64,000 nucleotides of DNA from NCBI GenBank assembly GCA_018715885.1, contig DVKT01000045.1, positions 5,526 through 69,525 on the forward strand. Direction: 5' to 3'. How positions within the stretch are numbered: the stretch's first letter is position 1; the number at the start of each line of letters is the position of its first letter. Origin of the DNA: Candidatus Caccoplasma intestinavium. GTDB taxonomy: Bacteria; Bacteroidota; Bacteroidia; Bacteroidales; UBA11471. Positions 1-64,000 of this stretch are shown here, one piece after another. The translations under genes were made by a program, and so were the position numbers. The notes beneath the pieces are model-generated. The model was given only the letters and a program-made list of their open reading frames with translations, was not told the origin of the DNA and searched no databases.

Positions 1-446
1 CGGTCGGTGTCCCATTCCCGTATGTCGTCGGTATGAGTGTCGGCGACGGTTTCTCTTTGGCGTATGGTGTAACGGTTATTATCGTAGTAGCGGTTCAATA
101 ACCCGGCCTCGTAAGAATAAAGCAGCGATTGGCAGGCTGCTTCGGGACAGGTTCGAGCCTGAGTGTCGACAAGTTTTATCAGGGCTGGCAGGCTGTCGGT
201 GGCGATGAGTAATTGATACTCACAGTATTCTATGATATGACGCACTACGGCAGGGTAGTTTTTTTGAGCGGAAGCTCGTTTGAGCGATATTTGGGAGAGT
301 CTCAGACTGTCGGACGGATTCTCCGGAAGCTCAGTCCGATTCGGAGATTGGGATAATCGGTTTCCGGCTATGCTTTCGATGGAAAACAGAATCCCGGTCA
401 AAAGGAGAAGGGTTGTCAGATAACGAAATGTTTTCATGTTGTTCAT
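1..446 (-). CDS. Secreted protein of unknown function; N-terminal part only, the gene runs off the left window edge
   Basis: It is absent from the ORF track because the window edge truncates it. Reverse-strand reading from the ATG at 446 (second ATG at 437) gives MNNMKTFRYLTTLLLLTGILFSIESIAG..., a signal-peptide-like N-terminus, and the frame stays open to position 1. Confidence 0.45.
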   Translation of the reverse strand, partial: MNNMKTFRYLTTLLLLTGILFSIESIAGNRLSQSPNRTELPENPSDSLRLSQISLKRASAQKNYPAVVRHIIEYCEYQLLIATDSLPALIKLVDTQARTCPEAACQSLLYSYEAGLLNRYYDNNRYTIRQRETVADTHTDDIREWDTD

Positions 447-593
447 GAGGTATTTATTTACAAATATAGAAATTTAAGCGGCGGCATCTGTTTTATTTTC
501 TATAAACAATTGTTAAGTACCAAATCTCTTGTCGCAAAATTTCTTACTTATTGTCATTCTCCTTATTTTTGCATATAAAAACCTATCCGAGAT

Positions 594-1880
594 ATGAAAA
601 AAACAGAAAGAGATTTCATTATACGGTTGATAAAGCGGGAGGTTGTTCCCGCCATCGGTTGTACCGAGCCTATTGCGGTTGCCTTGTGTGTGTCGAAAGC
701 CGCCCGTTTGTTGGGAAAAGAACCCGAAAAGATAAAAGTATTGTTGAGCGCGAATATCTTGAAAAACGCTATGGGCGTAGGTATTCCGGGGACGGGAATG
801 ATCGGGTTGCCCATTGCCGTTGCTTTGGGTGCTTTGGCGGGAAATCCCGATTATCAGCTCGAAGTACTGAAAGATATAACCTCCGATGATGTAGAGCGCG
901 GGAAACAAGTGATAGCCGAGAATCGTATCGATATACAGTTGAAAGAAAATATTGCCGAGAAACTTTATATCGAGGTGATTATGTCTGCCGGTCCCGATGA
1001 GACGACAGCCATTATTTCGGGTGGGCATACTTGTTTTGTTTATGAGGCACGAAACGGAAACGTATTGCTCGATGAGCGTATTTCTGCTGTCGCAGAGGAA
1101 TCGGAAGAAGACGGCTCTTTGTCTTTGCGTAAGGTCTATGATTTTGCTCTTACCGCACCTCTCGATGAAATTGATTTTATACTCGATTCGGCACGATTGA
1201 ACAAGGCGGCTGCCGAAGCTTCTTTCAAAGGCGATTACGGGCACTCGTTGGGTAAGTCTTTGCGCAATGACAATGAACGACGTGTAATGGGAGACAGCGT
1301 TTTTACCCGTATTCTTTCTTACACGTCGGGAGCGTGCGATGCACGCATGGCCGGAGCCATGATTCCTGTCATGAGCAATTCGGGTAGCGGTAATCAGGGT
1401 ATTGCCGCGACGTTGCCTGTCGTGGTGTATGCCGAGGAAAATCAGAAAAGCCGGGAAGAAATGATTCGTGCGTTGGTATTGAGTCATCTTACCGTGATTT
1501 ATATCAAGCAGAGTCTCGGGCGGCTTTCGGCATTGTGTGGTTGTGTTGTTGCGGCCACAGGTTCGAGTTGCGGAATTACTTATCTCATGGGAGGCGGATA
1601 TGAAGAGATGACCTATGCCGTGAAAAATATGGTTGCCAATCTCACCGGAATGATTTGCGACGGGGCGAAACCGAGTTGTGCCATGAAACTTACCAGCGGT
1701 GTTTCTACGGCTGTGTTTTCGGCCATGCTGGCGATGGAGCACAAATGTGTTACGGCAGTTGAGGGAATTATCGAAAATGACGTCGATCGTACCATACATA
1801 ATCTGACTCGTATCGGTGCGCAGGGAATGAATGAGACCGATCGTCTCGTGCTCGATATTATGACGCACAAATGTCCGTAA
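594..1880 (+). CDS. UPF0597/YhaM-type L-cysteine desulfidase family protein (serine dehydratase alpha-chain-like)
   Basis: 428-aa ORF. The segments REVVPAIGCTEPIAVALCVSKAA and SNSGSGNQGIAATLPV match what I recognise as the YhaM/CyuA (UPF0597) family. The 451-aa antisense ORF is a shadow frame. Confidence 0.8.
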   Translation: MKKTERDFIIRLIKREVVPAIGCTEPIAVALCVSKAARLLGKEPEKIKVLLSANILKNAMGVGIPGTGMIGLPIAVALGALAGNPDYQLEVLKDITSDDVERGKQVIAENRIDIQLKENIAEKLYIEVIMSAGPDETTAIISGGHTCFVYEARNGNVLLDERISAVAEESEEDGSLSLRKVYDFALTAPLDEIDFILDSARLNKAAAEASFKGDYGHSLGKSLRNDNERRVMGDSVFTRILSYTSGACDARMAGAMIPVMSNSGSGNQGIAATLPVVVYAEENQKSREEMIRALVLSHLTVIYIKQSLGRLSALCGCVVAATGSSCGITYLMGGGYEEMTYAVKNMVANLTGMICDGAKPSCAMKLTSGVSTAVFSAMLAMEHKCVTAVEGIIENDVDRTIHNLTRIGAQGMNETDRLVLDIMTHKCP

Positions 1881-1906
1881 TTCAGGAGTTAGTTATAGGA
1901 TAATAG

Positions 1907-1937
1907 AACGGGGACGCTTTTTTCTGCGTACCCCGTT
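1907..1937 (+). terminator. Stem-loop downstream of the YhaM-like gene
   Basis: AACGGGGACGC-TTTTTTCT-GCGTACCCCGTT followed by TTTGTTTT. Confidence 0.55.
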
Positions 1938-2023
1938 TTGTTTTATCATTTTCCCTCCTTGAATATACTGTTGAGTTATGACCATAGGATAGGATTTTTC
2001 CCCAAAAACACATGTCATTCTGA

Positions 2024-2251
2024 AAGGCTTTGTCTTGAAGAATCTCCTGCTAAATGAGTATTTTGTAAGAGATCTTTCACTCTCGTTCGAGAGACAATAG
2101 TGTAGCGTGTTAGAGATTCCTCGATAGGCCCGGAATGACAAGGTGTTTTGTCATTCTGACGACCGTAAGAGAGGAAGAATCTCAACGAATGGAGAATCGG
2201 GATCTCCTCACACTTGACCATAGATTTCGGTTTGGAATGATGATATATTTG
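2024..2251. repeat. Cluster of REP-like palindromic units (GTCATTCYGA-N-GARGAATCTC family) in a convergent intergenic region
   Basis: Forward units lie at 2024-2056 and 2160-2193, and a reverse unit at 2123-2149. Degenerate copies sit at ~2080-2109 and ~2202-2251. The same family recurs at 8375-8536. Confidence 0.65.
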
Positions 2252-2305
2252 TTCGTTCGGAATGTCCGGTATTTCCCACATTGGGGATATCTCGGGAAAG
2301 AGTCA

Positions 2306-4639
2306 TCAGAATGGGTAACCTACTGCAAAGTGGAATGATGCGTCGCGGCTGAAAGTATGGTGAGCGATGACCCACGGACGATTGCCTATGCGGGACGGAT
2401 CGTACATTTTAAGACCCATGTCGACACGTATCAGGAAGTAATTGAAGTCGAATCGTACTCCCAGGCCGTAGGCTAAGGCAATTTCTTTATAGAAAGAATT
2501 GAATTTGAATTTTCCGCCCGGTTGGGAGGGATAGTCTTTGATCGTCCAGATGTTTCCTGCGTCGAGAAAAAGGGCGAGTTCCAGTTTCCAGATGAGTTTA
2601 CTGCGGTATTCGGCGTTCATGTCGAGGCGTATGTCGCCGCATTGGTTCATAAAGTCGGCCAAAGGATTGTTTCCCGAGTAGGTGCCCGGTCCCAATGTCC
2701 TCACCGACCAGCCGCGTACACTGTTGGCGCCTCCCGAGTAGTATCGTTTTTCAAACGGTACCATGTCGGAGTTTCCATAAGGGTATATAATACCGCCTCC
2801 GATGTGGAATGCCAGTGCGTTTTTTTCATTCAGGTTCAGTGTATAGGCATAGTCGAGATCGGCTTTGGCGTATTGCGAGTAACTGATGCCGAGTATTTCA
2901 TATTCGCCCGAAGGGGAGCGTTTCATCGAAGAAAGAGATGAAATGGCGTATAGCAAGTTTCCTGCGATTTCCCAAGCCGATCGCAAAGTGTAGATTTTGC
3001 GTTGCTTGGCCGAGTTGGCGATATTGCTTTTCAGGTTCGACATATAAAGCACGTAAGCTGATCGCATGATGAAGTGATCTTCATAACTGTATCGGAGCAA
3101 TGGGTTATCGGCGGCAATACTGTCGAGGTTGTTTTTGAATGCCGTTGTCATCTGGGGCAGATACACGTAGTTGATGTCGACGAGGTCGAAATGATGTCTG
3201 AACCGGTTTCCTCGCGTATACCATTTGTAGTTCCAGCCTACGCCCGATATGACCCTCACGTACTCGGGTCGTTGCTGGTAGTCGATATTGATGGTGAAAT
3301 CGGTGGTGGCCCTCATACGTCGCAGGAATGAGGTACTGACAAAAGGAAAAAGAAACTTGGGGAAAGAGACACCCAATTCTCCACTCAATTCGAGATAGTT
3401 ATTGGAAAGAAGTCCACCCAAATCGCCGGTAATATTCTCGTATGCGGCTCTGAATTTGGCGCTGAATGTCTGAGAGCCGTGAAAGATGTTTCGGTGTTGG
3501 TAGGTGAGCCCGAGGGAAAAACCGAAGTTTCCGGCCGAGTTTGTCCCTTCGAGTTCTGTCGTTACCAACTGGGTTTTCCCCTCGGTGAGCAGGATATGGC
3601 AGTCGAGTTGCGGTGTCTCGCTGCCGGCTACGGGGGTAAATTGTATATTGACGTATTTTAGGACTTTCAACCGTGAAAATGCCGCATAGGTATTGTCGAC
3701 CATGCGGGTGGAGTAACTCATGCCCGGTATGATATAACAATTCTCGACCAGTGTGGCGGGATGCAAATACTCTTTTTCTCCGTAAAGAATATAAAATCCT
3801 TTATATAAAATCGTGTCTTTTATCGAATAGCGTTCTTCCGGGCTACTACCCATCGGGTTGTAATCGGTGATGAAATAGACGTCGCGTACGGTGTAGGTAT
3901 CGTGTCTCTTGAACGACACGAGTTCTTTCCGTGAAGAATCAGCGACAGGAATATCCGAGAGATTGAGTTCGAGGTCGACACCTTTATTTCCGATCGTCGT
4001 ATCGGCGGTATAAGTGATATATTCCTTGTTGAATGCGTAATAACCGGCATTCCGTAGTTGCGCCGTAATGCGTTGTCGTTCTTGTTCGAGGATATTTCGG
4101 TCGAATAATTTTCCCGGACGAACGAGAGAATTGGTCGAGTCGGAGATAACGATTTTCCTGATGGAGTCGTTGAAGATACGGTATGTCATTCGGTCGATAT
4201 GATAAGGAGTTCCCGATTTGACATCGTATTTTACCTTGATGCGTTTTTTGTGTTTGATTGTGTCTACGGTTACTATTGCATCGGTGTAACCCTTGTTGTA
4301 GAGGGCTTTTTCGATTTGGCTTCGTGATTTTTCCGTCAGTTGGCTGTCGTAGATGACAGGAGGCGTACCGATGCGTCGCAACCAGCGGTTCCAACCGTTA
4401 TCTTTATCGTTTGACAAGTTGTAGAAGAAAAGGGGGAGACCTATGAGCCCGAAAGTTTTGTGATTGGGCTCTTGACGTATATACGATTTTAATTCACTGT
4501 TTTTCAGATTCCGATTATCTGTCGAGAGCGATATGCGGTCGAGCAGATATTCGCCTTCACCCACATGCTTGGTTGCCCGACAGGAATATAGCAGCGGGAT
4601 AATGACCGGTATGAGCAGCAACAGGCGAAGTTTCATCAT
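2306..4639 (-). CDS. Omp85/BamA-TamA family outer-membrane protein (POTRA plus beta-barrel)
   Basis: Long ORF ending ...FHFAVGYPF, with the GGANSVRGW motif. It is a paralogue of the 49645-51954 product (GGANSIRAF...LAIGYPF). I place the start at MMKLRLLLLIPVIIPLLYSC (lipoprotein-type signal), because the ORF-track start at 4717 lies inside a predicted promoter. Confidence 0.85.
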   Translation of the reverse strand: MMKLRLLLLIPVIIPLLYSCRATKHVGEGEYLLDRISLSTDNRNLKNSELKSYIRQEPNHKTFGLIGLPLFFYNLSNDKDNGWNRWLRRIGTPPVIYDSQLTEKSRSQIEKALYNKGYTDAIVTVDTIKHKKRIKVKYDVKSGTPYHIDRMTYRIFNDSIRKIVISDSTNSLVRPGKLFDRNILEQERQRITAQLRNAGYYAFNKEYITYTADTTIGNKGVDLELNLSDIPVADSSRKELVSFKRHDTYTVRDVYFITDYNPMGSSPEERYSIKDTILYKGFYILYGEKEYLHPATLVENCYIIPGMSYSTRMVDNTYAAFSRLKVLKYVNIQFTPVAGSETPQLDCHILLTEGKTQLVTTELEGTNSAGNFGFSLGLTYQHRNIFHGSQTFSAKFRAAYENITGDLGGLLSNNYLELSGELGVSFPKFLFPFVSTSFLRRMRATTDFTINIDYQQRPEYVRVISGVGWNYKWYTRGNRFRHHFDLVDINYVYLPQMTTAFKNNLDSIAADNPLLRYSYEDHFIMRSAYVLYMSNLKSNIANSAKQRKIYTLRSAWEIAGNLLYAISSLSSMKRSPSGEYEILGISYSQYAKADLDYAYTLNLNEKNALAFHIGGGIIYPYGNSDMVPFEKRYYSGGANSVRGWSVRTLGPGTYSGNNPLADFMNQCGDIRLDMNAEYRSKLIWKLELALFLDAGNIWTIKDYPSQPGGKFKFNSFYKEIALAYGLGVRFDFNYFLIRVDMGLKMYDPSRIGNRPWVIAHHTFSRDASFHFAVGYPF

Positions 4640-4688
4640 AAAAACAGGCTCCGGACTTGAAAAATGAGATAACCGATATTTTTGCATA

Positions 4689-4720
4689 CAAACGTACATA
4701 ATTCTCGTTTCATACACAAA
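4689..4720 (-). promoter_or_regulatory. Candidate Bacteroidetes sigma-A-type promoter for the Omp85-family gene
   Basis: The reverse strand has TTTG (4717-4720) and TACGTTTG (4689-4696, TAnnTTTG) with a 20-nt spacer, about 50 nt upstream of the ATG at 4639. Confidence 0.4.
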
Positions 4721-4861
4721 TTATGGCATTTCAAAAACCATTACTTTCTGTTATGTAATATATGCGCCGTTTTGTATTGTTCAGATTGTTTTATGAAAAT
4801 TTTTCTTGTCGGGAAGAATGTTTATGTGTAAATAGATTTTTTCTAAATGTTTATATAATCG

Positions 4862-4906
4862 GCTAATTCAAATGTACAAAATTGCAAATTCAAATGTACA
4901 GAATTT
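4862..4906 (+). repeat. Two direct end repeats (TTCAAATGTACA core), candidate transposase-binding sites at the fibre/modification end
   Basis: AAATGTACA occurs at 4870-4878 and 4892-4900, exactly 22 bp apart. Inverted copies lie at 38307-38315 and 38398-38406. Confidence 0.55.
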
Positions 4907-5061
4907 TTTCTTTTCTACGATTTAAGGGAATAAGATATTGTATTAAAGAAAAGAAGGTTATCTTTGGGAGATTATTATTGACAAAAATTCGTATCGGGTC
5001 TGTTTGGTTGTGAAACCGGACAGGCTTTTTTTATGTTGTCCGGCATGACCGGCTTGTATGT

Positions 5062-5101
5062 AAAAAATGTACTGAAAAGAATGATTTTCAGTACATTTTT
5101 T
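5062..5101. repeat. Perfect 17-bp-arm palindrome containing the end-repeat core; possible bidirectional terminator or protein-binding site
   Basis: AAAAAATGTACTGAAAA-GAATGA-TTTTCAGTACATTTTTT. Confidence 0.5.
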
Positions 5102-5135
5102 GTGTGTAAATATTTGGCTGTTACGAATAAAATAC

Positions 5136-5160
5136 CTATCAATTATGACATAATTGATAG
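5136..5160 (-). terminator. Hairpin immediately downstream of the methyltransferase gene
   Basis: CTATCAATTAT-GAC-ATAATTGATAG (11-bp perfect arms), about 80 nt past the stop at 5243. Confidence 0.45.
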
Positions 5161-5242
5161 GCTTGTCCTTTTGACAAAAGCCCGGGGTTTGATTCCTGTT
5201 TGAATGATGTTCAAATGGCGTTTTGCGCTTATCCGGCAGTTT

Positions 5243-6073
5243 TCAAAGGCACCATTTGTAGAGCATGATGTCCGTGTATTTGGCCTGATAGTTCATGTGT
5301 TCTCTTATTTCCGTCCTTCCGCAACCGGCGAAAGGGTTTCCGAGGTTTCTGTTTTTTCCTATCCATTCGCACAGTTCGACCACGGAGGATTTTTCCGAGG
5401 TGAAATAGATGAAAGGCTTGTCCTGCAAGATGGTGAGTACGTCGAGGTAATCGGACAGTTTCCAGCTCATGTTGTATGTGCCGACTTCGGTGGACAGATA
5501 AGGCGGGTCGATCAGGAAGACGACTCCGGGAAGGTCTTTGTAGCGGGCGAACAGTTCCTTGTAGTCGCAGCATGTGATGACAAGCCCGTCCAGATAACCG
5601 GGGCACAGCGGATAGTCCGTCGTCCGAATATTGTTGTAAAGGGTCTCCTTTTTCATCTCGTCGAGGTTCAGACTGTATTTCATGGAGAACATCAGCGACG
5701 ACGAGAGGGTGATGTAGTCGACATACCCGTTTTTTTCTTCCCGGGCGATGAGTCCGATTATCTTTTCCCGGGCTTCTCCGGTAATGCGTTTATGCCTTTG
5801 TATGTCCGATGCGGCCTTCCTTATGTCTGCCAGCAGGGCGTTTGTGCGGGGTATGGCTTCGAGTCTGTGGCGGTAGTTGTCGAAATCGTTGTAGACGACC
5901 GTCGCGTCGGGCCGTTGATGCTTGGCGATGTGCGATAGCAACCCCGAACCGCCGAACAGGTCGACAAAGGTACGGGCGTCCCCGAATTGTTGCAGGACGG
6001 AGATGAAGTCGCGCGCGAACATACGTTTTTGCCCCATGAAAGGCAGCGGGGCAGAGAGATACAGTTTTTTCAT
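5243..6073 (-). CDS. Dam-like (D12-class) N6-adenine DNA methyltransferase
   Basis: 276 aa. The N-terminal PFMGQKRMF resembles the Dam xGGK motif. DLFGGSG is the FxGxG AdoMet motif, VVYNDFD is Dam-like, and IDPPY is the catalytic DPPY motif. Confidence 0.85.
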   Translation of the reverse strand: MKKLYLSAPLPFMGQKRMFARDFISVLQQFGDARTFVDLFGGSGLLSHIAKHQRPDATVVYNDFDNYRHRLEAIPRTNALLADIRKAASDIQRHKRITGEAREKIIGLIAREEKNGYVDYITLSSSLMFSMKYSLNLDEMKKETLYNNIRTTDYPLCPGYLDGLVITCCDYKELFARYKDLPGVVFLIDPPYLSTEVGTYNMSWKLSDYLDVLTILQDKPFIYFTSEKSSVVELCEWIGKNRNLGNPFAGCGRTEIREHMNYQAKYTDIMLYKWCL

Positions 6074-6088
6074 TGTAAATGTAAAGGA

Positions 6089-6727
6089 TTATACGTTCAG
6101 TTCAAATTTCACATTTTCATTTCCCGAGAGCAGCTCACGGGTCTTTTCCCGGTTGTTTTCGTAGATGTGGACGTTCCCGAGGTTCAGGGTAATCGATCCG
6201 AGTGGCAGGTCTATCTGCCGGGCCATGAGGTAGAGGTGGTAGATGTCTGCGGGCAGACCGAGGTTGGCGTCGGAACTGCGTTGGTAGGCCGACACGACCA
6301 GCCGGCCGTCATCGATCTGGAACTGCACGAGGCTCAGGCAGGGGGCTTGGTTGCTTTCCGCACCGGTGGCGCCCAGAAAGAGGACATAGTTCTTGCTGTT
6401 GCGTTTTTCCCGGTTTATCCGTTCGATAAGCGGTGGGAGCTTTTCCAAATAGGTGGGGTAACTGTTTACCAGTACGGGGCCGCAATAATCCCACCAGTTG
6501 ATTCCTGCATCGCGGTATTTCTCCACGGTGCGCTCGCCTTGCATGAAGAGGTCGAGTTCGTTTCGCAGTTTTTTGCGGGCGATGTTGTGCCCCTCGAAAA
6601 TGTCGAGCAGGTCGGCGGGTGTAAGGTGTAACCTCTCGTTGAGCAGACAGATTATGTCCCCTTTCCTGTTGTGTTGCCGTTTGCCCGTATCAAGTATGCG
6701 GGCCAGCATTTGATAATATTTGTTCAT
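6089..6727 (-). CDS. Thymidylate-synthase-fold protein, truncated, with Asp at the ThyA Asn177 position (predicted dCMP C5-methyl/hydroxymethyl transferase-like)
   Basis: Start set at MNKYYQMLARILDTGKRQHNRKGD (compare ThyA [23 protein letters not shown]). Further matches are APCLSLVQFQ (ThyA APCHAFFQFY, catalytic Cys), YQRSSDANLGLPADI (ThyA YQRSCDVFLGLPFNI) and GNVHIYENN (ThyA GDTHLYSNH). The protein is about 212 aa and ends about 20 aa after the last motif. Confidence 0.75.
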   Translation of the reverse strand: MNKYYQMLARILDTGKRQHNRKGDIICLLNERLHLTPADLLDIFEGHNIARKKLRNELDLFMQGERTVEKYRDAGINWWDYCGPVLVNSYPTYLEKLPPLIERINREKRNSKNYVLFLGATGAESNQAPCLSLVQFQIDDGRLVVSAYQRSSDANLGLPADIYHLYLMARQIDLPLGSITLNLGNVHIYENNREKTRELLSGNENVKFELNV

Positions 6728-6790
6728 TCGATCGTTTTTTCGGTTTATTGTTTTATATTTGCAATATCTCACTCACATACGATAATGCAC

Positions 6791-6845
6791 AAAAGCGCCA
6801 TATCGCGGTCAGAAGGCATAAGCCCCCGACTGTGCGATATGGCGC
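6791..6845 (-). terminator. Strong hairpin plus T-run separating the lysis cassette from the ThyA-like/methylase module
   Basis: 12-bp perfect arms GCGCCATATCGC (6795-6806) and GCGATATGGCGC (6834-6845). On the minus strand the hairpin is followed by TTTTGTG. Confidence 0.55.
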
Positions 6846-6915
6846 ATCTTTGTGTTAGTATGTGGGTGAGATCTCTACTAACAGGTTGGGGGCTTTTTTA
6901 TCCCCCCTATATTTT

Positions 6916-7410
6916 TTATTTCTTCAAGAAAAGCCGTGTCGCCGTCCAAGCGACCGCTCCGGCTATGAGTACGAGCATTATGTTGCCCAACCATATCCTC
7001 ATTTGAGTGAACCAGTTCAATTCCTTTTCGACGGGAACGATCTTCGGCACCACTTTCTCACGGTAGATAATCGAGTCGCGCACCTGTACCCCTACCTCCC
7101 GGGAAAGGGTGTCGGTGCGGGGTTTTGTCTCCAACGAATGGGACAGGGAGCCGTCAGGGTTGACGCGGGCGTCGCTCACGGCGTAGTCGTTTTCGAGGTG
7201 CGAGGTGCTGTCGGCAGTCGTCCGCTCGGCCGATTGCGCCGGGACTTCGACAAAAAGGGTGTCGGTTACTTTTATCTCCCGTACCCGCTCTTCTACCCGC
7301 ACGCTGTCGCGTGCCTCTACTACAACGACCTGCCTGCCGGTGCGGCACGAGGAGAACAGCAGCAGGGCAACGGCAAAGGTCATCAATGAGACTGTCTTGT
7401 TTCTGTTCAT
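6916..7410 (-). CDS. Unimolecular-spanin-like lysis protein (N-terminal lipoprotein signal plus C-terminal transmembrane helix)
   Basis: MNRNKTVSLMTFAVALLLFSSC is lipobox-like, and the C-terminal WLGNIMLVLIAGAVAWTATRLFLKK is a TM helix. The start overlaps the upstream stop (ATGA). The gene lies directly after the putative endolysin. Confidence 0.6.
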   Translation of the reverse strand: MNRNKTVSLMTFAVALLLFSSCRTGRQVVVVEARDSVRVEERVREIKVTDTLFVEVPAQSAERTTADSTSHLENDYAVSDARVNPDGSLSHSLETKPRTDTLSREVGVQVRDSIIYREKVVPKIVPVEKELNWFTQMRIWLGNIMLVLIAGAVAWTATRLFLKK

Positions 7411-7817
7411 ACGATCTCTATTTTTATGGTTTCTCCGCCCGATTGGGCTGCCTTGCACAGTTCCACCAGCCTCTCTTCGTAAGGTGTTGAATTGATGACT
7501 TTCCCTTTTTCCTTGTTTTCACCCACCAATATGCAGCCCGCCGAATCCGCCGCCGTATTTCCCCGGTGGATAAGAACGCCCTCGAACTGCGGCACGTCCA
7601 GCAGCCGCGGCAGGTCGCGCCCGAACTTAGGCGACCGGTTCACGATGACTTTGTACACTCCCTCGGGTATGGCCGTCTCGCCGGGAACTTTTGCCTCGCC
7701 GCCCGCAAGGTCGCGCACCCGGTCTTCGAGCGTGTCGCAAAACCTTTCCCCGTCCACATACAGCGTGCCTATCGTATAGGCCTCTCCCTTGAATCGTCTT
7801 TCCAATAAAAGTTTCAT
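7407..7817 (-). CDS. DUF5675-like protein, putative peptidoglycan-acting lysis enzyme
   Basis: 136 aa. The pattern YTIGTLYVDGERFCDTLED...PRLLDVPQFEGVLIHRGNTAADSAGCILVGENK is one I recognise from Bacteroidales prophage DUF5675 proteins. The H...SxGC signature is reminiscent of the YkuD fold. The gene sits between the holin-like and spanin-like genes. Confidence 0.55.
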   Translation of the reverse strand: MKLLLERRFKGEAYTIGTLYVDGERFCDTLEDRVRDLAGGEAKVPGETAIPEGVYKVIVNRSPKFGRDLPRLLDVPQFEGVLIHRGNTAADSAGCILVGENKEKGKVINSTPYEERLVELCKAAQSGGETIKIEIV

Positions 7818-8344
7818 TTTTCTGTCTCCTTGTTTTTATCGGTAAATTCTTCGTTTATCTCCTCGCCGTGTTCCCGTTCTACGCGCTCGACGATGCGCTG
7901 CACGTTTTCGGGCAGGGCGCGTTTGAACTCGAAGCGTATCACGTGGTAGATGATGCGCAGGGCCTTGTTTGTGGGGTAAGCGTGTATGAGGTTGCGGAAG
8001 GCGTTCTGCACGTAGACGTACATGAAGACGTAGGTGAGCGACTTCATCACGATAAGGGCGGCCGTGTCGTCCCCGCAATTCAACATAATGGAGTAAATCG
8101 TTTCCGAGATAATCAAATAAAGTAATAATTCGGCCAACGCATTTTTGAACTTCCGGAAGGAGAAGTTTCGGCACCGGACGACGGATACGCCGTCGGCCCT
8201 CATACCCGCCCACACGTTGAAGGCGAACATGATAACAAGAGCAAATACGAATCCTTTCGTCGGGGTGAGGAACGCCAGCACGGGGCTTACTGCCGATACA
8301 GCTATGATGCGCCATTGTTCCCAGTTGAATATTTTGTCCATCAT
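7814..8344 (-). CDS. Putative holin (multi-pass membrane protein with a charged C-terminus)
   Basis: 3-4 hydrophobic segments (for example VSPVLAFLTPTKGFVFALVIMFAFNVWAG) and a tail EREHGEEINEEFTDKNKETEK. It overlaps the next gene (ATGA-type junction) and is first in the lysis cassette. Confidence 0.55.
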   Translation of the reverse strand: MMDKIFNWEQWRIIAVSAVSPVLAFLTPTKGFVFALVIMFAFNVWAGMRADGVSVVRCRNFSFRKFKNALAELLLYLIISETIYSIMLNCGDDTAALIVMKSLTYVFMYVYVQNAFRNLIHAYPTNKALRIIYHVIRFEFKRALPENVQRIVERVEREHGEEINEEFTDKNKETEK

Positions 8345-8374
8345 TGTTTACTGTGTTTATCGTTGTGTAAAGTT

Positions 8375-8536
8375 GTCATTCCGAGCGAGGCCCGAAGCCG
8401 ACGAGGAATCTCATGCAAAATGCTCACTTGGTCGGAGATTCTTCAAGGCAAAGCCTTTCGGAATGACATCATATCACGAGGGTTGCAACATTTGGCAAGA
8501 GATTCTTCACTCCGCTTATGCAGCGTTCAGAATGAC
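8375..8536. repeat. REP-like palindromic unit cluster inside the prophage (same family as 2024-2251)
   Basis: The forward unit is GTCATTCCGAGCGAGGCCCGAAGCCGACGAGGAATCTC (8375-8412). Reverse units are GAGATTCTTC...TCGGAATGAC (8445-8477) and GAGATTCTTC...TCAGAATGAC (8499-8536). Confidence 0.65.
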
Positions 8537-8552
8537 AGGGAGTTGCCCCCTT

Positions 8553-9098
8553 TCACACGAAATCGTACCAATAAACGGTATCGGCATCGCATTTCAGGTT
8601 CAACGAGTGCCGGTATCGGTCGCGTCCATACTTCCGAACCCACAGGCGGGGAATGACACACCCCGTGCCGCCGTGTCGGTTCTGCTCTTTGAGGCGTATC
8701 GGGCAATGCGGGTTATAGGTGGTTTTCCACGACCGCTTGTCGCTTACATAGAGGCAATGCGGGTGTTCCCCGTCGAGGAACATGGCTTTGAGCCTGTCGA
8801 GGTCGTCGGCAGCGGTTTTCCGTCCACCCATGACGTTTTCGAGGATTATGCGGTAGCAGCACCCTGCATTTTCGAGCTTTGCCACAACGGCCGGAACATC
8901 GGCCTTGTACTCGATAAGGCCGTGGCAGGCCACAAGACCGTCCTTGCCGTCGAAACGCACGCGGAGGTCGAATGCGCGTGCCCCGCCCTCTATCTGTCCC
9001 TCGACGGTCGTTCGCTGGCAGCGGGCGAAAGGCCTCAAAAGGTATCCCCACCATTTCATCGGTTTATAGCCCGTCAGGCTGTTGTGTGATCCGTACAT
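8553..9098 (-). CDS. Small protein with PLC-like phosphodiesterase (PI-PLC X-box-like) N-terminal motifs
   Basis: 181 aa. GSHNSLTGY followed by QIEGGARAFDLRV resembles the HNS...QL.G.R.hDL.V signature of PLC-like phosphodiesterases. The rest is Cys/His-rich and unassigned. Confidence 0.35.
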   Translation of the reverse strand: MYGSHNSLTGYKPMKWWGYLLRPFARCQRTTVEGQIEGGARAFDLRVRFDGKDGLVACHGLIEYKADVPAVVAKLENAGCCYRIILENVMGGRKTAADDLDRLKAMFLDGEHPHCLYVSDKRSWKTTYNPHCPIRLKEQNRHGGTGCVIPRLWVRKYGRDRYRHSLNLKCDADTVYWYDFV

Positions 9099-9112
9099 AC
9101 AGTATCTGTTTC

Positions 9113-9850
9113 TTATCCCGGATAAGCCCCCTCCAACGACGAAGTATCTATCGCGAAATAGACGCAGGACGAAAGGTCGCCCGCCTCGATGTACAGTGTC
9201 CCCGGAAGCAGGATCTCCGGTATGTAGTTGCCGCCGTTTTCAAAGAACACTTTCATGTACCCGTTCTTCCCGCTCCCCGTAAACCCTTGCGAAACAACTT
9301 TCACAAAACAGGTTTCGCCATTCGCCGTGTACCTGAGGTACACCTCCGGGAGGGACGTCGCGCCAGCCTTCCAATACGAGGAAATGTAACTCTTCAGCCC
9401 CGTATGGCTGCCGAAACTCACCTCACCGCCCGAGAAATTGGCCGTACCCATGTTCACCACCACGGAAGGCGTAATATCCGGTATGTCGCTTGTCAGCGCC
9501 ACCGTCCCCGTCTTTGCCGGTAGGTAGTGTTGGTACTTCCCCGTCGTATCGCACCGCAGGCGTATGTTGTAATCCTCCTTCGACCCGTCCATGTGGAAGT
9601 CGAGATACCGGCCTATCTCCATCACCCCGTCATTCCCCACGACGGGAATCTTGTTTTTGGGGTCGAGTTCACCCGCCGTAACGATCCCGTGCCCTTGTAG
9701 CGTCGAGGCGTCTATTCGGTTGAGCGCGTCGGTGAGTTCGGCAACAAGCTGTTTCAGGGTCATGCCCGTGGTCGGATCCACCACCGCGTTCCATATTGTT
9801 ACGGGATAAATTGTCTGTCCGTTTTCTTTGAGTTTTTTACTTCGAGCCAT
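9113..9850 (-). CDS. Tail fibre / receptor-binding protein, paralogue 2
   Basis: The N-terminus MARSKKLKENGQTIYPVTIWNAVVDP matches the N-terminus of the upstream fibre gene; the C-terminus is divergent. Confidence 0.6.
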   Translation of the reverse strand: MARSKKLKENGQTIYPVTIWNAVVDPTTGMTLKQLVAELTDALNRIDASTLQGHGIVTAGELDPKNKIPVVGNDGVMEIGRYLDFHMDGSKEDYNIRLRCDTTGKYQHYLPAKTGTVALTSDIPDITPSVVVNMGTANFSGGEVSFGSHTGLKSYISSYWKAGATSLPEVYLRYTANGETCFVKVVSQGFTGSGKNGYMKVFFENGGNYIPEILLPGTLYIEAGDLSSCVYFAIDTSSLEGAYPG

Positions 9851-9890
9851 ATATAAAAAGGATTAAAAAGAGGACTCAACCCCTCTTTTG

Positions 9891-10991
9891 TTAAATGGTA
9901 ATTTCCGGATACTCCGTTACATCGTTTACGGCTTCCGATTTCAGATAGGTGGTATTTATCGGATTTCCGTCGGAATCATTTGTAGCTTTGGGAGCTGATG
10001 TAACAGAAAGTACTCCTGCTCCGTTGGCGGTTAAACCGCTTCCTACCCGTACGCCTCCCAATACGGCAGAGGTAGCTACGGGAATGGATTGTAGGAATTT
10101 TGAAAACTCGTACACTTTATGGTTGCTGACGGTCGCAGATGATCCCGATGTATTGACCTCTGCATAGTGTAAAATGTCATCTGTCCCCAAAAACCAAATG
10201 GCAAACCCATTTGTAATTTTAAGGCTGTTGAGAATAATGGCACTATCTCCGCTTTCGTCTCCTTTCATGTGTAGAAGGACACCTCTTTCTCCGTCGCCGA
10301 AACCTTGAAGGGCATTTCTTACATCTGCAACAGCGGTACTAAAAGTAAGGGACGAATCGCCGCCGTACGTTGCCTCTATCAGGTCAAATGGAATAAATCC
10401 TGCCGAAGTCCCTTTCCCATAAATGGTATCTGTGGTAACATTCGAGAGGTCTTTTTTCGCCAAGTCGCCGATAGCCACCCCCGAATCCTTAGCCGCCCTA
10501 TTCGTCCCGGCCGAAGTCAGCACCCGATCCGCAGCCCCCGCATTCGACGACATCGTTACCATGTTTGCCGTACCGCTCGACACCTTCGTGTCCGCATAAC
10601 TTTTTGCCGATTGCAGGTTCTCGGCCAGCAACCCGGTAAGCGTTTCTGTGTCGGTGATGCCTTGCAGGAAATTTTCGATTTCCTTCCAACTGTCGATGAC
10701 ACCTTGTGTAACACCGGCATCTTCGAGGAATGTGTTTACTTTGTCGATAAACAGGTTCAAGTACTGGACATATCCGTCAAGTCCGCTTTCGCTGTGTTCA
10801 CCTATGGTACTACGCAGGTCGGACATGGATTGAATGACATTTTTGCTTTCGCCCATGTCCCCGAACGTAAGGGCCAGATCATCTATGATTTCGCTCAGTT
10901 TGGTTTTGTTTTTGGGGTCTATCACAGCCTGCGGAATCGTCGCCGGATAAATCGTACTCCCGTTTTCCTTTAACTTCTTAATCTTTGCCAT
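9891..10991 (-). CDS. Tail fibre / receptor-binding protein, paralogue 1
   Basis: N-terminus MAKIKKLKENGSTIYPATIPQAVIDP. The body is Gly/Ser/Thr-rich. Positioned after the collar-domain fibre genes. Confidence 0.6.
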   Translation of the reverse strand: MAKIKKLKENGSTIYPATIPQAVIDPKNKTKLSEIIDDLALTFGDMGESKNVIQSMSDLRSTIGEHSESGLDGYVQYLNLFIDKVNTFLEDAGVTQGVIDSWKEIENFLQGITDTETLTGLLAENLQSAKSYADTKVSSGTANMVTMSSNAGAADRVLTSAGTNRAAKDSGVAIGDLAKKDLSNVTTDTIYGKGTSAGFIPFDLIEATYGGDSSLTFSTAVADVRNALQGFGDGERGVLLHMKGDESGDSAIILNSLKITNGFAIWFLGTDDILHYAEVNTSGSSATVSNHKVYEFSKFLQSIPVATSAVLGGVRVGSGLTANGAGVLSVTSAPKATNDSDGNPINTTYLKSEAVNDVTEYPEITI

Positions 10992-11017
10992 AATATCATT
11001 ATTTTATTGGTTCGTTT

Positions 11018-11608
11018 TTAAATTTCCTCGTAGTCCGTCGTATCCGTGTAAGTCTCCGAAGTTATCGTGCCGCTTTGCACAAATCCCTGCGTAACCGTGT
11101 CAGGATAACCCGCCTCGAACGAAATCGAGTAAGACCGTCCGTTATCGAACAAAAAGGTCAGCCTGTAATCCACCCCGTCCTCTATATTCACAGCGGCTGC
11201 CCCCAAAAACAAGGGTTCCCCGAATTGCGTCGTCGCTTTCAACAACAGAGGGGCTTTACCTTTGGTGGCAGCAAGCATTACTGCGGCTATTTCTTCCAAA
11301 TCCTCGTCCAAATAGAAACCTTTCCCCGGGGTATATTCGCCCAAATCGATAACTTTCGGGAACAGTTCCCCGGTTGCTGTTTCGAGGTCGCCGATACGGC
11401 CGGCATCTTGTTCCTGCTGTTTTTTTATCGAATCCACAGTCGCGGCATCGGCCTTTCCGTTGAGCGTATCCGTCAGCCCTTCGACCGAGGCCGCCGGTAT
11501 CTTGTCGTCCTTGTGGAAAAACGAGTCGATCCACGCGGCGAACTGTCCGGCTGAGGGATAAGCCCCCCGGCTGAACCATTTTTTCAATGTCTCCCTTGTT
11601 GTTGCCAT
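11018..11608 (-). CDS. Tail fibre-associated protein
   Basis: The N-terminus LKKWFSRGAYPSAGQFAAWIDSFFHKDDKIPAASVEGL is a motif I recognise from Bacteroidales phage fibre proteins. Confidence 0.5.
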   Translation of the reverse strand: MATTRETLKKWFSRGAYPSAGQFAAWIDSFFHKDDKIPAASVEGLTDTLNGKADAATVDSIKKQQEQDAGRIGDLETATGELFPKVIDLGEYTPGKGFYLDEDLEEIAAVMLAATKGKAPLLLKATTQFGEPLFLGAAAVNIEDGVDYRLTFLFDNGRSYSISFEAGYPDTVTQGFVQSGTITSETYTDTTDYEEI

Positions 11609-11609
11609 T

Positions 11610-12578
11610 CTATCGTGCTTTGATGATGTAGGTAAGCGTGTAGTAAGGCGGCCGGTTCTCGTGCGAATTCGAGGCGTCCCAACCGCCGGCGGCCTCCGTC
11701 TCTTTGGCGGCAGACAGTGCCCCGGTGTTTCCTCGGGCCATTCGCGAATTTTCCTCCCCTGCTTTTGTTGGGGCGGAGTTGGTAATGGAGATCCACGTAA
11801 ACGTATGCGTATGCAAAGGCAGTCCCGACTCTTCGGCCGTGAGGGTTACGTTTTTCTTTCCGCCGGCAGCCCCCAAAGCGTTGTAGTCATCATCGGAGTC
11901 GCTGCGCCCCACGACAAAACGGCCGCGCAGGTCGGGCACCCGGAAATAGCCGGCAGTCGTGGTATAAGCCACGCCATTTTCCGACATGGCCCGGTTGAAG
12001 GCCGCACCGACGGCCGCATAGAGTTCCGGGTAATCCTTTTGGGCGTATTGCGCCCCGTTGCAGAGAAGCCAGCCGTCCGGGACGTTTTCCCCGGCAAAGA
12101 GCTGTACCGATCCCACCGGTTGGGGCTGTATCTTTTGGAAGGCTGTTTCCAGTGCCGACAGTTCCGCCCGCAACTCCGGCAGGGTATCTGCCTCATGGAA
12201 ATCTTCCCATTTGAAATTTTCCCCGCCGATGCCCGGCGAGAGGCAGCGCACGGTGTAGGCCCGGGGGAAGTCCACGCCTCCCGACGATACCGCGACCGCC
12301 GAAGCGTTGAGGTACATGCCCGATGCCACCGCACCGCCCTCGAAATAAAGGACCTCCCCGTCGGGGAACTCTTCCGTGCGCAGGAACACGTAACCCGGAG
12401 CGCGTGTCGTGCCGTCCTCCCGGAGTTCGCAACCCCGGAGCACGGCCTTGTCGCCGGCGAGGTTGCCGATAATCTGCACGAGGCTGATGTTCTCCTCCAT
12501 CGAGGCGAAAGTCTCCGCATCGACGGGGAAATACTGCTCGGCCTGTGTCGTAAAATTGCCAATCGTTCGTTTCATCAT
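11610..12578 (-). CDS. Tail fibre protein with phage tail-collar domain
   Basis: GWLLCNGAQYAQKDYPELYAAVGAAFN...FRVPDLRGRFVVG matches the tail-collar domain signature. Confidence 0.8.
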   Translation of the reverse strand: MMKRTIGNFTTQAEQYFPVDAETFASMEENISLVQIIGNLAGDKAVLRGCELREDGTTRAPGYVFLRTEEFPDGEVLYFEGGAVASGMYLNASAVAVSSGGVDFPRAYTVRCLSPGIGGENFKWEDFHEADTLPELRAELSALETAFQKIQPQPVGSVQLFAGENVPDGWLLCNGAQYAQKDYPELYAAVGAAFNRAMSENGVAYTTTAGYFRVPDLRGRFVVGRSDSDDDYNALGAAGGKKNVTLTAEESGLPLHTHTFTWISITNSAPTKAGEENSRMARGNTGALSAAKETEAAGGWDASNSHENRPPYYTLTYIIKAR

Positions 12579-12599
12579 ATATTGTTTTACAGATTCTTT

Positions 12600-13094
12600 T
12601 CAATCCCCATACAGAACGGCATATCGCATCGAGGCCAGCCGGTAGGTATCGACCACGCCGGAAAGGCGGCTTTCGTCGATACGCCCGCGTAACGCGGCGG
12701 GAATCCCCACGATGAAGTCGACCGCCCCGGCTCCCGTAAATTCGCGACGGTAGATTTTTTCACCTGCCGAAGCCGCCCGCAGGGGCAGCTTCAACGGCCG
12801 TCGGGCCGCACGCCGATAAACCACCGTCCCGAAGTCGGCCTTGTCGCTGTCGGAGAGGGTGATGCGGCGCAGCTCCGGGTCGAACTCGTCGTTGAGCACC
12901 GCCCGTAGGTAACAGACCTGCCCGTTATGCCGCAGCCGGTAGCCGGTGCGCTGCCGGTATTGTATGAAGCGCATATGCAGGTGGCTCACCGGCGTAACCA
13001 ACGCAAAGGCGAACGCACCGAACAACGGCCTCCGCCAGAAAGTCGGCAGCAACAGCAGTGCCAGCCGGCGGATATTCACATCGTATTTACCCAT
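12600..13094 (-). CDS. Baseplate/tail protein (Mu gp48 position)
   Basis: 164-aa ORF overlapping the upstream gene by 8 nt. Assigned by position only. Confidence 0.35.
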   Translation of the reverse strand: MGKYDVNIRRLALLLLPTFWRRPLFGAFAFALVTPVSHLHMRFIQYRQRTGYRLRHNGQVCYLRAVLNDEFDPELRRITLSDSDKADFGTVVYRRAARRPLKLPLRAASAGEKIYRREFTGAGAVDFIVGIPAALRGRIDESRLSGVVDTYRLASMRYAVLYGD

Positions 13095-13917
13095 TGTTGT
13101 AGACTTTTAGGTTCAACGTCAGCGTGTCCACCCGGAAATATCCCGCATCGGGGACATACCGGGCATTGATGGCCGCCCCGTCCGTGGTGGAAGCGCCGAC
13201 AAACTCGACCACCTTCACCCCCTCGACCCCTTGCAGGGTGTCGACAAGCGCCATGTTGGTATATTCGCCGTTGAAAGGCAGGTTCTCGATATACGACTTG
13301 ATCGCCGCCTCGCAATCGGTTTTCACCGTCTCGGGAGCCAGCATGGCATCGTAGTAGATGTCCACCTCGCAGCTGAACGGGTCGGCCTCCTTGTTCACCA
13401 CGTCGATGCGCACGCCCGCATCTTTTATCTCGGCAAAATAAGCCGCCAACTGCCGCGCCGTCCCTTCGTCGAGCGGGGTACGGCGGCCGTCCGACTCGCC
13501 CGCCACCTTGACCGTCAGTACCGATGTCTCGCGGCTCTCCACCGCCACGGCGTGCTTCACCACCCGGGCGGCGGCCATCTCTTCCTCACTCATCGCCGAG
13601 GTGTCGTATTCGTCGCTGTCGGGCAGGAGCACCTTACCCTTCATAAACCGCAGCGCTTTATCCCGGTACCATTTCGGGCGGTGCGGCAATATCTCGTCGA
13701 TGCGGCTGTCCACATCGGCCGTGTGCGCATCGAAAAGGCACTCCAATACCCATACGGCACAGGCCGCGACATAAAACAACACGCCCTCGACGCTCGCCTT
13801 GCTGAAACGCTCCGTAAAGCTGTCGCCCGGCGTGAACCCGTAAGCCGAAGCCGCCGCCTCGTTGCGCATGAAATCCGCAGCGATGCCCTCTTTTATTTCT
13901 GTAATTGTCCGTGCCAT
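13087..13917 (-). CDS. Baseplate wedge protein (J-like position)
   Basis: 276-aa ORF in the baseplate block. Assignment is positional, with weak similarity in character to J-family proteins. Confidence 0.4.
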   Translation of the reverse strand: MARTITEIKEGIAADFMRNEAAASAYGFTPGDSFTERFSKASVEGVLFYVAACAVWVLECLFDAHTADVDSRIDEILPHRPKWYRDKALRFMKGKVLLPDSDEYDTSAMSEEEMAAARVVKHAVAVESRETSVLTVKVAGESDGRRTPLDEGTARQLAAYFAEIKDAGVRIDVVNKEADPFSCEVDIYYDAMLAPETVKTDCEAAIKSYIENLPFNGEYTNMALVDTLQGVEGVKVVEFVGASTTDGAAINARYVPDAGYFRVDTLTLNLKVYNNG

Positions 13918-13938
13918 TCTTCCTTCCTGTTTTTGTCG

Positions 13939-14238
13939 TCAACTCACTATAAAATCCACCTCGATACCCATGAACCCGATACCCCCGTAAGGAACCGCCG
14001 CCATCTCTTCCGCCGTTACTTCCGTCGCCGGACGTACTTTTCCGGCAGCAAGCATGGCGACGACCTGTTTTTTTACAATATCCTCCTGCCCATACACCAA
14101 CAGCCGGCCGGTGGAGAGGCTGTCGGTTACAGAAAGGCCGTTTCTTGCCGCCAGGGAAAAGACGGCTTCAAAAGCCCCACATTCCTGCACGGCGATATCC
14201 GCCAATGATTGTCCGTTATGTACCGTGATATTCCGCAT
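13939..14238 (-). CDS. LysM-like small tail/baseplate protein (P2 gpX-like)
   Basis: ITVHNGQSLADIAVQECG...LAARNGLSVTDSLSTG has LysM-like character and lies in the baseplate block. Confidence 0.45.
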   Translation of the reverse strand: MRNITVHNGQSLADIAVQECGAFEAVFSLAARNGLSVTDSLSTGRLLVYGQEDIVKKQVVAMLAAGKVRPATEVTAEEMAAVPYGGIGFMGIEVDFIVS

Positions 14239-14548
14239 CGATCGTAACTTTGTTTTTTACGGTGTCGATTTCCACCGTGTTGATTGTCATTCCGTCCGAT
14301 TCCAGTTGCAGGGATATTTCCCGCTTCCAAGCCGTTATTTCGTCATCACCGAGAATATCGGAAATGCCCGCCCCGAGAAGCGGATATTCCTTGAATTCCC
14401 CCTTGTGTGCCTGTAATATGACGGCCTGGTTCTGATAGGTTGTACGTCCTATTTCCAGTCCCCCGGCGATAAGCCCCCGGGCATCCCGGGCCGTATTTAT
14501 TTTCAGGTCGGAGGTTTCCGGGTCGAGTAATATGCCAGTTCCTTTCAT
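14216..14548 (-). CDS. Baseplate wedge protein (gp25/W-like)
   Basis: Start reset to MKGTGILLD, whose ATG overlaps the upstream stop. HKGEFKEYPLLGAGISDIL resembles the gp25/W GE...P.fG motif. Confidence 0.45.
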   Translation of the reverse strand: MKGTGILLDPETSDLKINTARDARGLIAGGLEIGRTTYQNQAVILQAHKGEFKEYPLLGAGISDILGDDEITAWKREISLQLESDGMTINTVEIDTVKNKVTIDAEYHGT

Positions 14549-15111
14549 CAGTGTGTAACTTTCGTGTCTTCTATGTCGGCTTCCCGCGTCTCTGTCAAAG
14601 TGGAGGACCACGATGTATCGAGCGCCGTTTTCAAGGCACCGCCACCGTCCTGCAGTACAGGCGTCCAAGCTTTAAACACCGATTTAAGCGCGTTTATATC
14701 CCGTTCGATGAGATTCAGCCGCCCGGTCAGTTCTTTTACGTTGGCCAGCCCGTTGTTGCTGCCGCCGTTTATTTCGATGGCTTTTCCGGTGAAGCGTGCA
14801 CTGCTTTCCCCGACATGCAGTTCGATGGCGGCAATTTCGGTAAAACCGATGACAGCCAGTTCGCGCATCGTTCCGGCCGAAAGGTCGGCCACCAAGACGG
14901 AGCTGCCCCCAGCCGGGGTGATGAGCAAACCTTTTTCCGTCCCTTTCTTGACCGGGGAAAGGCGGATACCGGGAATCACCAGATCGCCCATCCGGGCCGA
15001 GCAGGTGTCCCCCTCCACCGAGACCACTTCCATCAGCCAAAAGGCGAAACAGGGTTTTCCTGTTCCCGTAATTTCCCGAAGCAACGCCGCTATTTGCGAG
15101 TATTTGTCCAT
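14548..15111 (-). CDS. Baseplate spike/assembly protein (V-like, Mu gp45 position)
   Basis: 187 aa. Size and position fit; the start overlaps the upstream stop. Confidence 0.45.
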   Translation of the reverse strand: MDKYSQIAALLREITGTGKPCFAFWLMEVVSVEGDTCSARMGDLVIPGIRLSPVKKGTEKGLLITPAGGSSVLVADLSAGTMRELAVIGFTEIAAIELHVGESSARFTGKAIEINGGSNNGLANVKELTGRLNLIERDINALKSVFKAWTPVLQDGGGALKTALDTSWSSTLTETREADIEDTKVTH

Positions 15112-16070
15112 CAGTCTATTTTTTTTCCAAGTGTAACTTTCCTTTTTCCACCGGCCGAAGAGAAAGAGGTCTCGACGGCGACGACATAGTACTTGCCGGT
15201 TTTGTATTCATAATCCGCATCCCTTATCTCCGCAACCCATGCCGGCTCGACATAGGGAACGAGCCAACCCGTTATACTCCCTTCATAGCCGGTATATGAG
15301 CGTATTTTCAGCTCTTCGTCGGCACGGCGTTCGAGGGTGGCCCTATCCGAAACTCCCGGTATTTTCAAATTGAATTTGTCCCCGCCGGGAGTACCTTTGG
15401 TAACTTTCACCGTTTTACCGGCCGCATCGGTTCCCTCGATGGTGCAGATGAATTTCCGGTTCCGTACTTCCCGGTATTTCAGTTCCGACTTTTCTATGTT
15501 CACGGCAAAATCATAGATGACGGTTCCGCCTATCTCCGCATATTGCGGGTGTATGTGCAGTGTCCTGCCTTTCAGGTATATGTTCGCCCGGGTCTCCTCC
15601 TGTATCTTTTTCAGCACGTCGAATCCCGTCGCGTTGTAGAGGGTGAACCTGTCGTATTTGAAATCATAGTCGCAGGAGAGGTCGAAGCCGCCGAGTTCCC
15701 GGTTTACATACTCCATGATTTCTTTTACGGTGGCATCGGTGAAAACTTTGTTGGTCAAGTCTTTGCGGTAATTGTACAACTCATCTTCACACTGTATTTT
15801 TATGCTGCCGTCATCGGTGGCGATACTTTCCACGTACCCCTCGAACTCGACCGGAAGTTCCGACAGGTCGACGTCATAGCCGAACCGGATGGCAACGGCA
15901 TCCCCCTCTTTGATTTTTCCTTCGATTTCCAATGCTTTGTTATATACGGTTGCCGGGAGGACGACCACGGCGGTATCCGCCAGGTTCTCCACTCCGGCTT
16001 TGACCGTTACGCTTTCGAGCATGGTCAACCGGTAACCGCCTATGGTGATGTCGAAGTCCAGGGAATACAT
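15111..16070 (-). CDS. Baseplate hub protein (late-control-D / Mu gp44-like)
   Basis: 319 aa with N-terminus MYSLDFDITIGGYRLTMLESVTV, positioned after the post-TMP gene. Confidence 0.5.
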   Translation of the reverse strand: MYSLDFDITIGGYRLTMLESVTVKAGVENLADTAVVVLPATVYNKALEIEGKIKEGDAVAIRFGYDVDLSELPVEFEGYVESIATDDGSIKIQCEDELYNYRKDLTNKVFTDATVKEIMEYVNRELGGFDLSCDYDFKYDRFTLYNATGFDVLKKIQEETRANIYLKGRTLHIHPQYAEIGGTVIYDFAVNIEKSELKYREVRNRKFICTIEGTDAAGKTVKVTKGTPGGDKFNLKIPGVSDRATLERRADEELKIRSYTGYEGSITGWLVPYVEPAWVAEIRDADYEYKTGKYYVVAVETSFSSAGGKRKVTLGKKID

Positions 16071-16072
16071 TG

Positions 16073-16705
16073 TCAGATGGAGATGAAGAGTTCCGTATTG
16101 TTGTCGCTGTACGCTTTGATGCTGAAATTTTGGTTGTTCACCCCTTTGGTGTGCGGGAACGAGAGCGATTCCACCGCCAGGTATTTGATACCGAGTATAA
16201 GAAGGATTTCTTGTGCCACCTCTATGCTCCGGCGTTCATTGAAAAGCGCGCTTATCGTTCGGACCTGTTCCTCGGGATAAGCGTTCCCGTCGAGGGAAAC
16301 GACACCTTGTATCTGTACGGTGTAATCATCCCGGCACCACCGTTCCTTGACGCTGCCGCCTGCCGTCCCTTTGGCGACGGAACGCCGTATGATCGAGTTT
16401 TTTCCGCTGACCGAAACCAGCGGCTCGATGGGGAAGGTGAACCATTCCGTGTCGTCCGGACGTTTCACTTTAAAGGGCATTTGCGAATGAATGACACCCT
16501 GGCGGGTCATTGCCCCCTTGACGGCCTCCGCATCGGAAACGGAAGTGATCGGGTTCCCGCCCGGCAGAATGATGTACGGGGGCAAGGTACCGAAACTGCC
16601 CAACGCTTTCGAGTAGCGGACGGCCGCCGGGTCCAGCGGGTTGCCGCTGTATGAAACTTCCACACGCGGAATCATTTTTTGCAGCTCGTATTCGATTTTA
16701 GCCAT
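16073..16705 (-). CDS. Tail protein following the tape measure
   Basis: Only the last 210 codons of the 418-aa track ORF are credible. The start MAKIEYELQK overlaps the TMP stop as TAATG. Confidence 0.4.
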   Translation of the reverse strand: MAKIEYELQKMIPRVEVSYSGNPLDPAAVRYSKALGSFGTLPPYIILPGGNPITSVSDAEAVKGAMTRQGVIHSQMPFKVKRPDDTEWFTFPIEPLVSVSGKNSIIRRSVAKGTAGGSVKERWCRDDYTVQIQGVVSLDGNAYPEEQVRTISALFNERRSIEVAQEILLILGIKYLAVESLSFPHTKGVNNQNFSIKAYSDNNTELFISI

Positions 16706-18678
16706 TATTGCGCCGTTTTTGCCATTTGTAAAACGCGGATAAAGAGGCTCTCCATGTCCCGCTCCATGTTTTCCCGATTGTCGTCGTAGCTGCCTTCGTA
16801 AACGATACGTTCGACCATGTTCCCGATAGAGATGTTGATGGTCGTGTTCCGTGTCCCGCCCGTGGCGACGGCTTCGGTGGCGTTTTTGGCCACCTCCCCG
16901 CCCGTAGGGTTGATTCCGCTTTCCGTTTCCGACCCGCCGAGTCCGGGTATGGACGGGGAAGATATGCCCAGTTTGGCCCCGAATCCCGAAACGATGTCCA
17001 ACAAAGACTTCTCCGAGTTCCACGACATATCGATACCGGCGAGCGACCGGCCGGCATTCTTCAAATGGTCGGCCACACGTTGCGCTCCTGCAGTAATGGC
17101 CTGTTGCCGGGCTTCCACGTCGGCACCGATGGCAGCTATGGCCGCCCGGTTTTCCGCACTGTTTCCCAAGCCTACCGCCTCTTTGAATTCGTACCAGGCC
17201 AACTTTATTTTGTCGAGCCCGATCATGATGCCGTTCACAAGGGTGGAGAAGTAGAGCTTTACCCCGTCGACGAATGCGTAGAAAGTGTATTTCATGAATC
17301 CGACGACACCTTCCCAAAGGGAACCCCAACCCTCGATTTTATAACAGAGGTAGGCGATGACGGCGATAAGGGCCACCACGCCGGCAATGATCCATGTCGT
17401 GGGGGAAGCCCACATGGAAGCGTTCAATGCTGTTTGCGCCGCCGTCCACGCCCATTTGGCCGTGGTAACTATACCCGCCCACAAGGCGGCCAGTTTGGTC
17501 CGGGCGATGACGATCCCCATCGTTGCGGCCATTATTCCCAACAAGGCGGTAAGGACGGTTACGGCCGTGTTCCCCCCGGAAAGCAGGTCGAACCAACGTC
17601 TGAAAGCAGACACGCAGCCCGTTACGCCCTTATGTATCCACGACAAAAGGGCGGCGGTGTAGTCGATGAGCCGGGAGAAAACGGCAAACGCCGGATTGAT
17701 GAACGGTTCGATGATGTCATACAGTTTCCAAAGCAGCATGGTGGCGTTGTCCAGCAAGGTGGACCATTTCCCGGACTTCGAGCTGCCGAGACGTTCGGTC
17801 ATGTTATAGAACAACCCGCCCGCAGAGGTGGCCGAAATGAAGGCGTCCCGGACCATTTCCGCCGATATTTCCCCCTTGCTCATTTCATCTTTCAACACGG
17901 CCATCGACTTGCCGGTCGTCCTTGATATTTCATTCAGGGGGTTGAAACCTGCGTTAATCATCTGCAGCAGGTCTTGACCCATGAGTTTGCCGGTAGAGGT
18001 CATTTGGGAAAAAGCCAGTGTCAGGGAATTCATCTTTTCTCGGTCGCCCATGGCGATATCCCCCAACATCTTGATGTTCGGCATGACACGGTCCGCCGCG
18101 ATGCCGAAGGAGAGCATCATTTTGGCATTTTCCTGCAAATCCGCCGCCATGTAGGGTGTGGCCGCCCCGTATTGCCGGAGGTCGGAGACCAACCGTCCGC
18201 CGGCTTCTTTCGATCCGAGCAGCACTTCAAAGGATATCTGTGTCTTTTCCCGATCGAAGCCCTTTTTCAAAGCCGCCAGTCCCGCCGTTCCGGCCAGTAC
18301 GATGGGATTGGTGATGGCCGAGGCGAACGGCAGGTTACCGAATGCTTCGGAAAAAGCCGCCTTCAAACGGCCTCCCGTCGTACTCTCCAAACGACGCAAC
18401 TGCCTTTCGAGCGATTGTATTTCCCGGTTGGTGGTGCGTATCGCTTCGATGTTTCCGGCCGGTATCCACTCCCGCTCGGCACGCAGGGCGGCAATACGTC
18501 CCGTCAGCGAACCGATGCTCACGCCGAAGTCCTGCATCGTGTGGTCGGTTTGTACGACCTGCCGTTGCACCCGGCTCCACACCGCCAGTTGCCGGTCGTT
18601 GGCAATGCCTATGCGCGAGAGCTTGCCCGAGATTTTATCTTGTAGGGAGAGGGTATATTCAACGATATTGCCTGCCAT
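16705..18678 (-). CDS. Tail tape measure protein
   Basis: 657 aa. The segment MLGDIAMGDREKMNSLTLAFSQMTSTGKLMGQDLLQMINAGFNPL is the tape-measure domain. Hydrophobic central helices are present, and the gene lies after the chaperone. Confidence 0.9.
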   Translation of the reverse strand: MAGNIVEYTLSLQDKISGKLSRIGIANDRQLAVWSRVQRQVVQTDHTMQDFGVSIGSLTGRIAALRAEREWIPAGNIEAIRTTNREIQSLERQLRRLESTTGGRLKAAFSEAFGNLPFASAITNPIVLAGTAGLAALKKGFDREKTQISFEVLLGSKEAGGRLVSDLRQYGAATPYMAADLQENAKMMLSFGIAADRVMPNIKMLGDIAMGDREKMNSLTLAFSQMTSTGKLMGQDLLQMINAGFNPLNEISRTTGKSMAVLKDEMSKGEISAEMVRDAFISATSAGGLFYNMTERLGSSKSGKWSTLLDNATMLLWKLYDIIEPFINPAFAVFSRLIDYTAALLSWIHKGVTGCVSAFRRWFDLLSGGNTAVTVLTALLGIMAATMGIVIARTKLAALWAGIVTTAKWAWTAAQTALNASMWASPTTWIIAGVVALIAVIAYLCYKIEGWGSLWEGVVGFMKYTFYAFVDGVKLYFSTLVNGIMIGLDKIKLAWYEFKEAVGLGNSAENRAAIAAIGADVEARQQAITAGAQRVADHLKNAGRSLAGIDMSWNSEKSLLDIVSGFGAKLGISSPSIPGLGGSETESGINPTGGEVAKNATEAVATGGTRNTTINISIGNMVERIVYEGSYDDNRENMERDMESLFIRVLQMAKTAQ

Positions 18679-18853
18679 CGGTTCGTTTGTTAGGGTTTGT
18701 TCGCCTCTTTTTCCTTTTTCCGGATATATACCAGTTCATTATAACGGGCGGCGAATTCCTCGTCATCGAGGTTATCCGGTTCTATGTGCATGTAGTAGCG
18801 CAGCTGCGCCGCCATAATCCGAAACGTATCGGCATCATCGACGACTGCAGCTT

Positions 18854-19180
18854 CTATAACTTTTCCAGTTCGGCCTCCCCGACTTCAACGATATCGGGGA
18901 TCATTCCCGAAGCGGCGAGGAACAGGCTGTCGTCGGTGCGGATATCCGTATCCCCGCCGAGCCAGCACTGCCGCAATATGACCTCGTTGAATTTCAACGG
19001 GTCGGCTTTTCCGGCTACGGAAGCGGCCGAGAGGTCCTTCCGTTTCGGCGCACGCAGGTAACAGACGTGCTTTCTACCGTCGGCATCGTCCACCTTGATG
19101 GCGAATACGTTTTTATGGGTCTCTTTCCACTCTTTTATCTGCTCGGCGGTGGCTTCTCCGATCGGTTTTTCTTTTTCCAT
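18854..19180 (-). CDS. Tail assembly chaperone (G-like); a possible -1 frameshift extension runs to 18690
   Basis: 108-aa ORF between the tube and TMP genes. The -1 frame stays open for 57 further codons past the stop (see findings). Confidence 0.55.
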   Translation of the reverse strand: MEKEKPIGEATAEQIKEWKETHKNVFAIKVDDADGRKHVCYLRAPKRKDLSAASVAGKADPLKFNEVILRQCWLGGDTDIRTDDSLFLAASGMIPDIVEVGEAELEKL

Positions 19181-19216
19181 GACGGATTTTCTGTTTGATG
19201 ACGGTTGCCCGTCCGG

Positions 19217-19627
19217 TTAAACGATTTTTTTCTTGTCCAGGAAGATGAAAGGGAGGGTGCATTCCATGAATTTGTCCCCCTGTTTCAGTTCTTTGGGTTC
19301 TTCGGTAAACTGGCAGCCGATCAACTCGTCTGTGGCGATCATGTCCCCTTTCGACGGGTTGCCGTAATTGGCGACTATTTTCACCTCGAGGTCCAGTATG
19401 GAGCCTCCGCCGGCGACTTCCAGCGCCAACAGTTCGGACTGGGTGAGGGTGATTTCCCCTTCACCCGACTTGTTGCCTTTCTGAATGCTCAGCGGTTTGT
19501 TCCCTTTGCCGTAAAGCGCTTCTTTTTCTTGTTTGTAGACATATTTCAGTCCTCGCAGGCCGGAGATGTCGCGGTTGCCCATGAAGACGGTCAGGTCTGC
19601 AAATTCGTACTCTCTGCTGTTGAACAT
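19217..19627 (-). CDS. Tail tube protein
   Basis: Start reset to MFNSREYEFADL (136 aa), immediately downstream of the sheath gene. Confidence 0.6.
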   Translation of the reverse strand: MFNSREYEFADLTVFMGNRDISGLRGLKYVYKQEKEALYGKGNKPLSIQKGNKSGEGEITLTQSELLALEVAGGGSILDLEVKIVANYGNPSKGDMIATDELIGCQFTEEPKELKQGDKFMECTLPFIFLDKKKIV

Positions 19628-19638
19628 TGTTTCCTTGT

Positions 19639-20838
19639 TTATGTGGTTTTGAAACCGAGATCGACATCGATGTATTTGGCGTAACCGTTGGGCTTGACAC
19701 GCAAGCCGGCGGCAATACGGGAGGTGGCGAGAATGTCCTGCTTGTAATCGATGGAACACTCCACGCCGGTATCGTCAGGGTCGGCGGGGTCGTTTCCGAG
19801 GTTCCCGTTGGCGGTCATGCTGCTGATGATGGCTTGTTCGACATCGCCCTGCACGGAGGCGCACCAAGCCGGGGAAAGGGTCCCATCCGTGGCGATAGGC
19901 ACTTCGTCGTTGAGCGATTCGACAAGGGTGTTGTATGCGATACGGTAAGCCTTGTCTATGACCCGGCGATTCGACAGCGAATTGTAATCGTCCGTGGCAG
20001 CCGTGGCCAGCGGGTCATCCGCAATGAAGTAACCTGACTTGCCCACAAACGTCCGGAATGTGATGTATCCTTTGTCATTGATGCTTTCCACATCCGCTTC
20101 CTCGACGGTTTTCCCGCCGACGAACATCTCCACCGGCGTAAGGGCGCCGCTTTTCACCCGGCTGATCTTACGCTGGACGTCCGTGGCGGCGATTCGCCCG
20201 GCAACGATGCCCATGGCCGCGTTCGGGCTGTCTTGCGACGTATCGCCGATGACGATGCCGCAACGGTCATGGTTCATTGTTTTCAGATCGGGCAGGCCGG
20301 TATCATTGCCGGAATAGGCATACCCTTCAATCAAAGTGAATATCGGGGCATAACGGTCGTCTGTGGCCCATTCCCCGAGAGCCTGCGCCTTTGGCAGGGC
20401 GGCGATGACATCGCTGTCCATACCCTCGGAATCGTCGAGCTCGTAGCTTTCCCCGGGTGTTTTGAAGGCGATGAGTCCCCGTATGTTGCCTTTGGCCGAC
20501 AATAACAGCGATTTTGCGCCGCCGGCATTGTCCTTGTCGAGTACCGTGGCAAAAGCGGCTGTCTCGGCAAAACCCATGAGCCACAATTCCAGGCCGTCGC
20601 CGCCCTCCGCATAGAAATCCTTGACATTGCGGTAAAGGTTGGGATTGTTCTCGGAGGTAACACCCAAACTTTCAAGGTCGGCGAGCTTTTTGAGAGAGTA
20701 AGCCTTGCCCAGTTTGAAATTTTCTTCCCCGGCCACCTCTGCCGCACCGATAGCGATAAAGCCCAGGCAACCGTCGTCCATTTCGGCCACTTGCCCGAGA
20801 GCCCCGTTCGAATAGGTTATTTTTACACGTGGTAACAT
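19639..20838 (-). CDS. Contractile tail sheath protein
   Basis: 399 aa, positioned before the tube gene. The size and sequence character fit myovirus sheath proteins of Mu-like prophages. Confidence 0.65.
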   Translation of the reverse strand: MLPRVKITYSNGALGQVAEMDDGCLGFIAIGAAEVAGEENFKLGKAYSLKKLADLESLGVTSENNPNLYRNVKDFYAEGGDGLELWLMGFAETAAFATVLDKDNAGGAKSLLLSAKGNIRGLIAFKTPGESYELDDSEGMDSDVIAALPKAQALGEWATDDRYAPIFTLIEGYAYSGNDTGLPDLKTMNHDRCGIVIGDTSQDSPNAAMGIVAGRIAATDVQRKISRVKSGALTPVEMFVGGKTVEEADVESINDKGYITFRTFVGKSGYFIADDPLATAATDDYNSLSNRRVIDKAYRIAYNTLVESLNDEVPIATDGTLSPAWCASVQGDVEQAIISSMTANGNLGNDPADPDDTGVECSIDYKQDILATSRIAAGLRVKPNGYAKYIDVDLGFKTT

Positions 20839-20847
20839 GGCTTCTTT

Positions 20848-21162
20848 CTATTTTCGTTTGACTGTAATTACGTTTTTATCCCCGAGACGTTTCGCATGTT
20901 CCCGGGCGTCGTGCTCGTCGAAAAAGCCGAAATTGTCCGAGGTCATGAAAACCTTTTCCTGGTCGGGATAACAGGAGAGTATCCGCAATCCCTCTTTTTC
21001 GGTATCCGAAAGCGGTGATTCCTCCCTTTTTTTCTTTGAACGGGTTTCTTTTTCCGCTCCTGCGGATTTGGACGCTTTATCGGTTTGGGGTTCGTTCTTT
21101 TCAGATTCACCCGGTCGGGTATCCATATCCCCCGCACCCGTTTTGTTTTCTTCGTTTTGCAT
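20848..21162 (-). CDS. Hypothetical protein (charged, disordered N-terminal half)
   Basis: 104-aa ORF between the capsid and sheath genes. Confidence 0.45.
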   Translation of the reverse strand: MQNEENKTGAGDMDTRPGESEKNEPQTDKASKSAGAEKETRSKKKREESPLSDTEKEGLRILSCYPDQEKVFMTSDNFGFFDEHDAREHAKRLGDKNVITVKRK

Positions 21163-21362
21163 TTTAATAGAGGTAAAATCGTTTATGAATGGTGTTTGAA
21201 TTTCCGGTCGGGGAGTTCGCGCGGGCCGCCGCGCGTATCCGTTTTCAGGATAACGGGCGGTGCGGCCCTGCCGTCGAGGTGAAACGTGCCGGTATCATGG
21301 AACGTTTCCAACCCCTACCTGCCGGCGGCGCGGGATTGGCCCGCACCCGGAACCCGTATGGC

Positions 21363-22280
21363 TTATCCCCCTGCGGAAGGCTCTTCGGTTGCCTGGCAAA
21401 TAAGCGCAACACCTTTTTTGTCCGAGCGGATATAACTTCCTCCGGCACGTTGCAGGAAAGAGATGATATCGCCGTAATAAAGCGGGTTTCCTTCATCGTC
21501 GAAAAGAATCGACGCACCGAGAGCCCGGGATACGCAATCTTCCTGCCAGGCTATGCCGGCTGCCGAATCGGTCGCATCGGCGGCCGCGCTCCACTCCTTG
21601 AGGACTCCGGCTTTCGTCGTTTTGGCGACCTGGCCGCGTTTGTAGAACCGGAAGCCGGCATATTCCCCGATGACACCTTTTTCCGGATCGGCACCCGCCA
21701 GGAAGGCGACAACCTCGTTGTTCGTCATCGAGTTCTTCAACTGGTTGTACATGTAAGCGTCCAAAAGCATGTAACGGCCTGTCTGCGGAATGTTCTGCGA
21801 GTCGAAAAGCAGTTGGGCCGCTTCGACGGAGGCTTTGGTCATCGATTTGCGGTTTCCCGTCGCCGAGGCGATATGGGCGGTAACGGCAGCTCCTTCGGTA
21901 AATATCGTGTTTACCCCGGAAGGAATCCAGGAGTAGATGAGCGACGCGTGTATGTCGTCTGCCAGTTTGTTGCGGGAGCCCCGTATGATGCTTTCCCGTT
22001 TGTTGTACGAAAGCTCCACCTTGTCCGCATTGGGTATGCGGATAGGATCGACCGAAAATTCATCGATATCATACGAAAGGTCCACATCTTCCCGTGTGGT
22101 AACGGCTGCGGGAAAGGTGGTGCGGTTTTTCACCACGGAAGGCGCCGCACCCGCATTCGGTACATGGACCGTCTTCTCGTTTACGAATTCCGAATGGTCC
22201 ACCGATTTGGAGGCGAAGGAATTGTCTGCAAACAGATTTTCGATAATGGATTTGATCCAGATTTGAACTTGTAATGCCAT
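21363..22280 (-). CDS. Major capsid protein
   Basis: 305 aa, directly after the protease/scaffold gene. The N-terminus MALQVQIWIKSIIENLF is one I recognise from Mu-like Bacteroidales prophage capsid proteins. Confidence 0.75.
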   Translation of the reverse strand: MALQVQIWIKSIIENLFADNSFASKSVDHSEFVNEKTVHVPNAGAAPSVVKNRTTFPAAVTTREDVDLSYDIDEFSVDPIRIPNADKVELSYNKRESIIRGSRNKLADDIHASLIYSWIPSGVNTIFTEGAAVTAHIASATGNRKSMTKASVEAAQLLFDSQNIPQTGRYMLLDAYMYNQLKNSMTNNEVVAFLAGADPEKGVIGEYAGFRFYKRGQVAKTTKAGVLKEWSAAADATDSAAGIAWQEDCVSRALGASILFDDEGNPLYYGDIISFLQRAGGSYIRSDKKGVALICQATEEPSAGG

Positions 22281-22281
22281 T

Positions 22282-23289
22282 TTATGAATTTTGAATGTTT
22301 AGCGTTGAACACATCTCTTTGTACTTTCTCTCGTACAGGTCGGGGTACTTCTCTTTCAATTCCGACAGACGGCCGGAACGGTCGATCTCGTCCCATGACA
22401 TCTTTGCAAGGCTTTCGCTTTCCCCGCCGTCGGCGATTTTCCCGCGCAGGCTCTGCCGGGCGGGCATGCTTCCGAGAATCTTACGGGTATTCGCGAAATC
22501 GGTCTCAAACAGCTTCAAGTAGGTCTCTTTCAGGTCGGCAGGGATTTTTCCCTCTTTTATGGCCTGCTCCACCTGGGCGGAGGCTTCGGCTTTCTCCCCG
22601 GCGGCCTTTTCCTCGGACAACCGTTTCACTTCGGACTCGGCTTTCTCTTTCGCTGCTTGCAGGGCGGCGATCTCCTGTTTATGGCTCTCCTGTAACCGGG
22701 TGATGGCGGATAACACCTCCGCGTCCCCAGCGTTTTCAGGCAGCCCGAGCTTCAAAGCAATTTCTTTCATTGGCTTATGATTTGTTTGTTTATGAATAAG
22801 ACGAACGGGGCACTCCCTTTCGTCGGATAATTCGATGACCCGGTCATTGTCGTCGTAAAGGACGATGCCCGCCGCATTCGGGTTGGAGGGTATGTCGACG
22901 ATCGACACCTCGCGCAATTCGCATTTCGTTACCGTCGCCCGGGTCTGTCCGGGTTTAAGGTGCTCGGGGGCTTCGCTCACCTCTATGATACGGATTCCGA
23001 TCGAGCAGGCTTTCAAAAAACCGCCTTCCACTTTATCCGCTATCTTGGCCGCAAAATCGTCTTTCTTGTCGAAAACGGGTTCGCCGGACATGATGCCGCC
23101 TTCCCCGGCCCCGTAGTTCTTCCAAATGCCGATGGGAAGTATCTCGTCTTTCTTACCGTACAATGTGCGGTGGTGGTTGAACAGCATCACGGGGTTCTTT
23201 TCAAAGCGCGTCAGGTCGATGCCCGATGTCAGTACCCGGAAACCGTAACTGTTTAATTCTTCGTCTGTCCAGATAAGTCTTTTTGCCAT
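22282..23289 (-). CDS. Prohead protease fused to a scaffold domain (Mu gpI/Z-like)
   Basis: The N-terminal part is HK97/S78-type protease-like (FNHHR...IGIW..., SIVDIPSNPNA). The C-terminal part is coiled-coil (ALQAAKEKAESEVKRLSEEKAAGEKAEA). Confidence 0.75.
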   Translation of the reverse strand: MAKRLIWTDEELNSYGFRVLTSGIDLTRFEKNPVMLFNHHRTLYGKKDEILPIGIWKNYGAGEGGIMSGEPVFDKKDDFAAKIADKVEGGFLKACSIGIRIIEVSEAPEHLKPGQTRATVTKCELREVSIVDIPSNPNAAGIVLYDDNDRVIELSDERECPVRLIHKQTNHKPMKEIALKLGLPENAGDAEVLSAITRLQESHKQEIAALQAAKEKAESEVKRLSEEKAAGEKAEASAQVEQAIKEGKIPADLKETYLKLFETDFANTRKILGSMPARQSLRGKIADGGESESLAKMSWDEIDRSGRLSELKEKYPDLYERKYKEMCSTLNIQNS

Positions 23290-23401
23290 TGTTTTTATAA
23301 AAGGACGGGGGCTTGGCAGGGCGGCAACTCACCCCCGTATGACAGTTCCCTCGGTTATCCGCCGGATTGCCGCTCCCGGCGGATCTTTCAAAAATGGTTT
23401 G

Positions 23402-23473
23402 TGGCGGGAGCGGGATTCGAACCCGCGACTTCGAGGTAATGGGCCTCGCGAGCTGCCTCTGCTCTATCCCGCT
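23402..23473 (-). tRNA. tRNA-like gene with CAU anticodon (Met/Ile2-type), atypical features
   Basis: The reverse complement folds as AGCGGGA-TA-GAGC-AGAGGCA-GCTC-G-CGAGG-CCCATTA-CCTCG-AAGTC-GCGGG-TTCGAAT-CCCGC-TCCCGCC-A. This is a cloverleaf with a canonical T-loop, but with an A1:C72 mismatch, C at position 33 and no encoded CCA. Confidence 0.55.
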
Positions 23474-23590
23474 GTTTTCCGGCAAAAATCTCAATAGGTT
23501 TCCGCCCCGGCAAATTGTGTGGACATTCTGTACACTCTTTTTTGACACCCGCCGTTTGAAAGCGACTTTTGCATTAAAAAGATATTCCGA

Positions 23591-24079
23591 ATGTCTCTTA
23601 CCAAACAAGAAATCGAAATACGGAAAGGATACGCTTTCCGGCTTTTCATGAGCGGGGAATCCCAGAAATCGATAGCCCGGACCGTGGGCACCACGGAAGC
23701 AACGGTAAGCCGGTGGGCGGGAAAAGAGGAATGGGACAGGAAAAAGCAGGAGCAGAACACTTCGACGCTTGCCCTGGCCAACTCCATGATGGCGGCGGCC
23801 CGTAAAATGTCGGAACTCATCATCTCGAACATCGAGAACGGGAATACCGATATAGGGACGATCACCAAGTGTTCGGACAACCTGGTCAAAATCATGGCGG
23901 CGGCCGAACGTATCGCCAAGACCGTTACCCGGGCGACGGTCATCGACGTGGTCATCGCCCTCGACCGCTGGCTGGTGCAACGGGCGGAAGTCGATGAGCG
24001 CCTGTCTCCCGAAATGCTCGAATCGATTACCGGCTTCCACAGGAAATATATCGAATATATCACCTCAAACGAAACATGA
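23591..24079 (+). CDS. Terminase small subunit (HTH)
   Basis: 162 aa. GESQKSIARTVGTTEATVSRW is HTH-like. The gene overlaps the start of the large subunit. Confidence 0.6.
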   Translation: MSLTKQEIEIRKGYAFRLFMSGESQKSIARTVGTTEATVSRWAGKEEWDRKKQEQNTSTLALANSMMAAARKMSELIISNIENGNTDIGTITKCSDNLVKIMAAAERIAKTVTRATVIDVVIALDRWLVQRAEVDERLSPEMLESITGFHRKYIEYITSNET

Positions 24080-25593
24080 TGGCCGGAGAAAAAGAGAGAT
24101 ATAAAAAAGCGCTCGAACGTTATGCCAAACATCTTCAAGAGATACGGAATATAACGTCCGTCATACCTAAGGGTACAGACGCGGAACGCACATCGCGCAT
24201 GGTCCGGGCCAGGGAGGATTACGATTTTTTCGTGCAAGCCTATTTCCCGCATTTGGCGACCTCCCGATGCGGGAAGTTCCAGATAGAAGCGGCGGAATAC
24301 ATAAAAAACAATCCACGCGCACGGTGCGTATTCGAATGGGCTCGTGGCCATGCGAAAAGTTCACACATATCGTTAATGATTCCGCTTTGGCTGAAAATAC
24401 AGGAAAACCCCGAGCCGATGATCATGGTGCTCGTGTCAAAGAGTGCGGACATGGCCCGGCGGCTGTTGTCCGACTTGCAGGCGGAGCTCGAGGGGAATGA
24501 CCTGTTTCTGCATGATTTCGGAAGGCAGAAAACGGACGGCCTTTGGACGGACGGGGAATTCGTCTGCGCCGACGGTTCCATGTTCATCGCCCTCGGGCGC
24601 GGACAATCGCCGCGCGGTATCAAAAGGCGGGGGCTGCGGGTGAATTACATCAGCATCGACGACATCGACGACGATGAGATGTGCCGTAACCCCCGGAGGG
24701 TGGACGAAGCCGTCGACTGGTGCCTGAGCGCACTCATCGGCACCATGGCCATGGGGCGGGGACGGTTCGTCCTGGTTGGAAACCGCATCGGCCAATATTC
24801 CATTCTCGGGGAAATGGCCTCGCGCCCCCATTTTTACCATACCGTCGTGAATGCCCTCGACAAAAAAGGAAAACCGTCCTGGTGGCAGAATTACCAACTG
24901 TCGGAAATCAACGACCTGCGGGTGGAAGTCGGCGAACGGCGCTTTCAAAAGGAATACATGAACAATCCGCTGGACGAAGGGTCCGTTTTCGAGCGGAAGT
25001 ATATCCGCTACGGCAAGATGCTTCCCTTGCGGGAATACCGCGCAATCGTCTCTTATACCGACCCGTCGTTCAAATCGTCGTCGAAAAACGACTTCAAGGC
25101 CACGCTTTTGGTGGGGCTGACCAAAGAGGGGAAGTTCCATGTCATAAAGGCTTACGCCGACCAGACGAAAGTGTCGGTCATGGTGGGGTGGCATTACGAG
25201 ATAAGCGACTTTGTGGGGGATACGCCCGTCCGGTATTACATGGAGTCCAATTTCATTCAGGACTTGTTGATGGACGAGTTCCGCAAAGCGGGTATCGCCT
25301 CGGGAAAGCAGATCCCCATTACCGGGGACGGACGGAAAAAACCGGAGAAATTCGCACGCATCGAGGCGCTGCAGCCCTTTTTCCAACGCGGGGAGATTCT
25401 TTTCAACGAGGCGGAAAAATCGTCGGGCGGCATGAAAGTGCTCGAAGACCAGCTGCTGACATTCCAGCGGGGAAGCAAGGCGCACGACGATGCGCCCGAC
25501 GCCCTCGAAGGGGCCGTGTGGTTGCTGAGCAACAAAGTAAGGACGGCGAATACCCGTTACGTCGTCGGACACAGACCTAACCGTAAATATTGA
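24076..25593 (+). CDS. Terminase large subunit
   Basis: 505 aa with an ATPase region (MVLVSKS..., YISIDDIDDDE is Walker-B-like) and a C-terminal nuclease motif KAHDDAPDALEGAVWLL. Confidence 0.85.
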   Translation: MMAGEKERYKKALERYAKHLQEIRNITSVIPKGTDAERTSRMVRAREDYDFFVQAYFPHLATSRCGKFQIEAAEYIKNNPRARCVFEWARGHAKSSHISLMIPLWLKIQENPEPMIMVLVSKSADMARRLLSDLQAELEGNDLFLHDFGRQKTDGLWTDGEFVCADGSMFIALGRGQSPRGIKRRGLRVNYISIDDIDDDEMCRNPRRVDEAVDWCLSALIGTMAMGRGRFVLVGNRIGQYSILGEMASRPHFYHTVVNALDKKGKPSWWQNYQLSEINDLRVEVGERRFQKEYMNNPLDEGSVFERKYIRYGKMLPLREYRAIVSYTDPSFKSSSKNDFKATLLVGLTKEGKFHVIKAYADQTKVSVMVGWHYEISDFVGDTPVRYYMESNFIQDLLMDEFRKAGIASGKQIPITGDGRKKPEKFARIEALQPFFQRGEILFNEAEKSSGGMKVLEDQLLTFQRGSKAHDDAPDALEGAVWLLSNKVRTANTRYVVGHRPNRKY

Positions 25594-26015
25594 CATATAT
25601 GTATTTATCCGCAGAAGAATTGAAAACAGCCATGTATGCCCATGTCGTCGAAGAGATTACCGGCGGGGACGTTTCAATCGTTTGCCAGGCCATCGAAGCA
25701 GCCATGGAAGAAGCGAAGTCTTACCTGTCCAATCGCTACGACGTGGAGAAGATATTCTCGGCCGTCGGAGAGGAACGGAACGCCATGATTCTCGAAAACG
25801 TCAAGGTCATGGCCGTATGGCGCATCATCACCATCTGCAATGCCGAAACCATCTATGAGATGTGGAAAGAGCGCTACGACCGCGTGGTCGACTTTTTCAA
25901 GAACGTGGCCAAAGGGATTGTCGCGCCTGCCTTGCCGCTCCGGACGGACGAAAAAGGCAATATCGAACTGCAAGCCAAATTCGGCTCTAACCCCAAATTT
26001 CATCATTCTTTATAA
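25590..26015 (+). CDS. Head-tail connector-type protein (DUF1320 / Mu gp36-like)
   Basis: 141 aa. The N-terminal YLSAEELKTAMYAHVVEEIT has the character of DUF1320 proteins. Confidence 0.5.
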   Translation: MTYMYLSAEELKTAMYAHVVEEITGGDVSIVCQAIEAAMEEAKSYLSNRYDVEKIFSAVGEERNAMILENVKVMAVWRIITICNAETIYEMWKERYDRVVDFFKNVAKGIVAPALPLRTDEKGNIELQAKFGSNPKFHHSL

Positions 26016-27268
26016 TGGAAAGAAAAAAACAGGACCATGCCCCTTCCGGGAGAAAACGGAAGAACGGGGCCTCGCTGGTGCGCCGTGTCATCGAACGGCA
26101 CGAGTCGATAACCCGGAAAGACATCGCCGACTGGAAAAAGGCCCGGATACAGGCTACCAACGATTACGAACCGAGGCAGGTACTTCTGCAAAACCTCTAT
26201 GAGGAAATCATGCTCGACGCACTGATGTCTTCCCAGGTGGGACTGCGTATCGACAAAAGCCAGGGGGTGGACTTTTCGCTGGTGCAAGGGGGAAAAACCG
26301 ACGAGGAACAAACCCGGATACTCAAGGACAGCGGCCTTTTCGACCAGCTGGTCGAGCTGATTGTCGAAAGCAAGTTTTACGGCTGTTCCTTGATCGAGTT
26401 TTCCTATACGCCCGACGGTATCCGCGCCGACCTCGTGCGCCGCCAGAACGTGGCGCCCAAGACGGGACGGTTTTATCCCGACACCTACGGGAGCGAATTC
26501 GTGTCGTACCGGGAAGAACCGGAATTCGGCCGGTGGCTCGTCGAACTATACCCCCGGGAGGGGGATTTGGGGCTGCTCAACAAGGCCGTCCCCTATGTGC
26601 TGATGAAGAAGTTCGCCATGTCGTGCTGGAGCGAGCTGTGCGAAATCTTCGGCATTCCGCCGCGCGTCATGAAAACGAACACGTCCGACCCCGAAATGCT
26701 CTCCCGGGCGGAACAAATGATGAAGGAGATCGGTTCGGCCGCCTACTTCATCATCGATACCGAGGAGAACTTCGATTTTGCACAGGGTGTCGCCACGAAC
26801 GGGGAGGTGTACAAGAATCTCATCGATACCTGCAACCAACAGCTTTCCCTGCTGAACCTCGCCGCTGTGCTGGGGCAGGATACCGTGAACGGGAACCGCT
26901 CGAAGGAGGAAAGTTCCTCCAAATTGCTCGACTCCGTGGTGAAGGCCGATAACCGTTTCATAGAATCCTCTTTCAACAGGATCATACTCCCGGCGCTCGC
27001 CTCCATCGGCGTCCTCAAACCCGGGCTGCGGCTGGTCATCGCCAAGGAGGTCGATGTGGAAAAGCTGTGGAAAATGGTACACGAGGGTTCCCAGTACTAC
27101 GATTTCGACATAGACTGGATACGCGAGACGTTCGGCATCGAGGTTACCGGATTGCGTACCGACACGGCTCCGGCGGTTTCTCCGGCTCCGGGGAATAAAA
27201 AGGACGGAAAAGCGGGCGCTTCCGGAAGTAGGGAAACACGGGAGCTGCCGGATGATTTTTTCTTTTAA
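26015..27268 (+). CDS. Portal protein (Mu gp29/DUF935-like)
   Basis: 417 aa, lying between the terminase and MuF genes. Confidence 0.75.
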   Translation: MERKKQDHAPSGRKRKNGASLVRRVIERHESITRKDIADWKKARIQATNDYEPRQVLLQNLYEEIMLDALMSSQVGLRIDKSQGVDFSLVQGGKTDEEQTRILKDSGLFDQLVELIVESKFYGCSLIEFSYTPDGIRADLVRRQNVAPKTGRFYPDTYGSEFVSYREEPEFGRWLVELYPREGDLGLLNKAVPYVLMKKFAMSCWSELCEIFGIPPRVMKTNTSDPEMLSRAEQMMKEIGSAAYFIIDTEENFDFAQGVATNGEVYKNLIDTCNQQLSLLNLAAVLGQDTVNGNRSKEESSSKLLDSVVKADNRFIESSFNRIILPALASIGVLKPGLRLVIAKEVDVEKLWKMVHEGSQYYDFDIDWIRETFGIEVTGLRTDTAPAVSPAPGNKKDGKAGASGSRETRELPDDFFF

Positions 27269-27285
27269 GGGCTGGCCGGCCAGCC

Positions 27286-28584
27286 TTGAAGTCCACCCTT
27301 GACGACCTCTATTTCAACGGTTCTTTAACGGCGTTGGAAGAGTGTTTGAAAGAGTTCGGGCAGTCGGTGGCGGGAATATTCCCTCTGGCGGACGGGGAGA
27401 TGTTCGGCAGGATCATCGGGGAGATTGCGGACGATTTCGATGCGGCCGTCAACAAACGCCTGCTCGACATATACGCGGGCAACCTGCTCGGAGGCGTCCG
27501 TGGCGTTTTCGGGGATACCGGGTACGGAAGCCGTTATTTCGGCCTTGCAAACCGGCTGGAAGCCAACGCGGCCAGGTTTGCGGCTTACAAGGCTTACCAT
27601 GCTACGGAACAGGTCAAGAGGCAACTGACGGCCCGCGTGTCGAAAGAAGAGGCCCTGAAAAGGGCCGAAGGGGCTTTGAGGGCGTTCAACAGATACCAGG
27701 CCGCGGAATACAACACGGCCGTGGCACGCTGCCGGACGGCCAGGCAATGGACCGACTTCAACCGGGAAGGACATGCGGACATTTTCCCGAATATCCGTTG
27801 GTTGCCGAGCCGGAGCGCCGAAAGACGTCCGCAGCATGTCCCTTACTATAACCGCGTATGGGCGAAGACCGACCCGTTCTGGCTGGAAAACCAGCCCGGC
27901 AACGAATGGAACTGCAAATGTGACTGGGAGGAAACCGCCGATGACGTGGACCACGACGGGGTGAAAGTTACACCCCCGCCGGCGGGCCTCTCCGGAAATC
28001 CCGGCATCACCGGGGAGATCTTCTCGGAAAAGTCGATATATTTTACGGCCAACGGGCACGACCGGGTAGGCAGGGGGATATTGGAACTAGGCGAAGGCGG
28101 TTTCTTCGGCAAAGGGAAAATCGACGCGGCGGAGGTGCTGTCGCACGTGTTGCACGAGTCGGGCGAAATCGCCGGGAACATGGAGGTCGCTACCCTGTTT
28201 TGCCGGCATAACAAGGGGGTAAGGCGTATAAAACTGCTGCCCAATGTGGTAAAAGAGGATGCCGGCCTGAGGCCCCGGTTCTACCCCAAAGGCATGACAC
28301 CGCGCGGGGCGAATAAAAATGCCGATGCCGTCATCGAATGGGACAACGGCGACAAGTGGGTCGTCGACTTCAAGTGCATGCAGGGGAACGGGGCGAAACT
28401 CAAAGAACGCCTGTATGACGCTTACGAGCAGGCCGACTATGCCGTCGTGAAGATATGCGGGGAAATAAAAGAGGTTCAAAAAGTGATCGAAACGGCCGAA
28501 CGGTTCATGAAAGGGCATCATCAATTCAAAGGGTTGATTGTCTATGATAATTCGGACAGGGAAATCTTTCGGATAATAAAATAG
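27286..28584 (+). CDS. MuF-like head morphogenesis protein with a C-terminal PD-(D/E)xK-like extension
   Basis: TTG start. The MuF core has NEWNCKCDWEE. The C-terminal ~180 aa contains ANKNADAVIEWDNGDKWVVDFKCM (D...DxK). Confidence 0.75.
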   Translation: MKSTLDDLYFNGSLTALEECLKEFGQSVAGIFPLADGEMFGRIIGEIADDFDAAVNKRLLDIYAGNLLGGVRGVFGDTGYGSRYFGLANRLEANAARFAAYKAYHATEQVKRQLTARVSKEEALKRAEGALRAFNRYQAAEYNTAVARCRTARQWTDFNREGHADIFPNIRWLPSRSAERRPQHVPYYNRVWAKTDPFWLENQPGNEWNCKCDWEETADDVDHDGVKVTPPPAGLSGNPGITGEIFSEKSIYFTANGHDRVGRGILELGEGGFFGKGKIDAAEVLSHVLHESGEIAGNMEVATLFCRHNKGVRRIKLLPNVVKEDAGLRPRFYPKGMTPRGANKNADAVIEWDNGDKWVVDFKCMQGNGAKLKERLYDAYEQADYAVVKICGEIKEVQKVIETAERFMKGHHQFKGLIVYDNSDREIFRIIK

Positions 28585-28603
28585 GCGGCATGGTTGCCGC
28601 CTA
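28582..28603 (+). terminator. Hairpin just after the MuF stop
   Basis: TAGGCGGCA-TGGT-TGCCGCCTA. Confidence 0.4.
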
Positions 28604-28676
28604 TGAACCCCACTACTGTCCACCCAACGGGTCGCCAAGGATTCTTTGCCAATAGGGTGATTTCCCTATAAACAAA

Positions 28677-28699
28677 CAAAGAGGCGTTCCGCCTCTTTG
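28677..28699 (+). terminator. Second hairpin in the MuF-G intergenic region
   Basis: CAAAGAGGCG-TTC-CGCCTCTTTG. Confidence 0.4.
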
Positions 28700-28781
28700 C
28701 CCAACCCAAGTGTCCCAGCCAGTGGCTCGATCGCGAGTTGTTTTGCAAATATAACGATAATTTCTTACAAACAAACATTTT

Positions 28782-29285
28782 ATGGCAAAAATGACTCCCG
28801 GACAATTCAAAGCGGAAATAGAACGGCTGCAACGCATCTCACCCGACTTTATGGCCCGTATAGCCCCGTTGGTGGCGGCGAATACGGCGGTTGCGGAGTT
28901 TAAAAACAACTTCCGAACCGAGAGCTTCGACGGGGTGAAGTGGAAAGAGGTACAACGCCGGGACGGGCATTCTCCGGCTTACCGGTATGCGGCAAGGCAC
29001 CACCCGGCACGGACGACACGGAACATATTGACCGGCGATACCGGCGACTTGGGCCGTTCCATCGAGGTGAAGGAGGTGGGGGAAGGACGGGCTACCGTAT
29101 GGACTTCCCCGCAGGAATTCGGCAGCAAGGAGCCTTACGGGGCGGTCCATAACGAAGGCTTGAAAGCGGGACGGGGCACCGGATTCATTATGCCCCGCCG
29201 CCGGTTTATGGGAGACACCCCCGGTTTGCGGGAGAAAACCGTGAAAGAGCTCGGGAAAGCATTGGACCGGCTCTTCAAAAAATAA
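28782..29285 (+). CDS. Virion morphogenesis protein (Mu gpG-like)
   Basis: 167 aa, positioned after MuF, with the sequence character of G-family proteins. Confidence 0.55.
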   Translation: MAKMTPGQFKAEIERLQRISPDFMARIAPLVAANTAVAEFKNNFRTESFDGVKWKEVQRRDGHSPAYRYAARHHPARTTRNILTGDTGDLGRSIEVKEVGEGRATVWTSPQEFGSKEPYGAVHNEGLKAGRGTGFIMPRRRFMGDTPGLREKTVKELGKALDRLFKK

Positions 29286-29314
29286 AGGCGGAGTCGATTA
29301 TGACTCCGCCTTTT
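29284..29314. terminator. Bidirectional terminator between convergent phage genes
   Basis: AAAGGCGGAGTC-GATTAT-GACTCCGCCTTTT. Confidence 0.7.
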
Positions 29315-29805
29315 CATTTACTTCCGGGGTATAAGGTTATCTTTATCCCTTCGGGGTGTACGGCCGTCCCTTCTCCGGCATGGCCCGCCGTGAATTGCGT
29401 CGCATAAGAGAGGGCATACACTTCGAACGTGTTGCTGACATGAAGTTTCCGCCAGTTCGTCCGCACCAACGGTGCGAACCCCTTTTCATAATACAGCTGC
29501 AGGGCATCGTGCACACTCTCCATCAGTTCGATGGCGGCATATCCGTCTTCTTTCCGGGGGGCATACAGCGACGTGGGCGTGAGCCGCTGGTCGGCGATGG
29601 TGATCGTTACCGATACGTCCGCCAGTTGTCCGCCTTTGCCGGTTTCACTGAAACCGGCTTGTTCCAGGTCGATGAGCGCACAGGGATATTTCACCGCAGG
29701 CTGCTCGTAGCGTAACTGCCCCCAGTCCTTGTCGATGTATTTCAGCTCCGGCACCGTGGCGAGCCGTTCCTGTATGCTCAACAGCAAATCTTTAAATTGT
29801 CCCAT
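29314..29805 (-). CDS. Hypothetical structural protein (possible tail-terminator, Mu gp37/DUF1834-like)
   Basis: 163 aa. A gp37-type gene is missing from the capsid-sheath interval, and this protein's N-terminal pattern resembles DUF1834. The assignment is weak. Confidence 0.35.
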   Translation of the reverse strand: MGQFKDLLLSIQERLATVPELKYIDKDWGQLRYEQPAVKYPCALIDLEQAGFSETGKGGQLADVSVTITIADQRLTPTSLYAPRKEDGYAAIELMESVHDALQLYYEKGFAPLVRTNWRKLHVSNTFEVYALSYATQFTAGHAGEGTAVHPEGIKITLYPGSK

Positions 29806-30046
29806 CGTGATCGTTTTTGTCGAATAGTGATAACTGACCGGGTCTCTCCGGTTGTTCCCGGGTCTCCCGCAAGGGCGTGGCGATGTAACGCAGCAGGGTG
29901 CGGTAACACATCGGGTAAACGGGGTTGACGTACCGTTCCCAGACTTTGAAATAACTTTTGGCGTAATTCCCCGGCTCGTAATGCTGCTGGACGATGTCGC
30001 AGACCAACTTTATCCGCCGGAGGGTGTTTTTACGTCGACCGCCCAT
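29792..30046 (-). CDS. Small basic protein, possible transcription regulator
   Basis: 84 aa, Arg/Lys-rich. It lies at the early/late boundary, preceded by dyad GTTACAA-N9-TTGTAAC. Confidence 0.35.
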   Translation of the reverse strand: MGGRRKNTLRRIKLVCDIVQQHYEPGNYAKSYFKVWERYVNPVYPMCYRTLLRYIATPLRETREQPERPGQLSLFDKNDHDGTI

Positions 30047-30156
30047 TGTTTTTCCCGGATTTTGTTTTACCTTTGTTACAACTTCCCCAAATTGTAACTC
30101 GCTTGCCGGATCCGGTGGGCGGGTTATTTTTTATACCCCGTCTTTACCCGTGTGTT

Positions 30157-30825
30157 TCATGCCTCGGTCATGCCGAGGGGGATCTGTTTCCATGCGCCGC
30201 TCTTTTCGTCTTTGTATTCGGCGTAAATGTAGGTTTTCGACAATTGGGGGATATAGGCCTCTTCTATGATGGTGATCCCTTCGTTCAGCCGTTCGTCGTT
30301 CAACTCGTTCGCCAGCTTGCGCAGTTGCAGGGCCTTGTTGGCTTTCAGGTTCCCTGCGGCGTCCCGGGAGAGTAACCGCATCATTTGGTTGACGAGCGCC
30401 CGCGTGGTGTCGTCTTTGATGAGCGAGAGGCACGCTTCTTTGACAATGGCGACGCCGTCGTTTACGGTGTCTTTCCAACCGTCGCACTGGTGGCGGCCGA
30501 TGATGATGCGGCGGGTACCGTCGGAAGTGGTGAAGGTATGGGACTTCTGGTCTTCTTTTACCCGGCGCAGGACATCGGCTTTCATCTGCAATATGGCGGA
30601 AAACCGTTCGAGGATTTCTCCCTTGACGGCCGAAATCGTTCCGCTCAGCTCTTTGAGCCGGGGAAGGGCGGCGGTTACTTCTTCATCGACCAGCTGGCCG
30701 TAGGCAGCACGGTCGCGTTTGGCTTGTTCCTTTGCCGTCTTGGCGGCTTTGGCCCGTTGGTAGGCTTCATACTCGGCGAGTTGCGCTTCCGTCATCATGA
30801 CGGCCTGTTTCTTCTCTTCGTTCAT
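30157..30825 (-). CDS. DUF3164-like protein (conserved in transposable phages)
   Basis: 222 aa; both the position and the sequence character fit DUF3164. Confidence 0.5.
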   Translation of the reverse strand: MNEEKKQAVMMTEAQLAEYEAYQRAKAAKTAKEQAKRDRAAYGQLVDEEVTAALPRLKELSGTISAVKGEILERFSAILQMKADVLRRVKEDQKSHTFTTSDGTRRIIIGRHQCDGWKDTVNDGVAIVKEACLSLIKDDTTRALVNQMMRLLSRDAAGNLKANKALQLRKLANELNDERLNEGITIIEEAYIPQLSKTYIYAEYKDEKSGAWKQIPLGMTEA

Positions 30826-30837
30826 GGTTGTATGTTT

Positions 30838-31038
30838 TTAATCGTTATCGAAATGTTGGTAAAAATCCATGTCATCGGCTCCGGGTTCGTCGTCGATGAG
30901 CATCGCTTCGCTGTTGGCATAGGCCCAGTCGGCCAGTTCGCCGAGGAATTGTGCAGCTTCGGTCCGCTCCATCTCCGAAGTCTGCAACGCCAGTTCTTTC
31001 TTCACCCGTTCAAGGGCGGATTCGTTTTTCTTTTCCAT
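30838..31038 (-). CDS. Small highly acidic protein
   Basis: 66 aa with the C-terminus IDDEPGADDMDFYQHFDND. Confidence 0.45.
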   Translation of the reverse strand: MEKKNESALERVKKELALQTSEMERTEAAQFLGELADWAYANSEAMLIDDEPGADDMDFYQHFDND

Positions 31039-31042
31039 AATT

Positions 31043-31288
31043 TTATTGTTTTGAAGGTTTCCATTCTATGGTAACGACGGCTTCGAGTTCTCCACTGCCC
31101 CCGCATACGGGACAATCCTTGTGTATAGGCTCTCCTATCTCGTTCTCGCCCCATATCCAACCGTTGCCCTTGCAACAGCTGCATACATGCCCGGGGCTGC
31201 AAAATACTTCCAGCGCGGCCTCGTCCGGTTTCCGGACAGTGAGGTATGGCGGTGCCACCAATTCGATGATGTTCTTTCTTGTGCTCAT
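31043..31288 (-). CDS. DnaJ-type zinc-finger small protein
   Basis: Two CxxCxGxG motifs: CSCCKGNGW and CPVCGGSGE. Confidence 0.6.
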   Translation of the reverse strand: MSTRKNIIELVAPPYLTVRKPDEAALEVFCSPGHVCSCCKGNGWIWGENEIGEPIHKDCPVCGGSGELEAVVTIEWKPSKQ

Positions 31289-31291
31289 GTT

Positions 31292-31477
31292 TTAATCGGT
31301 TATTACAAATTGTACATAAAAATCAAATTCATCTGTCAGTCGCTTTATCTGTATCACGCCCATTGGGTTCCCGCCACAAGGGTACTCTATGATACGGCGC
31401 TTGGTAATGCACCTGACTCCTTTCTTCCGGAGACGGTACAGGAGGTTTGCCCGCCTTTTTGCCTCTTTCTTGTTCAT
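31292..31477 (-). CDS. Small basic hypothetical protein
   Basis: 61-aa ORF, tightly packed in the early operon. Confidence 0.4.
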   Translation of the reverse strand: MNKKEAKRRANLLYRLRKKGVRCITKRRIIEYPCGGNPMGVIQIKRLTDEFDFYVQFVITD

Positions 31478-31488
31478 TGCTCCGAATA

Positions 31489-31962
31489 TTAATTCAGCAT
31501 GACGGACTGTTTTTTCCGTTCACCTGTATAATTCCGAGAAATGCACTCCATCGTGATGCGTTCCACTGCATCGATGTCTTTTTGTTTATTTCGGAACGTG
31601 TTGTACAGGTTGCGTAGGCGTTCGGCAGGAATTTTGTTGAATGTCGTGTATCCTGTCGCCCGGCATGCAATGCCCTTGATGATTTCGGCGTTTCCATCAC
31701 GGTTAATCTTGCGCAGGTAGCCACCAATCGCCGCCATTACTTGCTTGCGTAATTTGTCCATCGTGTCGTTTTTCCCACCCTCCAATTGCATGGAAAGGGT
31801 GGCACAGACATTGATGAGGTCGTGCGTGTCGATGTCGGTACTGCTCTCTACCCCGAAACTTTCGACGATAGCCCGTTTCTCTGCCGCAGTAAGTCCTAAG
31901 CGGGAGCAAAGGGTATGGAACTTACGGAGTACCCCGTTGTGTATTTTGTCCATTGTGCACAT
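31489..31962 (-). CDS. GemA/Mu gp16-like regulatory protein (DUF1018-like)
   Basis: LRKFHTLCSRLGLTAAEKRAIVESFGVESSTDI matches the gp16-family N-terminal pattern. Confidence 0.55.
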   Translation of the reverse strand: MCTMDKIHNGVLRKFHTLCSRLGLTAAEKRAIVESFGVESSTDIDTHDLINVCATLSMQLEGGKNDTMDKLRKQVMAAIGGYLRKINRDGNAEIIKGIACRATGYTTFNKIPAERLRNLYNTFRNKQKDIDAVERITMECISRNYTGERKKQSVMLN

Positions 31963-31974
31963 ACTTTTATGTTA

Positions 31975-32598
31975 TTAAAGTTTATCGATCCAGTATTCAT
32001 TAGCCCCCTGTTCCCATATGACGAAATCTTCTCCACCGCCAAAACGGGAGGAGATGAATGCTTTGTACCCCTCGACCCGTATCTTCACCTCGGAGAGCTT
32101 GCGGACATGTTGTGCGACGGCAGGATATGGCTTGTTGTTTTCCTCGTGCGCAATGAAGATGAACAGTTTTTCGGGGAACTCGTTTATCAACCCCATGAAC
32201 GTTGCCCGGGTGAATCCTACCAAAGCCGTTATCGAATCGATGACTACCACATCGGGGCTTTTTCGTTTCCGAAGGCGTTCGCTCAATTCTTCAACGGGTT
32301 CTTTTGCCAACACGATGACCCGGCGGCCGGCTTCCTGCATGGCGGCATCTTTCCATGCGTTCTGGAAAGAGAGCGAAAGTCCTTGCTCCAATGTGTCGTA
32401 TGCCGCACGGTCGACGAAACCGGAGAGGTATTTGAGCAGTTGCAGGGCAAAGTGCGTTTTACCGCTACCGCTTTCGCCGTAGATGATCCATGCGCCGCGC
32501 AATTCGGGTCTGCCGAACGACTCGAGCCACCTGCCGGAAAAGTCCGCCACCTCAAACCGGGCATCGAGGACGTTTTTATTGCTGATCGCCTTTGCCAT
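31975..32598 (-). CDS. RecA-fold P-loop ATPase (AAA_24/Sak4-like core)
   Basis: Walker A is GESGSGKT and Walker B is VVVIDSITAL; 207 aa. Confidence 0.6.
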   Translation of the reverse strand: MAKAISNKNVLDARFEVADFSGRWLESFGRPELRGAWIIYGESGSGKTHFALQLLKYLSGFVDRAAYDTLEQGLSLSFQNAWKDAAMQEAGRRVIVLAKEPVEELSERLRKRKSPDVVVIDSITALVGFTRATFMGLINEFPEKLFIFIAHEENNKPYPAVAQHVRKLSEVKIRVEGYKAFISSRFGGGEDFVIWEQGANEYWIDKL

Positions 32599-32604
32599 GT
32601 GTTA

Positions 32605-32952
32605 CTAATCTTCCGAGGTTTTAATTTTTTGTCCTAATTTGATGATGAAAACATCGTGATCCGGTGTACCCCATTCGGGCTTGCCTTTGCCTATCGTTAT
32701 ACTCTCAATCTCGAATATCATAACCTTTGAGGTGTAGCCCCTGCGAAAGCGGACATTTGTAAATCGTTCGCAACGAGCAATACATTCCCGAACTTGCTTG
32801 CACATCCTCCCAGCACCGCATCCGAAATTCGGCTGACACATGAGACGGTTCTCCCAATATGTTTTTATCTCGCGGTACTCCTCACGTTTCTCGCCGGAGG
32901 TAATCATGTCGTACCACTTGCTTTTTAATACGAGGTCGAGTGTTTTTTTCAT
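32605..32952 (-). CDS. ASCH-domain-like protein
   Basis: LKSKWYDMITSGEKREEYREIKTYW is a typical ASCH N-terminus. Confidence 0.55.
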   Translation of the reverse strand: MKKTLDLVLKSKWYDMITSGEKREEYREIKTYWENRLMCQPNFGCGAGRMCKQVRECIARCERFTNVRFRRGYTSKVMIFEIESITIGKGKPEWGTPDHDVFIIKLGQKIKTSED

Positions 32953-32963
32953 TTGAACGCTGT

Positions 32964-33818
32964 TTATTTGGTGGTTGAACGCCGCTTGATCGCATGAATT
33001 TTGCGCTTTACGCGACGCAGGTCATTGTCGCAGTCGTCGATTATCTCGTTGATAGCCGCCGGATCGCTTACCCCGTTGGCGATGCACACGGCGGCGACAT
33101 CCTCGCCGTTCACAACCTGTATAGGTATGAACTTGCGCCCGACCCGGCTGTAAATCTCCTTATAACCTTTCCTGTTGGTGCGGACACCCTTTTTGATGCG
33201 TTTCTCGAGGTAGTCGGTTGCGCAAAGCATGATGCCTACACGGTCTTCGAGCTTATTGTATAGGCTGATGAAAAAGTAGAGCACTTGGTCGCTCAGCTTG
33301 TCTGCCTCGTCCAGTACCACAAGCGGTGTTTCTTTCTTTTTGAGGGCGATGATGATGTCGGACATCATTTCCGGTACTGTGCTGCCCGTCGAGTCGATGC
33401 CCATGCATTGCAGGAGTTCCACCATGAAATGCTTACGGTTCCAGTATTCGGAACACGAGAGGTTATACACGTTGCGGTTCCGGGAGGCATAGCTCTTGAT
33501 CGCTTCACTCTTGCCGCAACCGGCGTCGCCCGTAACGGCAAACACAAGGGAATTGTCCTGTGCGTCTTGCAAAAGTCCGTACATGCGTTTGTAGCCTCGT
33601 GTCTCCACTACCACCCACGCCCTCGGGTCGTAGCCTATCTGGGAGGCTATTGTACGCCACATCTCGTCGCTGATAAGTTCCCAGTTGTTATTGAGTACTT
33701 GGGAAAGGGTTGCAGCACTGACGCCGCGCATGGAGTTGGCGGCTTTGTTCTGGCCGCCTTTTATGGCGCAGAACTCGGCCAGTTTGCTCCTGATTTGTTC
33801 TTTTTCCGTTGTTTTCAT
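32964..33818 (-). CDS. MuB-like AAA+ transposition ATPase
   Basis: N-terminal HTH-like segment, Walker A GDAGCGKS and Walker B LVVLDEADKL. The gene lies directly downstream of the transposase. Confidence 0.8.
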   Translation of the reverse strand: MKTTEKEQIRSKLAEFCAIKGGQNKAANSMRGVSAATLSQVLNNNWELISDEMWRTIASQIGYDPRAWVVVETRGYKRMYGLLQDAQDNSLVFAVTGDAGCGKSEAIKSYASRNRNVYNLSCSEYWNRKHFMVELLQCMGIDSTGSTVPEMMSDIIIALKKKETPLVVLDEADKLSDQVLYFFISLYNKLEDRVGIMLCATDYLEKRIKKGVRTNRKGYKEIYSRVGRKFIPIQVVNGEDVAAVCIANGVSDPAAINEIIDDCDNDLRRVKRKIHAIKRRSTTK

Positions 33819-33834
33819 GTCTTATCCTTTTTTA

Positions 33835-35832
33835 TTAGTACAGATTCAAGGTTTCTTCCTCTTCCATGTCCGGAACGGCAGGTTTTACTTCAACAGCCTC
33901 GATGTCTTCTATGTCATGGGCTTGCAGGCGGCGGGTCTGTTTGTGAACTTTGTTTTGTCCCCGGCTGTCGCATAAAAGCAGGCGGGCAGCAACATCGAGT
34001 TGCGGGTTGTCATTGAAAAGCTGTTCCACTTTCCGGTCCACGTCGCTGCGTTTCCGGGCGATATCCGCTTCAAGGTGTTTGTTGAACTGTCGCACCCGTG
34101 CGAGTGCTTCGGCGTCCCCCTCTTTGCGTTCGGCAAGCGCCATCGGTTGAACATGTTTCTGCTCGAGCATGAAACGCAGCGTTCCGTCCTCGTTCACCGC
34201 GAGCACATGGTCGAGATTGTCAGGATCGTACTTGACCGACCAACGGACATGCGCGTACTCCCGGAACTTGGGATCGAAACAATCGTAATCCCGTTTTATC
34301 CCGCCGATCGTCGGGCGTAATCCCGTCCCTTCGATGGCGTTGCGGAAACCGGTTTCTGCACCGAAAGCGAGTAGGTACTGTTCTTCGGAAAGGGGCAACT
34401 TGCGCTCCTCGGGCAGTTCGGCAAATAGTCTCACATATTCCGCGCGTTTCTCGGCGCGTTCCTTTTCGATGAAACTCGCGAGTAGCCGCCGGCACTCCTC
34501 CTCGGTAGGGAATTCGTGGCGGTTCTTGTTCAGAAATTCACTGTTGGGTTGGCGGTTCTTGTCCGAGGTGATGCCGAAGCCCGACCAGTTTTCATAAAAC
34601 TGGCAATACTTTTTATTGAAATACCCGAAAAACGGTTCGATAACCTTTGCCTTCGCATTGTGCGCCCGGGCGGGTGTGTACTGCGCTCCCATGACTTGAT
34701 ATATCGGGGTGAGGTTGCCCCGCCCGTAGTTGTCGCTCTGCAACTGATTGACACGGTATCGCTGTCCGAAAAGTTCGGCGGTGTGGTTCGCAGCATTGCG
34801 GAGGGCGGCTTTAATGAGTTCGTGGGTCTCACGCTCGCCGATCGCATACCCGACCGGGTAATTGAGACAGGGGTCGAGAACGATTACAATCGTGAGACGG
34901 TTCGTGTAGGTTGTAACCGTGCGCCCGTTGCGGGTCTCCGTCTTTTGATAGAGCAGCTCCGCCGTCCAGCCGTCCGTCGTCCAATACAGGAGAGGCAATG
35001 TCGGGCGGGAACGTTTCACCTGCATGCTCTTTTGGTTGCGGAACCGGGTTTCCCCGAGACGGCCGCCCGATATCAACAGATCGTATTTTTCCCGACGTGT
35101 ACGGATGGCACTTACGGTTATTTTCTTCCAGCCGAGATGCTCACCGATGCAGTTGTACAGCATGGCTACTTGCTCGTTGTCGAAATTACGAGGGTCTGAC
35201 AATAACCTGACAATCACCCCGTCCTGCTCTTCCGTGATCACTTTGGCCGCATTGCGGGTCCCGTATTTGCCTGTTACCAAAACAGGATAGCCTTCGCGCA
35301 AATACCGGTTGAATTTTTCCTGCAACCTGCGCGGGTTTCCCGGCAGGGAGTGCGGAAATGCATCAGCGATCCGCGGCAATGCCTCTGCCGCCTTGCGCCA
35401 GAACTCACATTTATTGATGCATCGCTTGCTTTGCCTGCGGTGCTGGCTGTCCGACCGTTCCAAAACGGTACGGAAGGCATTCAGTACAGCCGCATTATTG
35501 GCGTACTCGGTCTGTTTTTCCGTCGGCAAGAATTTACCGTCGTCCAATCGGTAGGTCTGGAAAAAATGCAAAGCGGCACCGTCCGGCTCTATGCTCTCCA
35601 TAAATGGTCTGCTTTCCGCTTGGGCTTTCATGTCCGGGTAACGGTGGTAAACCTCTGTTTTATATTTCAAGGGGAGACTATCGACAGCATACAAGGCTGG
35701 ACTATTATTACAACCACGACGTACACGATCTACTTTTCCTGTAGAGTTCCACCAATCAATCAAAGACTTACTAACTATGCCGTCTGTAAGTTCTGCGTGG
35801 CTGATACATAATTTGTTGTTATAGTACTCCAT
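33835..35832 (-). CDS. DDE transposase (MuA-like, rve-type core)
   Basis: 665 aa. Candidate catalytic residues are in IVLDPCLNYPVGY (D), LQSDNYGRG (D) and AKVIEPFFGYF (E). Confidence 0.85.
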   Translation of the reverse strand: MEYYNNKLCISHAELTDGIVSKSLIDWWNSTGKVDRVRRGCNNSPALYAVDSLPLKYKTEVYHRYPDMKAQAESRPFMESIEPDGAALHFFQTYRLDDGKFLPTEKQTEYANNAAVLNAFRTVLERSDSQHRRQSKRCINKCEFWRKAAEALPRIADAFPHSLPGNPRRLQEKFNRYLREGYPVLVTGKYGTRNAAKVITEEQDGVIVRLLSDPRNFDNEQVAMLYNCIGEHLGWKKITVSAIRTRREKYDLLISGGRLGETRFRNQKSMQVKRSRPTLPLLYWTTDGWTAELLYQKTETRNGRTVTTYTNRLTIVIVLDPCLNYPVGYAIGERETHELIKAALRNAANHTAELFGQRYRVNQLQSDNYGRGNLTPIYQVMGAQYTPARAHNAKAKVIEPFFGYFNKKYCQFYENWSGFGITSDKNRQPNSEFLNKNRHEFPTEEECRRLLASFIEKERAEKRAEYVRLFAELPEERKLPLSEEQYLLAFGAETGFRNAIEGTGLRPTIGGIKRDYDCFDPKFREYAHVRWSVKYDPDNLDHVLAVNEDGTLRFMLEQKHVQPMALAERKEGDAEALARVRQFNKHLEADIARKRSDVDRKVEQLFNDNPQLDVAARLLLCDSRGQNKVHKQTRRLQAHDIEDIEAVEVKPAVPDMEEEETLNLY

Positions 35833-35848
35833 GATACTGTCTTTATCT

Positions 35849-35890
35849 TGCTCCCGCCGGGGACTTGAACCCCGGTGTATGCCGTTCGGG
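35849..35890 (-). other. tRNA 3-prime-half-like fragment (T-arm plus acceptor strand)
   Basis: The reverse complement is CCCGAACGGCATACA-CCGGGG-TTCAAGT-CCCCGG-CGGGAGCA. No matching 5-prime acceptor strand or anticodon arm lies upstream, where the sequence runs into the PAPS-reductase-like stop codon. Confidence 0.4.
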
Positions 35891-35891
35891 A

Positions 35892-36611
35892 TTATTGATT
35901 TTCCGATCGAAACTTTTCTTGCAAATCAAACACCGTGTAGTTGTATTTTATCGGTCTGTTGGTTCGTTCTTGCATTTTCAGCAAACGCTGCCAGTATTCC
36001 GGCAGATAGGTGTAAATATTGCGTAACTCTTTTAGGTTCTTATTGGAACAACAGAAACAACTCACTCTATCCAATAAATCATAAAGTCGGTATCCATTCT
36101 CAATCCATTCGTATCCTTTAGAATAGCAATACTGCAACGTATCTTTTTCTGTCAGCCCCCAATCAACAAGTGGCAGACGTCTGTTTGGATGTTGATTTTT
36201 CAATATTCTGCATTGCTCGTCTGCGGCAATAGCAACATAGTAAATGTTATCTCCGATGTGCTGTTTTAGGGCTTTCAATTTTGCTGTTGTTCCCCAGCGG
36301 CAAGTGCCACCACACCAAGAATATCCCAAATGTGCTCCGTTTCTTCCGCTTACTGGTTTTTCAAAAGCGACATAATCAAATGGCATATCGGGATATAATT
36401 CTGTATATTTGATGCTATTATCTTTCAATAAAGGCAAAACTTTATCTCGAGTGTCATATATAGCTTTAAACTCTTTGCCCGTATTGTAAAAGACAACCTC
36501 ATCCAATGGCTTTTTATTAGCAATCAAAATCAACAACATAGCCAAACTATCTTTACCAAAACTCACACTGGCAATGTGTTTTTTATCGGGAAACATGAGG
36601 GATGTCATCAT
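35892..36611 (-). CDS. PAPS-reductase / PP-loop ATP-pyrophosphatase family protein
   Basis: The start MMTSLMFPDKK overlaps the upstream stop. The PP-loop motif is SFGKDS (SGGxDS-like). Cys clusters WCGGTCRW and SCFCCS are present. The gene is visibly AT-rich compared with its neighbours. Confidence 0.75.
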   Translation of the reverse strand: MMTSLMFPDKKHIASVSFGKDSLAMLLILIANKKPLDEVVFYNTGKEFKAIYDTRDKVLPLLKDNSIKYTELYPDMPFDYVAFEKPVSGRNGAHLGYSWCGGTCRWGTTAKLKALKQHIGDNIYYVAIAADEQCRILKNQHPNRRLPLVDWGLTEKDTLQYCYSKGYEWIENGYRLYDLLDRVSCFCCSNKNLKELRNIYTYLPEYWQRLLKMQERTNRPIKYNYTVFDLQEKFRSENQ

Positions 36612-37015
36612 CTTTCGACTATTTGGTTGTAAATCTTCTGTAAGGAATAAAGTACGTCGCCCCACGAGTCGAGTGTCATGTCGTCAAAAGAGGCAAGGAC
36701 TTTCCCATCGATGATGATTTTGGCCATGTTCGTGTGGCGGCTCACTTCCAGCATTACCCTTTGGCCGAACCGCTGCCGCATAATTCCTTTTCCATGATTA
36801 TATTCCGTCACAACCCCTTTGGGCATATATCCATCAGGGTGGCGTTCCCCCGTATAAATCAACCCGCCACGCTCCAATGCGGCGGCACGGAGCATTCTTG
36901 CCCGGTCGCTGTTGCGCTCGTAGTTGAGGGCTCGCCGCAAGTCATTGCGCCCTACCTTGAATTTCTCACGTATTTCACGAAGCTCTGAAACCGGCAATAG
37001 GATTTGTTTTTTCAT
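36608..37015 (-). CDS. First early-operon gene (Ner/Cro position), putative DNA-binding regulator
   Basis: 135 aa, divergent from the repressor. Assigned by position only. Confidence 0.35.
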   Translation of the reverse strand: MKKQILLPVSELREIREKFKVGRNDLRRALNYERNSDRARMLRAAALERGGLIYTGERHPDGYMPKGVVTEYNHGKGIMRQRFGQRVMLEVSRHTNMAKIIIDGKVLASFDDMTLDSWGDVLYSLQKIYNQIVER

Positions 37016-37072
37016 ACATTATTCTCTTTTCCGTTATTTTCTTATCTTTGCTTTGTGGTTACATTGAAACCA

Positions 37073-37109
37073 CTTTGCAAATATACAAAGTACTTTGTAA
37101 TATACAAAG
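37073..37109 (-). promoter_or_regulatory. Early promoter overlapped by two palindromic operators
   Basis: The minus strand has TTTG (37105-37108) and TATATTTG (37078-37085) with a 19-nt spacer. The operators are CTTTGCAAATATACAAAG (37073-37090) and CTTTGTAATATACAAAG (37093-37109). A further dyad GTGGTT-N7-AACCAC lies at ~37056-37074. Confidence 0.55.
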
Positions 37110-37126
37110 AAAAATGTTATTATTTT

Positions 37127-37819
37127 ATGAATGATACAAAGATAAATGTGTCAATACGGTTCGATACTCTTGTTAAAGCATTGGGACATACCGTATCGTC
37201 ATTCGCGCGTGCATTAGGATACGAGCGTAGTGATAAGTTGTACAACATTCAAAAAGGGAAATATTTTCCGAGTTTTGACATCTTGCAAGATATTACAAAG
37301 AACTTTGTAGATGTAAATATAGACTGGTTGATAACAGGTAATGGCGACATGTTTAAGACATGCACAACTCCATTACTCAAAGATGATCAGACAACAGTTG
37401 CGATTGGAACACGCTCGGATAAAAACGAGGGCATTCCGTTGATCCCGATTGACGCAATGGCCGGAATGCTGTCCGGTGACGATCATTCCATAATGGAATA
37501 CGAATGCGAGTATTATGTGATCCCGATGTTCAAAGGGGCAGAGTTCCTTATACAGGTTAAGGGCGACTCGATGCGACCGCAATATTACAGCGGTGATATT
37601 GTGGCGTGTAAGCGATTGCCGCTCGATACGTTCTTTCAATGGAACCGAACCTATGTTATCGACAGCGAGCAGGGTGTACTCATAAAAAAAGTTGAGGCAG
37701 GGAGCGATAACGAACACATTTTGCTCGTGTCCGAAAACAAGGAGTACAGACCGTTTGAAATCGCCAAAGAAAAGATATACTCTCTCGCCCTCGTGATAGG
37801 CGTTGTCCGTGCCGAATAA
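37127..37819 (+). CDS. Phage repressor (HTH plus S24 LexA-like peptidase domain)
   Basis: Start reset to MNDTKINVSIRF. The HTH-like segment is TVSSFARALGYERSDKLYNIQKG. The C-terminal VKGDSMRPQYYSGDIVACKR is the S24 Ser motif, with a Lys further downstream. Confidence 0.85.
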   Translation: MNDTKINVSIRFDTLVKALGHTVSSFARALGYERSDKLYNIQKGKYFPSFDILQDITKNFVDVNIDWLITGNGDMFKTCTTPLLKDDQTTVAIGTRSDKNEGIPLIPIDAMAGMLSGDDHSIMEYECEYYVIPMFKGAEFLIQVKGDSMRPQYYSGDIVACKRLPLDTFFQWNRTYVIDSEQGVLIKKVEAGSDNEHILLVSENKEYRPFEIAKEKIYSLALVIGVVRAE

Positions 37820-38210
37820 GCATTTAATTGGGCCAAAACGCGGCACAACGAGCTTACTTGTCAATAAGTCAAATAATTACAAAACAAATTAAAGCGATAA
37901 AACCCCGTTGATTTTGTGCATTATAGGGGGTCTTATCGCTTAAAATGTGGCTTTTTTGATACCGTTTTTGTCCTTATAGGGGTGTTTACATCATTTATTT
38001 TGATACCCAAAACTATGCCCAACACTATGCCCAACGTGTATTTTAGATATTTTTCCCGCAAAATGAAATGTACAATTTTTTGAAGATATATTTGGGGTAG
38101 AATATAGATTAAATAGAGATTAAAAACAGGTTTTATTTGGTAGGAGAGAATTATTATATCTCTCATAAAACGCCGAAATACAGCCTTTAAAGCATGAATA
38201 AGCACAAAAA

Positions 38211-38237
38211 AGGGCGTAATCGCATGATTTACGCCCT
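38211..38237 (-). terminator. Rho-independent-type terminator reading inward on the minus strand
   Basis: AGGGCGTAA-N9-TTACGCCCT. On the minus strand the hairpin is followed by TTTTTTGTG. Confidence 0.5.
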
Positions 38238-38302
38238 CAGAATTATATCCAAATTATAAACTCAACCATTTGACGGCCTCAAAATTATACCGAAATTATA
38301 GC

Positions 38303-38417
38303 AAATTGTACATTTCATTTTTTTTGCCCCTATTGAACAAATACAAATAACAAACTAATAAACAATAAATTAACAACAGATATCCACAACTTATTTATGT
38401 ACATTTCATTTATCCCC
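38303..38417 (-). repeat. Two end repeats (TGAAATGTACA core), inverted relative to 4862-4906 and spaced 91 bp apart
   Basis: TGTACATTT occurs at 38307-38315 and 38398-38406. A third copy in the opposite orientation lies at 38066-38074. Confidence 0.55.
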
Positions 38418-38534
38418 CCGTATTTATAGACAGAAAAGCATTGGCAAATAATCTTCTTTTTTCGATAAATTGATAGAAAAAGTATTGAAAGTCGGATATT
38501 TTTCTATCTGTATCGTTATTTTTATCGCCTTTTT

Positions 38535-38565
38535 TTTGGAATATTCATATAATGATATACCTTTG
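38535..38565 (+). promoter_or_regulatory. Candidate ilv operon promoter
   Basis: TTTG (38535-38538) and TACCTTTG (38558-38565, TAnnTTTG) with a 19-nt spacer, about 40 nt upstream of the leader ORF. Confidence 0.5.
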
Positions 38566-38603
38566 CAACATCATTACCGATAAGCCATAAAAAGCTTGAT
38601 TAT

Positions 38604-38669
38604 ATGATTAGCACGATTCTGCATATTTTCGATCTACTATCAGTGATTATCGTCGTCGTGGGCGCATGA
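38604..38669 (+). CDS. ilv leader peptide (21 aa, Ile/Val/Leu-rich)
   Basis: ATG ATT AGC ACG ATT CTG CAT ATT TTC GAT CTA CTA TCA GTG ATT ATC GTC GTC GTG GGC GCA TGA translates to MISTILHIFDLLSVIIVVVGA. 12 of the 21 residues are I/L/V, including the run VIIVVV. Confidence 0.7.
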   Translation: MISTILHIFDLLSVIIVVVGA

Positions 38670-38722
38670 TAAAGAAGAAGGGTTATGCAGATGTTTATGT
38701 AAAAACATAAGGATATAACGAC

Positions 38723-38765
38723 AAGGAAAACCTTTCTTCTCAATTTTTGAAGAAAGGTTTTCCTT
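38723..38765 (+). terminator. Attenuator hairpin between the leader peptide and ilvD
   Basis: 17-bp perfect stem AAGGAAAACCTTTCTTC / GAAGAAAGGTTTTCCTT with a 9-nt loop, ending 15 nt before the ilvD ATG. Confidence 0.65.
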
Positions 38766-38780
38766 ATTAATAGGGAATAT

Positions 38781-40613
38781 ATGAAACACGAGTTGCGTAG
38801 TGCGACCTGTACGCAAGGCCGACGAATGGCCGGCGCACGTGCCTTGTGGCGCGCCAACGGCATGAAAGAAGAACAGATAGGACGTCCGGTGATCGCCGTC
38901 GTCAATTCATTTACACAATTTGTACCGGGGCATGTACATTTGCATGAAATCGGTCAGATTGTTAAGTCCGAAATCGAAAAATTCGGTTGTTTCGCAGCCG
39001 AGTTCGATACCATAGCGATCGACGATGGTATCGCTATGGGACATGATGGTATGCTTTATTCGTTGCCTTCCCGGGATTTGATTGCCGATAGTGTCGAGTA
39101 TATGGTAAATGCTCATAAGGCCGACGCTATGGTGTGTATAAGTAATTGCGATAAGATAACGCCCGGTATGCTGATGGCGGCGATGCGGTTGAATATTCCC
39201 GCCGTGTTTGTTTCGGGGGGGCCTATGGAATCGCATAAATACAACGGCGAGAATGCCGACCTTATCACTGCTATGGTAAAGGCGGCGGATACATCGGTAA
39301 GCGATGAGGAAATCGAGAAGATAGAGGCTTGTTCTTGCCCCGGTTGTGGAAGCTGTTCCGGTATGTTTACGGCCAATTCGATGAATTGCCTTACCGAGGC
39401 CATCGGGTTGTCTTTGCCCGGCAACGGTACGATTTTGGCAACGCATGCCAATCGTGTACAACTCTTTCGCGATGCAGCGCAGCTTATTGTGAAGAATGCT
39501 TTAAAATACTATGAAGGAGGTGATGACAGCGTTCTGCCCCGTAGTATTGCCACACGGGCGGCTTTTCTCAATGCCATGACCCTCGATATTGCCATGGGTG
39601 GCTCCACCAATACGGTATTGCATCTTTTGGCTGTAGCCAACGAGGGGGGCGTCGATTTCAAAATGGCCGACATCGACCGCCTGAGCCGTCATGTACCTTG
39701 CCTGTGCAAGTTGTCGCCTAACACGCAGAAATATTCCATACAAGAGTGCAACCGTGCGGGTGGTATTCTCAATATTCTCGGTGAGCTCGATAAAGTCGGT
39801 TTGCTTGATACCTCTTGTCGCCGTGTCAATGGTTCGACATTGGCCGAAGACATCGAAAAATACGACATCGACAAGGCTGTCATCGATCCCGAAGCCCTTC
39901 GTATTTATTCCAGTGCTCCCGGCGGCGTATTCAGCAATAAAATGGGCTCTCAAAACAATACCTATCCTATGCTCGATACCGATAGGGTCGCCGGTTGCAT
40001 ACGCGATGTGGAACACGCATACAGCAAAGACGGCGGTTTGGCCGTACTTTTCGGAAACATCGCCCTCGACGGGTGCGTTGTGAAGACCGCTGGTGTCGAT
40101 GCCGGTATCTGGACGTTTACAGGGCCGGCTCGGGTTTTTGAGTCGCAGGAAGCTGCGTGCGAAGGTATTCTCGGTGGTAAAGTTGCAAGTGGCGATGTTG
40201 TCGTGATTACGTATGAAGGTCCCAAAGGCGGTCCCGGTATGCAGGAAATGCTTTATCCGACATCATATATCAAATCCCGTCATTTGGGTAAGGAATGCGC
40301 ACTCATTACCGACGGACGTTTTTCCGGGGGTACATCGGGCCTTTCTATCGGACATATATCGCCCGAGGCGGCAGCCGGAGGGAACATCGGTTTGGTACGC
40401 GACGGCGATATGATAGAAATAGATATCCCGGCACGCAGCATTCGGGTCAAGGTGTCGGACGAAGAATTGGAACGCCGTCGTGCCGAAGAAGAACAGAGGG
40501 GAAAGAATGCTTTTACTCCTCATGGGCGGGATCGCCATATATCGAAGGCTTTGCGTGCTTATGCGGCTATGGTAAGTTCTGCCGATAAAGGCGCTACCCG
40601 TATCATTGATTAA
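38781..40613 (+). CDS. ilvD: Dihydroxy-acid dehydratase
   Basis: 610 aa. The motifs [26 protein letters not shown] and [12 protein letters not shown] are classic IlvD. Confidence 0.95.
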
Positions 40614-40649
40614 TGCGGTTGTATCGATAGAAAACGAAGTAGAAAAGTA

Positions 40650-42350
40650 ATGAACGATAAAGAATTGATAACCGGCGCAGAAGCATTGATGCGCTCGCTC
40701 GAACATCAGGGCGTCAAGACCCTTTTCGGTTATCCCGGAGGCTCTATTATGCCCGTTTTCGATGCTCTCTATGATCATCGCCATATTTTGCATCATATAT
40801 TGGTGCGTCATGAACAAGGCGCTACTCATGCGGCACAAGGATTTGCCCGTGCTTCGGGACGTGTGGGCGTTTGCCTGGTAACCAGCGGTCCCGGAGCGAC
40901 CAATACGATCACCGGTATTGCCGATGCTATGATAGACAGTACGCCGATTGTTGTCATCGCAGGGCAGGTAGGGACTTCGTTTTTAGGTTCCGACGCTTTT
41001 CAAGAGGTCGATTTGGTGGGGGTAACTCAGCCTATCACGAAGTGGAGCTATCAGATACGTCGGGCCGAAGACGTTCCGTGGGCGGTAGCTCGGGCCTTTT
41101 ATATCGCGTCGAGTGGTCGGCCCGGCCCGGTTGTTCTCGATTTTGCCAAGAATGCACAAGTCGAGAAGTTCGAATACGAACCCGCGACAGTCGATTTTGT
41201 ACGTAGTTATATCCCTGTACCCGATACCGATTCGATGTCGGTTATCCGGGCGGCCGACCTTATCAATAAGGCACAGCGACCATTGGTGCTTGTGGGGCAA
41301 GGCGTGGAGTTGGGCAATGCCCAAGACGAATTGCGGAATTTTATCGAGAAAGCCGATTTGCCGGCAGGTTGTACACTTTTGGGTTTATCGGCGTTGCCCT
41401 CGGAACATTATTTGAATATGGGTATGCTCGGTATGCACGGTAATCTGGCTCCGAATGTGAAGACCAACGAATGTGATGTCTTGATCGCCGTAGGTATGCG
41501 TTTTGACGACCGGGTAACCGGCAATCTCGGTACGTATGCCAAACAGGCCAAAATCATACATTTTGATATAGATCCGGCCGAAATAAACAAAAACGTGAAA
41601 GCCGATGTTGCGGTTCTTGGAGATTGTAAGGAAACGCTCCGTTCGGTAACAGATCTGCTTGTACCGGCAAAACACAAGGAGTGGATCGATTCGTTTGCTC
41701 CGTATGCCGAAGAAGAAAGAACGAAGGTCGTAGAACCGGAAGTGAATCCGACCGGAGGGCCTCTCAATATGGGAGAAGTGGTACGTGCCGTGAGCAATGC
41801 CACTCGCAATGAAGCGGTTTTGGTTACCGATGTGGGGCAGAACCAGATGATGTCGGCGCGTTATTTCAGGTATTCACGCAATCGCAGCATCATTACATCG
41901 GGGGGGCTGGGAACGATGGGATTTGGACTTCCGGCTGCCGTAGGAGCGACGTTTGCCGTTCCCGACCGTACGGTATGCGTATTTATGGGCGACGGCGGTT
42001 TGCAAATGAATTTGCAGGAGTTGGGAACTGTTATGGAGCAGAAAGCGCCGGTGAAAATGATTTTGCTCAATAACAACTATTTGGGCAATGTACGTCAATG
42101 GCAGGCTATGTTTTTCAACAGAAAGTACTCTTTTACGCCGATGCTCAATCCCGATTATATGAAGATTGCCGAGGCGTACGGCATTCCGTCGAGGCGGGTG
42201 ATAGAACGTGCCGATTTGGCTTCGGCGATCGAGGAGATGTTGGCTGCCGACGGGCCTTTCCTCTTGGAAGCCTGTGTCATCGAGGAAGGTAATGTTTTAC
42301 CCATGACACCTCCGGGCGGTTCGGTAAACGCCATGTTGTTGGAATGTTAA
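40650..42350 (+). CDS. ilvB: Acetolactate synthase large subunit
   Basis: 566 aa. A ThDP enzyme with GYPGGSIMPVFDAL, GPGATN and GLGTMGFGLPAA...GDGGLQMN. Confidence 0.95.
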   Translation: MNDKELITGAEALMRSLEHQGVKTLFGYPGGSIMPVFDALYDHRHILHHILVRHEQGATHAAQGFARASGRVGVCLVTSGPGATNTITGIADAMIDSTPIVVIAGQVGTSFLGSDAFQEVDLVGVTQPITKWSYQIRRAEDVPWAVARAFYIASSGRPGPVVLDFAKNAQVEKFEYEPATVDFVRSYIPVPDTDSMSVIRAADLINKAQRPLVLVGQGVELGNAQDELRNFIEKADLPAGCTLLGLSALPSEHYLNMGMLGMHGNLAPNVKTNECDVLIAVGMRFDDRVTGNLGTYAKQAKIIHFDIDPAEINKNVKADVAVLGDCKETLRSVTDLLVPAKHKEWIDSFAPYAEEERTKVVEPEVNPTGGPLNMGEVVRAVSNATRNEAVLVTDVGQNQMMSARYFRYSRNRSIITSGGLGTMGFGLPAAVGATFAVPDRTVCVFMGDGGLQMNLQELGTVMEQKAPVKMILLNNNYLGNVRQWQAMFFNRKYSFTPMLNPDYMKIAEAYGIPSRRVIERADLASAIEEMLAADGPFLLEACVIEEGNVLPMTPPGGSVNAMLLEC

Positions 42351-42920
42351 ATGCGAATGTTTATGGACAAGAAATTATATACGATGATTGTCTACTCCGA
42401 GAATATTGCCGGACTGCTGAATCAGATTACGGCGGTTTTCACTCGTAGGCAAATCAATATCGAGAGTCTCAATGTATCGGCGTCTTCGATAAAGGGTGTA
42501 CACAAGTACACCATAACGGCTTGGACCGATGAAGAAACGATAAAAAAAATCGTGCGGCAGATCGAGAAAAAAATCGACGTACTGCAAGCGCACTATTTTA
42601 CCGATGAAGAAATATTCGCTTATGAGATAGCTCTTTATAAGTTGTCTACCCCTGTCTTTGAACGAGAACCGAAAGTCTCGGAACTGATACGTCGCTACAA
42701 TGCCCGGGTGGTAGAGGTAAACCCCACCTATTCGGCTTTGGAAAAGGACGGAACGACCGAGGATATTACAGCTTTTTACGACGAGTTACAGAAACTCGGT
42801 TGTGTCTTGCAGTTTGTGCGTTCGGGACGTGTCGCTCTTACAAAGAGTTGTGTAGAGCGGGTAAACGAGTTCCTTGCCGATCGTGAAGCCCGTTATTTGA
42901 AATCGAAGCAAACCGAATAG
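42351..42920 (+). CDS. ilvN: Acetolactate synthase small (regulatory) subunit
   Basis: The ACT-domain N-terminus is YTMIVYSENIAGLLNQITAVFTRRQINIESL. The start may instead be the MDKK codon at 42363. Confidence 0.9.
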   Translation: MRMFMDKKLYTMIVYSENIAGLLNQITAVFTRRQINIESLNVSASSIKGVHKYTITAWTDEETIKKIVRQIEKKIDVLQAHYFTDEEIFAYEIALYKLSTPVFEREPKVSELIRRYNARVVEVNPTYSALEKDGTTEDITAFYDELQKLGCVLQFVRSGRVALTKSCVERVNEFLADREARYLKSKQTE

Positions 42921-42923
42921 TAT

Positions 42924-43670
42924 ATGGCAGATTATCAGAAAGTCGGTTCGTACGATTTTGTCGCAGAACCTTTTTGTTCCGATTTTCGGGGACACATGGC
43001 CATCGGCGTTTTAGGAAATCTCTTGTTGAATGTCGCTGAGTTTCATGCCTCCGACCGAGGATTCGGCATTATTACCATCAATGAAGGACATTATACATGG
43101 GTTTTGTCCCGATTGGTGTTGGAGTTTGTCGATGATGCACCCCGGCAGACCGAGAAATTTACCATAGAGACATGGGTCGAGAGTGTGTACCGTCTTTTTA
43201 CCGAAAGAGATTTTGCCGTACTCGATAAGGCGGGAAATCCGTTGGGGTACGCACGTTCGGTATGGGCGATGATCGATATGGATACTCGTAAGCCGGTAGA
43301 CCTTCTCAGTACATACGAGGGGGGGATAACCGGTTATGTTTGCGATAAGGAGTGTCCTATCGAACGTCCCGGGAAAGTGAAAGTAGCTTCTTCCGATCCG
43401 GTATGTACATTGACGACCCGATATAGCGATATCGATATCAACGGACATGTAAACAGTATCAAGTATATCGATCATATTTTGGATCTTTTCCCGCTCGACC
43501 TTTATAAGAACAAGCGGGTGAAGCGATTCGAAATAGCGTATGTCAGTGAAAGTCATTACGGTGATACATTGCAATTTTTCTGTGATGACAAAGGAAGCGA
43601 CGAGTACCATATCGAAGTGAAAAAAAACGACGGCGAAATCGTATGCCGTAGTAAAGTGATATTTATTTAA
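42924..43670 (+). CDS. Acyl-ACP thioesterase family protein
   Basis: 248 aa, double hot-dog type (YSDIDINGHVNSIKYIDHIL). Embedded in the ilv operon, as is usual in Bacteroidales. Confidence 0.8.
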   Translation: MADYQKVGSYDFVAEPFCSDFRGHMAIGVLGNLLLNVAEFHASDRGFGIITINEGHYTWVLSRLVLEFVDDAPRQTEKFTIETWVESVYRLFTERDFAVLDKAGNPLGYARSVWAMIDMDTRKPVDLLSTYEGGITGYVCDKECPIERPGKVKVASSDPVCTLTTRYSDIDINGHVNSIKYIDHILDLFPLDLYKNKRVKRFEIAYVSESHYGDTLQFFCDDKGSDEYHIEVKKNDGEIVCRSKVIFI

Positions 43671-43698
43671 TTGTTTCATACTAAAAAACAAACACAAA

Positions 43699-44745
43699 AT
43701 GGCAGTAATTAATTTTGGCGGAGTTGACGAAAATGTAGTTACCCGTGAAGAATTTCCGTTGGAAAAAGCAAGAGAAGTCCTCAAAGATGAGGTGATCGCG
43801 ATAATCGGTTATGGCGTACAAGGCCCGGGACAGAGCCTTAACTTGCGTGATAACGGTTTCAATGTGATTGTGGGACAGCGTAAAGGCGGAAAAACATGGG
43901 AGAAGGCCGTTGCCGACGGTTGGGTTCCCGGTGAGACGCTTTTTGAAATCGAAGAGGCTTGCAAGCGTGCCACCATTATCCAATACCTGCTTTCCGATGC
44001 CGCTCAAATCGAGGTTTGGCCTCGCATCAAACCTTATTTGACTGCCGGAAAGGCGCTCTATTTCTCTCATGGTTTCGGCATTACCTATAAGGAGCGTACC
44101 CATATCATTCCTCCTGCCGATGTCGATGTAATCATGGTTGCACCTAAGGGTTCGGGAACCAGCTTGCGTCGTATGTTCCTGCAAGGTCGCGGTTTGAATT
44201 CGAGCTATGCTATTTATCAAGATGCTACCGGCCGTGCAAAAGATCGTGTTATCGCACTCGGTATAGGCGTGGGTTCGGGTTATCTGTTCGAAACGACTTT
44301 CAAGAGAGAGGTTTACTCCGACTTGACGGGAGAGCGCGGAACTCTTATGGGGGCTATACAAGGCTTGTTGCTTGCCCAATATGAAGTATTGCGCGAAAAC
44401 GGCCATGAACCCTCCGAGGCCTTCAACGAAACCGTCGAGGAGCTTACCCAATCTTTGATGCCTCTTTTTGCTGAAAAGGGTATGGATTGGATGTATGCCA
44501 ACTGTTCGACGACTGCTCAACGCGGTGCACTCGACTGGATGGGTCCGTTCCACGATGCCGTAAAACCGGTATTTGAGAAACTTTACAAAGAGGTAGCTTG
44601 CGGTAATGAAGCACAACGTTCGATCGATACCAATAGCAAACCCGATTATCGCGAAGGTCTGGAAAAAGAACTCGCCGCTTTGCGTGAGAGCGAGATGTGG
44701 CGTACGGGAGCTGTTGTACGTAAACTGCGTCCCGAAAATAACTGA
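43699..44745 (+). CDS. ilvC: Ketol-acid reductoisomerase
   Basis: 348 aa with IIGYGVQGPGQSLNLRDNG (Rossmann fold) and class I KARI motifs. Confidence 0.95.
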   Translation: MAVINFGGVDENVVTREEFPLEKAREVLKDEVIAIIGYGVQGPGQSLNLRDNGFNVIVGQRKGGKTWEKAVADGWVPGETLFEIEEACKRATIIQYLLSDAAQIEVWPRIKPYLTAGKALYFSHGFGITYKERTHIIPPADVDVIMVAPKGSGTSLRRMFLQGRGLNSSYAIYQDATGRAKDRVIALGIGVGSGYLFETTFKREVYSDLTGERGTLMGAIQGLLLAQYEVLRENGHEPSEAFNETVEELTQSLMPLFAEKGMDWMYANCSTTAQRGALDWMGPFHDAVKPVFEKLYKEVACGNEAQRSIDTNSKPDYREGLEKELAALRESEMWRTGAVVRKLRPENN

Positions 44746-44761
44746 TAAATTTTTCGTTTTT

Positions 44762-44813
44762 TAGAATACGGAGTAGATAACTTGATTGGTTATCTGCTCC
44801 GTATTCTGTTTTT
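44762..44813 (+). terminator. ilv operon terminator
   Basis: AGAATACGGAGTAGATAAC-TTGATTG-GTTATCTGCTCCGTATTCT followed by GTTTTTTT. Confidence 0.8.
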
Positions 44814-44917
44814 TTACGGGAACAAAGCCGTTGGAGAAATGTTTCCAAGATGAAAGTAGATTTCCTGTGGAAAAGACAGGGCGATACGTCTTTTTTCCGT
44901 AACTTCGTCGGTGAATA

Positions 44918-47900
44918 ATGAGGCGATTTTTTAAATATGTTTTTATCGGGTTCTCCGTCTTGTTGGGGCTGCCGTTTTTACTCGTGGCATTGTTGTATGT
45001 GCCTCCGGTACAGCGTGCTGTCGTCAGAACTGTTTGTTCTGCGGTATCCGATAGTGCGATGCAGGTTTCGGTAGGAGATTTCCGTTTGCGTTTCCCTTTG
45101 CGTCTTGATGTTTCCGATGCATGCGTGATGACGGGCGGAGACACGCTGTGTGCGTTACATACTTTACATATAGAAGTCGATTCGTGGCCATTGTTGCGTC
45201 TGGTTGCCGATGTCCCCGATTTATTTCTCGAAGATGTTCTGTTCCGTTATGCCGATACGACGGGATTCTCTATCGATGTCCGTCTCGACAAAGCATCGAT
45301 GGCATCGGTATCTGCCCGATTGAGGGAAGAGTCGGTCGATGTCGGTCGTATTGCGTTGAGTGGAGGGGGCATAGGCTTGAAGTTGGGTATGGCCTTGCCC
45401 GATACGGCCGAGACCGTCGATACTGTAACGACGCCGTTGGCATGGCGTTTTAAGGTAGACGCTCTTGCTGTCGATGATATTTTGTATCGTATGCAGGACG
45501 CTAACAAAGAGTCTTTTCTTACGGCCGGTGCAGATTCGATAACTGTCGGTAGCACGTCGGTCGATTTGGGAACTCAAACGGTCGATGTTGCTTCTCTTTA
45601 TTTATTGGCAGGGAAAGTGTCCATGATTGTCGACACAAGTGTTGTCGTGCCGGCGGAGATACCCCCCTTAACCAATGATGATATTTCGGAAGAGCCGTCG
45701 CTTCCGTGGACTGTACGTGCCGGTTGTGTGCGTATTGCCGGGACAGAGGCTGTTTATGCGCTGGAAGGACACATTCCGCAACCGGGTTTCGATGCCGATT
45801 ATATGCAGATTTCATCATTGGCGTTGGCTGTCGATTCGGTATATAACAGGGGGAGCGATGTAGCGGCTCGATTGTTGTCGCTTTCTTTGGTAGAACGGTC
45901 GGGATTGGCTGTTCGGGACGGGAAAGCTTTTTTTTCGATGGACTCTGCTGTTGTGAAGGTTGACAGTTTGCATTTGACGACTGATAATTCCGTATTTTTT
46001 GTCGATCTTTTGGCCGATGGTTCTATTTTGTCTATGGACAAGACCGCTTCATTGAGCACATCTATCGGTTTGGATGTCGGGTTGCGGGATGCGGCCTTGT
46101 TTCTGCCGGAACTCGATTCTTCACTGTCGGCTTTGCCATTCGATGCCGTCTCTTTGGATATGGCGGTAGATGGGGTGCTTGACAGCTTGCGGTTAGCCCG
46201 TCTTTATGTGGATCTGCCCGGAGCAGCCGATTTTTTTGCGGAGGGAGATATAAAGTCGTTGACCGGGACGGATTCTTTGTCGGCGAAAATGGCTCTTACG
46301 GCGCATCTCGATCGTTTGGATTTTCTTCCGGCATGGATAGGAGCGGAGATCGCTCATGAAGTCTCCTTGCCCGATTCGATGTCGTTTTGTGCCTCGCTCG
46401 ATTTTGAAAATGAAAAAGCCGCGAGAGTACAGCTTTTTTTAGGAGTTTTGCAAGGTAGGCTGACTCTTGATGCCGATTATGCTTTTGTCGATACGGCTTA
46501 TCGGATCGATACCCGATGGCAGGAATTTCCTGTGGATGCATTTCTTCCGCAGGAAAATTTCGGATTGCTTTCTCTATCCTTGTCGGCTCGCGGCTGCGGG
46601 TTCGATCCTTTTTCAGACTACATGCGGGCCGATTTAGCTCTTTATGTCGATACACTTGATTATGGCGGTTATCGATTCAATGATTTGGGCCTTGATGCCG
46701 TTCTTGACTCCGGAATTGTTTTTGCGCATATCTTGGGTGTCGATAGTGCTGTGCGTCTCGACTTGAATCTTTCCGGCAGCTTGTCTCCTGCGGAATATAC
46801 GGCACACCTTGCCGGGGAAATCGATTGGCTCGATTTGAAAACGGCTCGTTTTACCGATGATTCTTTGACATTATCTTCTTCGGTCGATATTCGGGCGTGG
46901 GCCAATGATAAGAACGAATATTCGGTTAAGACCCGTTTCGATATGATGGGTTTGCATTTGTTCGATATGGATAATCGTTTCGAACATATTGTCGTTACGG
47001 GTGATATGTTGCGGGATTCACTTGATGCCCGTATTGATTTTCCCGGTGTACGGGTTGCCTTTTCGTCTCCGGCGGGAATCGATTCGTTTATATCCCGAAC
47101 GACTGCTTTCAGCGATTATTTACAAAAAGCAGTCGACGAAAAAGATTTTGTCCCTGCTCATTTGTGCGCTTTGTTGCCCGATTTCTATTTAAAGGGGAAA
47201 CTGGTTCCCGAGCAGGTTGTGGATAAAGTTTTACAAGAGAACGGGCTGAAATTGGATTCTCTCGATTTTATGGCGGAGAATGGTATCGACAGTAAATCTT
47301 TCGGCATTGAGGCCGAAGCTTTGGGGTTCTCTTTTTCTTCTTTCTCGACCGATACGCTTACGGCTTTTTTGCGGCAGGACGATGAATTATTGCGTTATGC
47401 TGTACGTATGGGAAATACGCCCGAAACGTCGGAGCTGTTGGCACAGGCGGGTGTATCCGGATTCATAGGAAACGGAGAAGTTTATGCGGCGTTGCGGCAG
47501 AAAGATCAGAAAAATGAGCCCGGACTGGTACTGGATATCGATACCCGTTTGTCCGACTCGTTATTGCATATAACATTGGGACCCGATGCACCGACGCTGG
47601 GTGTTCCCGACTGGTCGCTCAATACCGGTAATTTTGTCGATTATTATTTCGACGGACGGTTGGCCGCCGATTTACAGTTGAAACACGACGTACAGTCATT
47701 TTCTTTACAATCGGGTTCTCAGCCCGGAGCCGATACGATATATCTCGATGTGGAGAATCTGAGACTTGCACCGATTTTGCAGACGATGCCGGGAACGCCT
47801 CCTGTATCGGCTCTCTTGTCTACGGCCCTTGCGACCGATTTTTCGGGTGGTTATCCGATGGTCGGAGGGTCGATACGTCTCGATTCGGCCCGATATGACG

Positions 47901-49648
47901 GCAAGTGGGTGGGGAACATGGCTCTTTCCCTCGATTATCGGCAACTTTCGTCTTCGCTTATGGAGATGGACGCTTTTCTCGATGTGGATACGACGCGGGC
48001 TTTGTCTCTTTCCGCTCGGTACGATACCGATACGTTGTCGGCACTTCCTCTTGACGCAACAGTGCAGATACCGGCTTTCCCTTTGTCTGTGGCAAATGCT
48101 TTTTTACCCGATGATGTGGCTCGGATTGAAGGCGTTTTGCGTGGAAATGTTTCGGCTTCGGGGCATGTAGATGCACCACGACTTAACGGTCGTCTTTCCA
48201 TCGGTAACGGTAAAGTCGATATACCGATGATAGGGGCCTCTTTTCGGTTTTCTCCGGCAGTCGTTTCGATGTCCGACAGTCATGTGAGCATCGATACCTT
48301 TAATATTTTAGGGCCTAATAACGAACCGTTGAGTATCAACGGAAATGTGAATTTGAGCGATTTTTCTCGTCCTTATCTCGATGCAAATGTAAACGGTCAT
48401 AATTTCGAACTTTTCAATCTCCCGAAAAACCGTACATCGATGCTTTACGGGAAAGCTGCGGCCGACATCGATGCTTCTGTTCGCGGATTCATCGATGCTT
48501 TGTCGCTGAGGGGGAATATCGTATTGCTGAACGGTACGGAAGCTACATATGTTTTGCGGGATAACAATTCGTTGCCCGGAGTGAGCAATTACGGTGATAT
48601 GGTTGTCTTTACATCGTTCGTCGATACGGCGAGCGAAGAAACCATCGTCCCTTTTCAGTCGGTTTCGGGTATGGATATGCTGGTGAATGTCGACATCGGA
48701 AATGCCGTATCGTTGTCGGTCGAATTGACGCCCGACGGAAACAGCCGCATAGATTTACAGGGAGGTGGCAGCCTGACGTACACGATGAATGCTTTGGGAG
48801 ACAGCCGTTTTACCGGCCGTTATGAGCTTTCGGGTGGTACGGTTTGTTACACTCCGCCGCTTATAGGCCAAAAACTTTTTTCGATAAAAGAAGGTAGTTC
48901 TGTCGTGTGGGAAGGCGAGATGGCCAATCCCGTACTTGATATTACGGCTATCGACAAGTTGCAGGTCGATGTGGCTTCGGGTGGCAGTACGAGATCTGTT
49001 CAATTTCAGGTATCTATTTCCATTACCAATTCGCTCGATAATCTTTCCATCGTATTCGATGTCTCAGCCCCGAATGATCTTACCATACAGAACGAACTTA
49101 CTTCCATGACTGCCGAACAGCGGGCTTCGCAGGCGATGAGCCTATTGGTGTATAATACCTATACAGGTCCGAGTGCTTCTCAGGGAGACTTGTTCTCGGG
49201 AAATCCTCTCAACCAATTTTTGCAGAACGAGCTGAACAAATGGTCGCGTAATAACTTGAAAAATATTGATCTTAGCTTCGGAATCAATAGTAAAGGAGAT
49301 GCCGATGGAACGACACGTACGGATTATTCTTACCAATTGTCCAAGAAGTTTTTCAACGATAGAATACGTATCGTCGTAGGCGGGAGTTATTCTCCCGACG
49401 ATAATTCGGCCGATGCGCTGAAAGAAAATCTTGTCGATGACATCGCTATCGAATACAAGCTCGATAAGCGTGACAATATGATATTGAAAATATTCCGCCA
49501 TACAGGGCAGGAGACGATTCTCGAAGGCGAAGTAACCGAGACCGGGCTGGGGTTTGCAGTACGTAAAAAGCTGGCTCGCTTATCCGAGTTGTTCCGTCGT
49601 TCTTCCCGTAGGAATGCTTCTCAAACCGCACAATCTATACAGCCGTGA
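44918..49648 (+). CDS. tamB: TamB-like translocation and assembly module protein (DUF490-type C-terminus)
   Basis: 1576 aa with an N-terminal TM anchor and a long beta-rich body. It overlaps the downstream Omp85 gene by 4 nt. Confidence 0.75.
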   Translation: MRRFFKYVFIGFSVLLGLPFLLVALLYVPPVQRAVVRTVCSAVSDSAMQVSVGDFRLRFPLRLDVSDACVMTGGDTLCALHTLHIEVDSWPLLRLVADVPDLFLEDVLFRYADTTGFSIDVRLDKASMASVSARLREESVDVGRIALSGGGIGLKLGMALPDTAETVDTVTTPLAWRFKVDALAVDDILYRMQDANKESFLTAGADSITVGSTSVDLGTQTVDVASLYLLAGKVSMIVDTSVVVPAEIPPLTNDDISEEPSLPWTVRAGCVRIAGTEAVYALEGHIPQPGFDADYMQISSLALAVDSVYNRGSDVAARLLSLSLVERSGLAVRDGKAFFSMDSAVVKVDSLHLTTDNSVFFVDLLADGSILSMDKTASLSTSIGLDVGLRDAALFLPELDSSLSALPFDAVSLDMAVDGVLDSLRLARLYVDLPGAADFFAEGDIKSLTGTDSLSAKMALTAHLDRLDFLPAWIGAEIAHEVSLPDSMSFCASLDFENEKAARVQLFLGVLQGRLTLDADYAFVDTAYRIDTRWQEFPVDAFLPQENFGLLSLSLSARGCGFDPFSDYMRADLALYVDTLDYGGYRFNDLGLDAVLDSGIVFAHILGVDSAVRLDLNLSGSLSPAEYTAHLAGEIDWLDLKTARFTDDSLTLSSSVDIRAWANDKNEYSVKTRFDMMGLHLFDMDNRFEHIVVTGDMLRDSLDARIDFPGVRVAFSSPAGIDSFISRTTAFSDYLQKAVDEKDFVPAHLCALLPDFYLKGKLVPEQVVDKVLQENGLKLDSLDFMAENGIDSKSFGIEAEALGFSFSSFSTDTLTAFLRQDDELLRYAVRMGNTPETSELLAQAGVSGFIGNGEVYAALRQKDQKNEPGLVLDIDTRLSDSLLHITLGPDAPTLGVPDWSLNTGNFVDYYFDGRLAADLQLKHDVQSFSLQSGSQPGADTIYLDVENLRLAPILQTMPGTPPVSALLSTALATDFSGGYPMVGGSIRLDSARYDGKWVGNMALSLDYRQLSSSLMEMDAFLDVDTTRALSLSARYDTDTLSALPLDATVQIPAFPLSVANAFLPDDVARIEGVLRGNVSASGHVDAPRLNGRLSIGNGKVDIPMIGASFRFSPAVVSMSDSHVSIDTFNILGPNNEPLSINGNVNLSDFSRPYLDANVNGHNFELFNLPKNRTSMLYGKAAADIDASVRGFIDALSLRGNIVLLNGTEATYVLRDNNSLPGVSNYGDMVVFTSFVDTASEETIVPFQSVSGMDMLVNVDIGNAVSLSVELTPDGNSRIDLQGGGSLTYTMNALGDSRFTGRYELSGGTVCYTPPLIGQKLFSIKEGSSVVWEGEMANPVLDITAIDKLQVDVASGGSTRSVQFQVSISITNSLDNLSIVFDVSAPNDLTIQNELTSMTAEQRASQAMSLLVYNTYTGPSASQGDLFSGNPLNQFLQNELNKWSRNNLKNIDLSFGINSKGDADGTTRTDYSYQLSKKFFNDRIRIVVGGSYSPDDNSADALKENLVDDIAIEYKLDKRDNMILKIFRHTGQETILEGEVTETGLGFAVRKKLARLSELFRRSSRRNASQTAQSIQP

Positions 49649-51954
49649 AAAAGATATGTTTCTTTATATTGCTTTTACCGTTTATTTGGGCGGGTTGCGA
49701 TACGACGAGTAAGTTGGGGGCGGGAGAGGTATTGTACACCGGGGTAAAGAAAATGCATATCGACCCCGAGGAAAAGGGTGTAAAACTCTCTTCCGATGCT
49801 GAGTCGGCTGTCCGCGACGCCCTTTCGGTCAAACCCAATAATGCGTTGTACAGTCCCTATGTCCGCTGGCCATTCCCGTTCGGTTTGTGGGTGTATAACC
49901 ATGTCGAACCCAAAAAGGATAGGGGCTTTAAACATTGGTTCTATGAGCGATTTGCCAAGACTCCGGTATTGATATCGACCGTGCAGCCCGATTTACGGGT
50001 GGCGGTTGTTCCCGATATTCTTGCAAATTATGGATATTTTTCTTCGTCGGCGGCTTATTCGCTCGATTACAATCGGAAAAATCCTAAAAAGGCGCGTATT
50101 ACTTATGATGTAACTTACGGAAAGCCGTGGCGTTATAGCTCTATATCATATCCTGTGCCGTCGTCGCCACTCACGTCGATTATCGATTCTACACGTTCCT
50201 CTTCGCTTTTGAGAGAAGGAGATATTTACCGGGCCGATGTTCTCTCTTCCGAGCGGTCTCGTATCACTTCCGTTCTCCGTAACAGGGGCTATTACTTTTT
50301 CCGGCCCGATTATCTTTCTTATCTTGCCGATACGACAGTTGTTCCCAATGAGGTTGCGTTGCGGTTGCAGTTGCGAGGTAACGTTCCAAGTGAAGCATTG
50401 CGAACTTATCGGGTGGGGCATATTACATTCGATTTGAAATCTGCCTCGGGAAAGGGAGAGGTTGATACAGTCGAATTATCCAATGTAACATTTGTTTACC
50501 AGAAACCTCTTAAAGTTAGAAAACGGTTTATCGAAAGAAATATTACATTGAAGACCGGAGAAATCTATACGCTCGACCGACAGACCGAGTCGCTCAACAG
50601 TCTTGTGCGTATGGGTATTTTCAGATATGTCAATTTGGCGGTTTCTACACCCGATTCGATAAGAAGGGATAACAGTCTCGATATTACGCTCGATGCGGCT
50701 ATGGACACGCCGATGGAGGCTTGGTTTGAGGCGAATGTTACCTCCTCAACCAATAGTTTTATCGGCCCCGGTGTTATTTTCGGATTGGCCCATAAGAATG
50801 TTTTCGGAGGAGGAGAGCGGCTTTCTCTCGAATTGTCGGGGTCGTATGAGTGGCAGACCGGGAAACGGCAGTCTGCCGGGACGAAAACATCTCTTCTCAA
50901 CTCGTATGAGTTCGGGATAAAGGCATCGCTTGCCTTTCCTCGTTTACTGCCTTCGGCGCTGTTGTGGGATTCCCGCATCGAGCGTCGGTACGGTGGAAAA
51001 ACCACCGTGCAGCTTAGCGCCGATTTAATGAATCGCCCGCAGTATTTCCGAATGCTCTCGTTGAATACCTCTTTTTCTTTTGATTTCCAATCATCGCGAG
51101 TAAGTTCCCATACGATACAGTTACCTAAAATCGGTTATAATTATTTGATCAACTCGACGGCTTCTTTCGACAGTACTTTACAGGAAAATCCTGCCATAGC
51201 GTTGAGTTTCCGTAATCAGCTCATACCTTCGTTGGGATATACTTATCGGTTCAACAAACAGTTCGGCCGTCATGACGGGAATCATATTTTTTGGCAGACT
51301 TCCGCTTCTACGGCGGGGAACTTCCTGTCTTGGGTCGTTGCGGGAACCGAAGGCCATAAAAAATTTCTCGGTATACCTTTTTCCCAGTTTGTAAAAGCAA
51401 CGACCGATTTTCGGTATTATCGGCGTTTATGGGGGGAGGCTTGGCTGGCGACACGTTTTCTGGTTGGGGCCGGTTGGGCTTACGGCAATTCTACCGTATT
51501 GCCGTATAGCGAACAATTTTATATAGGTGGAGCCAATAGCATAAGGGCTTTTACCATACGCACGGTAGGCCCCGGAAGTTATGCCCCGCCGAAAGGCGAT
51601 GCCGATGCCTATCTCGACCAGACGGGTAACTTCAAACTCGAAAGCAATATCGAGTTGCGATTCCCGATTTTGGGAGATTTGCAAGGTGCGGTTTTTCTCG
51701 ATGCCGGAAACATTTGGTTGCTCAAAGCCGAGGAAAGCCGACCCGGTGGTATGCTCAATGCTAAAACATTTTGGCGGGATATCGCTCTTGGTACGGGAGT
51801 CGGGCTGCGATATGATATAAGTTTCCTGATATTGCGTATCGATATGGGTATAGGCTTGCACGCTCCCTATAACAACGACAAGTCCCGGTATTATAATATG
51901 GATAGTTTCGGTAAAAGTCTGGCTTTCCATTTGGCCATAGGTTATCCTTTTTAG
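49645..51954 (+). CDS. TamA/BamA-family (Omp85) outer-membrane protein
   Basis: 769 aa with a lipoprotein-type signal (FIWAGC). YIGGANSIRAF...LAIGYPF marks the C-terminal barrel. Confidence 0.8.
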   Translation: MKKICFFILLLPFIWAGCDTTSKLGAGEVLYTGVKKMHIDPEEKGVKLSSDAESAVRDALSVKPNNALYSPYVRWPFPFGLWVYNHVEPKKDRGFKHWFYERFAKTPVLISTVQPDLRVAVVPDILANYGYFSSSAAYSLDYNRKNPKKARITYDVTYGKPWRYSSISYPVPSSPLTSIIDSTRSSSLLREGDIYRADVLSSERSRITSVLRNRGYYFFRPDYLSYLADTTVVPNEVALRLQLRGNVPSEALRTYRVGHITFDLKSASGKGEVDTVELSNVTFVYQKPLKVRKRFIERNITLKTGEIYTLDRQTESLNSLVRMGIFRYVNLAVSTPDSIRRDNSLDITLDAAMDTPMEAWFEANVTSSTNSFIGPGVIFGLAHKNVFGGGERLSLELSGSYEWQTGKRQSAGTKTSLLNSYEFGIKASLAFPRLLPSALLWDSRIERRYGGKTTVQLSADLMNRPQYFRMLSLNTSFSFDFQSSRVSSHTIQLPKIGYNYLINSTASFDSTLQENPAIALSFRNQLIPSLGYTYRFNKQFGRHDGNHIFWQTSASTAGNFLSWVVAGTEGHKKFLGIPFSQFVKATTDFRYYRRLWGEAWLATRFLVGAGWAYGNSTVLPYSEQFYIGGANSIRAFTIRTVGPGSYAPPKGDADAYLDQTGNFKLESNIELRFPILGDLQGAVFLDAGNIWLLKAEESRPGGMLNAKTFWRDIALGTGVGLRYDISFLILRIDMGIGLHAPYNNDKSRYYNMDSFGKSLAFHLAIGYPF

Positions 51955-52039
51955 AAACTATTTGCATATTATATTTTGAAGGTTGGTAAAAAATAGATAT
52001 ATTTGAGATCAGTCGAAATATATTTATCTGTTTATTACC

Positions 52040-53203
52040 ATGAATCGAATTCTCTTATTTTGCTTTTTCGCATCGTTACCCGTTTATTTGTTTTCGCAGA
52101 ATGCATTTGTCGTGCACGGTCATGTCGAGGGTTATCCCGATGGTACGGTGTTTACTTTGAAGCCTTTCGGTTCGGATACATTGAGTCAAGGAGAGTTTGC
52201 CATAAGAGGGGAAACGAAGAGAGAATTTAGGAGTTCTTTATATATCGGAGAGTCTTATTTGGAATCCTGTCTTGTATGGGTCGCTCCCGGAGCTGAAATA
52301 TTTATATCGGGAGATACGGCTGTTGTACCGAGATGTTGGGAGGTACGGAGCAATGTACCTCGTCAAAGAGAAGAAAATCGATATAAAGAGGCAACGAAAG
52401 ATTTACAAGAGCGGTATGCCGATAATCTGTTGCGGTTGGAAGAGGTGTATCGTTCGATTCCATCCAAAGTTTCGCCTGACGATATGGTAAATATGAATAA
52501 ATGGGAGGAAGTGAAGCGTTTACAACAGTTGAGAGATTCGTTGGAGGCAGAAATTTGCAGCAGGGAACTCGATTTGATGAAAGACTTGCCCGTAACTGCG
52601 GATTGGTTGTCCCGCTTATCTCGTTATGCCCGGGCGGTAGCCCAAGAAGAACGATACAGGGGATATCGGCCGCTTATACAAGATTGCTACGGTCGCCTCG
52701 ATGAGCCCCAACGGAATAGCGAAGACGGGAAATCGGTTTTGTTTTATTTGGCCTTAGAGATTATAGAAGAGGGCATGATGTGTCCCGATGTGGAGCTATT
52801 CGGCTTGGACGGGACTCGTTATCGCCTTTCCGACTTTCGGGGAAAATATATATTGCTTGATTTTTGGAGCGGGAGTTGCGGGCCGTGCAAAGCCTCGATA
52901 CCCGAATTGGAAAAAATCGTACAGGAAAATGAGCGATGTCTTACCCTCGTGAGTATTACGACAGACGGTGAAAAAAGTTGGCGAAAGTATTCCGATAAGC
53001 ATTCTTTTGTATGGCATAATCTTTGCGATGGAAGTGGTTGGAAAGGACTTGTCGCCCGTTTCGGATTTAATGGAGTTCCCGCTTTTGTCCTTCTTTCGCC
53101 CGAAGGTAAAGTTCTGTCCAAGCGGATAGGTTATGGAAAGGGAATCATAGACTGGTGGTTGGAGAAATTTATCGGAGCATCATATACGCGGGTAGAAAAA
53201 TAA
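52040..53203 (+). CDS. TlpA/AhpC-TSA-like thiol-disulfide oxidoreductase (DUF4369-type N-domain plus thioredoxin fold)
   Basis: Signal peptide, and LLDFWSGSCGPCKASIPEL carries the CxxC motif. Confidence 0.8.
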   Translation: MNRILLFCFFASLPVYLFSQNAFVVHGHVEGYPDGTVFTLKPFGSDTLSQGEFAIRGETKREFRSSLYIGESYLESCLVWVAPGAEIFISGDTAVVPRCWEVRSNVPRQREENRYKEATKDLQERYADNLLRLEEVYRSIPSKVSPDDMVNMNKWEEVKRLQQLRDSLEAEICSRELDLMKDLPVTADWLSRLSRYARAVAQEERYRGYRPLIQDCYGRLDEPQRNSEDGKSVLFYLALEIIEEGMMCPDVELFGLDGTRYRLSDFRGKYILLDFWSGSCGPCKASIPELEKIVQENERCLTLVSITTDGEKSWRKYSDKHSFVWHNLCDGSGWKGLVARFGFNGVPAFVLLSPEGKVLSKRIGYGKGIIDWWLEKFIGASYTRVEK

Positions 53204-53247
53204 ATTAAGAGATGATGTGAGAATTCGAATACTTGATTTAATGTATT

Positions 53248-54432
53248 TTGGCTATGAAAAAACATGTAGTATCATTGTTGCTGTTGTGGAGTGTCGTTTT
53301 CGGAGTTTGGGCCGAAAAAGGCTTTGTGATTCAGGGAAGTGTGGACGGTATTACACCGCAGTCGATGATTTCTCTCTATCGTGTTGATAATGGGAAGCGT
53401 TCGCTTTTGGACAAAGCTTACGTTACCCGGGGACGATTCAAACTCACCGGCAAGACTGCCGGCAGTACGGCCGAGGAGGTTTATATCATGTTGAGTGATA
53501 AAAAATCGCCTTCACGGACACTCGCATTGTGGGTATTGCCCGGTGCGAAAATCAAAGTGTTTGGCGATAATCGTATCGCCGCTTTGTGGACGGTCGAAAG
53601 TGATGTCGCTGAGCAGAAAGAGTCCAATCTTTATGCTGCCGCTGTGCGACCATTCTTGGCGGAGTATTGGAATTATTACCCCGAAAAAGCGAAATTGGAA
53701 ACCCTCTATCGGGACAAGAATACGCCTCGGGAAAAACGTTCGGCGGTGCGAAAACAAATCAATGCTATAACGGCGAAACAAGATTCTATACAATCATTGA
53801 TGTATAAGGCCGAGATAGATATTATGCAGACAGCTCCGGTCGGAGATATCTGGCTTATGCATTTGGCCCAGTTGGCAATGGTTTCGCGTACACAAAAGAA
53901 TTTCCCGTATAAAGCAGAACTTGTCAACTTGTATGAAAACCGTATGACCGATGTCTTGAAGGCCAAAGAGTATGGAGTAGTGGCTCGGGCGAATCTTTTC
54001 CAGAGGACGGTCGACGTGGGTGATGCTCTTGTCGATGCTGATTTGTATGATTTGGCCGGAGGCGTGCATCATCTATCCGATTATCGGGGTAAGTATGTTT
54101 TGCTCGATTTTTGGGCGAGAAGTTGTGCCCCGTGTCTGGCTGCGATGCCCGAACTTGCGCAACTTTTTGCAAATAACTCCGATAGCCTTGTCGTAGTGGG
54201 TCTCAGCCTCGACGATGAAGATACTTGGTTACAGACGTCTCGGGAGAAAAAAATCTCTTGGGTAAATCTCAATGAGAAGAAAGGGGCTGCGGGATTGAAT
54301 GTCGCTTATAATGTATCTTCGATTCCGCATTATGTACTTATCTCTCCCGAGGGAAAGGTGTTGAGTATCTTCAAAGGTTATAAGAAAAACCGTATATATA
54401 ATGAGTTGAAGAAGTATATCGCGGTAAAATAG
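53248..54432 (+). CDS. TlpA/AhpC-TSA-like thiol-disulfide oxidoreductase, tandem paralogue
   Basis: Signal peptide, and LLDFWARSCAPCLAAMPEL carries the CxxC motif. Confidence 0.8.
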   Translation: MAMKKHVVSLLLLWSVVFGVWAEKGFVIQGSVDGITPQSMISLYRVDNGKRSLLDKAYVTRGRFKLTGKTAGSTAEEVYIMLSDKKSPSRTLALWVLPGAKIKVFGDNRIAALWTVESDVAEQKESNLYAAAVRPFLAEYWNYYPEKAKLETLYRDKNTPREKRSAVRKQINAITAKQDSIQSLMYKAEIDIMQTAPVGDIWLMHLAQLAMVSRTQKNFPYKAELVNLYENRMTDVLKAKEYGVVARANLFQRTVDVGDALVDADLYDLAGGVHHLSDYRGKYVLLDFWARSCAPCLAAMPELAQLFANNSDSLVVVGLSLDDEDTWLQTSREKKISWVNLNEKKGAAGLNVAYNVSSIPHYVLISPEGKVLSIFKGYKKNRIYNELKKYIAVK

Positions 54433-54476
54433 TGGTGGAAAAGATTGGGAAGGAAGTTTTTGAGATCGGTATTTAT

Positions 54477-54512
54477 AAAAAGAATAGAGTCTTGCAAGAC
54501 TCTATTCTTTTT
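54477..54512. terminator. Bidirectional terminator between convergent genes
   Basis: AAAAAGAATAGAGTC-TTGCAA-GACTCTATTCTTTTT. Confidence 0.8.
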
Positions 54513-54518
54513 ATAATA

Positions 54519-55373
54519 TCAACTGAAAACGCCGCTCAGGTATTGCTTGGTAAGCTCGTGTTGCGGATTTTTAAACAACTCTTCGGCTGTTCCTTGTTCG
54601 ATGACTTCGCCCATATACATGAAAACCACGTAGTCGGCGATACGCAAGGCTTGGCGTAGGGTGTGGGTTACCATGATGATTCCGTAGCGTTCGCGCAATT
54701 TGGCGAAGAGGTCTTCGATATGTTTGCTCGATATGGGATCGAGAGCCGAGGTTGATTCGTCGGCAAGAATGAATTGTGGTTCTACGGCAAGACCGCGTGC
54801 CAAACACAGTCTTTGCTGTTGGCCGATAGAGAGTGCCGACGCCGGACTATGCAGGCGGTCTTTCACCTCTTCCCACAGATTGACTCCTTTCAAGTATTTT
54901 TCTACCGTTGCATCGAGAACCCTCCGGTTGCGCACGCCGTGTATGCGGCAACCGTATGTGATGTTATCGTATATCGACATGGGTAGAGGAGTAGGGCGTT
55001 GTGAAAGCAGCCCTATTTTTTTTCGTATATGAGTGATTTCGGCTTTGTGGTCGTAAATGTCTTCTCCGCTGACCAATACCCGTCCTTCGACCCGTAAATG
55101 TTCGGTCGTGTCGATCATTCGGTTGATGCTGCGCAACAAGGTCGTTTTACCGCACCCCGAAGGGCCGATGATACAAGTTATTTTTTTATCGTGCAGCGTA
55201 AGATTGACGTTTTTGAGAATATGGTTGTTGCGGATATAGATATTCAAGTTCTCGATTTGGATAACGGCGTCTTCATCACGCCCGCTTTCCTCGGCGAGAG
55301 AGACTTCCTTTTCTTGCCGGTTTATCGGGTTTAAATGTCCAAATATGTTGAATAGGGATTTTTCTTTCTCCAT
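54519..55373 (-). CDS. pstB: Phosphate ABC transporter ATP-binding protein
   Basis: GPSGCGKTT (Walker A), LSIGQQQRLCLAR (signature) and ILADESTSALD (Walker B). Confidence 0.95.
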   Translation of the reverse strand: MEKEKSLFNIFGHLNPINRQEKEVSLAEESGRDEDAVIQIENLNIYIRNNHILKNVNLTLHDKKITCIIGPSGCGKTTLLRSINRMIDTTEHLRVEGRVLVSGEDIYDHKAEITHIRKKIGLLSQRPTPLPMSIYDNITYGCRIHGVRNRRVLDATVEKYLKGVNLWEEVKDRLHSPASALSIGQQQRLCLARGLAVEPQFILADESTSALDPISSKHIEDLFAKLRERYGIIMVTHTLRQALRIADYVVFMYMGEVIEQGTAEELFKNPQHELTKQYLSGVFS

Positions 55374-56221
55374 TATTTGATCTTGTTTTTAGAGAAACGG
55401 TGAGTAATCATGCGCCCCACGATACTCAGTACCAAAACGATAAGCGTAAGCAGCAGGGCTGCGGCGTAAGCGCGTTCGCGAACTTCGGGCAGAGGACTGC
55501 TCAGCTGGAAGAAGATCGCCAGCGGTAAGGTTGCCGCCGGTTGGTCGAGAGAAGTAGGTATGCTGTCGGTGAATCCTGCGGTAAACATGACGCCCGCTGC
55601 ATCGCCTATGGCGCGTCCTATCGATAAAAGAGTTGCGGTCGCGATACCCGGTGCGATTTGCCGTATGGCGACTTTTATGGTTTCATAACGGGTCGCTCCC
55701 AGTGAGTAGGTTGCTTCGAGCAAATGTTTGGGCAACTGGCGGGCGACTTCGTCCATGGAGCGGACAAAGATCGGTATAATGAGCAGTGTAATGACGATGA
55801 TACCGCCCAGCAACGATGTCCGCAATCCGAGGAATATCATGATGGTAAATCCGAAAGCACCGTACACAATCGAGGGGATACCATATAGTACGTCGAACGA
55901 AAGACGCGTAATACTGGCCAGTTTGGAATCGTTTTTCAGATAGATGTTGATGAAAAATACAATGGGAATACTGATGAGTAACCCCAGTATCGTCGATGCT
56001 CCTACAATGTAGATCGAACCGACAATGGCGTTGAGTACACCGCCTTCTTTGCCTATGTAGAACCCGCCGCCGGGCAGTTGGGTAATCATATCCCAAGACA
56101 TAGCCGGCCAGCCGTTGCGTATGATCGTGATGAGGATACTGCCTAAAAAGGCAAATACGAGGATTACCGAGATGATCATCAACCCGAAGAATATTTTCTC
56201 AACGATAAATTTTGTTTTCAT
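55373..56221 (-). CDS. pstA: Phosphate ABC transporter permease PstA
   Basis: 282-aa six-TM permease in pstSCAB order. Confidence 0.9.
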   Translation of the reverse strand: MKTKFIVEKIFFGLMIISVILVFAFLGSILITIIRNGWPAMSWDMITQLPGGGFYIGKEGGVLNAIVGSIYIVGASTILGLLISIPIVFFINIYLKNDSKLASITRLSFDVLYGIPSIVYGAFGFTIMIFLGLRTSLLGGIIVITLLIIPIFVRSMDEVARQLPKHLLEATYSLGATRYETIKVAIRQIAPGIATATLLSIGRAIGDAAGVMFTAGFTDSIPTSLDQPAATLPLAIFFQLSSPLPEVRERAYAAALLLTLIVLVLSIVGRMITHRFSKNKIK

Positions 56222-56240
56222 ACGTCAGGACTCCCTCCGG

Positions 56241-57149
56241 TTACATCTTATAGCTCCGCTCGATATTTCGTAATATCCAGCGGGATATGATATTGAACAC
56301 CAAAATAATAAAGAACAATATAAAGGCGGCAAACATGAGAGCCGACTCGTAAAGAGGCAGCGACAACATTTCACCGTAATTGTTGGCGATAAGTGCGGGA
56401 AGCGGGTAACAGGGGTCGAAAAGCGACCGTGGTATGGCGGCGTAATTTCCGCATACCATCAATACGGCTATGGTTTCGCCGAAAGCTTTCGATATGGACA
56501 GTACAACGGCAGCGACGATTCCCGGCATGGCTTTTCGCAGGATAACCTTTGAGCAAGTCTGCCATTTGGTTGCTCCCAGTGAAGCCGAGGCTTCCCGGTA
56601 ATCTTGCGGGACGATGGTGAATATTTCGATGAGCAGACTTACCAATATGGGCAGTATCATGATACCCAATACGATACCACTGGCCAGAACGGTATATCCG
56701 CTGGTATAGTCGACAAATCGGGGCCCGAGTTTATCGGCAATCCACGGTACAATGATGAGTGTGCCCCAGACACCGTATACGACCGACGGAATGCCGGCCA
56801 AAATGTCGAATATGGGAAATACGATACGTTTTACCCACGAACCGGCATATTCGGTCAGGAAAATGGCCGAGAGCAGGGAGATGGGCAACGCGATGGCAAT
56901 CGACAAAGCCGTTACGAAAAGTGTTCCTACGATAAAAGGCAGGAATCCGAATTCTCCGCTGAGGGGTTTCCATGCCGATCCCGAAAGCAGTTCCCATAGG
57001 GAATGTTCCGATAAGATAAGGCGGCTTTTGAAAAATAGCCCGATTCCTATGGCGATAAGCAACAACAGCGATAATACGGTAAGGACAAGCATGACCCACC
57101 GGGCTGCCTTGTCCTTGAATATGCGTCGTTGTAACAGCGATAAATCCAT
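56241..57149 (-). CDS. pstC: Phosphate ABC transporter permease PstC
   Basis: 302-aa permease in pstSCAB order. Confidence 0.9.
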   Translation of the reverse strand: MDLSLLQRRIFKDKAARWVMLVLTVLSLLLLIAIGIGLFFKSRLILSEHSLWELLSGSAWKPLSGEFGFLPFIVGTLFVTALSIAIALPISLLSAIFLTEYAGSWVKRIVFPIFDILAGIPSVVYGVWGTLIIVPWIADKLGPRFVDYTSGYTVLASGIVLGIMILPILVSLLIEIFTIVPQDYREASASLGATKWQTCSKVILRKAMPGIVAAVVLSISKAFGETIAVLMVCGNYAAIPRSLFDPCYPLPALIANNYGEMLSLPLYESALMFAAFILFFIILVFNIISRWILRNIERSYKM

Positions 57150-57157
57150 CGGCGACG

Positions 57158-58138
57158 TTAGGGATTGAGTTTTTTAAGACTTTGATCTATTGTCGTTTGG
57201 GGAAGAGGTATATATCCTGTCTCGATGGCGTATTTTTGGCCTTCGGAGAGAGCGTATTTGATAAATTCCACGACTGCCGGATTTCGAGGCACACCGTTAC
57301 TTACCAAGTACAGGTCGCGAGCAGGGGGAGACGGATAACGGCCTTCGCCGATCGCTTTGATAAGGTCGGCACTATTTCCATAAAATTTTTCGTCCTCATC
57401 GATTTGTCCGTTTTCGTTTATGTCGAGAGGAATTACAGCCAGCCCTTCATAGGGTTTATGGGTACGCATATCATACGCGTAAGCGATGTTGTTGTAGCCG
57501 ATGCCTACACGGTCTTTTTGTACGGCGGCCGATACGCCGGGATCTCCATATACGGCAGTACCTTGCAGTTGTTCTTGCCGTTTACCGAACCATATGGCCC
57601 ATGTCTCGGCTGCTCCGCAGGCGTCGGAACGGGTATACACATGCACGGGAATCGTACTTTCGATACCCAATAAGTCTCCGTATGTGGCGTATTGATTGTT
57701 CCAAAGAGCAGCGGCAGTTGCTTTGGTCAGACCTTTTTTGCAGACATCGTCGAAATGCGGATTGGCGACATTGATTGTTGCTACGACCGCGTCTTTTACG
57801 ACCGCGAAACCTAAGGCGCCCTTTTGTGCTTCTACTTCGTATATTTCCCGGGAAACCATGCCGAGGTCTACGACTTTGGCCAATGCATCGGTCATGCCTT
57901 TTCCTGCGCCTCCCCCCGATATGTCAATGCGTACATTGGGGTGAAGTTTACGAAATTCGTCCGCCCATTTGACAACCATCGGATAAAGGGCGAATGCCCC
58001 CGAAAAAGAGATCTCACCTTTCAGCGTGTCTCCTGCGGCAATTTGGTCGTTTTGAGATTCGTTTTTCCCCGACGATGGTTTACAACTTGTCGTTAAGACC
58101 AGAGAAAATATGCTTGCGAGCCATATTAATTTTTTCAT
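57158..58138 (-). CDS. pstS: Phosphate-binding protein PstS (lipoprotein)
   Basis: 326 aa with the lipobox LTTSC; first gene of the pst operon. Confidence 0.9.
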   Translation of the reverse strand: MKKLIWLASIFSLVLTTSCKPSSGKNESQNDQIAAGDTLKGEISFSGAFALYPMVVKWADEFRKLHPNVRIDISGGGAGKGMTDALAKVVDLGMVSREIYEVEAQKGALGFAVVKDAVVATINVANPHFDDVCKKGLTKATAAALWNNQYATYGDLLGIESTIPVHVYTRSDACGAAETWAIWFGKRQEQLQGTAVYGDPGVSAAVQKDRVGIGYNNIAYAYDMRTHKPYEGLAVIPLDINENGQIDEDEKFYGNSADLIKAIGEGRYPSPPARDLYLVSNGVPRNPAVVEFIKYALSEGQKYAIETGYIPLPQTTIDQSLKKLNP

Positions 58139-58292
58139 AATCCGAAAAATATTTATCCGTCTTCCCTCGGCTTGTATTTGATCGGGAAAGAAAGTCGGTC
58201 ATTTCTTTGTAAAGATTTGCAAATCTACGAATAAAACTCGATATGCGGGTCTTGTTTTACCTTTTTTGTGTAAAAGGGGCACGTAGGGAGCG

Positions 58293-60932
58293 TTATTCCC
58301 CTTTCAGTTGGCGAATTTGTTTTTCTGCTTCATCGGCAAGGCGGTCGGCTTGCTTTTTGGCCTCTTCCACCAATTTTGTTTTAGCTGCTTTTGCTGCAAT
58401 TTTGGCTACGGGATTCGATGCCTTTTCTACCAACTTTTCTCCCTCTCTTTCTGCTGCTTCTACCAGTTTTTGTCCTGCTTCTTCGGCTTTTTTCCTGATA
58501 TTGGCCACTTGCTCTTCGGTTGTGCCTTTACCCGCAAGAGCCTCGACCACTTTATTCCCAACGGCTTGTTTTACGATCGATTTGGTATCGATCTCTATTG
58601 TAGGTTTGGTAAAGGTCCCGCCTATATTGGCGTTGATGACACCTACATAGTCGCTGATGCCTTTCTCATTACTCAGGTCGATGACAGCCAAATAATCGAT
58701 GCTCTGATCGAGTCCGGTAGTACCTGACAGCGTGAGTTTGGTATGGCCGATTTTCAAGTCGAACGGAGACGTCTGTATGCGTCCGTCGGAGACAGAAAAT
58801 GAAATATTGATATCTTTGGCTTCGACTTTGCGCAACTTATCGTTTTTTAACAAGTTAGCCAGCAGGTCGAATACTTCGAGATTTTGTATTTCTACGTTGC
58901 TCGATTTCAGAGATCCTTTGGCCGAGAGTGTTTGGAGTATAGGCGACATTTTCGAGTCGAGACGTGTGTTCAGGTCGATGGCAATCGAATAGTTGCCTCC
59001 GGTTTTTGCGAACAGGGGAACCATTTGTCGGATTAAGTCGAGTTGCTCGAAAGTTTCTTTGAACGAGGCATCTTTGATGTTCAACGCGAATGCCGCTTTC
59101 GGAGATGTCGTAGATAGGGCCGTACTATATGAGCCGTTGGCCGATATGTTACCGCCGAGAGCGTCGACCGAGATGCGGTTCAGTGTCGCTGTACCTTTTT
59201 TTATGCTTACTTTCCCGGTAAAGTTATCGAGAGTCATACCGTCAAAAAATATCTTTTTTATGTCGGTCTGCAAGGAGAGATCCAAATCTTCCGGTACGAC
59301 GAGAACCCCGACCGAAGTCGTATCTGTATCTTCTTGTACATTGGCTTGTTCGTTGGAAGAAGACGTCGTTAAAAACTCGTTGAGATCGAGAAGAGAAGAT
59401 GTCAGCGAGAGATTTCCCGATAGAGTCTCTCCGGTCATAAAGTAGGGCAGATAATTGCTTATTTTGCCTTTGGCTTGCAAATCGCTTTTGCCGATGGTGA
59501 GGTCGAACCGGTTTAATGTCAATTCTTTGGGGGTGATTTGAGCGTCGGCTTGCGTCAGAACGACAGGCGGGAATCCCGTGAGAGCGAGATTCATGTCCGA
59601 AATCGAAAGATTACCTTTCCCTTTTATATTTTGATAGTTCTCTTTTTCTATGTCCGACATTCGTCCATCGAGTGTAAGGGCTGTCGTAATGATACCGTTG
59701 AGAGAAATGGAATCGCCCAACGGATAAATTTTTTCTATCTCTCCGAGGTTGATGGTTCCGTCGGCCGAGATATTGAAAAGCATATCGGAAACAGGGTGGG
59801 CTGCGTGCAGCGTAATGGCGAACGGGTTATCGGCAAACGTGAATTTAAACGTGTTTATGTCTATGGTCGTCAGGTCGAGATCTCCTCCGGTGTTGGCGAC
59901 TTGTAAAGCAATCGTTATGTCGTCGACCGAACGTGGCATACCCGTATAGAAAACTTTGGCTTTGTCGACATCGAGGGCGAGGGTAAATGCCGGTATCGTT
60001 TTTTCGTCGAGACGCCCTTTGGCTTCGGCCTTTAATGAAACATTTCCCGAGGTTTGTAGGTCGGCGAAATTATTTTGGTAAATGGCCGGAATCATCGATA
60101 AAATATCCTTGAAATTGATTTTGGGCGTAGAAAGATTTATATCCATTTCTATACCGTCGTCGGGCAATGCTACCCAGCCGTCGAGGGCCATCTCTATGGC
60201 ATTGAGGCGTAAACGATTCTCGTCGAAAGTGAATTTGTAATTATCGAGGTCGGCGAGCAGATTCATGTCTATCTCTATTTCCGCATCTTTGAGATAAGTA
60301 ACCCTATCCATCGAAAGTAAAATATCCTGTATCGAAGCCTTGCATTGTAAGGCGGTCTGCATGCCGCTGAGTTTTCCCGTAAGGGCAAGATTCAGTTTTC
60401 CGGTAGAAAAGACGGTTCCGCTTTCCATATCCGTATAGGAAATGCTGGCATCGGTGATGCGGAATTTGCGCAGTTGCAAATCGAATGCGCTGTCGCTTGT
60501 CTCTTCGGTTGTTGCATTTTCTTCTTCGGTGTCGTCGCTTTTCATGATGTCCCAGTTTACCGTACCCCCCTTATGTATGAAAGCGTTGACTATCGGTCGA
60601 TCGAGTGTAACATAGGAAATTTCATACCCCGAGTCGCCGAAAAGGCTCAGTAAGTCGACGGCTGCCGCTATTTCATCAGCGGCGACGAGCGTATCACCGT
60701 CGAATTCCCCGATGCCTACCACACTCAAATTTTTCAGTTCTATGGTTGCTTTGGGAAAATTGCGTAACAGGCTGATGTCGAGTTCTTCAAAATCGAGTTT
60801 AGCATTCAGCATTTTATTGGCTTCCGTTTTTACGATGTCGGCGATTTTCCCTTTCAGCAATAACGGTATGGCTATGAGCAATACTATGAGCACTGCGATG
60901 ACAATAGCTGAGATTTTTAAGAACTTTTTCAT
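58293..60932 (-). CDS. AsmA-family outer-membrane biogenesis protein
   Basis: Start reset to MKKFLKISAIVIAVLIVLLIAIPLLL (TM anchor). The body is long and beta-rich, and the C-terminus is lysine/alanine-rich and helical. Confidence 0.7.
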   Translation of the reverse strand: MKKFLKISAIVIAVLIVLLIAIPLLLKGKIADIVKTEANKMLNAKLDFEELDISLLRNFPKATIELKNLSVVGIGEFDGDTLVAADEIAAAVDLLSLFGDSGYEISYVTLDRPIVNAFIHKGGTVNWDIMKSDDTEEENATTEETSDSAFDLQLRKFRITDASISYTDMESGTVFSTGKLNLALTGKLSGMQTALQCKASIQDILLSMDRVTYLKDAEIEIDMNLLADLDNYKFTFDENRLRLNAIEMALDGWVALPDDGIEMDINLSTPKINFKDILSMIPAIYQNNFADLQTSGNVSLKAEAKGRLDEKTIPAFTLALDVDKAKVFYTGMPRSVDDITIALQVANTGGDLDLTTIDINTFKFTFADNPFAITLHAAHPVSDMLFNISADGTINLGEIEKIYPLGDSISLNGIITTALTLDGRMSDIEKENYQNIKGKGNLSISDMNLALTGFPPVVLTQADAQITPKELTLNRFDLTIGKSDLQAKGKISNYLPYFMTGETLSGNLSLTSSLLDLNEFLTTSSSNEQANVQEDTDTTSVGVLVVPEDLDLSLQTDIKKIFFDGMTLDNFTGKVSIKKGTATLNRISVDALGGNISANGSYSTALSTTSPKAAFALNIKDASFKETFEQLDLIRQMVPLFAKTGGNYSIAIDLNTRLDSKMSPILQTLSAKGSLKSSNVEIQNLEVFDLLANLLKNDKLRKVEAKDINISFSVSDGRIQTSPFDLKIGHTKLTLSGTTGLDQSIDYLAVIDLSNEKGISDYVGVINANIGGTFTKPTIEIDTKSIVKQAVGNKVVEALAGKGTTEEQVANIRKKAEEAGQKLVEAAEREGEKLVEKASNPVAKIAAKAAKTKLVEEAKKQADRLADEAEKQIRQLKGE

Positions 60933-61199
60933 AATAATAATTTTTGCCGGTCGATCATTGTCGTCGAAAAACAATAAGAAAAGCCGGTGATGTTTTTGGC
61001 AAGAAACTTTATACAGACAAGCAAAGGTAAGAAAACTTTCTCATAATGGGAATTGCTGTGGTTTTATTAATTGTTCCGAAAAGTCGCAATTTGTGATAAA
61101 ATTTCTTTTTCCTTTGTTATATAAGACCTATTGGGTATCTTTGTAGGAGAAAGTAGCTGAAAAGAGATTTTTGTGAGTATAAAATTTTTTAGGTTTGGT

Positions 61200-61655
61200 A
61201 TGAATATTTTGAAACCAGATGTGCCGGTAGGATTGGCTTGTGATCATGCCGGTTATGAATTAAAACAATTTGTCATAGACTTACTTTCTCAAAAGGGTAT
61301 TCCGTATAAGGATTTCGGGACGTATTCGACCGAGAGTTGCGATTATCCCGATTTTGCCCATCCTTTGGCTTTTGCTGTTGAGAGTGGCGAATGCTATCCC
61401 GGTATTGCGGTATGCGGGAGCGGCAATGGTATAAATATAACGCTGAACAAGCATCAGGGTGTGCGGGCGGCACTTTGTTGGATAGAGGAAATCGCACGTT
61501 TGGCACGTCAACACAACGATGCCAATATCTGTGTCATGCCTGGTCGCTTTATCGATCATGATACGGCTCGTCGCATTGTGGAGGCTTTTCTCGATACCGA
61601 TTTCGAGGGCGGCCGGCATCAACGCCGTATCGATAAAATTCCGGTAAAAAGATAG
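61200..61655 (+). CDS. rpiB: Ribose-5-phosphate isomerase B
   Basis: LACDHAGYELK...AVCGSGNGINITLNKHQGVRAAL matches the RpiB/LacAB family. Confidence 0.9.
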   Translation: MNILKPDVPVGLACDHAGYELKQFVIDLLSQKGIPYKDFGTYSTESCDYPDFAHPLAFAVESGECYPGIAVCGSGNGINITLNKHQGVRAALCWIEEIARLARQHNDANICVMPGRFIDHDTARRIVEAFLDTDFEGGRHQRRIDKIPVKR

Positions 61656-61686
61656 ATATTCGGTAAAACGAATTCTTGTCATAGAT

Positions 61687-61721
61687 AAAAAATAGCCGAT
61701 ATTTTATGTCGGCTATTTTTT
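61687..61721. terminator. Bidirectional terminator
   Basis: AAAAAATAGCCGA-TATTTTATG-TCGGCTATTTTTT. Confidence 0.75.
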
Positions 61722-61741
61722 ATTCCCGGTATGATCAAGTA

Positions 61742-64000
61742 TTAGATTTCATGTATTACTTTGTAGGAACGGCTGCCGGTGTTGCAAATCTCTTTCACGA
61801 TGTATATGCCGGGAGCAAGGTGGGTGAAGTCATTACTGTTTTTCATCAATATACCGTTGATACTGTATATTTGGTAGCTTTTTTCACCCTCTTCGGTTGT
61901 TGTTGCTCCGATAGCGGATATTTCGGTATCGGCATAAAGATTGATGTTTCGGGTCATGGTTCCTGCGTTATCGTTGTCGCTGGCTGTAACTTGCAAGGTG
62001 TAGAATCCTTTTATATTCTGTGCCGGTGCGATTTTCAAGGTTGAACCCGATACGGTGGCTGTAATATTGTCGGTGGTGGATACGTTGTAATAGGGCGCAT
62101 TGTCAAAACCAGCGAACAGCTTGTTGAGGTCTATTTCGGTTGTCGAGTTGGCGGGAATCATGTAGTGCGGTTCGGCTAGCCAGTTGAGGTAATCTTCGAG
62201 GTCGGTGTAACCGTCGCGGTCATTGTCGTCATTGTTGTTGGCAATGTTGGGGTTGAGACCTTTGGCTATCTCCCACCAGTCGGGCATTCCGTCTTGATCG
62301 GTGTCGTAATCGGCGGGGCGATGTTCCTCTACGATATTCAATCCGTCGAATCCTTCGGAATCGCTTTCTTTATCGATAAGTCCGGGCTTACCGGTTTTCC
62401 AGCCTTTGTAGGTGTATGTGCCTTTGAGGGTCTCTTCTACCATGCGGGTATCATGGTTGTCAAAAAACGGTTGATTGCAACCTACGTCCGAAAGTACGGT
62501 TTTGAATGCGAGTTTTGCCGGCTCGATGGTTGCATATGACGGAAAGAAGGGCTTATCGACGAATACGGTCCAGTCGAGAACTTGTCCGTTCGACAGCCGG
62601 TAACGGTAGGTTTCATTTTTGGCGTCGGTAGTCAATGTCCCGTTTTTGTTTTCACGGATATTTCCGTTTACATAATAGGCTTGGGTACCGCCACCCGTAC
62701 CTTCGATGTCGGCCGTGATCAGATAAGTGAGTGTTGTTGCCGGTCCCATTTTGTAGTAGTTGTTTACAAATTGTCCCTGGTGGGTGCCTCCGTCGGTGGC
62801 GCGACCACCCCAGTTGTAGCATACGTTGTTGAACATATCGTGGTGTCCGGCATAATTCCCGTCAGAAAGACCTCCCGACATACTCCAATTCCTACCCTGG
62901 TTGTGGGCGAGCAGGTTGTGGTGGTACGAACCGTAATCGCCTCCGATGGTGGCCGCATATCCGTGTTCCACGTGGTGTCCCTGTTGTATAAATTGGGTGT
63001 TATGCCCGGCATAGTTCAAAGACTCGGAAATGAGCGTACGTTGCAGTGTGATATTTTTTGCATTGCGGGAACTGAACGCTTCGTCGATCGTCCAGCCCAC
63101 CGAGCAATGATCCATGATACTGTGATTGTTCCCGGCCATACCCAATCCGTCGGCGGTGTTGGGGTTGCCCGATACTCCGTCCCAGTCGTCGGCACCGCCG
63201 AGGCGTAAGCGGATAAATCGGGTGATTCCCTCGTTTGCCATGCCGAACGGACGTCCTTTTAGCATGATACCGGTACCGGGAGCCGTCTGTCCGGCAATGG
63301 TAACATACGGGTCATGTACGGTAAGGCGAGATTGAAGAGTTATGACACCCGAAACATCGAATACGATGGTACGAGGGCCGTTGAGTTTGGAAATGCCGTA
63401 TCGGAATGTTCCCGGTTGGGGATTCGAAGCATCGTCGTCGAGTGAGGTTACGTGGTAAACTATGCCGCCTCGACCTCCGGTCGCATAACGACCGTAACCT
63501 TCTGCACCGGGAAATGCGAGTTGGCGGGCACGGAATTGCCATATTTCGCCTGTGTAGACGTTACCGTCGGTATCTTCTTCATCGACACGCCAAAAATAAG
63601 TATTCATCGAATATACATCGGTGAGCGTATATTTGTTGTCGGTTACAGAAGCAATTTTCTGCATGTCGTCGATGGAGGTTCCTATGTAAAGGTGATTTTT
63701 GACCGCCGATGAAGCCATTGTCCAAGAAAGTTCGAGTGTGCCGTTGTCGGCGTCGACATGTATATCTCTGTTTTGGGGGAATGGATCGAGTGCGGTGGTT
63801 TTAGGATTCGACTGGTCGAGAATGATAGCATTGATATATACGCAACTCGTTCCGTATGTTTCTCCGGCTACGGGTTTGCTGGTGTAACTGATGGTTACGT
63901 CTTCTCCGTTGGCGACGGTAAATTTGATGTAAGATTGTCCGCTATTCGATGGGAGAGTCTCTCGTGATGTCTGTTCGACACCAGAGAGCACAGTCTCTCC
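61742..64000 (-). CDS. Secreted pectate-lyase-like (PL1-type) protein with thrombospondin-type Ca-binding repeats and a T9SS C-terminal sorting domain; the N-terminus lies beyond the window
   Basis: GAEGYGRYATGGRGG...PGTFRYGISK...VTIAGQTAPGTGI is pectate-lyase-like. DTDQDGMPDWWE and NDRDGYTDLEDY are TSP3-like. The C-terminal beta-strand tail ...GIYIVKEICNTGSRSYKVIHEI is T9SS-type. The frame remains open to position 64000. Confidence 0.7.
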   Translation of the reverse strand, partial: GETVLSGVEQTSRETLPSNSGQSYIKFTVANGEDVTISYTSKPVAGETYGTSCVYINAIILDQSNPKTTALDPFPQNRDIHVDADNGTLELSWTMASSAVKNHLYIGTSIDDMQKIASVTDNKYTLTDVYSMNTYFWRVDEEDTDGNVYTGEIWQFRARQLAFPGAEGYGRYATGGRGGIVYHVTSLDDDASNPQPGTFRYGISKLNGPRTIVFDVSGVITLQSRLTVHDPYVTIAGQTAPGTGIMLKGRPFGMANEGITRFIRLRLGGADDWDGVSGNPNTADGLGMAGNNHSIMDHCSVGWTIDEAFSSRNAKNITLQRTLISESLNYAGHNTQFIQQGHHVEHGYAATIGGDYGSYHHNLLAHNQGRNWSMSGGLSDGNYAGHHDMFNNVCYNWGGRATDGGTHQGQFVNNYYKMGPATTLTYLITADIEGTGGGTQAYYVNGNIRENKNGTLTTDAKNETYRYRLSNGQVLDWTVFVDKPFFPSYATIEPAKLAFKTVLSDVGCNQPFFDNHDTRMVEETLKGTYTYKGWKTGKPGLIDKESDSEGFDGLNIVEEHRPADYDTDQDGMPDWWEIAKGLNPNIANNNDDNDRDGYTDLEDYLNWLAEPHYMIPANSTTEIDLNKLFAGFDNAPYYNVSTTDNITATVSGSTLKIAPAQNIKGFYTLQVTASDNDNAGTMTRNINLYADTEISAIGATTTEEGEKSYQIYSINGILMKNSNDFTHLAPGIYIVKEICNTGSRSYKVIHEI

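Follow-up and report, generated by a model that had tools for sequence, protein, structure and literature searches.

A thymidylate synthase-fold protein paired with a Dam-like methyltransferase: a candidate DNA modification cassette at the right end of a Mu-like Bacteroidales prophage

Introduction

Temperate transposable phages of the Hankyphage type are among the most widespread in the human and animal gut, and the Hankyphage family, found as lysogens in many species of Bacteroides and related gut bacteria, carries a 'ThyA' that databases and papers treat as being of the housekeeping type. Why should such a phage end in a thymidylate synthase (TS) gene placed directly beside a DNA methyltransferase (MTase) gene? 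Here we address this question for a stretch of 64,000 nucleotides (the window) from contig DVKT01000045.1 of Candidatus Caccoplasma intestinavium. In this DNA the original prediction, made from the sequence alone, saw a two-gene modification module in which the TS-like enzyme acts on dCMP rather than dUMP.

Results

The cassette occupies the right end of a Mu-like prophage

The host element is a Mu-like myovirus prophage of ~33.6 kb with genes for a transposase, an ATPase and, at the left end, a repressor (Table 1), in agreement with its original assignment to a transposable Bacteroidales phage; each of five relatives lies in a different host context. All five share an order in which tail and DUF5675 genes are followed by the TS gene, the MTase gene and then unrelated host genes, and the pair is thus, as proposed, terminal in the prophage. 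The right end was placed by analogy, at the point where the sequence shared by the relatives stops, ...GCGGATTAT(AC). Two tandem repeats at this end contain AAATGTACA, a motif that occurs inverted near the left end, at 38308 and 38399 (15 found in the motif search versus 5 expected), and the repeats are candidate transposase-binding sites. A possible 5-bp duplication, TTTAT, at 4850-4854 and 38423-38427 is tentative, and short-word BLAST between the two end regions returned AT-rich noise alone.

The MTase gene has no nuclease partner, and the prophage end comes next. The only TS-like gene in the window is that of the cassette, and the idea that the window holds a canonical host thyA was therefore rejected. 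The phage has a tail sheath gene and, upstream of the cassette, DUF5675-type genes; the family libraries give DUF5675 or PHROGs of unknown function here, and so lend no support to the label 'lysis cassette' previously attached to this region. The scanned prophage genes of the window and the Hankyphage annotation (48 genes) yielded neither a dNMP kinase or dCTPase nor a deaminase or DNA polymerase, and the nucleotide-level route that had been envisaged thus finds no helper dNMP kinase or dCTPase in either gene set.

Table 1 Coordinates of the cassette and of associated prophage features in the window
Feature	Position	Strand	Remarks
TS-fold protein gene	6089..6727	minus (6727->6089)	212-aa ORF, ATG, MNKYYQ...
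Dam-like MTase gene	5243..6073	minus (6073->5243)	276-aa ORF, PF02086
Spacer, TS stop to MTase start	6074..6088	minus	15 nt, read from sequence
Long conserved stem-loop	~6762..6877	minus	188-nt gap upstream of TS gene; ~115 nt, 46 predicted pairs
Terminator-like perfect 13-nt palindrome + T-run	5134..5162	minus	downstream of MTase stop; terminator scan, inverted repeat
Second perfect 17-nt palindrome	5062-5101		inverted-repeat search
Prophage right end	~4853-4857 (about 4855)		inferred from relatives, approximate
Two tandem 22-nt repeats with AAATGTACA	4862-4883, 4884-4905		right end; repeat search
AAA_22 protein (MuB-type ATPase)	32964-33818		
MuA-type transposase	33835-35832		phrog_310
S24 repressor	37130-37819		

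The pair is compact and is preceded by a conserved RNA structure

As originally described, the two genes are co-oriented and exactly 15 nt apart; in relatives (160 loci) they overlap by 4 nt or are separated by spacers of 0-3 nt, indicating co-transcription of the pair. The proposal that the module is separately terminated fared less well. The 12-bp stem on which it was founded (6795-6806/6834-6845, followed by UUUUGUG) is real, but it forms the core of a ~115-nt structure. The supposed T-run amounts to only four U, able to pair with an upstream A-rich stretch, and the stem-loop was not called in a terminator scan of the minus strand. The 141-nt hairpin region has a minimum free energy of -61.7 kcal/mol (z = -6.4), and the stem-loop is kept in the related loci L085-L089 with compensatory changes, 3 of the 46 pairs having changed on both sides. 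It matched no Rfam family, and across 4700-7500 Rfam gave just chance miRNA-like matches on the 17-nt palindrome. Nor did the stretch from the hairpin to the TS start contain any match to the Bacteroides -33/-7 promoter (TTTG...TAnnTTTG). What precedes the pair is a long conserved structure, and its proposed role as a separate terminator is at best conjectural.

The 212-aa product is a TS-fold enzyme distinct from housekeeping ThyA

The first gene encodes a genuine TS-fold enzyme. Its product matches PF00303 (Thymidylat_synt; E=4.7e-21, 75.6 bits against a Pfam cutoff of 24.3 bits) and phrog_160 (E=1.3e-30), and its AlphaFold model (pLDDT 95.8), a compact 212-aa fold with no extra DNA-binding domain, aligns with E. 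coli ThyA at Foldseek TM values of 0.83-0.86. E. coli ThyA is the best match by both sequence and structure, at 25% identity. PADLOC matched the protein to no defence-system model, and a known defence system as its home was rejected on this ground.

Residues were mapped with HMMER against E. coli ThyA structures and by MAFFT alignment with E. coli ThyA and T4 gp42, in which the gp42 numbering agrees with the literature; conservation was counted over 61 distinct family sequences. Both approaches reproduced the motif-by-motif alignment with ThyA on which the original prediction was built. The catalytic Cys is retained (C146 of E. coli is C130) and is followed by Leu in place of His (H147 is L131). 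At the N177 specificity position is an Asp, D161. Cys and Asp alike occur in 61/61 members of the family and in every nearest full-length relative (19/19 for the Asp), down to 27% identity. Neither of the two observations named at the outset as computational grounds for abandoning the prediction, an Asn at the specificity position or a missing catalytic Cys, was made. E58, W80, Y94, R166, S167, D169, H207 and Y209 of ThyA are likewise kept. Among these, E58, Y94, R166, H207 and Y209 (here E57, Y90, R150, H187 and Y189) are invariant or nearly so over the 61 sequences, S167 is S151 (Ser in 60/61), and D169, of the folate type, is D153 (Asp in 61/61). A Ser or Thr directly precedes Y90, at the V93 position, in 61/61 sequences, a spacing unlike the S94-x-Y96 of T4. 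Departures from ThyA include Gln127 at the L143 position (Gln in 60/61), Cys for W83, K112 for R126 (Lys in 58/61), N113 for R127, and mostly Lys for R21.

The protein is indeed 52 aa shorter than ThyA. It had been thought to lack about 50 aa at the C-terminus, but the gap is internal (~E. coli 222-254) and the tail itself aligns: the deletions take out ~33 internal residues close to the C-terminus and ~15 of the 85-105 loop, whereas V262-A263-I264 corresponds to L210-N211-V212, with LN(V/T) kept in 58/61 sequences. That the enzyme is not a housekeeping ThyA is borne out by its scores of 27-67 bits against NCBIfam equivalogs with cutoffs of 108-576 (the best being 67 against 327), and by the loss of H147 and of the R126/R127 pair; the canonical set of Asn177, His147, Leu143 and Arg126/Arg127 is not what the protein carries. 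The ThyA of the lytic Bacteroides phage B124-14, by contrast, is canonical, with Asn, His, Leu and the Arg-Arg pair.

The active site appears to be set for dCMP

The substitution N177D turns the E. coli and L. casei TS into a dCMP methylase, and positions 177 and 147 best discriminate the TS homologues found on cytosine-modified phage contigs (PMC8670742; PMC13326640). By the Asp rule from these papers, the active site described here appears to be set for dCMP, not dUMP, and the retention of E58, D169 and W80 points to a folate cofactor. The nature of the product is less legible. At the L143 position a bulky hydrophobic residue is the published signature of a methylase, and Asp or Glu that of a hydroxymethylase (PMC13326640); because this position is Gln, methyl and hydroxymethyl products cannot be told apart from the sequence. 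Indeed, Gln carries neither product signature and counts against the dCMP-modification reading, the analogous T4 D145N mutant being inactive. The phosphate-binding Arg cluster, which by alignment is weakened (R126 to Lys, R127 to Asn, R21 mostly Lys), also counts against it.

Two classes of TS homologue were considered and rejected. D169N is a signature of 5-hydroxy-dCMP (5hodCMP) synthases (PMC13326640); D169 is kept here and the signature is thus absent, D153 being Asp, not Asn, in 61/61 sequences, which argues against an enzyme of the RB69 gp48 type. Lys at R126 is a MilA- or ribo-type residue and Ser at S167 an indicator of a deoxy substrate (PMC5175136). A MilA-type CMP hydroxymethylase was rejected on the kept S151 (60/61), though K112 matches the Lys (58/61). 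The T4-type Asp or Glu three residues before the catalytic Cys was not found (Gln in 60/61), and nor was the bulky hydrophobic residue that Xp12-type methylases have at L143. The TS-like C-terminal tail of the latter is present, LNV aligning with E. coli V262-I264. Hydride transfer requires such a tail to close off the active site, and it may do so here.

The literature searched reports no modified base, detected by chemistry or by sequencing, in any of these phages, and no work on modified bases in Bacteroides temperate phages or on this TS family was found.

The partner resembles Dam

From its motifs and predicted structure the 276-aa partner is an orphan Dam-like D12 MTase of the alpha class with predicted N6-adenine activity. 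It matches PF02086 (D12 N6-adenine MTase; 32.1 bits, cutoff 22), phrog_56 (E=5.7e-28) and the PADLOC model MTase_II PDLC03268 (E=6e-54). The FxGxG and DPPY motifs noted previously were found as motif I, DLFGGSG, and motif IV, DPPY, both invariant in 18 homologues, and DLFGGSG before DPPY is the alpha-class order. A sequence search of the PDB gave no match, and structure comparison was needed: the AlphaFold model (pLDDT 81) has E. coli Dam and DpnM as its top Foldseek matches (E ~1e-6, TM 0.45-0.57). The earlier assignment to the N6-adenine type is thus upheld by an above-cutoff Pfam match and a Dam/DpnM-like fold.

The pair is widespread, mostly linked and under selection

The module had been considered unusual. 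It is in fact standard in Hankyphage-type phages and in hundreds of Bacteroidales genomes, where it is annotated as ThyA plus MTase; relatives occur in 513 Bacteroidales species genomes. In Hankyphage p00/jmh43_hp (BK010646, PV107405), itself a Mu-like transposable Bacteroidales phage, the same pair closes the gene order on the right, with the TS 80% and the MTase 66% identical in amino acids to those of the window, under the labels 'thymidylate synthase ThyA' and 'DNA methyltransferase'. RNA-seq after silencing of the Hankyphage repressor gave log2 changes at 1, 2, 6 and 22 h of 1.99, 1.54, 1.77 and 4.37 for ThyA and of 3.88, 4.24, 1.62 and 2.40 for the MTase (PMC12135933). In the Hankyphage papers the gene goes by the name ThyA, and neither a specificity for cytosine nor a modification of DNA is taken up.

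The TS gene adjoins the MTase gene in 138 of 160 sampled loci (72/80 viral, 66/80 genomic), in both orders and often with a 4-nt overlap. At two loci it is paired with a different Dam-type MTase, and at ~9/160 it occurs without an MTase; the two genes are thus not obligately coupled. The TS gene also stands alone in some integrase-type phages and in one non-Mu phage. Carriers comprise the siphovirus Hankyphage, the window myovirus and integrase-type phages. In the 80 related viral loci the cassette mostly has DGR-type or other neighbours, and the tail/lysis genes upstream of it in the window are absent from these loci bar one partial match. The TS gene is under strong purifying selection (dN/dS ~0.07; MTase ~0.1-0.16), and between the window and L085-L089 the TS is 96% and the MTase 75% identical. 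A locus search with a divergent subset of the family gave four loci only, and the distant members P0137, P0144, P0142, P0243 and P0217, all on contigs of 1.3-3.4 kb, had uninformative gene context.

Discussion

On balance we think it probable, though far from secure, that the cassette at the right end of this Mu-like prophage serves DNA modification during the lytic cycle, yielding C5-modified dC together with 6mA. A minimal folate-type TS-fold enzyme would add a one-carbon group at C5 of dCMP to give 5-methyl-dCMP or 5-hydroxymethyl-dCMP, both genes being co-transcribed and turned on once the prophage grows lytically by replicative transposition. With the help of host kinases, the replisome of the host would incorporate some C5-modified cytosine into new phage DNA, to which the Dam-like MTase would add 6mA. 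The packaged genomes would in this way be partly protected from restriction in the next host, a role like that of Mom fulfilled by different chemistry; both the incorporation of modified cytosine into DNA and its protective role are steps that we infer. It should be emphasized, however, that in published assays the modification of DNA by TS homologues was clear only if a dNMP kinase from a phage was expressed along with them (PMC13326640), and the lack of a kinase or dCTPase among the scanned genes therefore counts against DNA modification. The supply of dCMP may pose a further difficulty, as the phage does not break down the DNA of its host. The more specific proposal is that Hankyphage-type phages package DNA whose cytosine is partly C5-modified before replication by a previously unrecognised minimal TS subfamily, marked by the Gln at the product-determining position and the weakened phosphate clamp, with host kinases and replisome only, plus adenine methylation. 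It is one that we advance tentatively and regard as rather doubtful; if it is right, no temperate Mu-like phage would have been known before to modify cytosine at the level of the nucleotide pool, and the TS fold may have gained a new product or substrate class.

It could be argued that the TS enzyme acts on a cytosine nucleotide in order to manipulate the pool, the MTase being an independent anti-restriction gene that shares the slot. Such an enzyme might drain or divert dCMP or CMP, or its modified nucleotide might serve as a poison for competing phages or as a signal. This explanation, which we consider unlikely but worth serious attention, fits the want of a kinase or dCTPase to bring modified dCMP to the triphosphate, the Lys at R126 as in the CMP-preferring MilA, the solitary TS genes of some integrase-type phages and one non-Mu phage, and the much faster evolution of the MTase. 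The Ser at S167, however, favours deoxy substrates (PMC5175136), PADLOC gave no match for the TS protein, and every characterised phage TS homologue with the Asp feeds DNA modification (PMC8670742; PMC13326640). Moreover, the linkage in 138/160 loci, in both orders, together with the pairing with an alternative Dam, speaks for a connection between the two genes. The same adjacency, which survives rearrangements, weighs against the view that they have nothing to do with each other and are simply carried along in an accessory slot prone to recombination, the TS gene having little current function. That view would account for the flipping of gene order among loci, for the spread of the cassette over siphovirus, myovirus and integrase-type phages, and for the absence of the window's upstream genes from nearly all of the 80 viral loci. 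It is hard to reconcile with the low dN/dS, the invariant active site and the induction of the pair with the lytic cycle in Hankyphage, and we hold it to be very improbable.

The remaining explanations concern chemistry. An auxiliary thymidylate synthase that raises the dTMP supply in phage replication, the Asp being tolerated, is what all database names imply, and it accords with nearest solved structures that are ThyA enzymes and with the kept E58, D169 and W80. Yet the invariant Asp is the very change that makes the TS of E. coli and of L. casei a dCMP methylase, the enzyme has lost H147 as well as the R126/R127 pair, its NCBIfam scores lie well under the cutoffs, and the real ThyA of B124-14 has all the canonical residues; there is little prospect that this explanation is correct. 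A slim chance attaches to an unprecedented TS action, for example on cytosine in DNA, on a di- or triphosphate, or giving another C5 adduct, and the protein might then act together with a base-flipping methylase. Two of the four arginines that clamp the phosphate are lost, the Gln at the product-determining position fits no characterised class, helper enzymes for a nucleotide-pool route are lacking and the adjacency to a DNA methylase is kept, all of which favours such an action. On the other side, R166, the basic residues at 21 and 126 and the 3'-OH ligands H207 and Y209 are kept, as expected for a free mononucleotide, and the compact fold has no added DNA-binding domain; moreover, we know of no TS-family enzyme that acts on a polymer.

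If the enzyme modifies cytosine nucleotides, as in the reading that we favour, the annotation 'ThyA' is wrong in thousands of genomes. The unusually broad host range of Hankyphage may then stem partly from DNA modification, and modified cytosines could alter the behaviour of these phages when they are cloned, sequenced or transferred, or studied by restriction-based methods. With an invariant Gln at the position that decides between methyl and hydroxymethyl, the 212-aa TS fold also offers a clean test of the rules by which modified bases are predicted from metagenomes, and the existence of an inducible Hankyphage lysogen (PMC12135933) makes the system readily testable.

Among known TS-fold enzymes, E. 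coli ThyA has the same catalytic core and aligns at the C-terminus to the last residue, the window enzyme differing by N177 to D, H147 to L, L143 to Q, W83 to C, R126 to K and R127 to N. The Xp12-type dCMP methylase, which makes 5-methyl-dCMP and was compared by description, shares the Asp at N177, the folate-type D169 and the C-terminal tail, but has by published signature a hydrophobic residue at L143 where the window enzyme has Gln. Xp12-type phages are lytic, with all C replaced and a linked deaminase; no deaminase was seen among the scanned genes of the window prophage. A search for an Xp12-type reference through a distant Asp-type relative led to a canonical Bacteroides-phage ThyA, which served as a contrast. 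T4 gp42, at 14% identity, shares the specificity Asp, the catalytic Cys and a small residue in place of W83 (Val in gp42, Cys here); both enzymes also have a hydroxyl residue near the catalytic Tyr, at different spacings. It has, however, an essential Asp145 three residues before the Cys where the window enzyme has Gln, and it keeps R123/R124 and lacks the C-terminal tail, the opposite of what is found here; T4, moreover, has its own dCTPase, kinase and glucosyltransferases. The MilA/BcmA CMP hydroxymethylases and the RB69 gp48-type 5hodCMP synthases also have Asp at 177. MilA has in common with the window enzyme the Lys at R126, but has Ala at S167 and Asp at L143, whereas the 5hodCMP synthases have D169N, Glu at L143 and bound flavin.

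At the level of the phage, Hankyphage differs from the window phage in being a siphovirus; a DGR lies upstream of its cassette, which is immediately preceded by hp44, a Mor-like gene of 80 aa. The window phage, with its tail sheath and DUF5675-type genes, lacks hp44 and has the long stem-loop instead. The right end of phage Mu carries the com/mom DNA modification module, which is expressed lytically. Mom has the acyltransferase fold and catalyses the carbamoylmethylation of adenine in DNA, whereas Com is a zinc-finger translational activator. The comparison with mom made in the original prediction thus holds for the right-end placing, but not for the genes, a TS-fold protein and a D12 MTase being neither Mom- nor Com-type; the cassette has no homology to com/mom and is alike only in position and, to judge from Hankyphage, in lytic expression. 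In most relatives a small Mor/C-like gene lies directly upstream of the cassette, an arrangement that can be likened to the layout of Mu.

The gene pair at the end of a Mu-like prophage

As originally predicted, the thymidylate-synthase-fold gene (TS) and the Dam-like N6-adenine methyltransferase gene (MTase) are co-oriented on the minus strand with a 15-nt spacer, and no second TS-like gene was found in the window. The TS protein belongs to Pfam Thymidylat_synt (E=4.7e-21, well over threshold) and the MTase to the Pfam D12 N6-adenine methyltransferases (32 bits, cutoff 22), assignments with which PHROGs agrees. A gap of 188 nt separates the TS gene from the stop of the preceding gene, and about 390 nt lie between the MTase stop and the prophage end.

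Possession of a tail-sheath gene makes the prophage a Mu-like myovirus, its closest named genomes being Bacteroidales. In five prophages with a 96%-identical TS the same tail-fibre and DUF5675 genes are followed by TS and then by MTase, while the host genes beyond the MTase form five different sets. This arrangement shows transposition-type insertion, with the pair as the last coding unit, which upholds its proposed position at the prophage terminus. The sequence shared by the five prophages stops at ...GCGGATTAT(AC), the counterpart of which in the window is ...GCCGATTAT, with two tandem 22-nt repeats that contain AAATGTACA ahead of it. The motif AAATGTACA recurs in a perfect 17-nt palindrome and near the left end, and its sites are candidate transposase-binding sites. 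TTTAT occurs on either side of the prophage as a candidate 5-bp target duplication, and the end coordinates are approximate.

Features of the window and of two related loci
Feature	Position	Strand	Remark
Mu-like prophage	about 4855 to 38425		
Right end, GCCGATTAT	4855-4863	reverse	
Right-end repeats	4862-4905		carry AAATGTACA
Perfect palindrome downstream of MTase	5062-5101		17-nt, contains AAATGTACA
Perfect palindrome downstream of MTase	5134-5162	minus	terminator-like in scan
MTase gene	6073 -> 5243	minus	ORF, 276 aa
TS-like gene	ATG 6727 -> 6089	minus	ORF, 212 aa
Stem-loop	about 6762-6877	minus	
Spanin-like gene	6916-7458	minus	
DUF5675	7407-7817		
phrog_15037	7814-8344		
Tape measure	16705-18678		
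Tail sheath	19639-20838		
Protease / Mu-I-like protein	22282-23289		
Terminase	24076-25593	plus	
Portal	26015-27268	plus	
MuF-like protein	27286-28584	plus	
DUF3164 protein	30157-30825		
MuB-like AAA protein	32964-33818		
Transposase	33835-35832		phrog_310
PAPS-reductase-like protein	35892-36665	minus	
-33/-7 promoter pattern	37078-37108	minus	
S24/LexA-type repressor	37130-37819	plus	
AAATGTACA sites, left end	38308, 38399		inverted
AAATGTACA, further listed site	38066		
hp44-type 80-aa gene, locus L007	7687-7929		
hp44-type 80-aa gene, locus L002	40709-40951		

The pair had also been described as a separately terminated module, insulated by a hairpin with a 12-bp stem. The stem is real and forms the centre of a bulged stem-loop of ~46 pairs and ~115 nt that occupies the greater part of the gap before TS. 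The five related prophages all keep the structure, showing compensatory double changes (core U-A to C-G; outer stem CUCAC/GUGAG to CCAAU/AUUGG), and one subgroup has an additional 12-nt mini-hairpin in the 3' arm. Termination, however, is plausible but unproven, as the core stem is followed by just four U, which are able to pair with CAAAG further upstream, the stem-loop was not reported on the coding strand by the terminator scan, and no Bacteroides -33/-7 promoter pattern was found between it and the TS start. Rfam contains no family for the stem-loop, whose role may lie in termination, processing or regulation.

The gene preceding the stem-loop encodes a protein with the lipoprotein signal LLFSSC and, at its C-terminus, a transmembrane helix, resembling a unimolecular spanin. 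The neighbouring DUF5675 and phrog_15037 proteins have no assigned function, and the designation of this region as a lysis cassette is thus inferential. At the left end a PAPS-reductase-like gene (phrog_424, E=2e-33; weak PADLOC SspD match, E=1e-9) adjoins the transposase gene and is possibly a third gene of DNA-modification type (DndC/SspD-like) in the same prophage. Pointing towards the early operon, and immediately opposite the repressor gene, is a Bacteroides-type -33/-7 promoter pattern (TTTG...TATATTTG); a lysis-lysogeny switch is likely to be located in this region.

Residues of the TS-fold enzyme

The AlphaFold model of the TS protein, for which a 24-sequence alignment was the input, has a pLDDT of 95.8 and superposes in Foldseek on ThyA from E. 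coli, Elizabethkingia and M. tuberculosis (TM 0.83-0.86), with models of viral TS and of gp42 ranking after the bacterial enzymes. The references for residue alignment were E. coli ThyA and the dCMP hydroxymethylase gp42 encoded in the T4 genome; T4 C148, D145, D171, D179, H216 and Y218 fall at their published numbers, which validates the register. Both the Asp at the position of E. coli N177 and the Leu replacing His after the catalytic Cys were confirmed in this alignment. The protein is also shorter than ThyA, but the loss of some 50 residues, previously assigned to the C-terminus, is internal (about E. coli 222-254), and the terminal tail is preserved.

Active-site residues of the TS protein and their conservation in 61 distinct TS-family sequences from related loci
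E. coli ThyA	Window	State	Conservation
R21	R21	kept	
E58	E57	kept	
W80	W79	kept	
W83	C82	changed	
V93	S89	changed	
Y94	Y90	kept	
R126	K112	changed	58/61, Arg in other 3
R127	N113	changed	60/61
L143	Q127	changed	60/61
C146	C130	kept	61/61
H147	L131	changed	
R166	R150	kept	61/61
S167	S151	kept	60/61
D169	D153	kept	61/61
N177	D161	changed	61/61
H207	H187	kept	61/61
Y209	Y189	kept	61/61
V262-I264	L210-V212	tail aligned	LN(V/T) in 58/61; remaining three alignments stop short of the C-terminus

The Asp is likewise present in all 19 of the nearest full-length relatives aligned, at identities down to 27%. Of 1.8 billion cluster representatives searched exhaustively, no more than 162 fell below 1e-10, and the phage proteins that come next are T4-like td enzymes (about 25% identity). 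Three distant members (P0144, P0243 and P0217, from loci L004, L091 and L092) contain in-frame TGA at tryptophan positions, invariant W79 included; their source phages or hosts apparently decode TGA as Trp.

Substitution N177D turns TS into a dCMP methylase, and in metaviromes positions 177 and 147 best separate TS homologues on cytosine-modified contigs from those on unmodified ones (PMC8670742); the Asp-177 rule is now routine for predicting dCMP-modifying enzymes (PMC13326640). Flavin-binding 5-hydroxy-dCMP synthases are marked by Asn in place of D169 (PMC13326640), whereas the window TS keeps the Asp. Ser at S167 with Arg at R126 denotes deoxy substrates, and Ala with Lys the CMP-preferring MilA (PMC5175136); the combination of Ser and Lys in the window TS therefore favours a deoxy substrate, with some ambiguity. 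Judged from these residues, the substrate is likely to be a cytosine deoxynucleotide and the cofactor folate. With respect to the product, a bulky hydrophobic residue at L143 accompanies methyl transfer and Asp or Glu hydroxymethyl transfer (PMC13326640). The T4 D145N mutant is inactive. The Gln of the window family fits neither signature and has no characterised precedent. Resemblance to gp42 lies in the small side chain found at W83 and, with a different spacing, in the hydroxyl side chain just ahead of the catalytic Tyr, whereas the retained C-terminal tail recalls methyl-transferring TS; the residues do not decide between the two products. As a control, lytic Bacteroides phage B124-14 carries a ThyA with the Asn, the His, the Leu and the Arg-Arg pair. 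Phages infecting these hosts therefore do include canonical TS, and the Asp type forms a lineage of its own.

The methylase, linkage and expression

In the MTase, motif I (DLFGGSG) precedes DPPY, both being invariant among 18 homologues. The protein aligns over its full length with the PADLOC Type II MTase model PDLC03268 (E=6e-54); a PDB sequence search returned no match, and its AlphaFold model (pLDDT 81) found its closest folds in E. coli Dam and DpnM. The MTase has no companion nuclease gene and is thus an orphan. Window-type and Hankyphage-type MTases share 66-75% identity. Compared with the related prophages L085-L089, the window MTase is only about 75% identical where TS is 96% identical, and its C-terminus is shorter and different (276 against 282-285 aa), a much faster divergence that is compatible with rapid turnover of sequence specificity.

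A DNA search located the cassette formed by the two genes, with ~70% nucleotide identity, at the right ends of Bacteroides phage p00 (Hankyphage), of its B. thetaiotaomicron relatives and of Porphyromonas phages; in these phages the genes are labelled 'thymidylate synthase (ThyA)' and 'DNA methyltransferase'. There are >8000 close protein clusters, 561 stretches encoding a relative in IMG/VR, and 513 in a one-genome-per-species collection (185,579 species), the last spanning Prevotellaceae, Bacteroidaceae, Muribaculaceae, Rikenellaceae, Porphyromonadaceae and Tannerellaceae. Among the best 160 loci, TS lies directly beside this MTase family in 138 (TS first in 77, MTase first in 61, often with a 4-nt overlap) and beside a different Dam-type MTase in two. 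It occurs without the MTase in about nine loci, including phages with an adjoining integrase, and alone in one phage of quite different layout. Hankyphage is a siphovirus, in contrast to the sheathed phage of the window, which indicates that the cassette moves between differing transposable and non-transposable phages. Two genomes carry two TS cassettes at separate places (L126 and L139 in Segatella salivae DSM 15606; L163 and L173 in Hoylesella timonensis), consistent with multiple or transposed prophages.

Directly upstream of the cassette in 143 of the 160 loci is an 80-aa gene (Hankyphage hp44, phrog_17790). No such gene is present in the window or in its nearest relatives. Of 21 diverse hp44-type proteins, 13 give sub-threshold matches to the Mor transcription-activator family (best E=7.8e-5).

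In a 2025 study of Hankyphage, dCas9 silencing of the repressor significantly raised both transcripts at 1, 2, 6 and 22 h, with log2 changes of +1.99, +1.54, +1.77 and +4.37 for ThyA and +3.88, +4.24, +1.62 and +2.40 for the MTase (supplementary tables; PMC12135933). The orthologous cassette thus belongs to the lytic programme. The Hankyphage papers discuss neither the TS enzyme nor any DNA modification.

Discussion

We consider the odds to lie somewhat in favour of a lytic-cycle DNA-modification cassette. The TS-fold enzyme would convert dCMP to a C5-substituted dCMP, which host kinases and, through replicative transposition, the host replisome would place in phage DNA; the orphan methylase would add 6mA, and the progeny DNA would be partly protected in the next host. 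Our confidence is limited by three points, namely helper genes, the phosphate clamp and the Gln at L143. Neither the scanned prophage genes nor the Hankyphage annotation yielded a dNMP kinase, dCTPase or deaminase, strong incorporation in published assays of TS homologues required a phage kinase (PMC13326640), and the clamp is weakened (R126 to K112, R127 to N113).

It could be argued that the enzyme manipulates the nucleotide pool, a reading that we regard as unlikely but deserving of some weight. That the enzyme has an unprecedented substrate or chemistry is improbable, and explanations beyond those named here are given about the same small share. Ordinary ThyA activity is more doubtful still; the protein attains 27-67 bits where NCBI equivalog models of real thymidylate synthases require 108-576. 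Similarly slight is the prospect of a passenger gene, the dN/dS of TS being about 0.07 against close relatives.

With respect to DNA modification, TS homologues with the Asp that act on dCMP were already known, and the gene pair had been deposited and annotated in Hankyphage records. This study extends that knowledge by recognizing a very widespread 'ThyA' as a distinct minimal subfamily, which combines the predicted cytosine switch with an unclassified product-determining residue. Its carriers are temperate transposable phages that appear to lack nucleotide-metabolism and replication genes of their own; the gene sits at their end, in most cases accompanied by genes for a Dam-like methylase and a Mor-like protein. 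The hp44-type gene recalls the C protein of Mu, which switches on mom.

What the first reader, a model, noticed from the sequence alone, without database searches (positions are those of the whole stretch)
35849..36611. AT-rich PAPS-reductase/PP-loop gene inserted between the Ner-position gene and the transposase, followed by a tRNA 3-prime-half fragment
The 239-aa product has a PP-loop (SFGKDS) and two Cys clusters (WCGGTCRW, SCFCCS). These are reminiscent of Fe-S-containing PAPS/APS-reductase-like enzymes such as DndC-type DNA sulfur-modification proteins or phage IbrA-like proteins.

Its sequence is visibly much more AT-rich than the flanking transposase and early genes, suggesting a recently acquired moron.

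The 59-nt gap before the transposase ATG contains a perfect tRNA T-arm plus acceptor 3-prime strand (CCGGGG-TTCAAGT-CCCCGG-CGGGAGCA), but no 5-prime half. That is the kind of scar left by tRNA-targeting integrative cassettes. Alternatively it is a structured RNA element controlling transposase translation.

An enzyme of this family in the earliest transcribed operon of a transposable phage is a candidate DNA-modification or anti-defence function.
Basis: partly seen in the sequence, partly recalled or inferred. Interest (0 to 1): 0.62.

Follow-up and report, generated by a model that had tools for sequence, protein, structure and literature searches.

The report
Phage cargo gene plus tRNA-like leader
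A Mu-like gut prophage has swapped an AT-rich sulfur-enzyme-like accessory gene into a variable slot before its transposase, and the "tRNA fragment" beside it is a conserved mini-tRNA-shaped RNA leader that related phages keep in front of the transposase gene, probably as a cutting signal for the host's tRNA-processing enzymes.

Summary
A 239-aa PP-loop gene (35892-36611, minus strand) has the lowest G+C of 39 prophage ORFs. A 59-nt gap with a T-arm-like hairpin separates it from the MuA-like transposase gene.

**The gene.** It belongs to the large phage "PAPS-reductase-like" family (phrog_424, SspD/DndC-like, probable Fe-S). It is not CysH. Against the closest relative (flanks 97-99% identical), a 763-nt block replaces 98 nt, so it is swapped-in cargo. 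About 150 related transposase loci lack it. Three relatives carry it in the same slot.

**The "tRNA 3' half".** It is not an integration scar. It is a 5-bp acceptor-like stem, a GG-containing linker and a T-arm, followed by R-C-A-A, ending 18 nt before the ATG. It is conserved before the transposase whatever lies upstream.
- Covariation is strong: 8 of 11 pairs change on both sides.
- Distant relatives have fuller cloverleaves that pass Rfam's tRNA threshold at the same position.
- No other Rfam family matches.

**Best reading.** It is a tRNA top-half mimic that recruits RNase P and RNase Z to cut the transposase mRNA free of variable cargo. Its edge is also where cargo turns over. Cleavage is inferred, not shown. 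An anti-defence or DNA-modification role for the enzyme is plausible but untested.

The parts
35892..36611 (-). PP-loop ATP-pyrophosphatase-like gene (239 aa) of the phage 'PAPS reductase' family phrog_424. SspD/DndC-like, with six invariant cysteines (probable Fe-S site).
   Evidence: ORF. Pfam PF01507 32 bits over residues 13-61. phrog_424 1e-32. PADLOC SspD 7.5e-10. AF2 pLDDT 90.9. Foldseek finds LarE-[4Fe-4S], TtuA, NcsA, TilS and CysH. Conservation.
35857..36619 (-). Swapped block relative to the nearest relative L096: the last codons of the 135-aa gene, the PP-loop gene, and the 5' two-thirds of the tRNA-like leader. It replaces 98 nt in L096.
   Evidence: blastn: window 37085-36620 is 98.9% identical to L096, and 35856-32902 is 97.0% identical. 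There is no similarity in between.
35848..35891 (-). tRNA-like leader (mini-TLS). Acceptor 5' strand 35887-35891; linker with conserved GG 35876-35886; T-arm 35857-35875 (loop UUCAAGU 35863-35869); acceptor 3' strand 35852-35856; G-C-A-A trailer 35848-35851.
   Evidence: Sequence. Model R1 matches 35841-35893 at 74.9 bits. Covariation on 22 sequences: 97.5% paired, 8 of 11 pairs changed on both sides, 0/500 shuffles reach the observed values.
35833..35847 (-). A-rich unstructured stretch between the leader and the transposase ATG. Together with the CAA of the G-C-A-A trailer (35848-35850) it forms the predicted 18-nt 5' UTR after 3' cleavage of the leader.
   Evidence: Sequence. The conserved position of the element is 8-25 nt before the ATG in relatives.
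33835..35832 (-). MuA-like transposase gene (665 aa).
   Evidence: phrog_310 9e-46. Relatives at 22-95% identity.
32964..33818 (-). MuB-like AAA+ transposition ATPase gene.
   Evidence: phrog_296 8e-61, AAA_22.
36608..37015 (-). Conserved 135-aa first early gene ('Ner-position'), function unknown. Translationally coupled to the PP-loop gene.
   Evidence: phrog_16858 1.4e-17. Present in relatives.
37124..37819 (+). Divergent S24-peptidase/HTH repressor gene.
   Evidence: Peptidase_S24 7.8e-13.

Best explanation
Two separate things sit side by side.

(1) The gene. It is an accessory early gene of a Bacteroidales Mu-like prophage. It encodes a stand-alone SspD/DndC-like PP-loop ATP-pyrophosphatase with a probable Fe-S site. 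It was exchanged into a variable cargo slot between the first early gene and the transposase. Its most likely use is DNA or nucleic-acid modification, or counter-defence. That role is inferred.

(2) The 'tRNA half'. It is the phage's own conserved leader of the transposase gene. It mimics the top half of a tRNA precursor: acceptor stem, D-loop-like GG, T-arm, discriminator, then C-A-A.

The proposed mechanism is as follows.
- The early polycistronic transcript folds here into a tRNA-like elbow.
- Host RNase P cuts at its 5' edge, right after the cargo gene's stop codon.
- Host RNase Z cuts after the discriminator.
- This releases a transposase/MuB mRNA with a short A-rich leader, independent of whatever cargo lies upstream.
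- The element's conserved edges are also the joints at which cargo is swapped.

What is shown: structure, conservation, position and cargo turnover. What is inferred: cleavage, and the enzyme's substrate.
For: Cargo status:
- None of about 150 transposase-related loci has the gene upstream. The slot holds nothing or unrelated ORFans, and the distance from the conserved part of the first early gene to the transposase ATG varies from about 80 to 1066 nt.
- The breakpoints against L096 are exact.
- It is the lowest-GC ORF in the prophage.
- The nearest homologues sit in the same slot, each followed by a 59-nt leader.

Enzyme family. Literature: a phage PAPS domain fused to Dam gives anti-Dnd activity (bioRxiv 10.1101/2021.05.05.442762). 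PAPS reductases occur in Aca-regulated anti-defence operons (PMC13551039). BrxP makes phosphorothioate DNA in gut Bacteroidales (bioRxiv 10.1101/2024.06.03.597175).

Leader:
- It is present regardless of cargo.
- Identical leader variants are joined to different cargos. L097, L103, L130 and L154 share one variant. The window and L100 share another apart from the two bases at its 5' edge.
- Covariation supports type 1 and the Y-shaped type 2.
- The covariance model hits only just upstream of transposase genes, on the sense strand. It does not hit PAPS-only phage loci.
- It occurs in 11 of 401 genomes of the order, always before the transposase where one is found, even at 22-46% protein identity.
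- ARAGORN and Rfam tRNA (40-51 bits against a threshold of 29) find cloverleaf versions ending about 20 nt before the ATG in distant relatives.
- The T-loop UUCRA and the linker GG are conserved.
- In the host, 39 of 44 tRNA genes lack an encoded CCA. All 43 that could be scored have C74, and 16 of them have CAA after the discriminator, as the leader does.
- A full-length RNase Z homologue is present.
- No U-tract terminator is predicted at the leader.
Against: - No RNA ends were mapped. The RNA runs that hold this window are too thin.
- In a distant hankyphage-like relative, none of the five transcriptome runs from two organisms has a contig over the leader, although two of them cover the DNA on both sides. 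This is contig-level, low-depth data for a different element.
- The acceptor stem here is only 5 bp, so the coaxial stack is 11 bp against 12 in tRNA.
- Type-2 relatives, including the closest one, lack a T-loop consensus, so not all variants look like RNase P/Z substrates.
- A protein-binding operator or a 5' stabiliser would fit the same covariation.
- For the enzyme, no partner genes of phosphorothioation (a DndD/SspC-type ATPase, DndE/SspB) are adjacent. The similarity to SspD is weak (37 bits). No substrate is known for phrog_424.
Confidence: 0.6

Rival explanations
1. The tRNA-like piece is a scar: the duplicated 3' half of a tRNA gene left by a tRNA-targeting integrative cassette that brought in the PP-loop gene.
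For: It resembles a T-arm plus acceptor 3' strand. Part of it lies inside the block that differs from L096.
Against: - The element stands before the transposase in relatives with no cargo or with other cargo.
- It shows compensatory evolution.
- No host tRNA comes within 9 mismatches of the 27-mer, and the 27-mer is unique in the genome.
- The cassette carries no integrase.
- PAPS homologues in other phages have no such motif downstream.
Confidence: 0.03
2. The leader is a structured 5' UTR that works without cleavage. It could be a binding site for a phage or host protein giving translational control of the transposase. It could be a 5' stem that stabilises the mRNA. Or it could be an insulator that keeps the A-rich start region unstructured.
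For: The conserved structure lies 8-25 nt before the ATG. Type-2 variants keep the helices but not the T-loop. Phage regulators that bind 5'-UTR RNA motifs are known (PMC13551039).
Against: This does not explain why distant relatives have full cloverleaves that pass the tRNA model. It also does not explain the conserved UUCRA loop with GG, or the R-C-A-A trailer that copies host tRNA gene trailers.
Confidence: 0.25
3. The conserved dyad acts at the DNA level, for example as an operator, a transpositional enhancer or a promoter element, not as RNA.
For: It is a GC-rich inverted repeat. In cargo-less relatives a reverse-strand TAnnTTTG box lies directly upstream of it (my reading of the sequences).
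Against: - Half-site sequences change freely while pairing is kept.
- G-U pairs occur on the sense strand only.
- The asymmetric conserved loop, linker and trailer are tRNA-like.
- All hits are on the transposase sense strand.
Confidence: 0.05
4. The gene is a true sulfate-assimilation auxiliary metabolic gene (a CysH-type PAPS/APS reductase).
For: The usual annotation and the Pfam name. CysH is among the fold matches.
Against: - Pfam matches only the N-terminal PP-loop region.
- NCBIfam CysH scores 16.9 bits against a 154-bit cut-off.
- There is no ECG[LI]H catalytic motif in the sequence.
- The fold matches to CysH are no better than those to TtuA and LarE.
Confidence: 0.04
5. The enzyme acts on RNA: thiolation or another adenylation-dependent modification of host tRNA, or even of the neighbouring tRNA-like leader.
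For: The best structural neighbours include the tRNA thiolases TtuA (which modifies T-loop position 54) and NcsA, and TilS. A T-arm mimic lies next to the gene.
Against: The adjacency is not conserved. Most leaders have no such gene, and thousands of homologues sit in phages without the leader. TM-scores are only 0.4-0.5.
Confidence: 0.1

Closest known systems
Phage 'PAPS reductase' family (PHROG 424; Pfam PF01507 members in phages)
   Same: Full-length profile match (1e-32), PP-loop, size about 230-240 aa, more than 3400 homologues, located in early or variable phage regions.
   Different: The family has no demonstrated activity. This lineage sits in a Mu-like early operon and is coupled to the first early gene.
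SspD / DndC / BrxP, the PP-loop ATP-pyrophosphatases of DNA phosphorothioation
   Same: PADLOC SspD profile match over residues 11-223. Conserved cysteines compatible with an Fe-S site. Phosphorothioate systems are common in gut Bacteroidales (bioRxiv 10.1101/2024.06.03.597175).
   Different: Weak score. Stand-alone gene with no DndD/SspC-type ATPase and no SspB/DndE neighbour. No DUF4007 domain.
Vibrio podophage PAPS-Dam fusion protein with anti-Dnd activity (Piel et al.; bioRxiv 10.1101/2021.05.05.442762)
   Same: A phage-borne PAPS-reductase domain acquired as strain-specific cargo and tied to escape from a phosphorothioate-based defence.
   Different: That protein is a 479-aa fusion with a methylase. 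Here the domain stands alone, and no homology beyond the domain was tested.
Plant mitochondrial t-elements and tRNA punctuation (PMC1920247)
   Same: Non-canonical tRNA-like structures containing the GGTTCRANYCC-type T-arm lie next to mRNA ends and act as RNase P / RNase Z signals. The element here has acceptor plus T-arm directly before a coding region.
   Different: Bacterial virus rather than organelle. Much smaller (about 44 nt, no D or anticodon arm). Cleavage not demonstrated. Linked to one gene class (Mu-type transposase) and to a cargo slot.
tmRNA tRNA-like domain and mascRNA (RF01684)
   Same: Acceptor stem plus T-arm with a reduced D-loop substitute. The only Rfam hint in the region was the T-arm of mascRNA, 17.7 bits.
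   Different: No CCA end, no evidence of aminoacylation, embedded in an mRNA leader. Far below the Rfam threshold.

Membership tests
PP-loop ATP pyrophosphatase / PF01507 PAPS_reduct superfamily | PP-loop motif SxGxDS at the N-terminus of a Rossmann-like alpha/beta fold | tested here: met
   S17-F-G-K-D-S22 is invariant in 29 homologues. Pfam 32 bits against a 22.5 cut-off. The AF2 model matches LarE, TtuA, CysH and TilS.
CysH (PAPS/APS reductase sensu stricto) | C-terminal catalytic ECG[LI]H cysteine motif and an equivalog-level profile score | tested here: not met
   No ECG[LI]H in the sequence. NCBIfam PRK02090 scores 16.9 bits against a 154 cut-off, N-terminal region only.
SspD / DndC (DNA phosphorothioation) | Profile similarity over the whole catalytic domain | tested here: inconclusive
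   PADLOC SspD 7.5e-10, 37 bits, residues 11-223 against profile 1-208/277. No NCBIfam DndC hit at E < 0.01.
SspD / DndC (DNA phosphorothioation) | Adjacent partner genes (DndD/SspC P-loop ATPase, DndE or SspB) | tested here: not met
   The neighbours are the 135-aa early gene and the MuA/MuB genes. No such partners lie in the slot.
IbrA-type (PAPS_reduct + DUF3440) | C-terminal DUF3440 domain | tested here: not met
   Only PF01507 is found in the window protein. A true IbrA-like gene exists elsewhere in the host.
Canonical tRNA gene | Cloverleaf with D and anticodon arms, detected by ARAGORN or Rfam RF00005 | tested here: not met
   ARAGORN finds none here. Rfam shows no tRNA hit at E <= 10. 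Only 11 nt lie between the acceptor strand and the T-arm.
tRNA-like processing element (t-element type) | Acceptor-like stem closing a T-arm with a UUCRA-type loop, kept by compensatory change | tested here: met
   97.5% paired, 8 of 11 pairs with double changes, 0/500 shuffles. U55, C56 and the linker GG are invariant or nearly so.
tRNA-like processing element (t-element type) | Cleavage by RNase P and/or RNase Z at its borders | not testable with these tools
   RNA data are too sparse. The host has an RNase Z homologue and mostly CCA-less tRNA genes.
Intrinsic terminator | GC-rich hairpin followed by a U-tract | tested here: not met
   The hairpin is followed by CGGGAGCAAGAUAAAG. The scan finds no terminator there.

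The most novel reading that the evidence does not exclude
Transposable phages of Bacteroidota punctuate their early operons with miniature tRNA mimics. These range from full cloverleaves to 44-nt acceptor/T-arm minihelices. Host RNase P and RNase Z would excise them. The same elements would serve as standard 'sockets' at whose edges anti-defence and other cargo genes are exchanged. That would make this an undescribed class of phage cis-RNA combining RNA processing with modular gene swapping.
Probability: 0.35. Interest if true: 0.8.

Novelty: new variant of a known kind. Interest (0 to 1): 0.6.

Why it matters
If the leader is cut by tRNA-maturation enzymes, bacterial viruses use the tRNA-punctuation logic known from organelles. 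This would uncouple an essential gene (the transposase) from a fast-changing cargo slot. It would explain how Mu-like gut phages tolerate constant swapping of early accessory genes.

The motif is not in Rfam. It is a precise marker for the start of the transposition module, and it marks a hotspot in which to look for new anti-defence genes.

The PP-loop gene is one candidate of that kind. It belongs to a very large phage family with no assigned biochemistry, in a gut phylum where phosphorothioate-based defence is common.

Tried and rejected
- Rfam scans of the window region and of 22 related loci gave only tRNA hits for the cloverleaf variants.
- Sequence searches of the PDB with the protein and with its profile found nothing.
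- blastn of the region against the phage collection found nothing. A hankyphage-like leader hit only an unannotated record.
- My own ad-hoc minihelix detector was discarded. It scored about 20% positives on shuffled and on coding controls and missed the window element. It was replaced by a covariance model.
- RNA evidence was inconclusive. Runs that hold the window give only a few short contigs. Contig gaps over the leader of a distant relative are noted but not used as proof.
- A functional link between the PP-loop enzyme (whose fold neighbours include the T-loop thiolase TtuA) and the adjacent T-arm mimic was considered. It was rejected because the two are not co-inherited.
- An intrinsic terminator was rejected.
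- A host tRNA origin for the fragment was rejected.
- Pfam gave nothing for the other cargo ORFs in the slot.

Full report
**Observation**

The minus strand of 35892-36611 holds a 239-aa ORF. Its ATG overlaps the stop codon of the preceding 135-aa early gene (ATGA).
- It carries SFGKDS, WCGGTCRW and SCFCCS. In an alignment of 29 homologues the PP-loop and six cysteines (C100, C104, C162, C185, C187, C188) are invariant.
- Its G+C is 37.9% and its GC3 is 38.3%. The 39 prophage ORFs of at least 100 aa average 53.0 +/- 4.7% and 63.9 +/- 8.6%. It is the lowest of all. The host genome as a whole is 45.8% G+C.
- The 59 nt between its stop codon and the transposase ATG (35833-35891) read, on the minus strand, UCCCG AACGGCAUACA CCGGGG UUCAAGU CCCCGG CGGGA GCAA GAUAAAGACAGUAUC AUG.
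A 5-nt 5' acceptor strand is present and begins directly after the stop codon.

**The gene**

Pfam matches only the N-terminal PP-loop region of PAPS_reduct. PHROG 424, 'phosphoadenosine phosphosulfate reductase', matches over the whole length at 1e-32.
- It is not CysH. The NCBIfam CysH model scores 16.9 bits against a cut-off of 154, and the protein has no ECG[LI]H motif.
- PADLOC's SspD profile matches residues 11-223 at 7.5e-10.
- An AlphaFold model built with the alignment is confident (pLDDT 90.9). Its nearest solved folds are [4Fe-4S] LarE, the tRNA thiolases TtuA and NcsA, TilS and CysH, all at TM 0.4-0.5. Among viral models it matches other phage 'PAPS reductases' and QueC-like proteins.
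- More than 3400 homologues exist, mostly in gut phage contigs.

The safe statement is that this is a stand-alone PP-loop adenylating enzyme with a probable Fe-S site, closest to the SspD/DndC branch. Its substrate is unknown.

The literature gives a plausible role.
- A phage PAPS domain fused to a Dam methylase confers escape from Dnd in Vibrio phages (bioRxiv 10.1101/2021.05.05.442762).
- PAPS reductases recur in Aca-regulated anti-defence operons (PMC13551039).
- BrxP makes phosphorothioate DNA in gut Bacteroidales (bioRxiv 10.1101/2024.06.03.597175).

None of the partner genes needed for phosphorothioation is adjacent here.

**Is it cargo?**

The surroundings are a Mu-like early region: a divergent S24 repressor, the 135-aa gene, this gene, a MuA-like transposase and a MuB-like ATPase.

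I retrieved relatives through the transposase from viral, genome and metagenome collections.
- None of about 150 loci has a homologue of the gene upstream.
- The distance from the conserved part of the 135-aa gene to the transposase ATG varies from about 80 to 1066 nt. The slot holds nothing, or unrelated ORFans of 70-206 aa with no Pfam match.

The closest relative is L096, whose transposase is 95% identical.
- It is 98.9% identical to the window from 37085 to 36620.
- It is 97.0% identical from 35856 to 32902.
- It has no similarity in between. So 763 nt of the window (36619-35857) replace 98 nt of L096.

The closest homologues of the protein (78-81% identity) lie in three other contigs in exactly the same slot. 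Each is followed by a 59-nt leader, and each is equally AT-rich at 36-41% G+C. The gene is therefore exchangeable cargo of a sub-lineage. It is not universal, and it is not necessarily a very recent arrival.

**The 'tRNA half'**

The 27-mer is unique in the host genome even with three mismatches. The nearest of the 44 host tRNAs differs at 9 of 27 positions.

The decisive result came from lining up the 100-140 nt before the transposase ATG in the relatives.
- The same element is there whether or not cargo is present.
- One leader variant (CCGAGG-UUCGAGA-CCUCGG) follows four different upstream contents, in L097, L103, L130 and L154.
- The window's own variant recurs, apart from the two bases at its 5' edge, behind a different cargo in L100.

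On 22 distinct type-1 sequences the proposed 11 pairs are 97.5% paired. Eight pairs show changes on both sides (28 cells against 4.2 in shuffles, 0/500). Sliding the partners destroys the signal.

A covariance model built from 14 of these sequences behaves as follows.
- It scores the window at 74.9 bits.
- It hits only immediately upstream of transposase genes on the sense strand.
- It gives no hit in phage loci that carry only the PP-loop gene.
- Across 401 genomes of the order it finds 11 carriers in different families. The hit again lies just before the transposase, even where that protein is only 22-46% identical.
- A few loci have two copies, each preceding a gene.

The closest relative, L096, and many others carry a second form. 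This is a 7-bp closing stem around two hairpins, also strongly supported: 97.9% paired, 9 of 16 pairs with double changes.

In more distant relatives the element is a near-complete cloverleaf.
- ARAGORN calls tRNA-like genes with inconsistent or malformed anticodons.
- Rfam's tRNA model scores 40-51 bits against a threshold of 29.
- All of these end about 20 nt before the ATG.

No other Rfam family matches any form.

**What the conserved features say**

Besides the two helices, three features are invariant or nearly so:
- the loop U-U-C-R-A;
- a GG in the linker, like G18 and G19, which dock on the T-loop in tRNA;
- the trailer R-C-A-A after the acceptor strand.

In the host, only 5 of 44 tRNA genes encode CCA. 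All 43 that could be scored have C at position 74. The commonest trailer, in 16 genes, is C-A-A. A full-length RNase Z homologue is present (279 bits against a cut-off of 293).

So the element copies a host tRNA precursor from the acceptor/T-arm elbow through to the 3' trailer. That is the part RNase P and RNase Z recognise (established knowledge; for mRNA-embedded examples see PMC1920247).
- The hairpin has no U-tract, and no terminator is predicted there.
- G-U pairs occur on the sense strand.
- The asymmetric conserved loop and trailer argue against a DNA palindrome.

**Mechanism proposed**

The early transcript, which starts upstream of the 135-aa gene, folds here into a tRNA-like elbow.
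- RNase P would cut between the stop codon and UCCCG, at 35892/35891.
- RNase Z would cut after the discriminator G, at 35851/35850.
- The transposase/MuB mRNA would then start with an 18-nt A-rich leader. That suits Bacteroidota, which initiate translation without Shine-Dalgarno pairing.

The effect is that transposase expression does not depend on the sequence, structure or stability of whatever cargo is upstream. The element's conserved edges also coincide with the joints of cargo exchange.

These steps are inferred from anatomy. I could not obtain RNA ends.
- Runs that hold the window give only stray contigs.
- In a distant hankyphage-like relative, none of the five transcriptome runs from two organisms has a contig over the leader. 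Two of those runs cover the DNA on both sides of it. Depth is low, the data are contigs, and that leader is a different variant.

A non-cleaved regulatory or stabilising leader remains a serious rival.

**Comparison and novelty**

The gene is a new member of a known but uncharacterised phage family.

The leader resembles plant mitochondrial t-elements and tRNA punctuation. It also resembles the reduced tRNA-like domains of tmRNA and mascRNA. I found no description of such an element in phage early operons, and it is absent from Rfam 15.

Earlier notes of this scan on other genomes reached the same reading independently of my analysis. I treat them as leads, not as support, and I re-derived the structure, distribution and covariation here.

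**Verdict**

- Observation: confirmed.
- 'Moron' reading: supported.
- 'Integration scar' reading: refuted.
- 'Structured RNA before the transposase' reading: supported, and extended to a conserved tRNA-mimic family.

Noticed in passing
L296:1064-1116 and 1501-1553; L162:487-529 and 1444-1486; G204:C1:3469660-3469713 and 3471262-3471315: Some related early regions carry two copies of the mini tRNA-like leader. In L296 each copy sits directly before a gene (an 87-aa ORF and the transposase). This suggests per-cistron punctuation rather than a feature specific to the transposase.
   Followed up: partly
whole host genome (G000), 44 tRNA genes: Only 5 of 44 tRNA genes encode CCA. All 43 that could be scored have C at position 74, and 16 have C-A-A after the discriminator. 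This universal C74 without a full CCA is unexplained.
   Followed up: partly
L307:1429-2727 (G000:C47): The host itself encodes a 432-aa IbrA-like protein (PAPS_reduct + DUF3440, 3.9e-92). The neighbouring ORFs gave no Pfam match, so no ParB-like IbrB partner was detected.
   Followed up: no
window 37124-37988 versus L096: The nearest relative shares 97-99% identity across the early gene and the transposase, yet has no match to the repressor gene. The immunity region has been swapped as well as the cargo slot.
   Followed up: no
L104:1830-1890, L096:3890-3935, L294/L302/L298 upstream of the leader: Type-2 and some type-1 leaders are preceded by a conserved 'CATAAT...CAAA(T/G)(A/G)TAGC' module. 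Its reverse strand reads TAnnTTTG, the Bacteroidetes -7 box, followed by an ATG. It looks like the divergent promoter and start of a repressor-type gene. It is also retained as an apparent relic where cargo now lies upstream.
   Followed up: no
L100:3059-3936: The cargo in this relative is two overlapping ORFs of 149 and 206 aa. They look like one frameshifted gene of about 300 aa with a GDYDPSGEDI motif. Pfam finds nothing.
   Followed up: partly
L286:1400-1486: In five transcriptome runs from two organisms, no assembled RNA contig covers the leader before a hankyphage-like transposase gene. Two of those runs have contigs on both sides of it. The data are low-depth and contig-level only.
   Followed up: partly
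window 23401-23473 (-): ARAGORN calls a tRNA-Met(CAT) gene inside the prophage's late region. It is the only canonical tRNA in the window.
   Followed up: no
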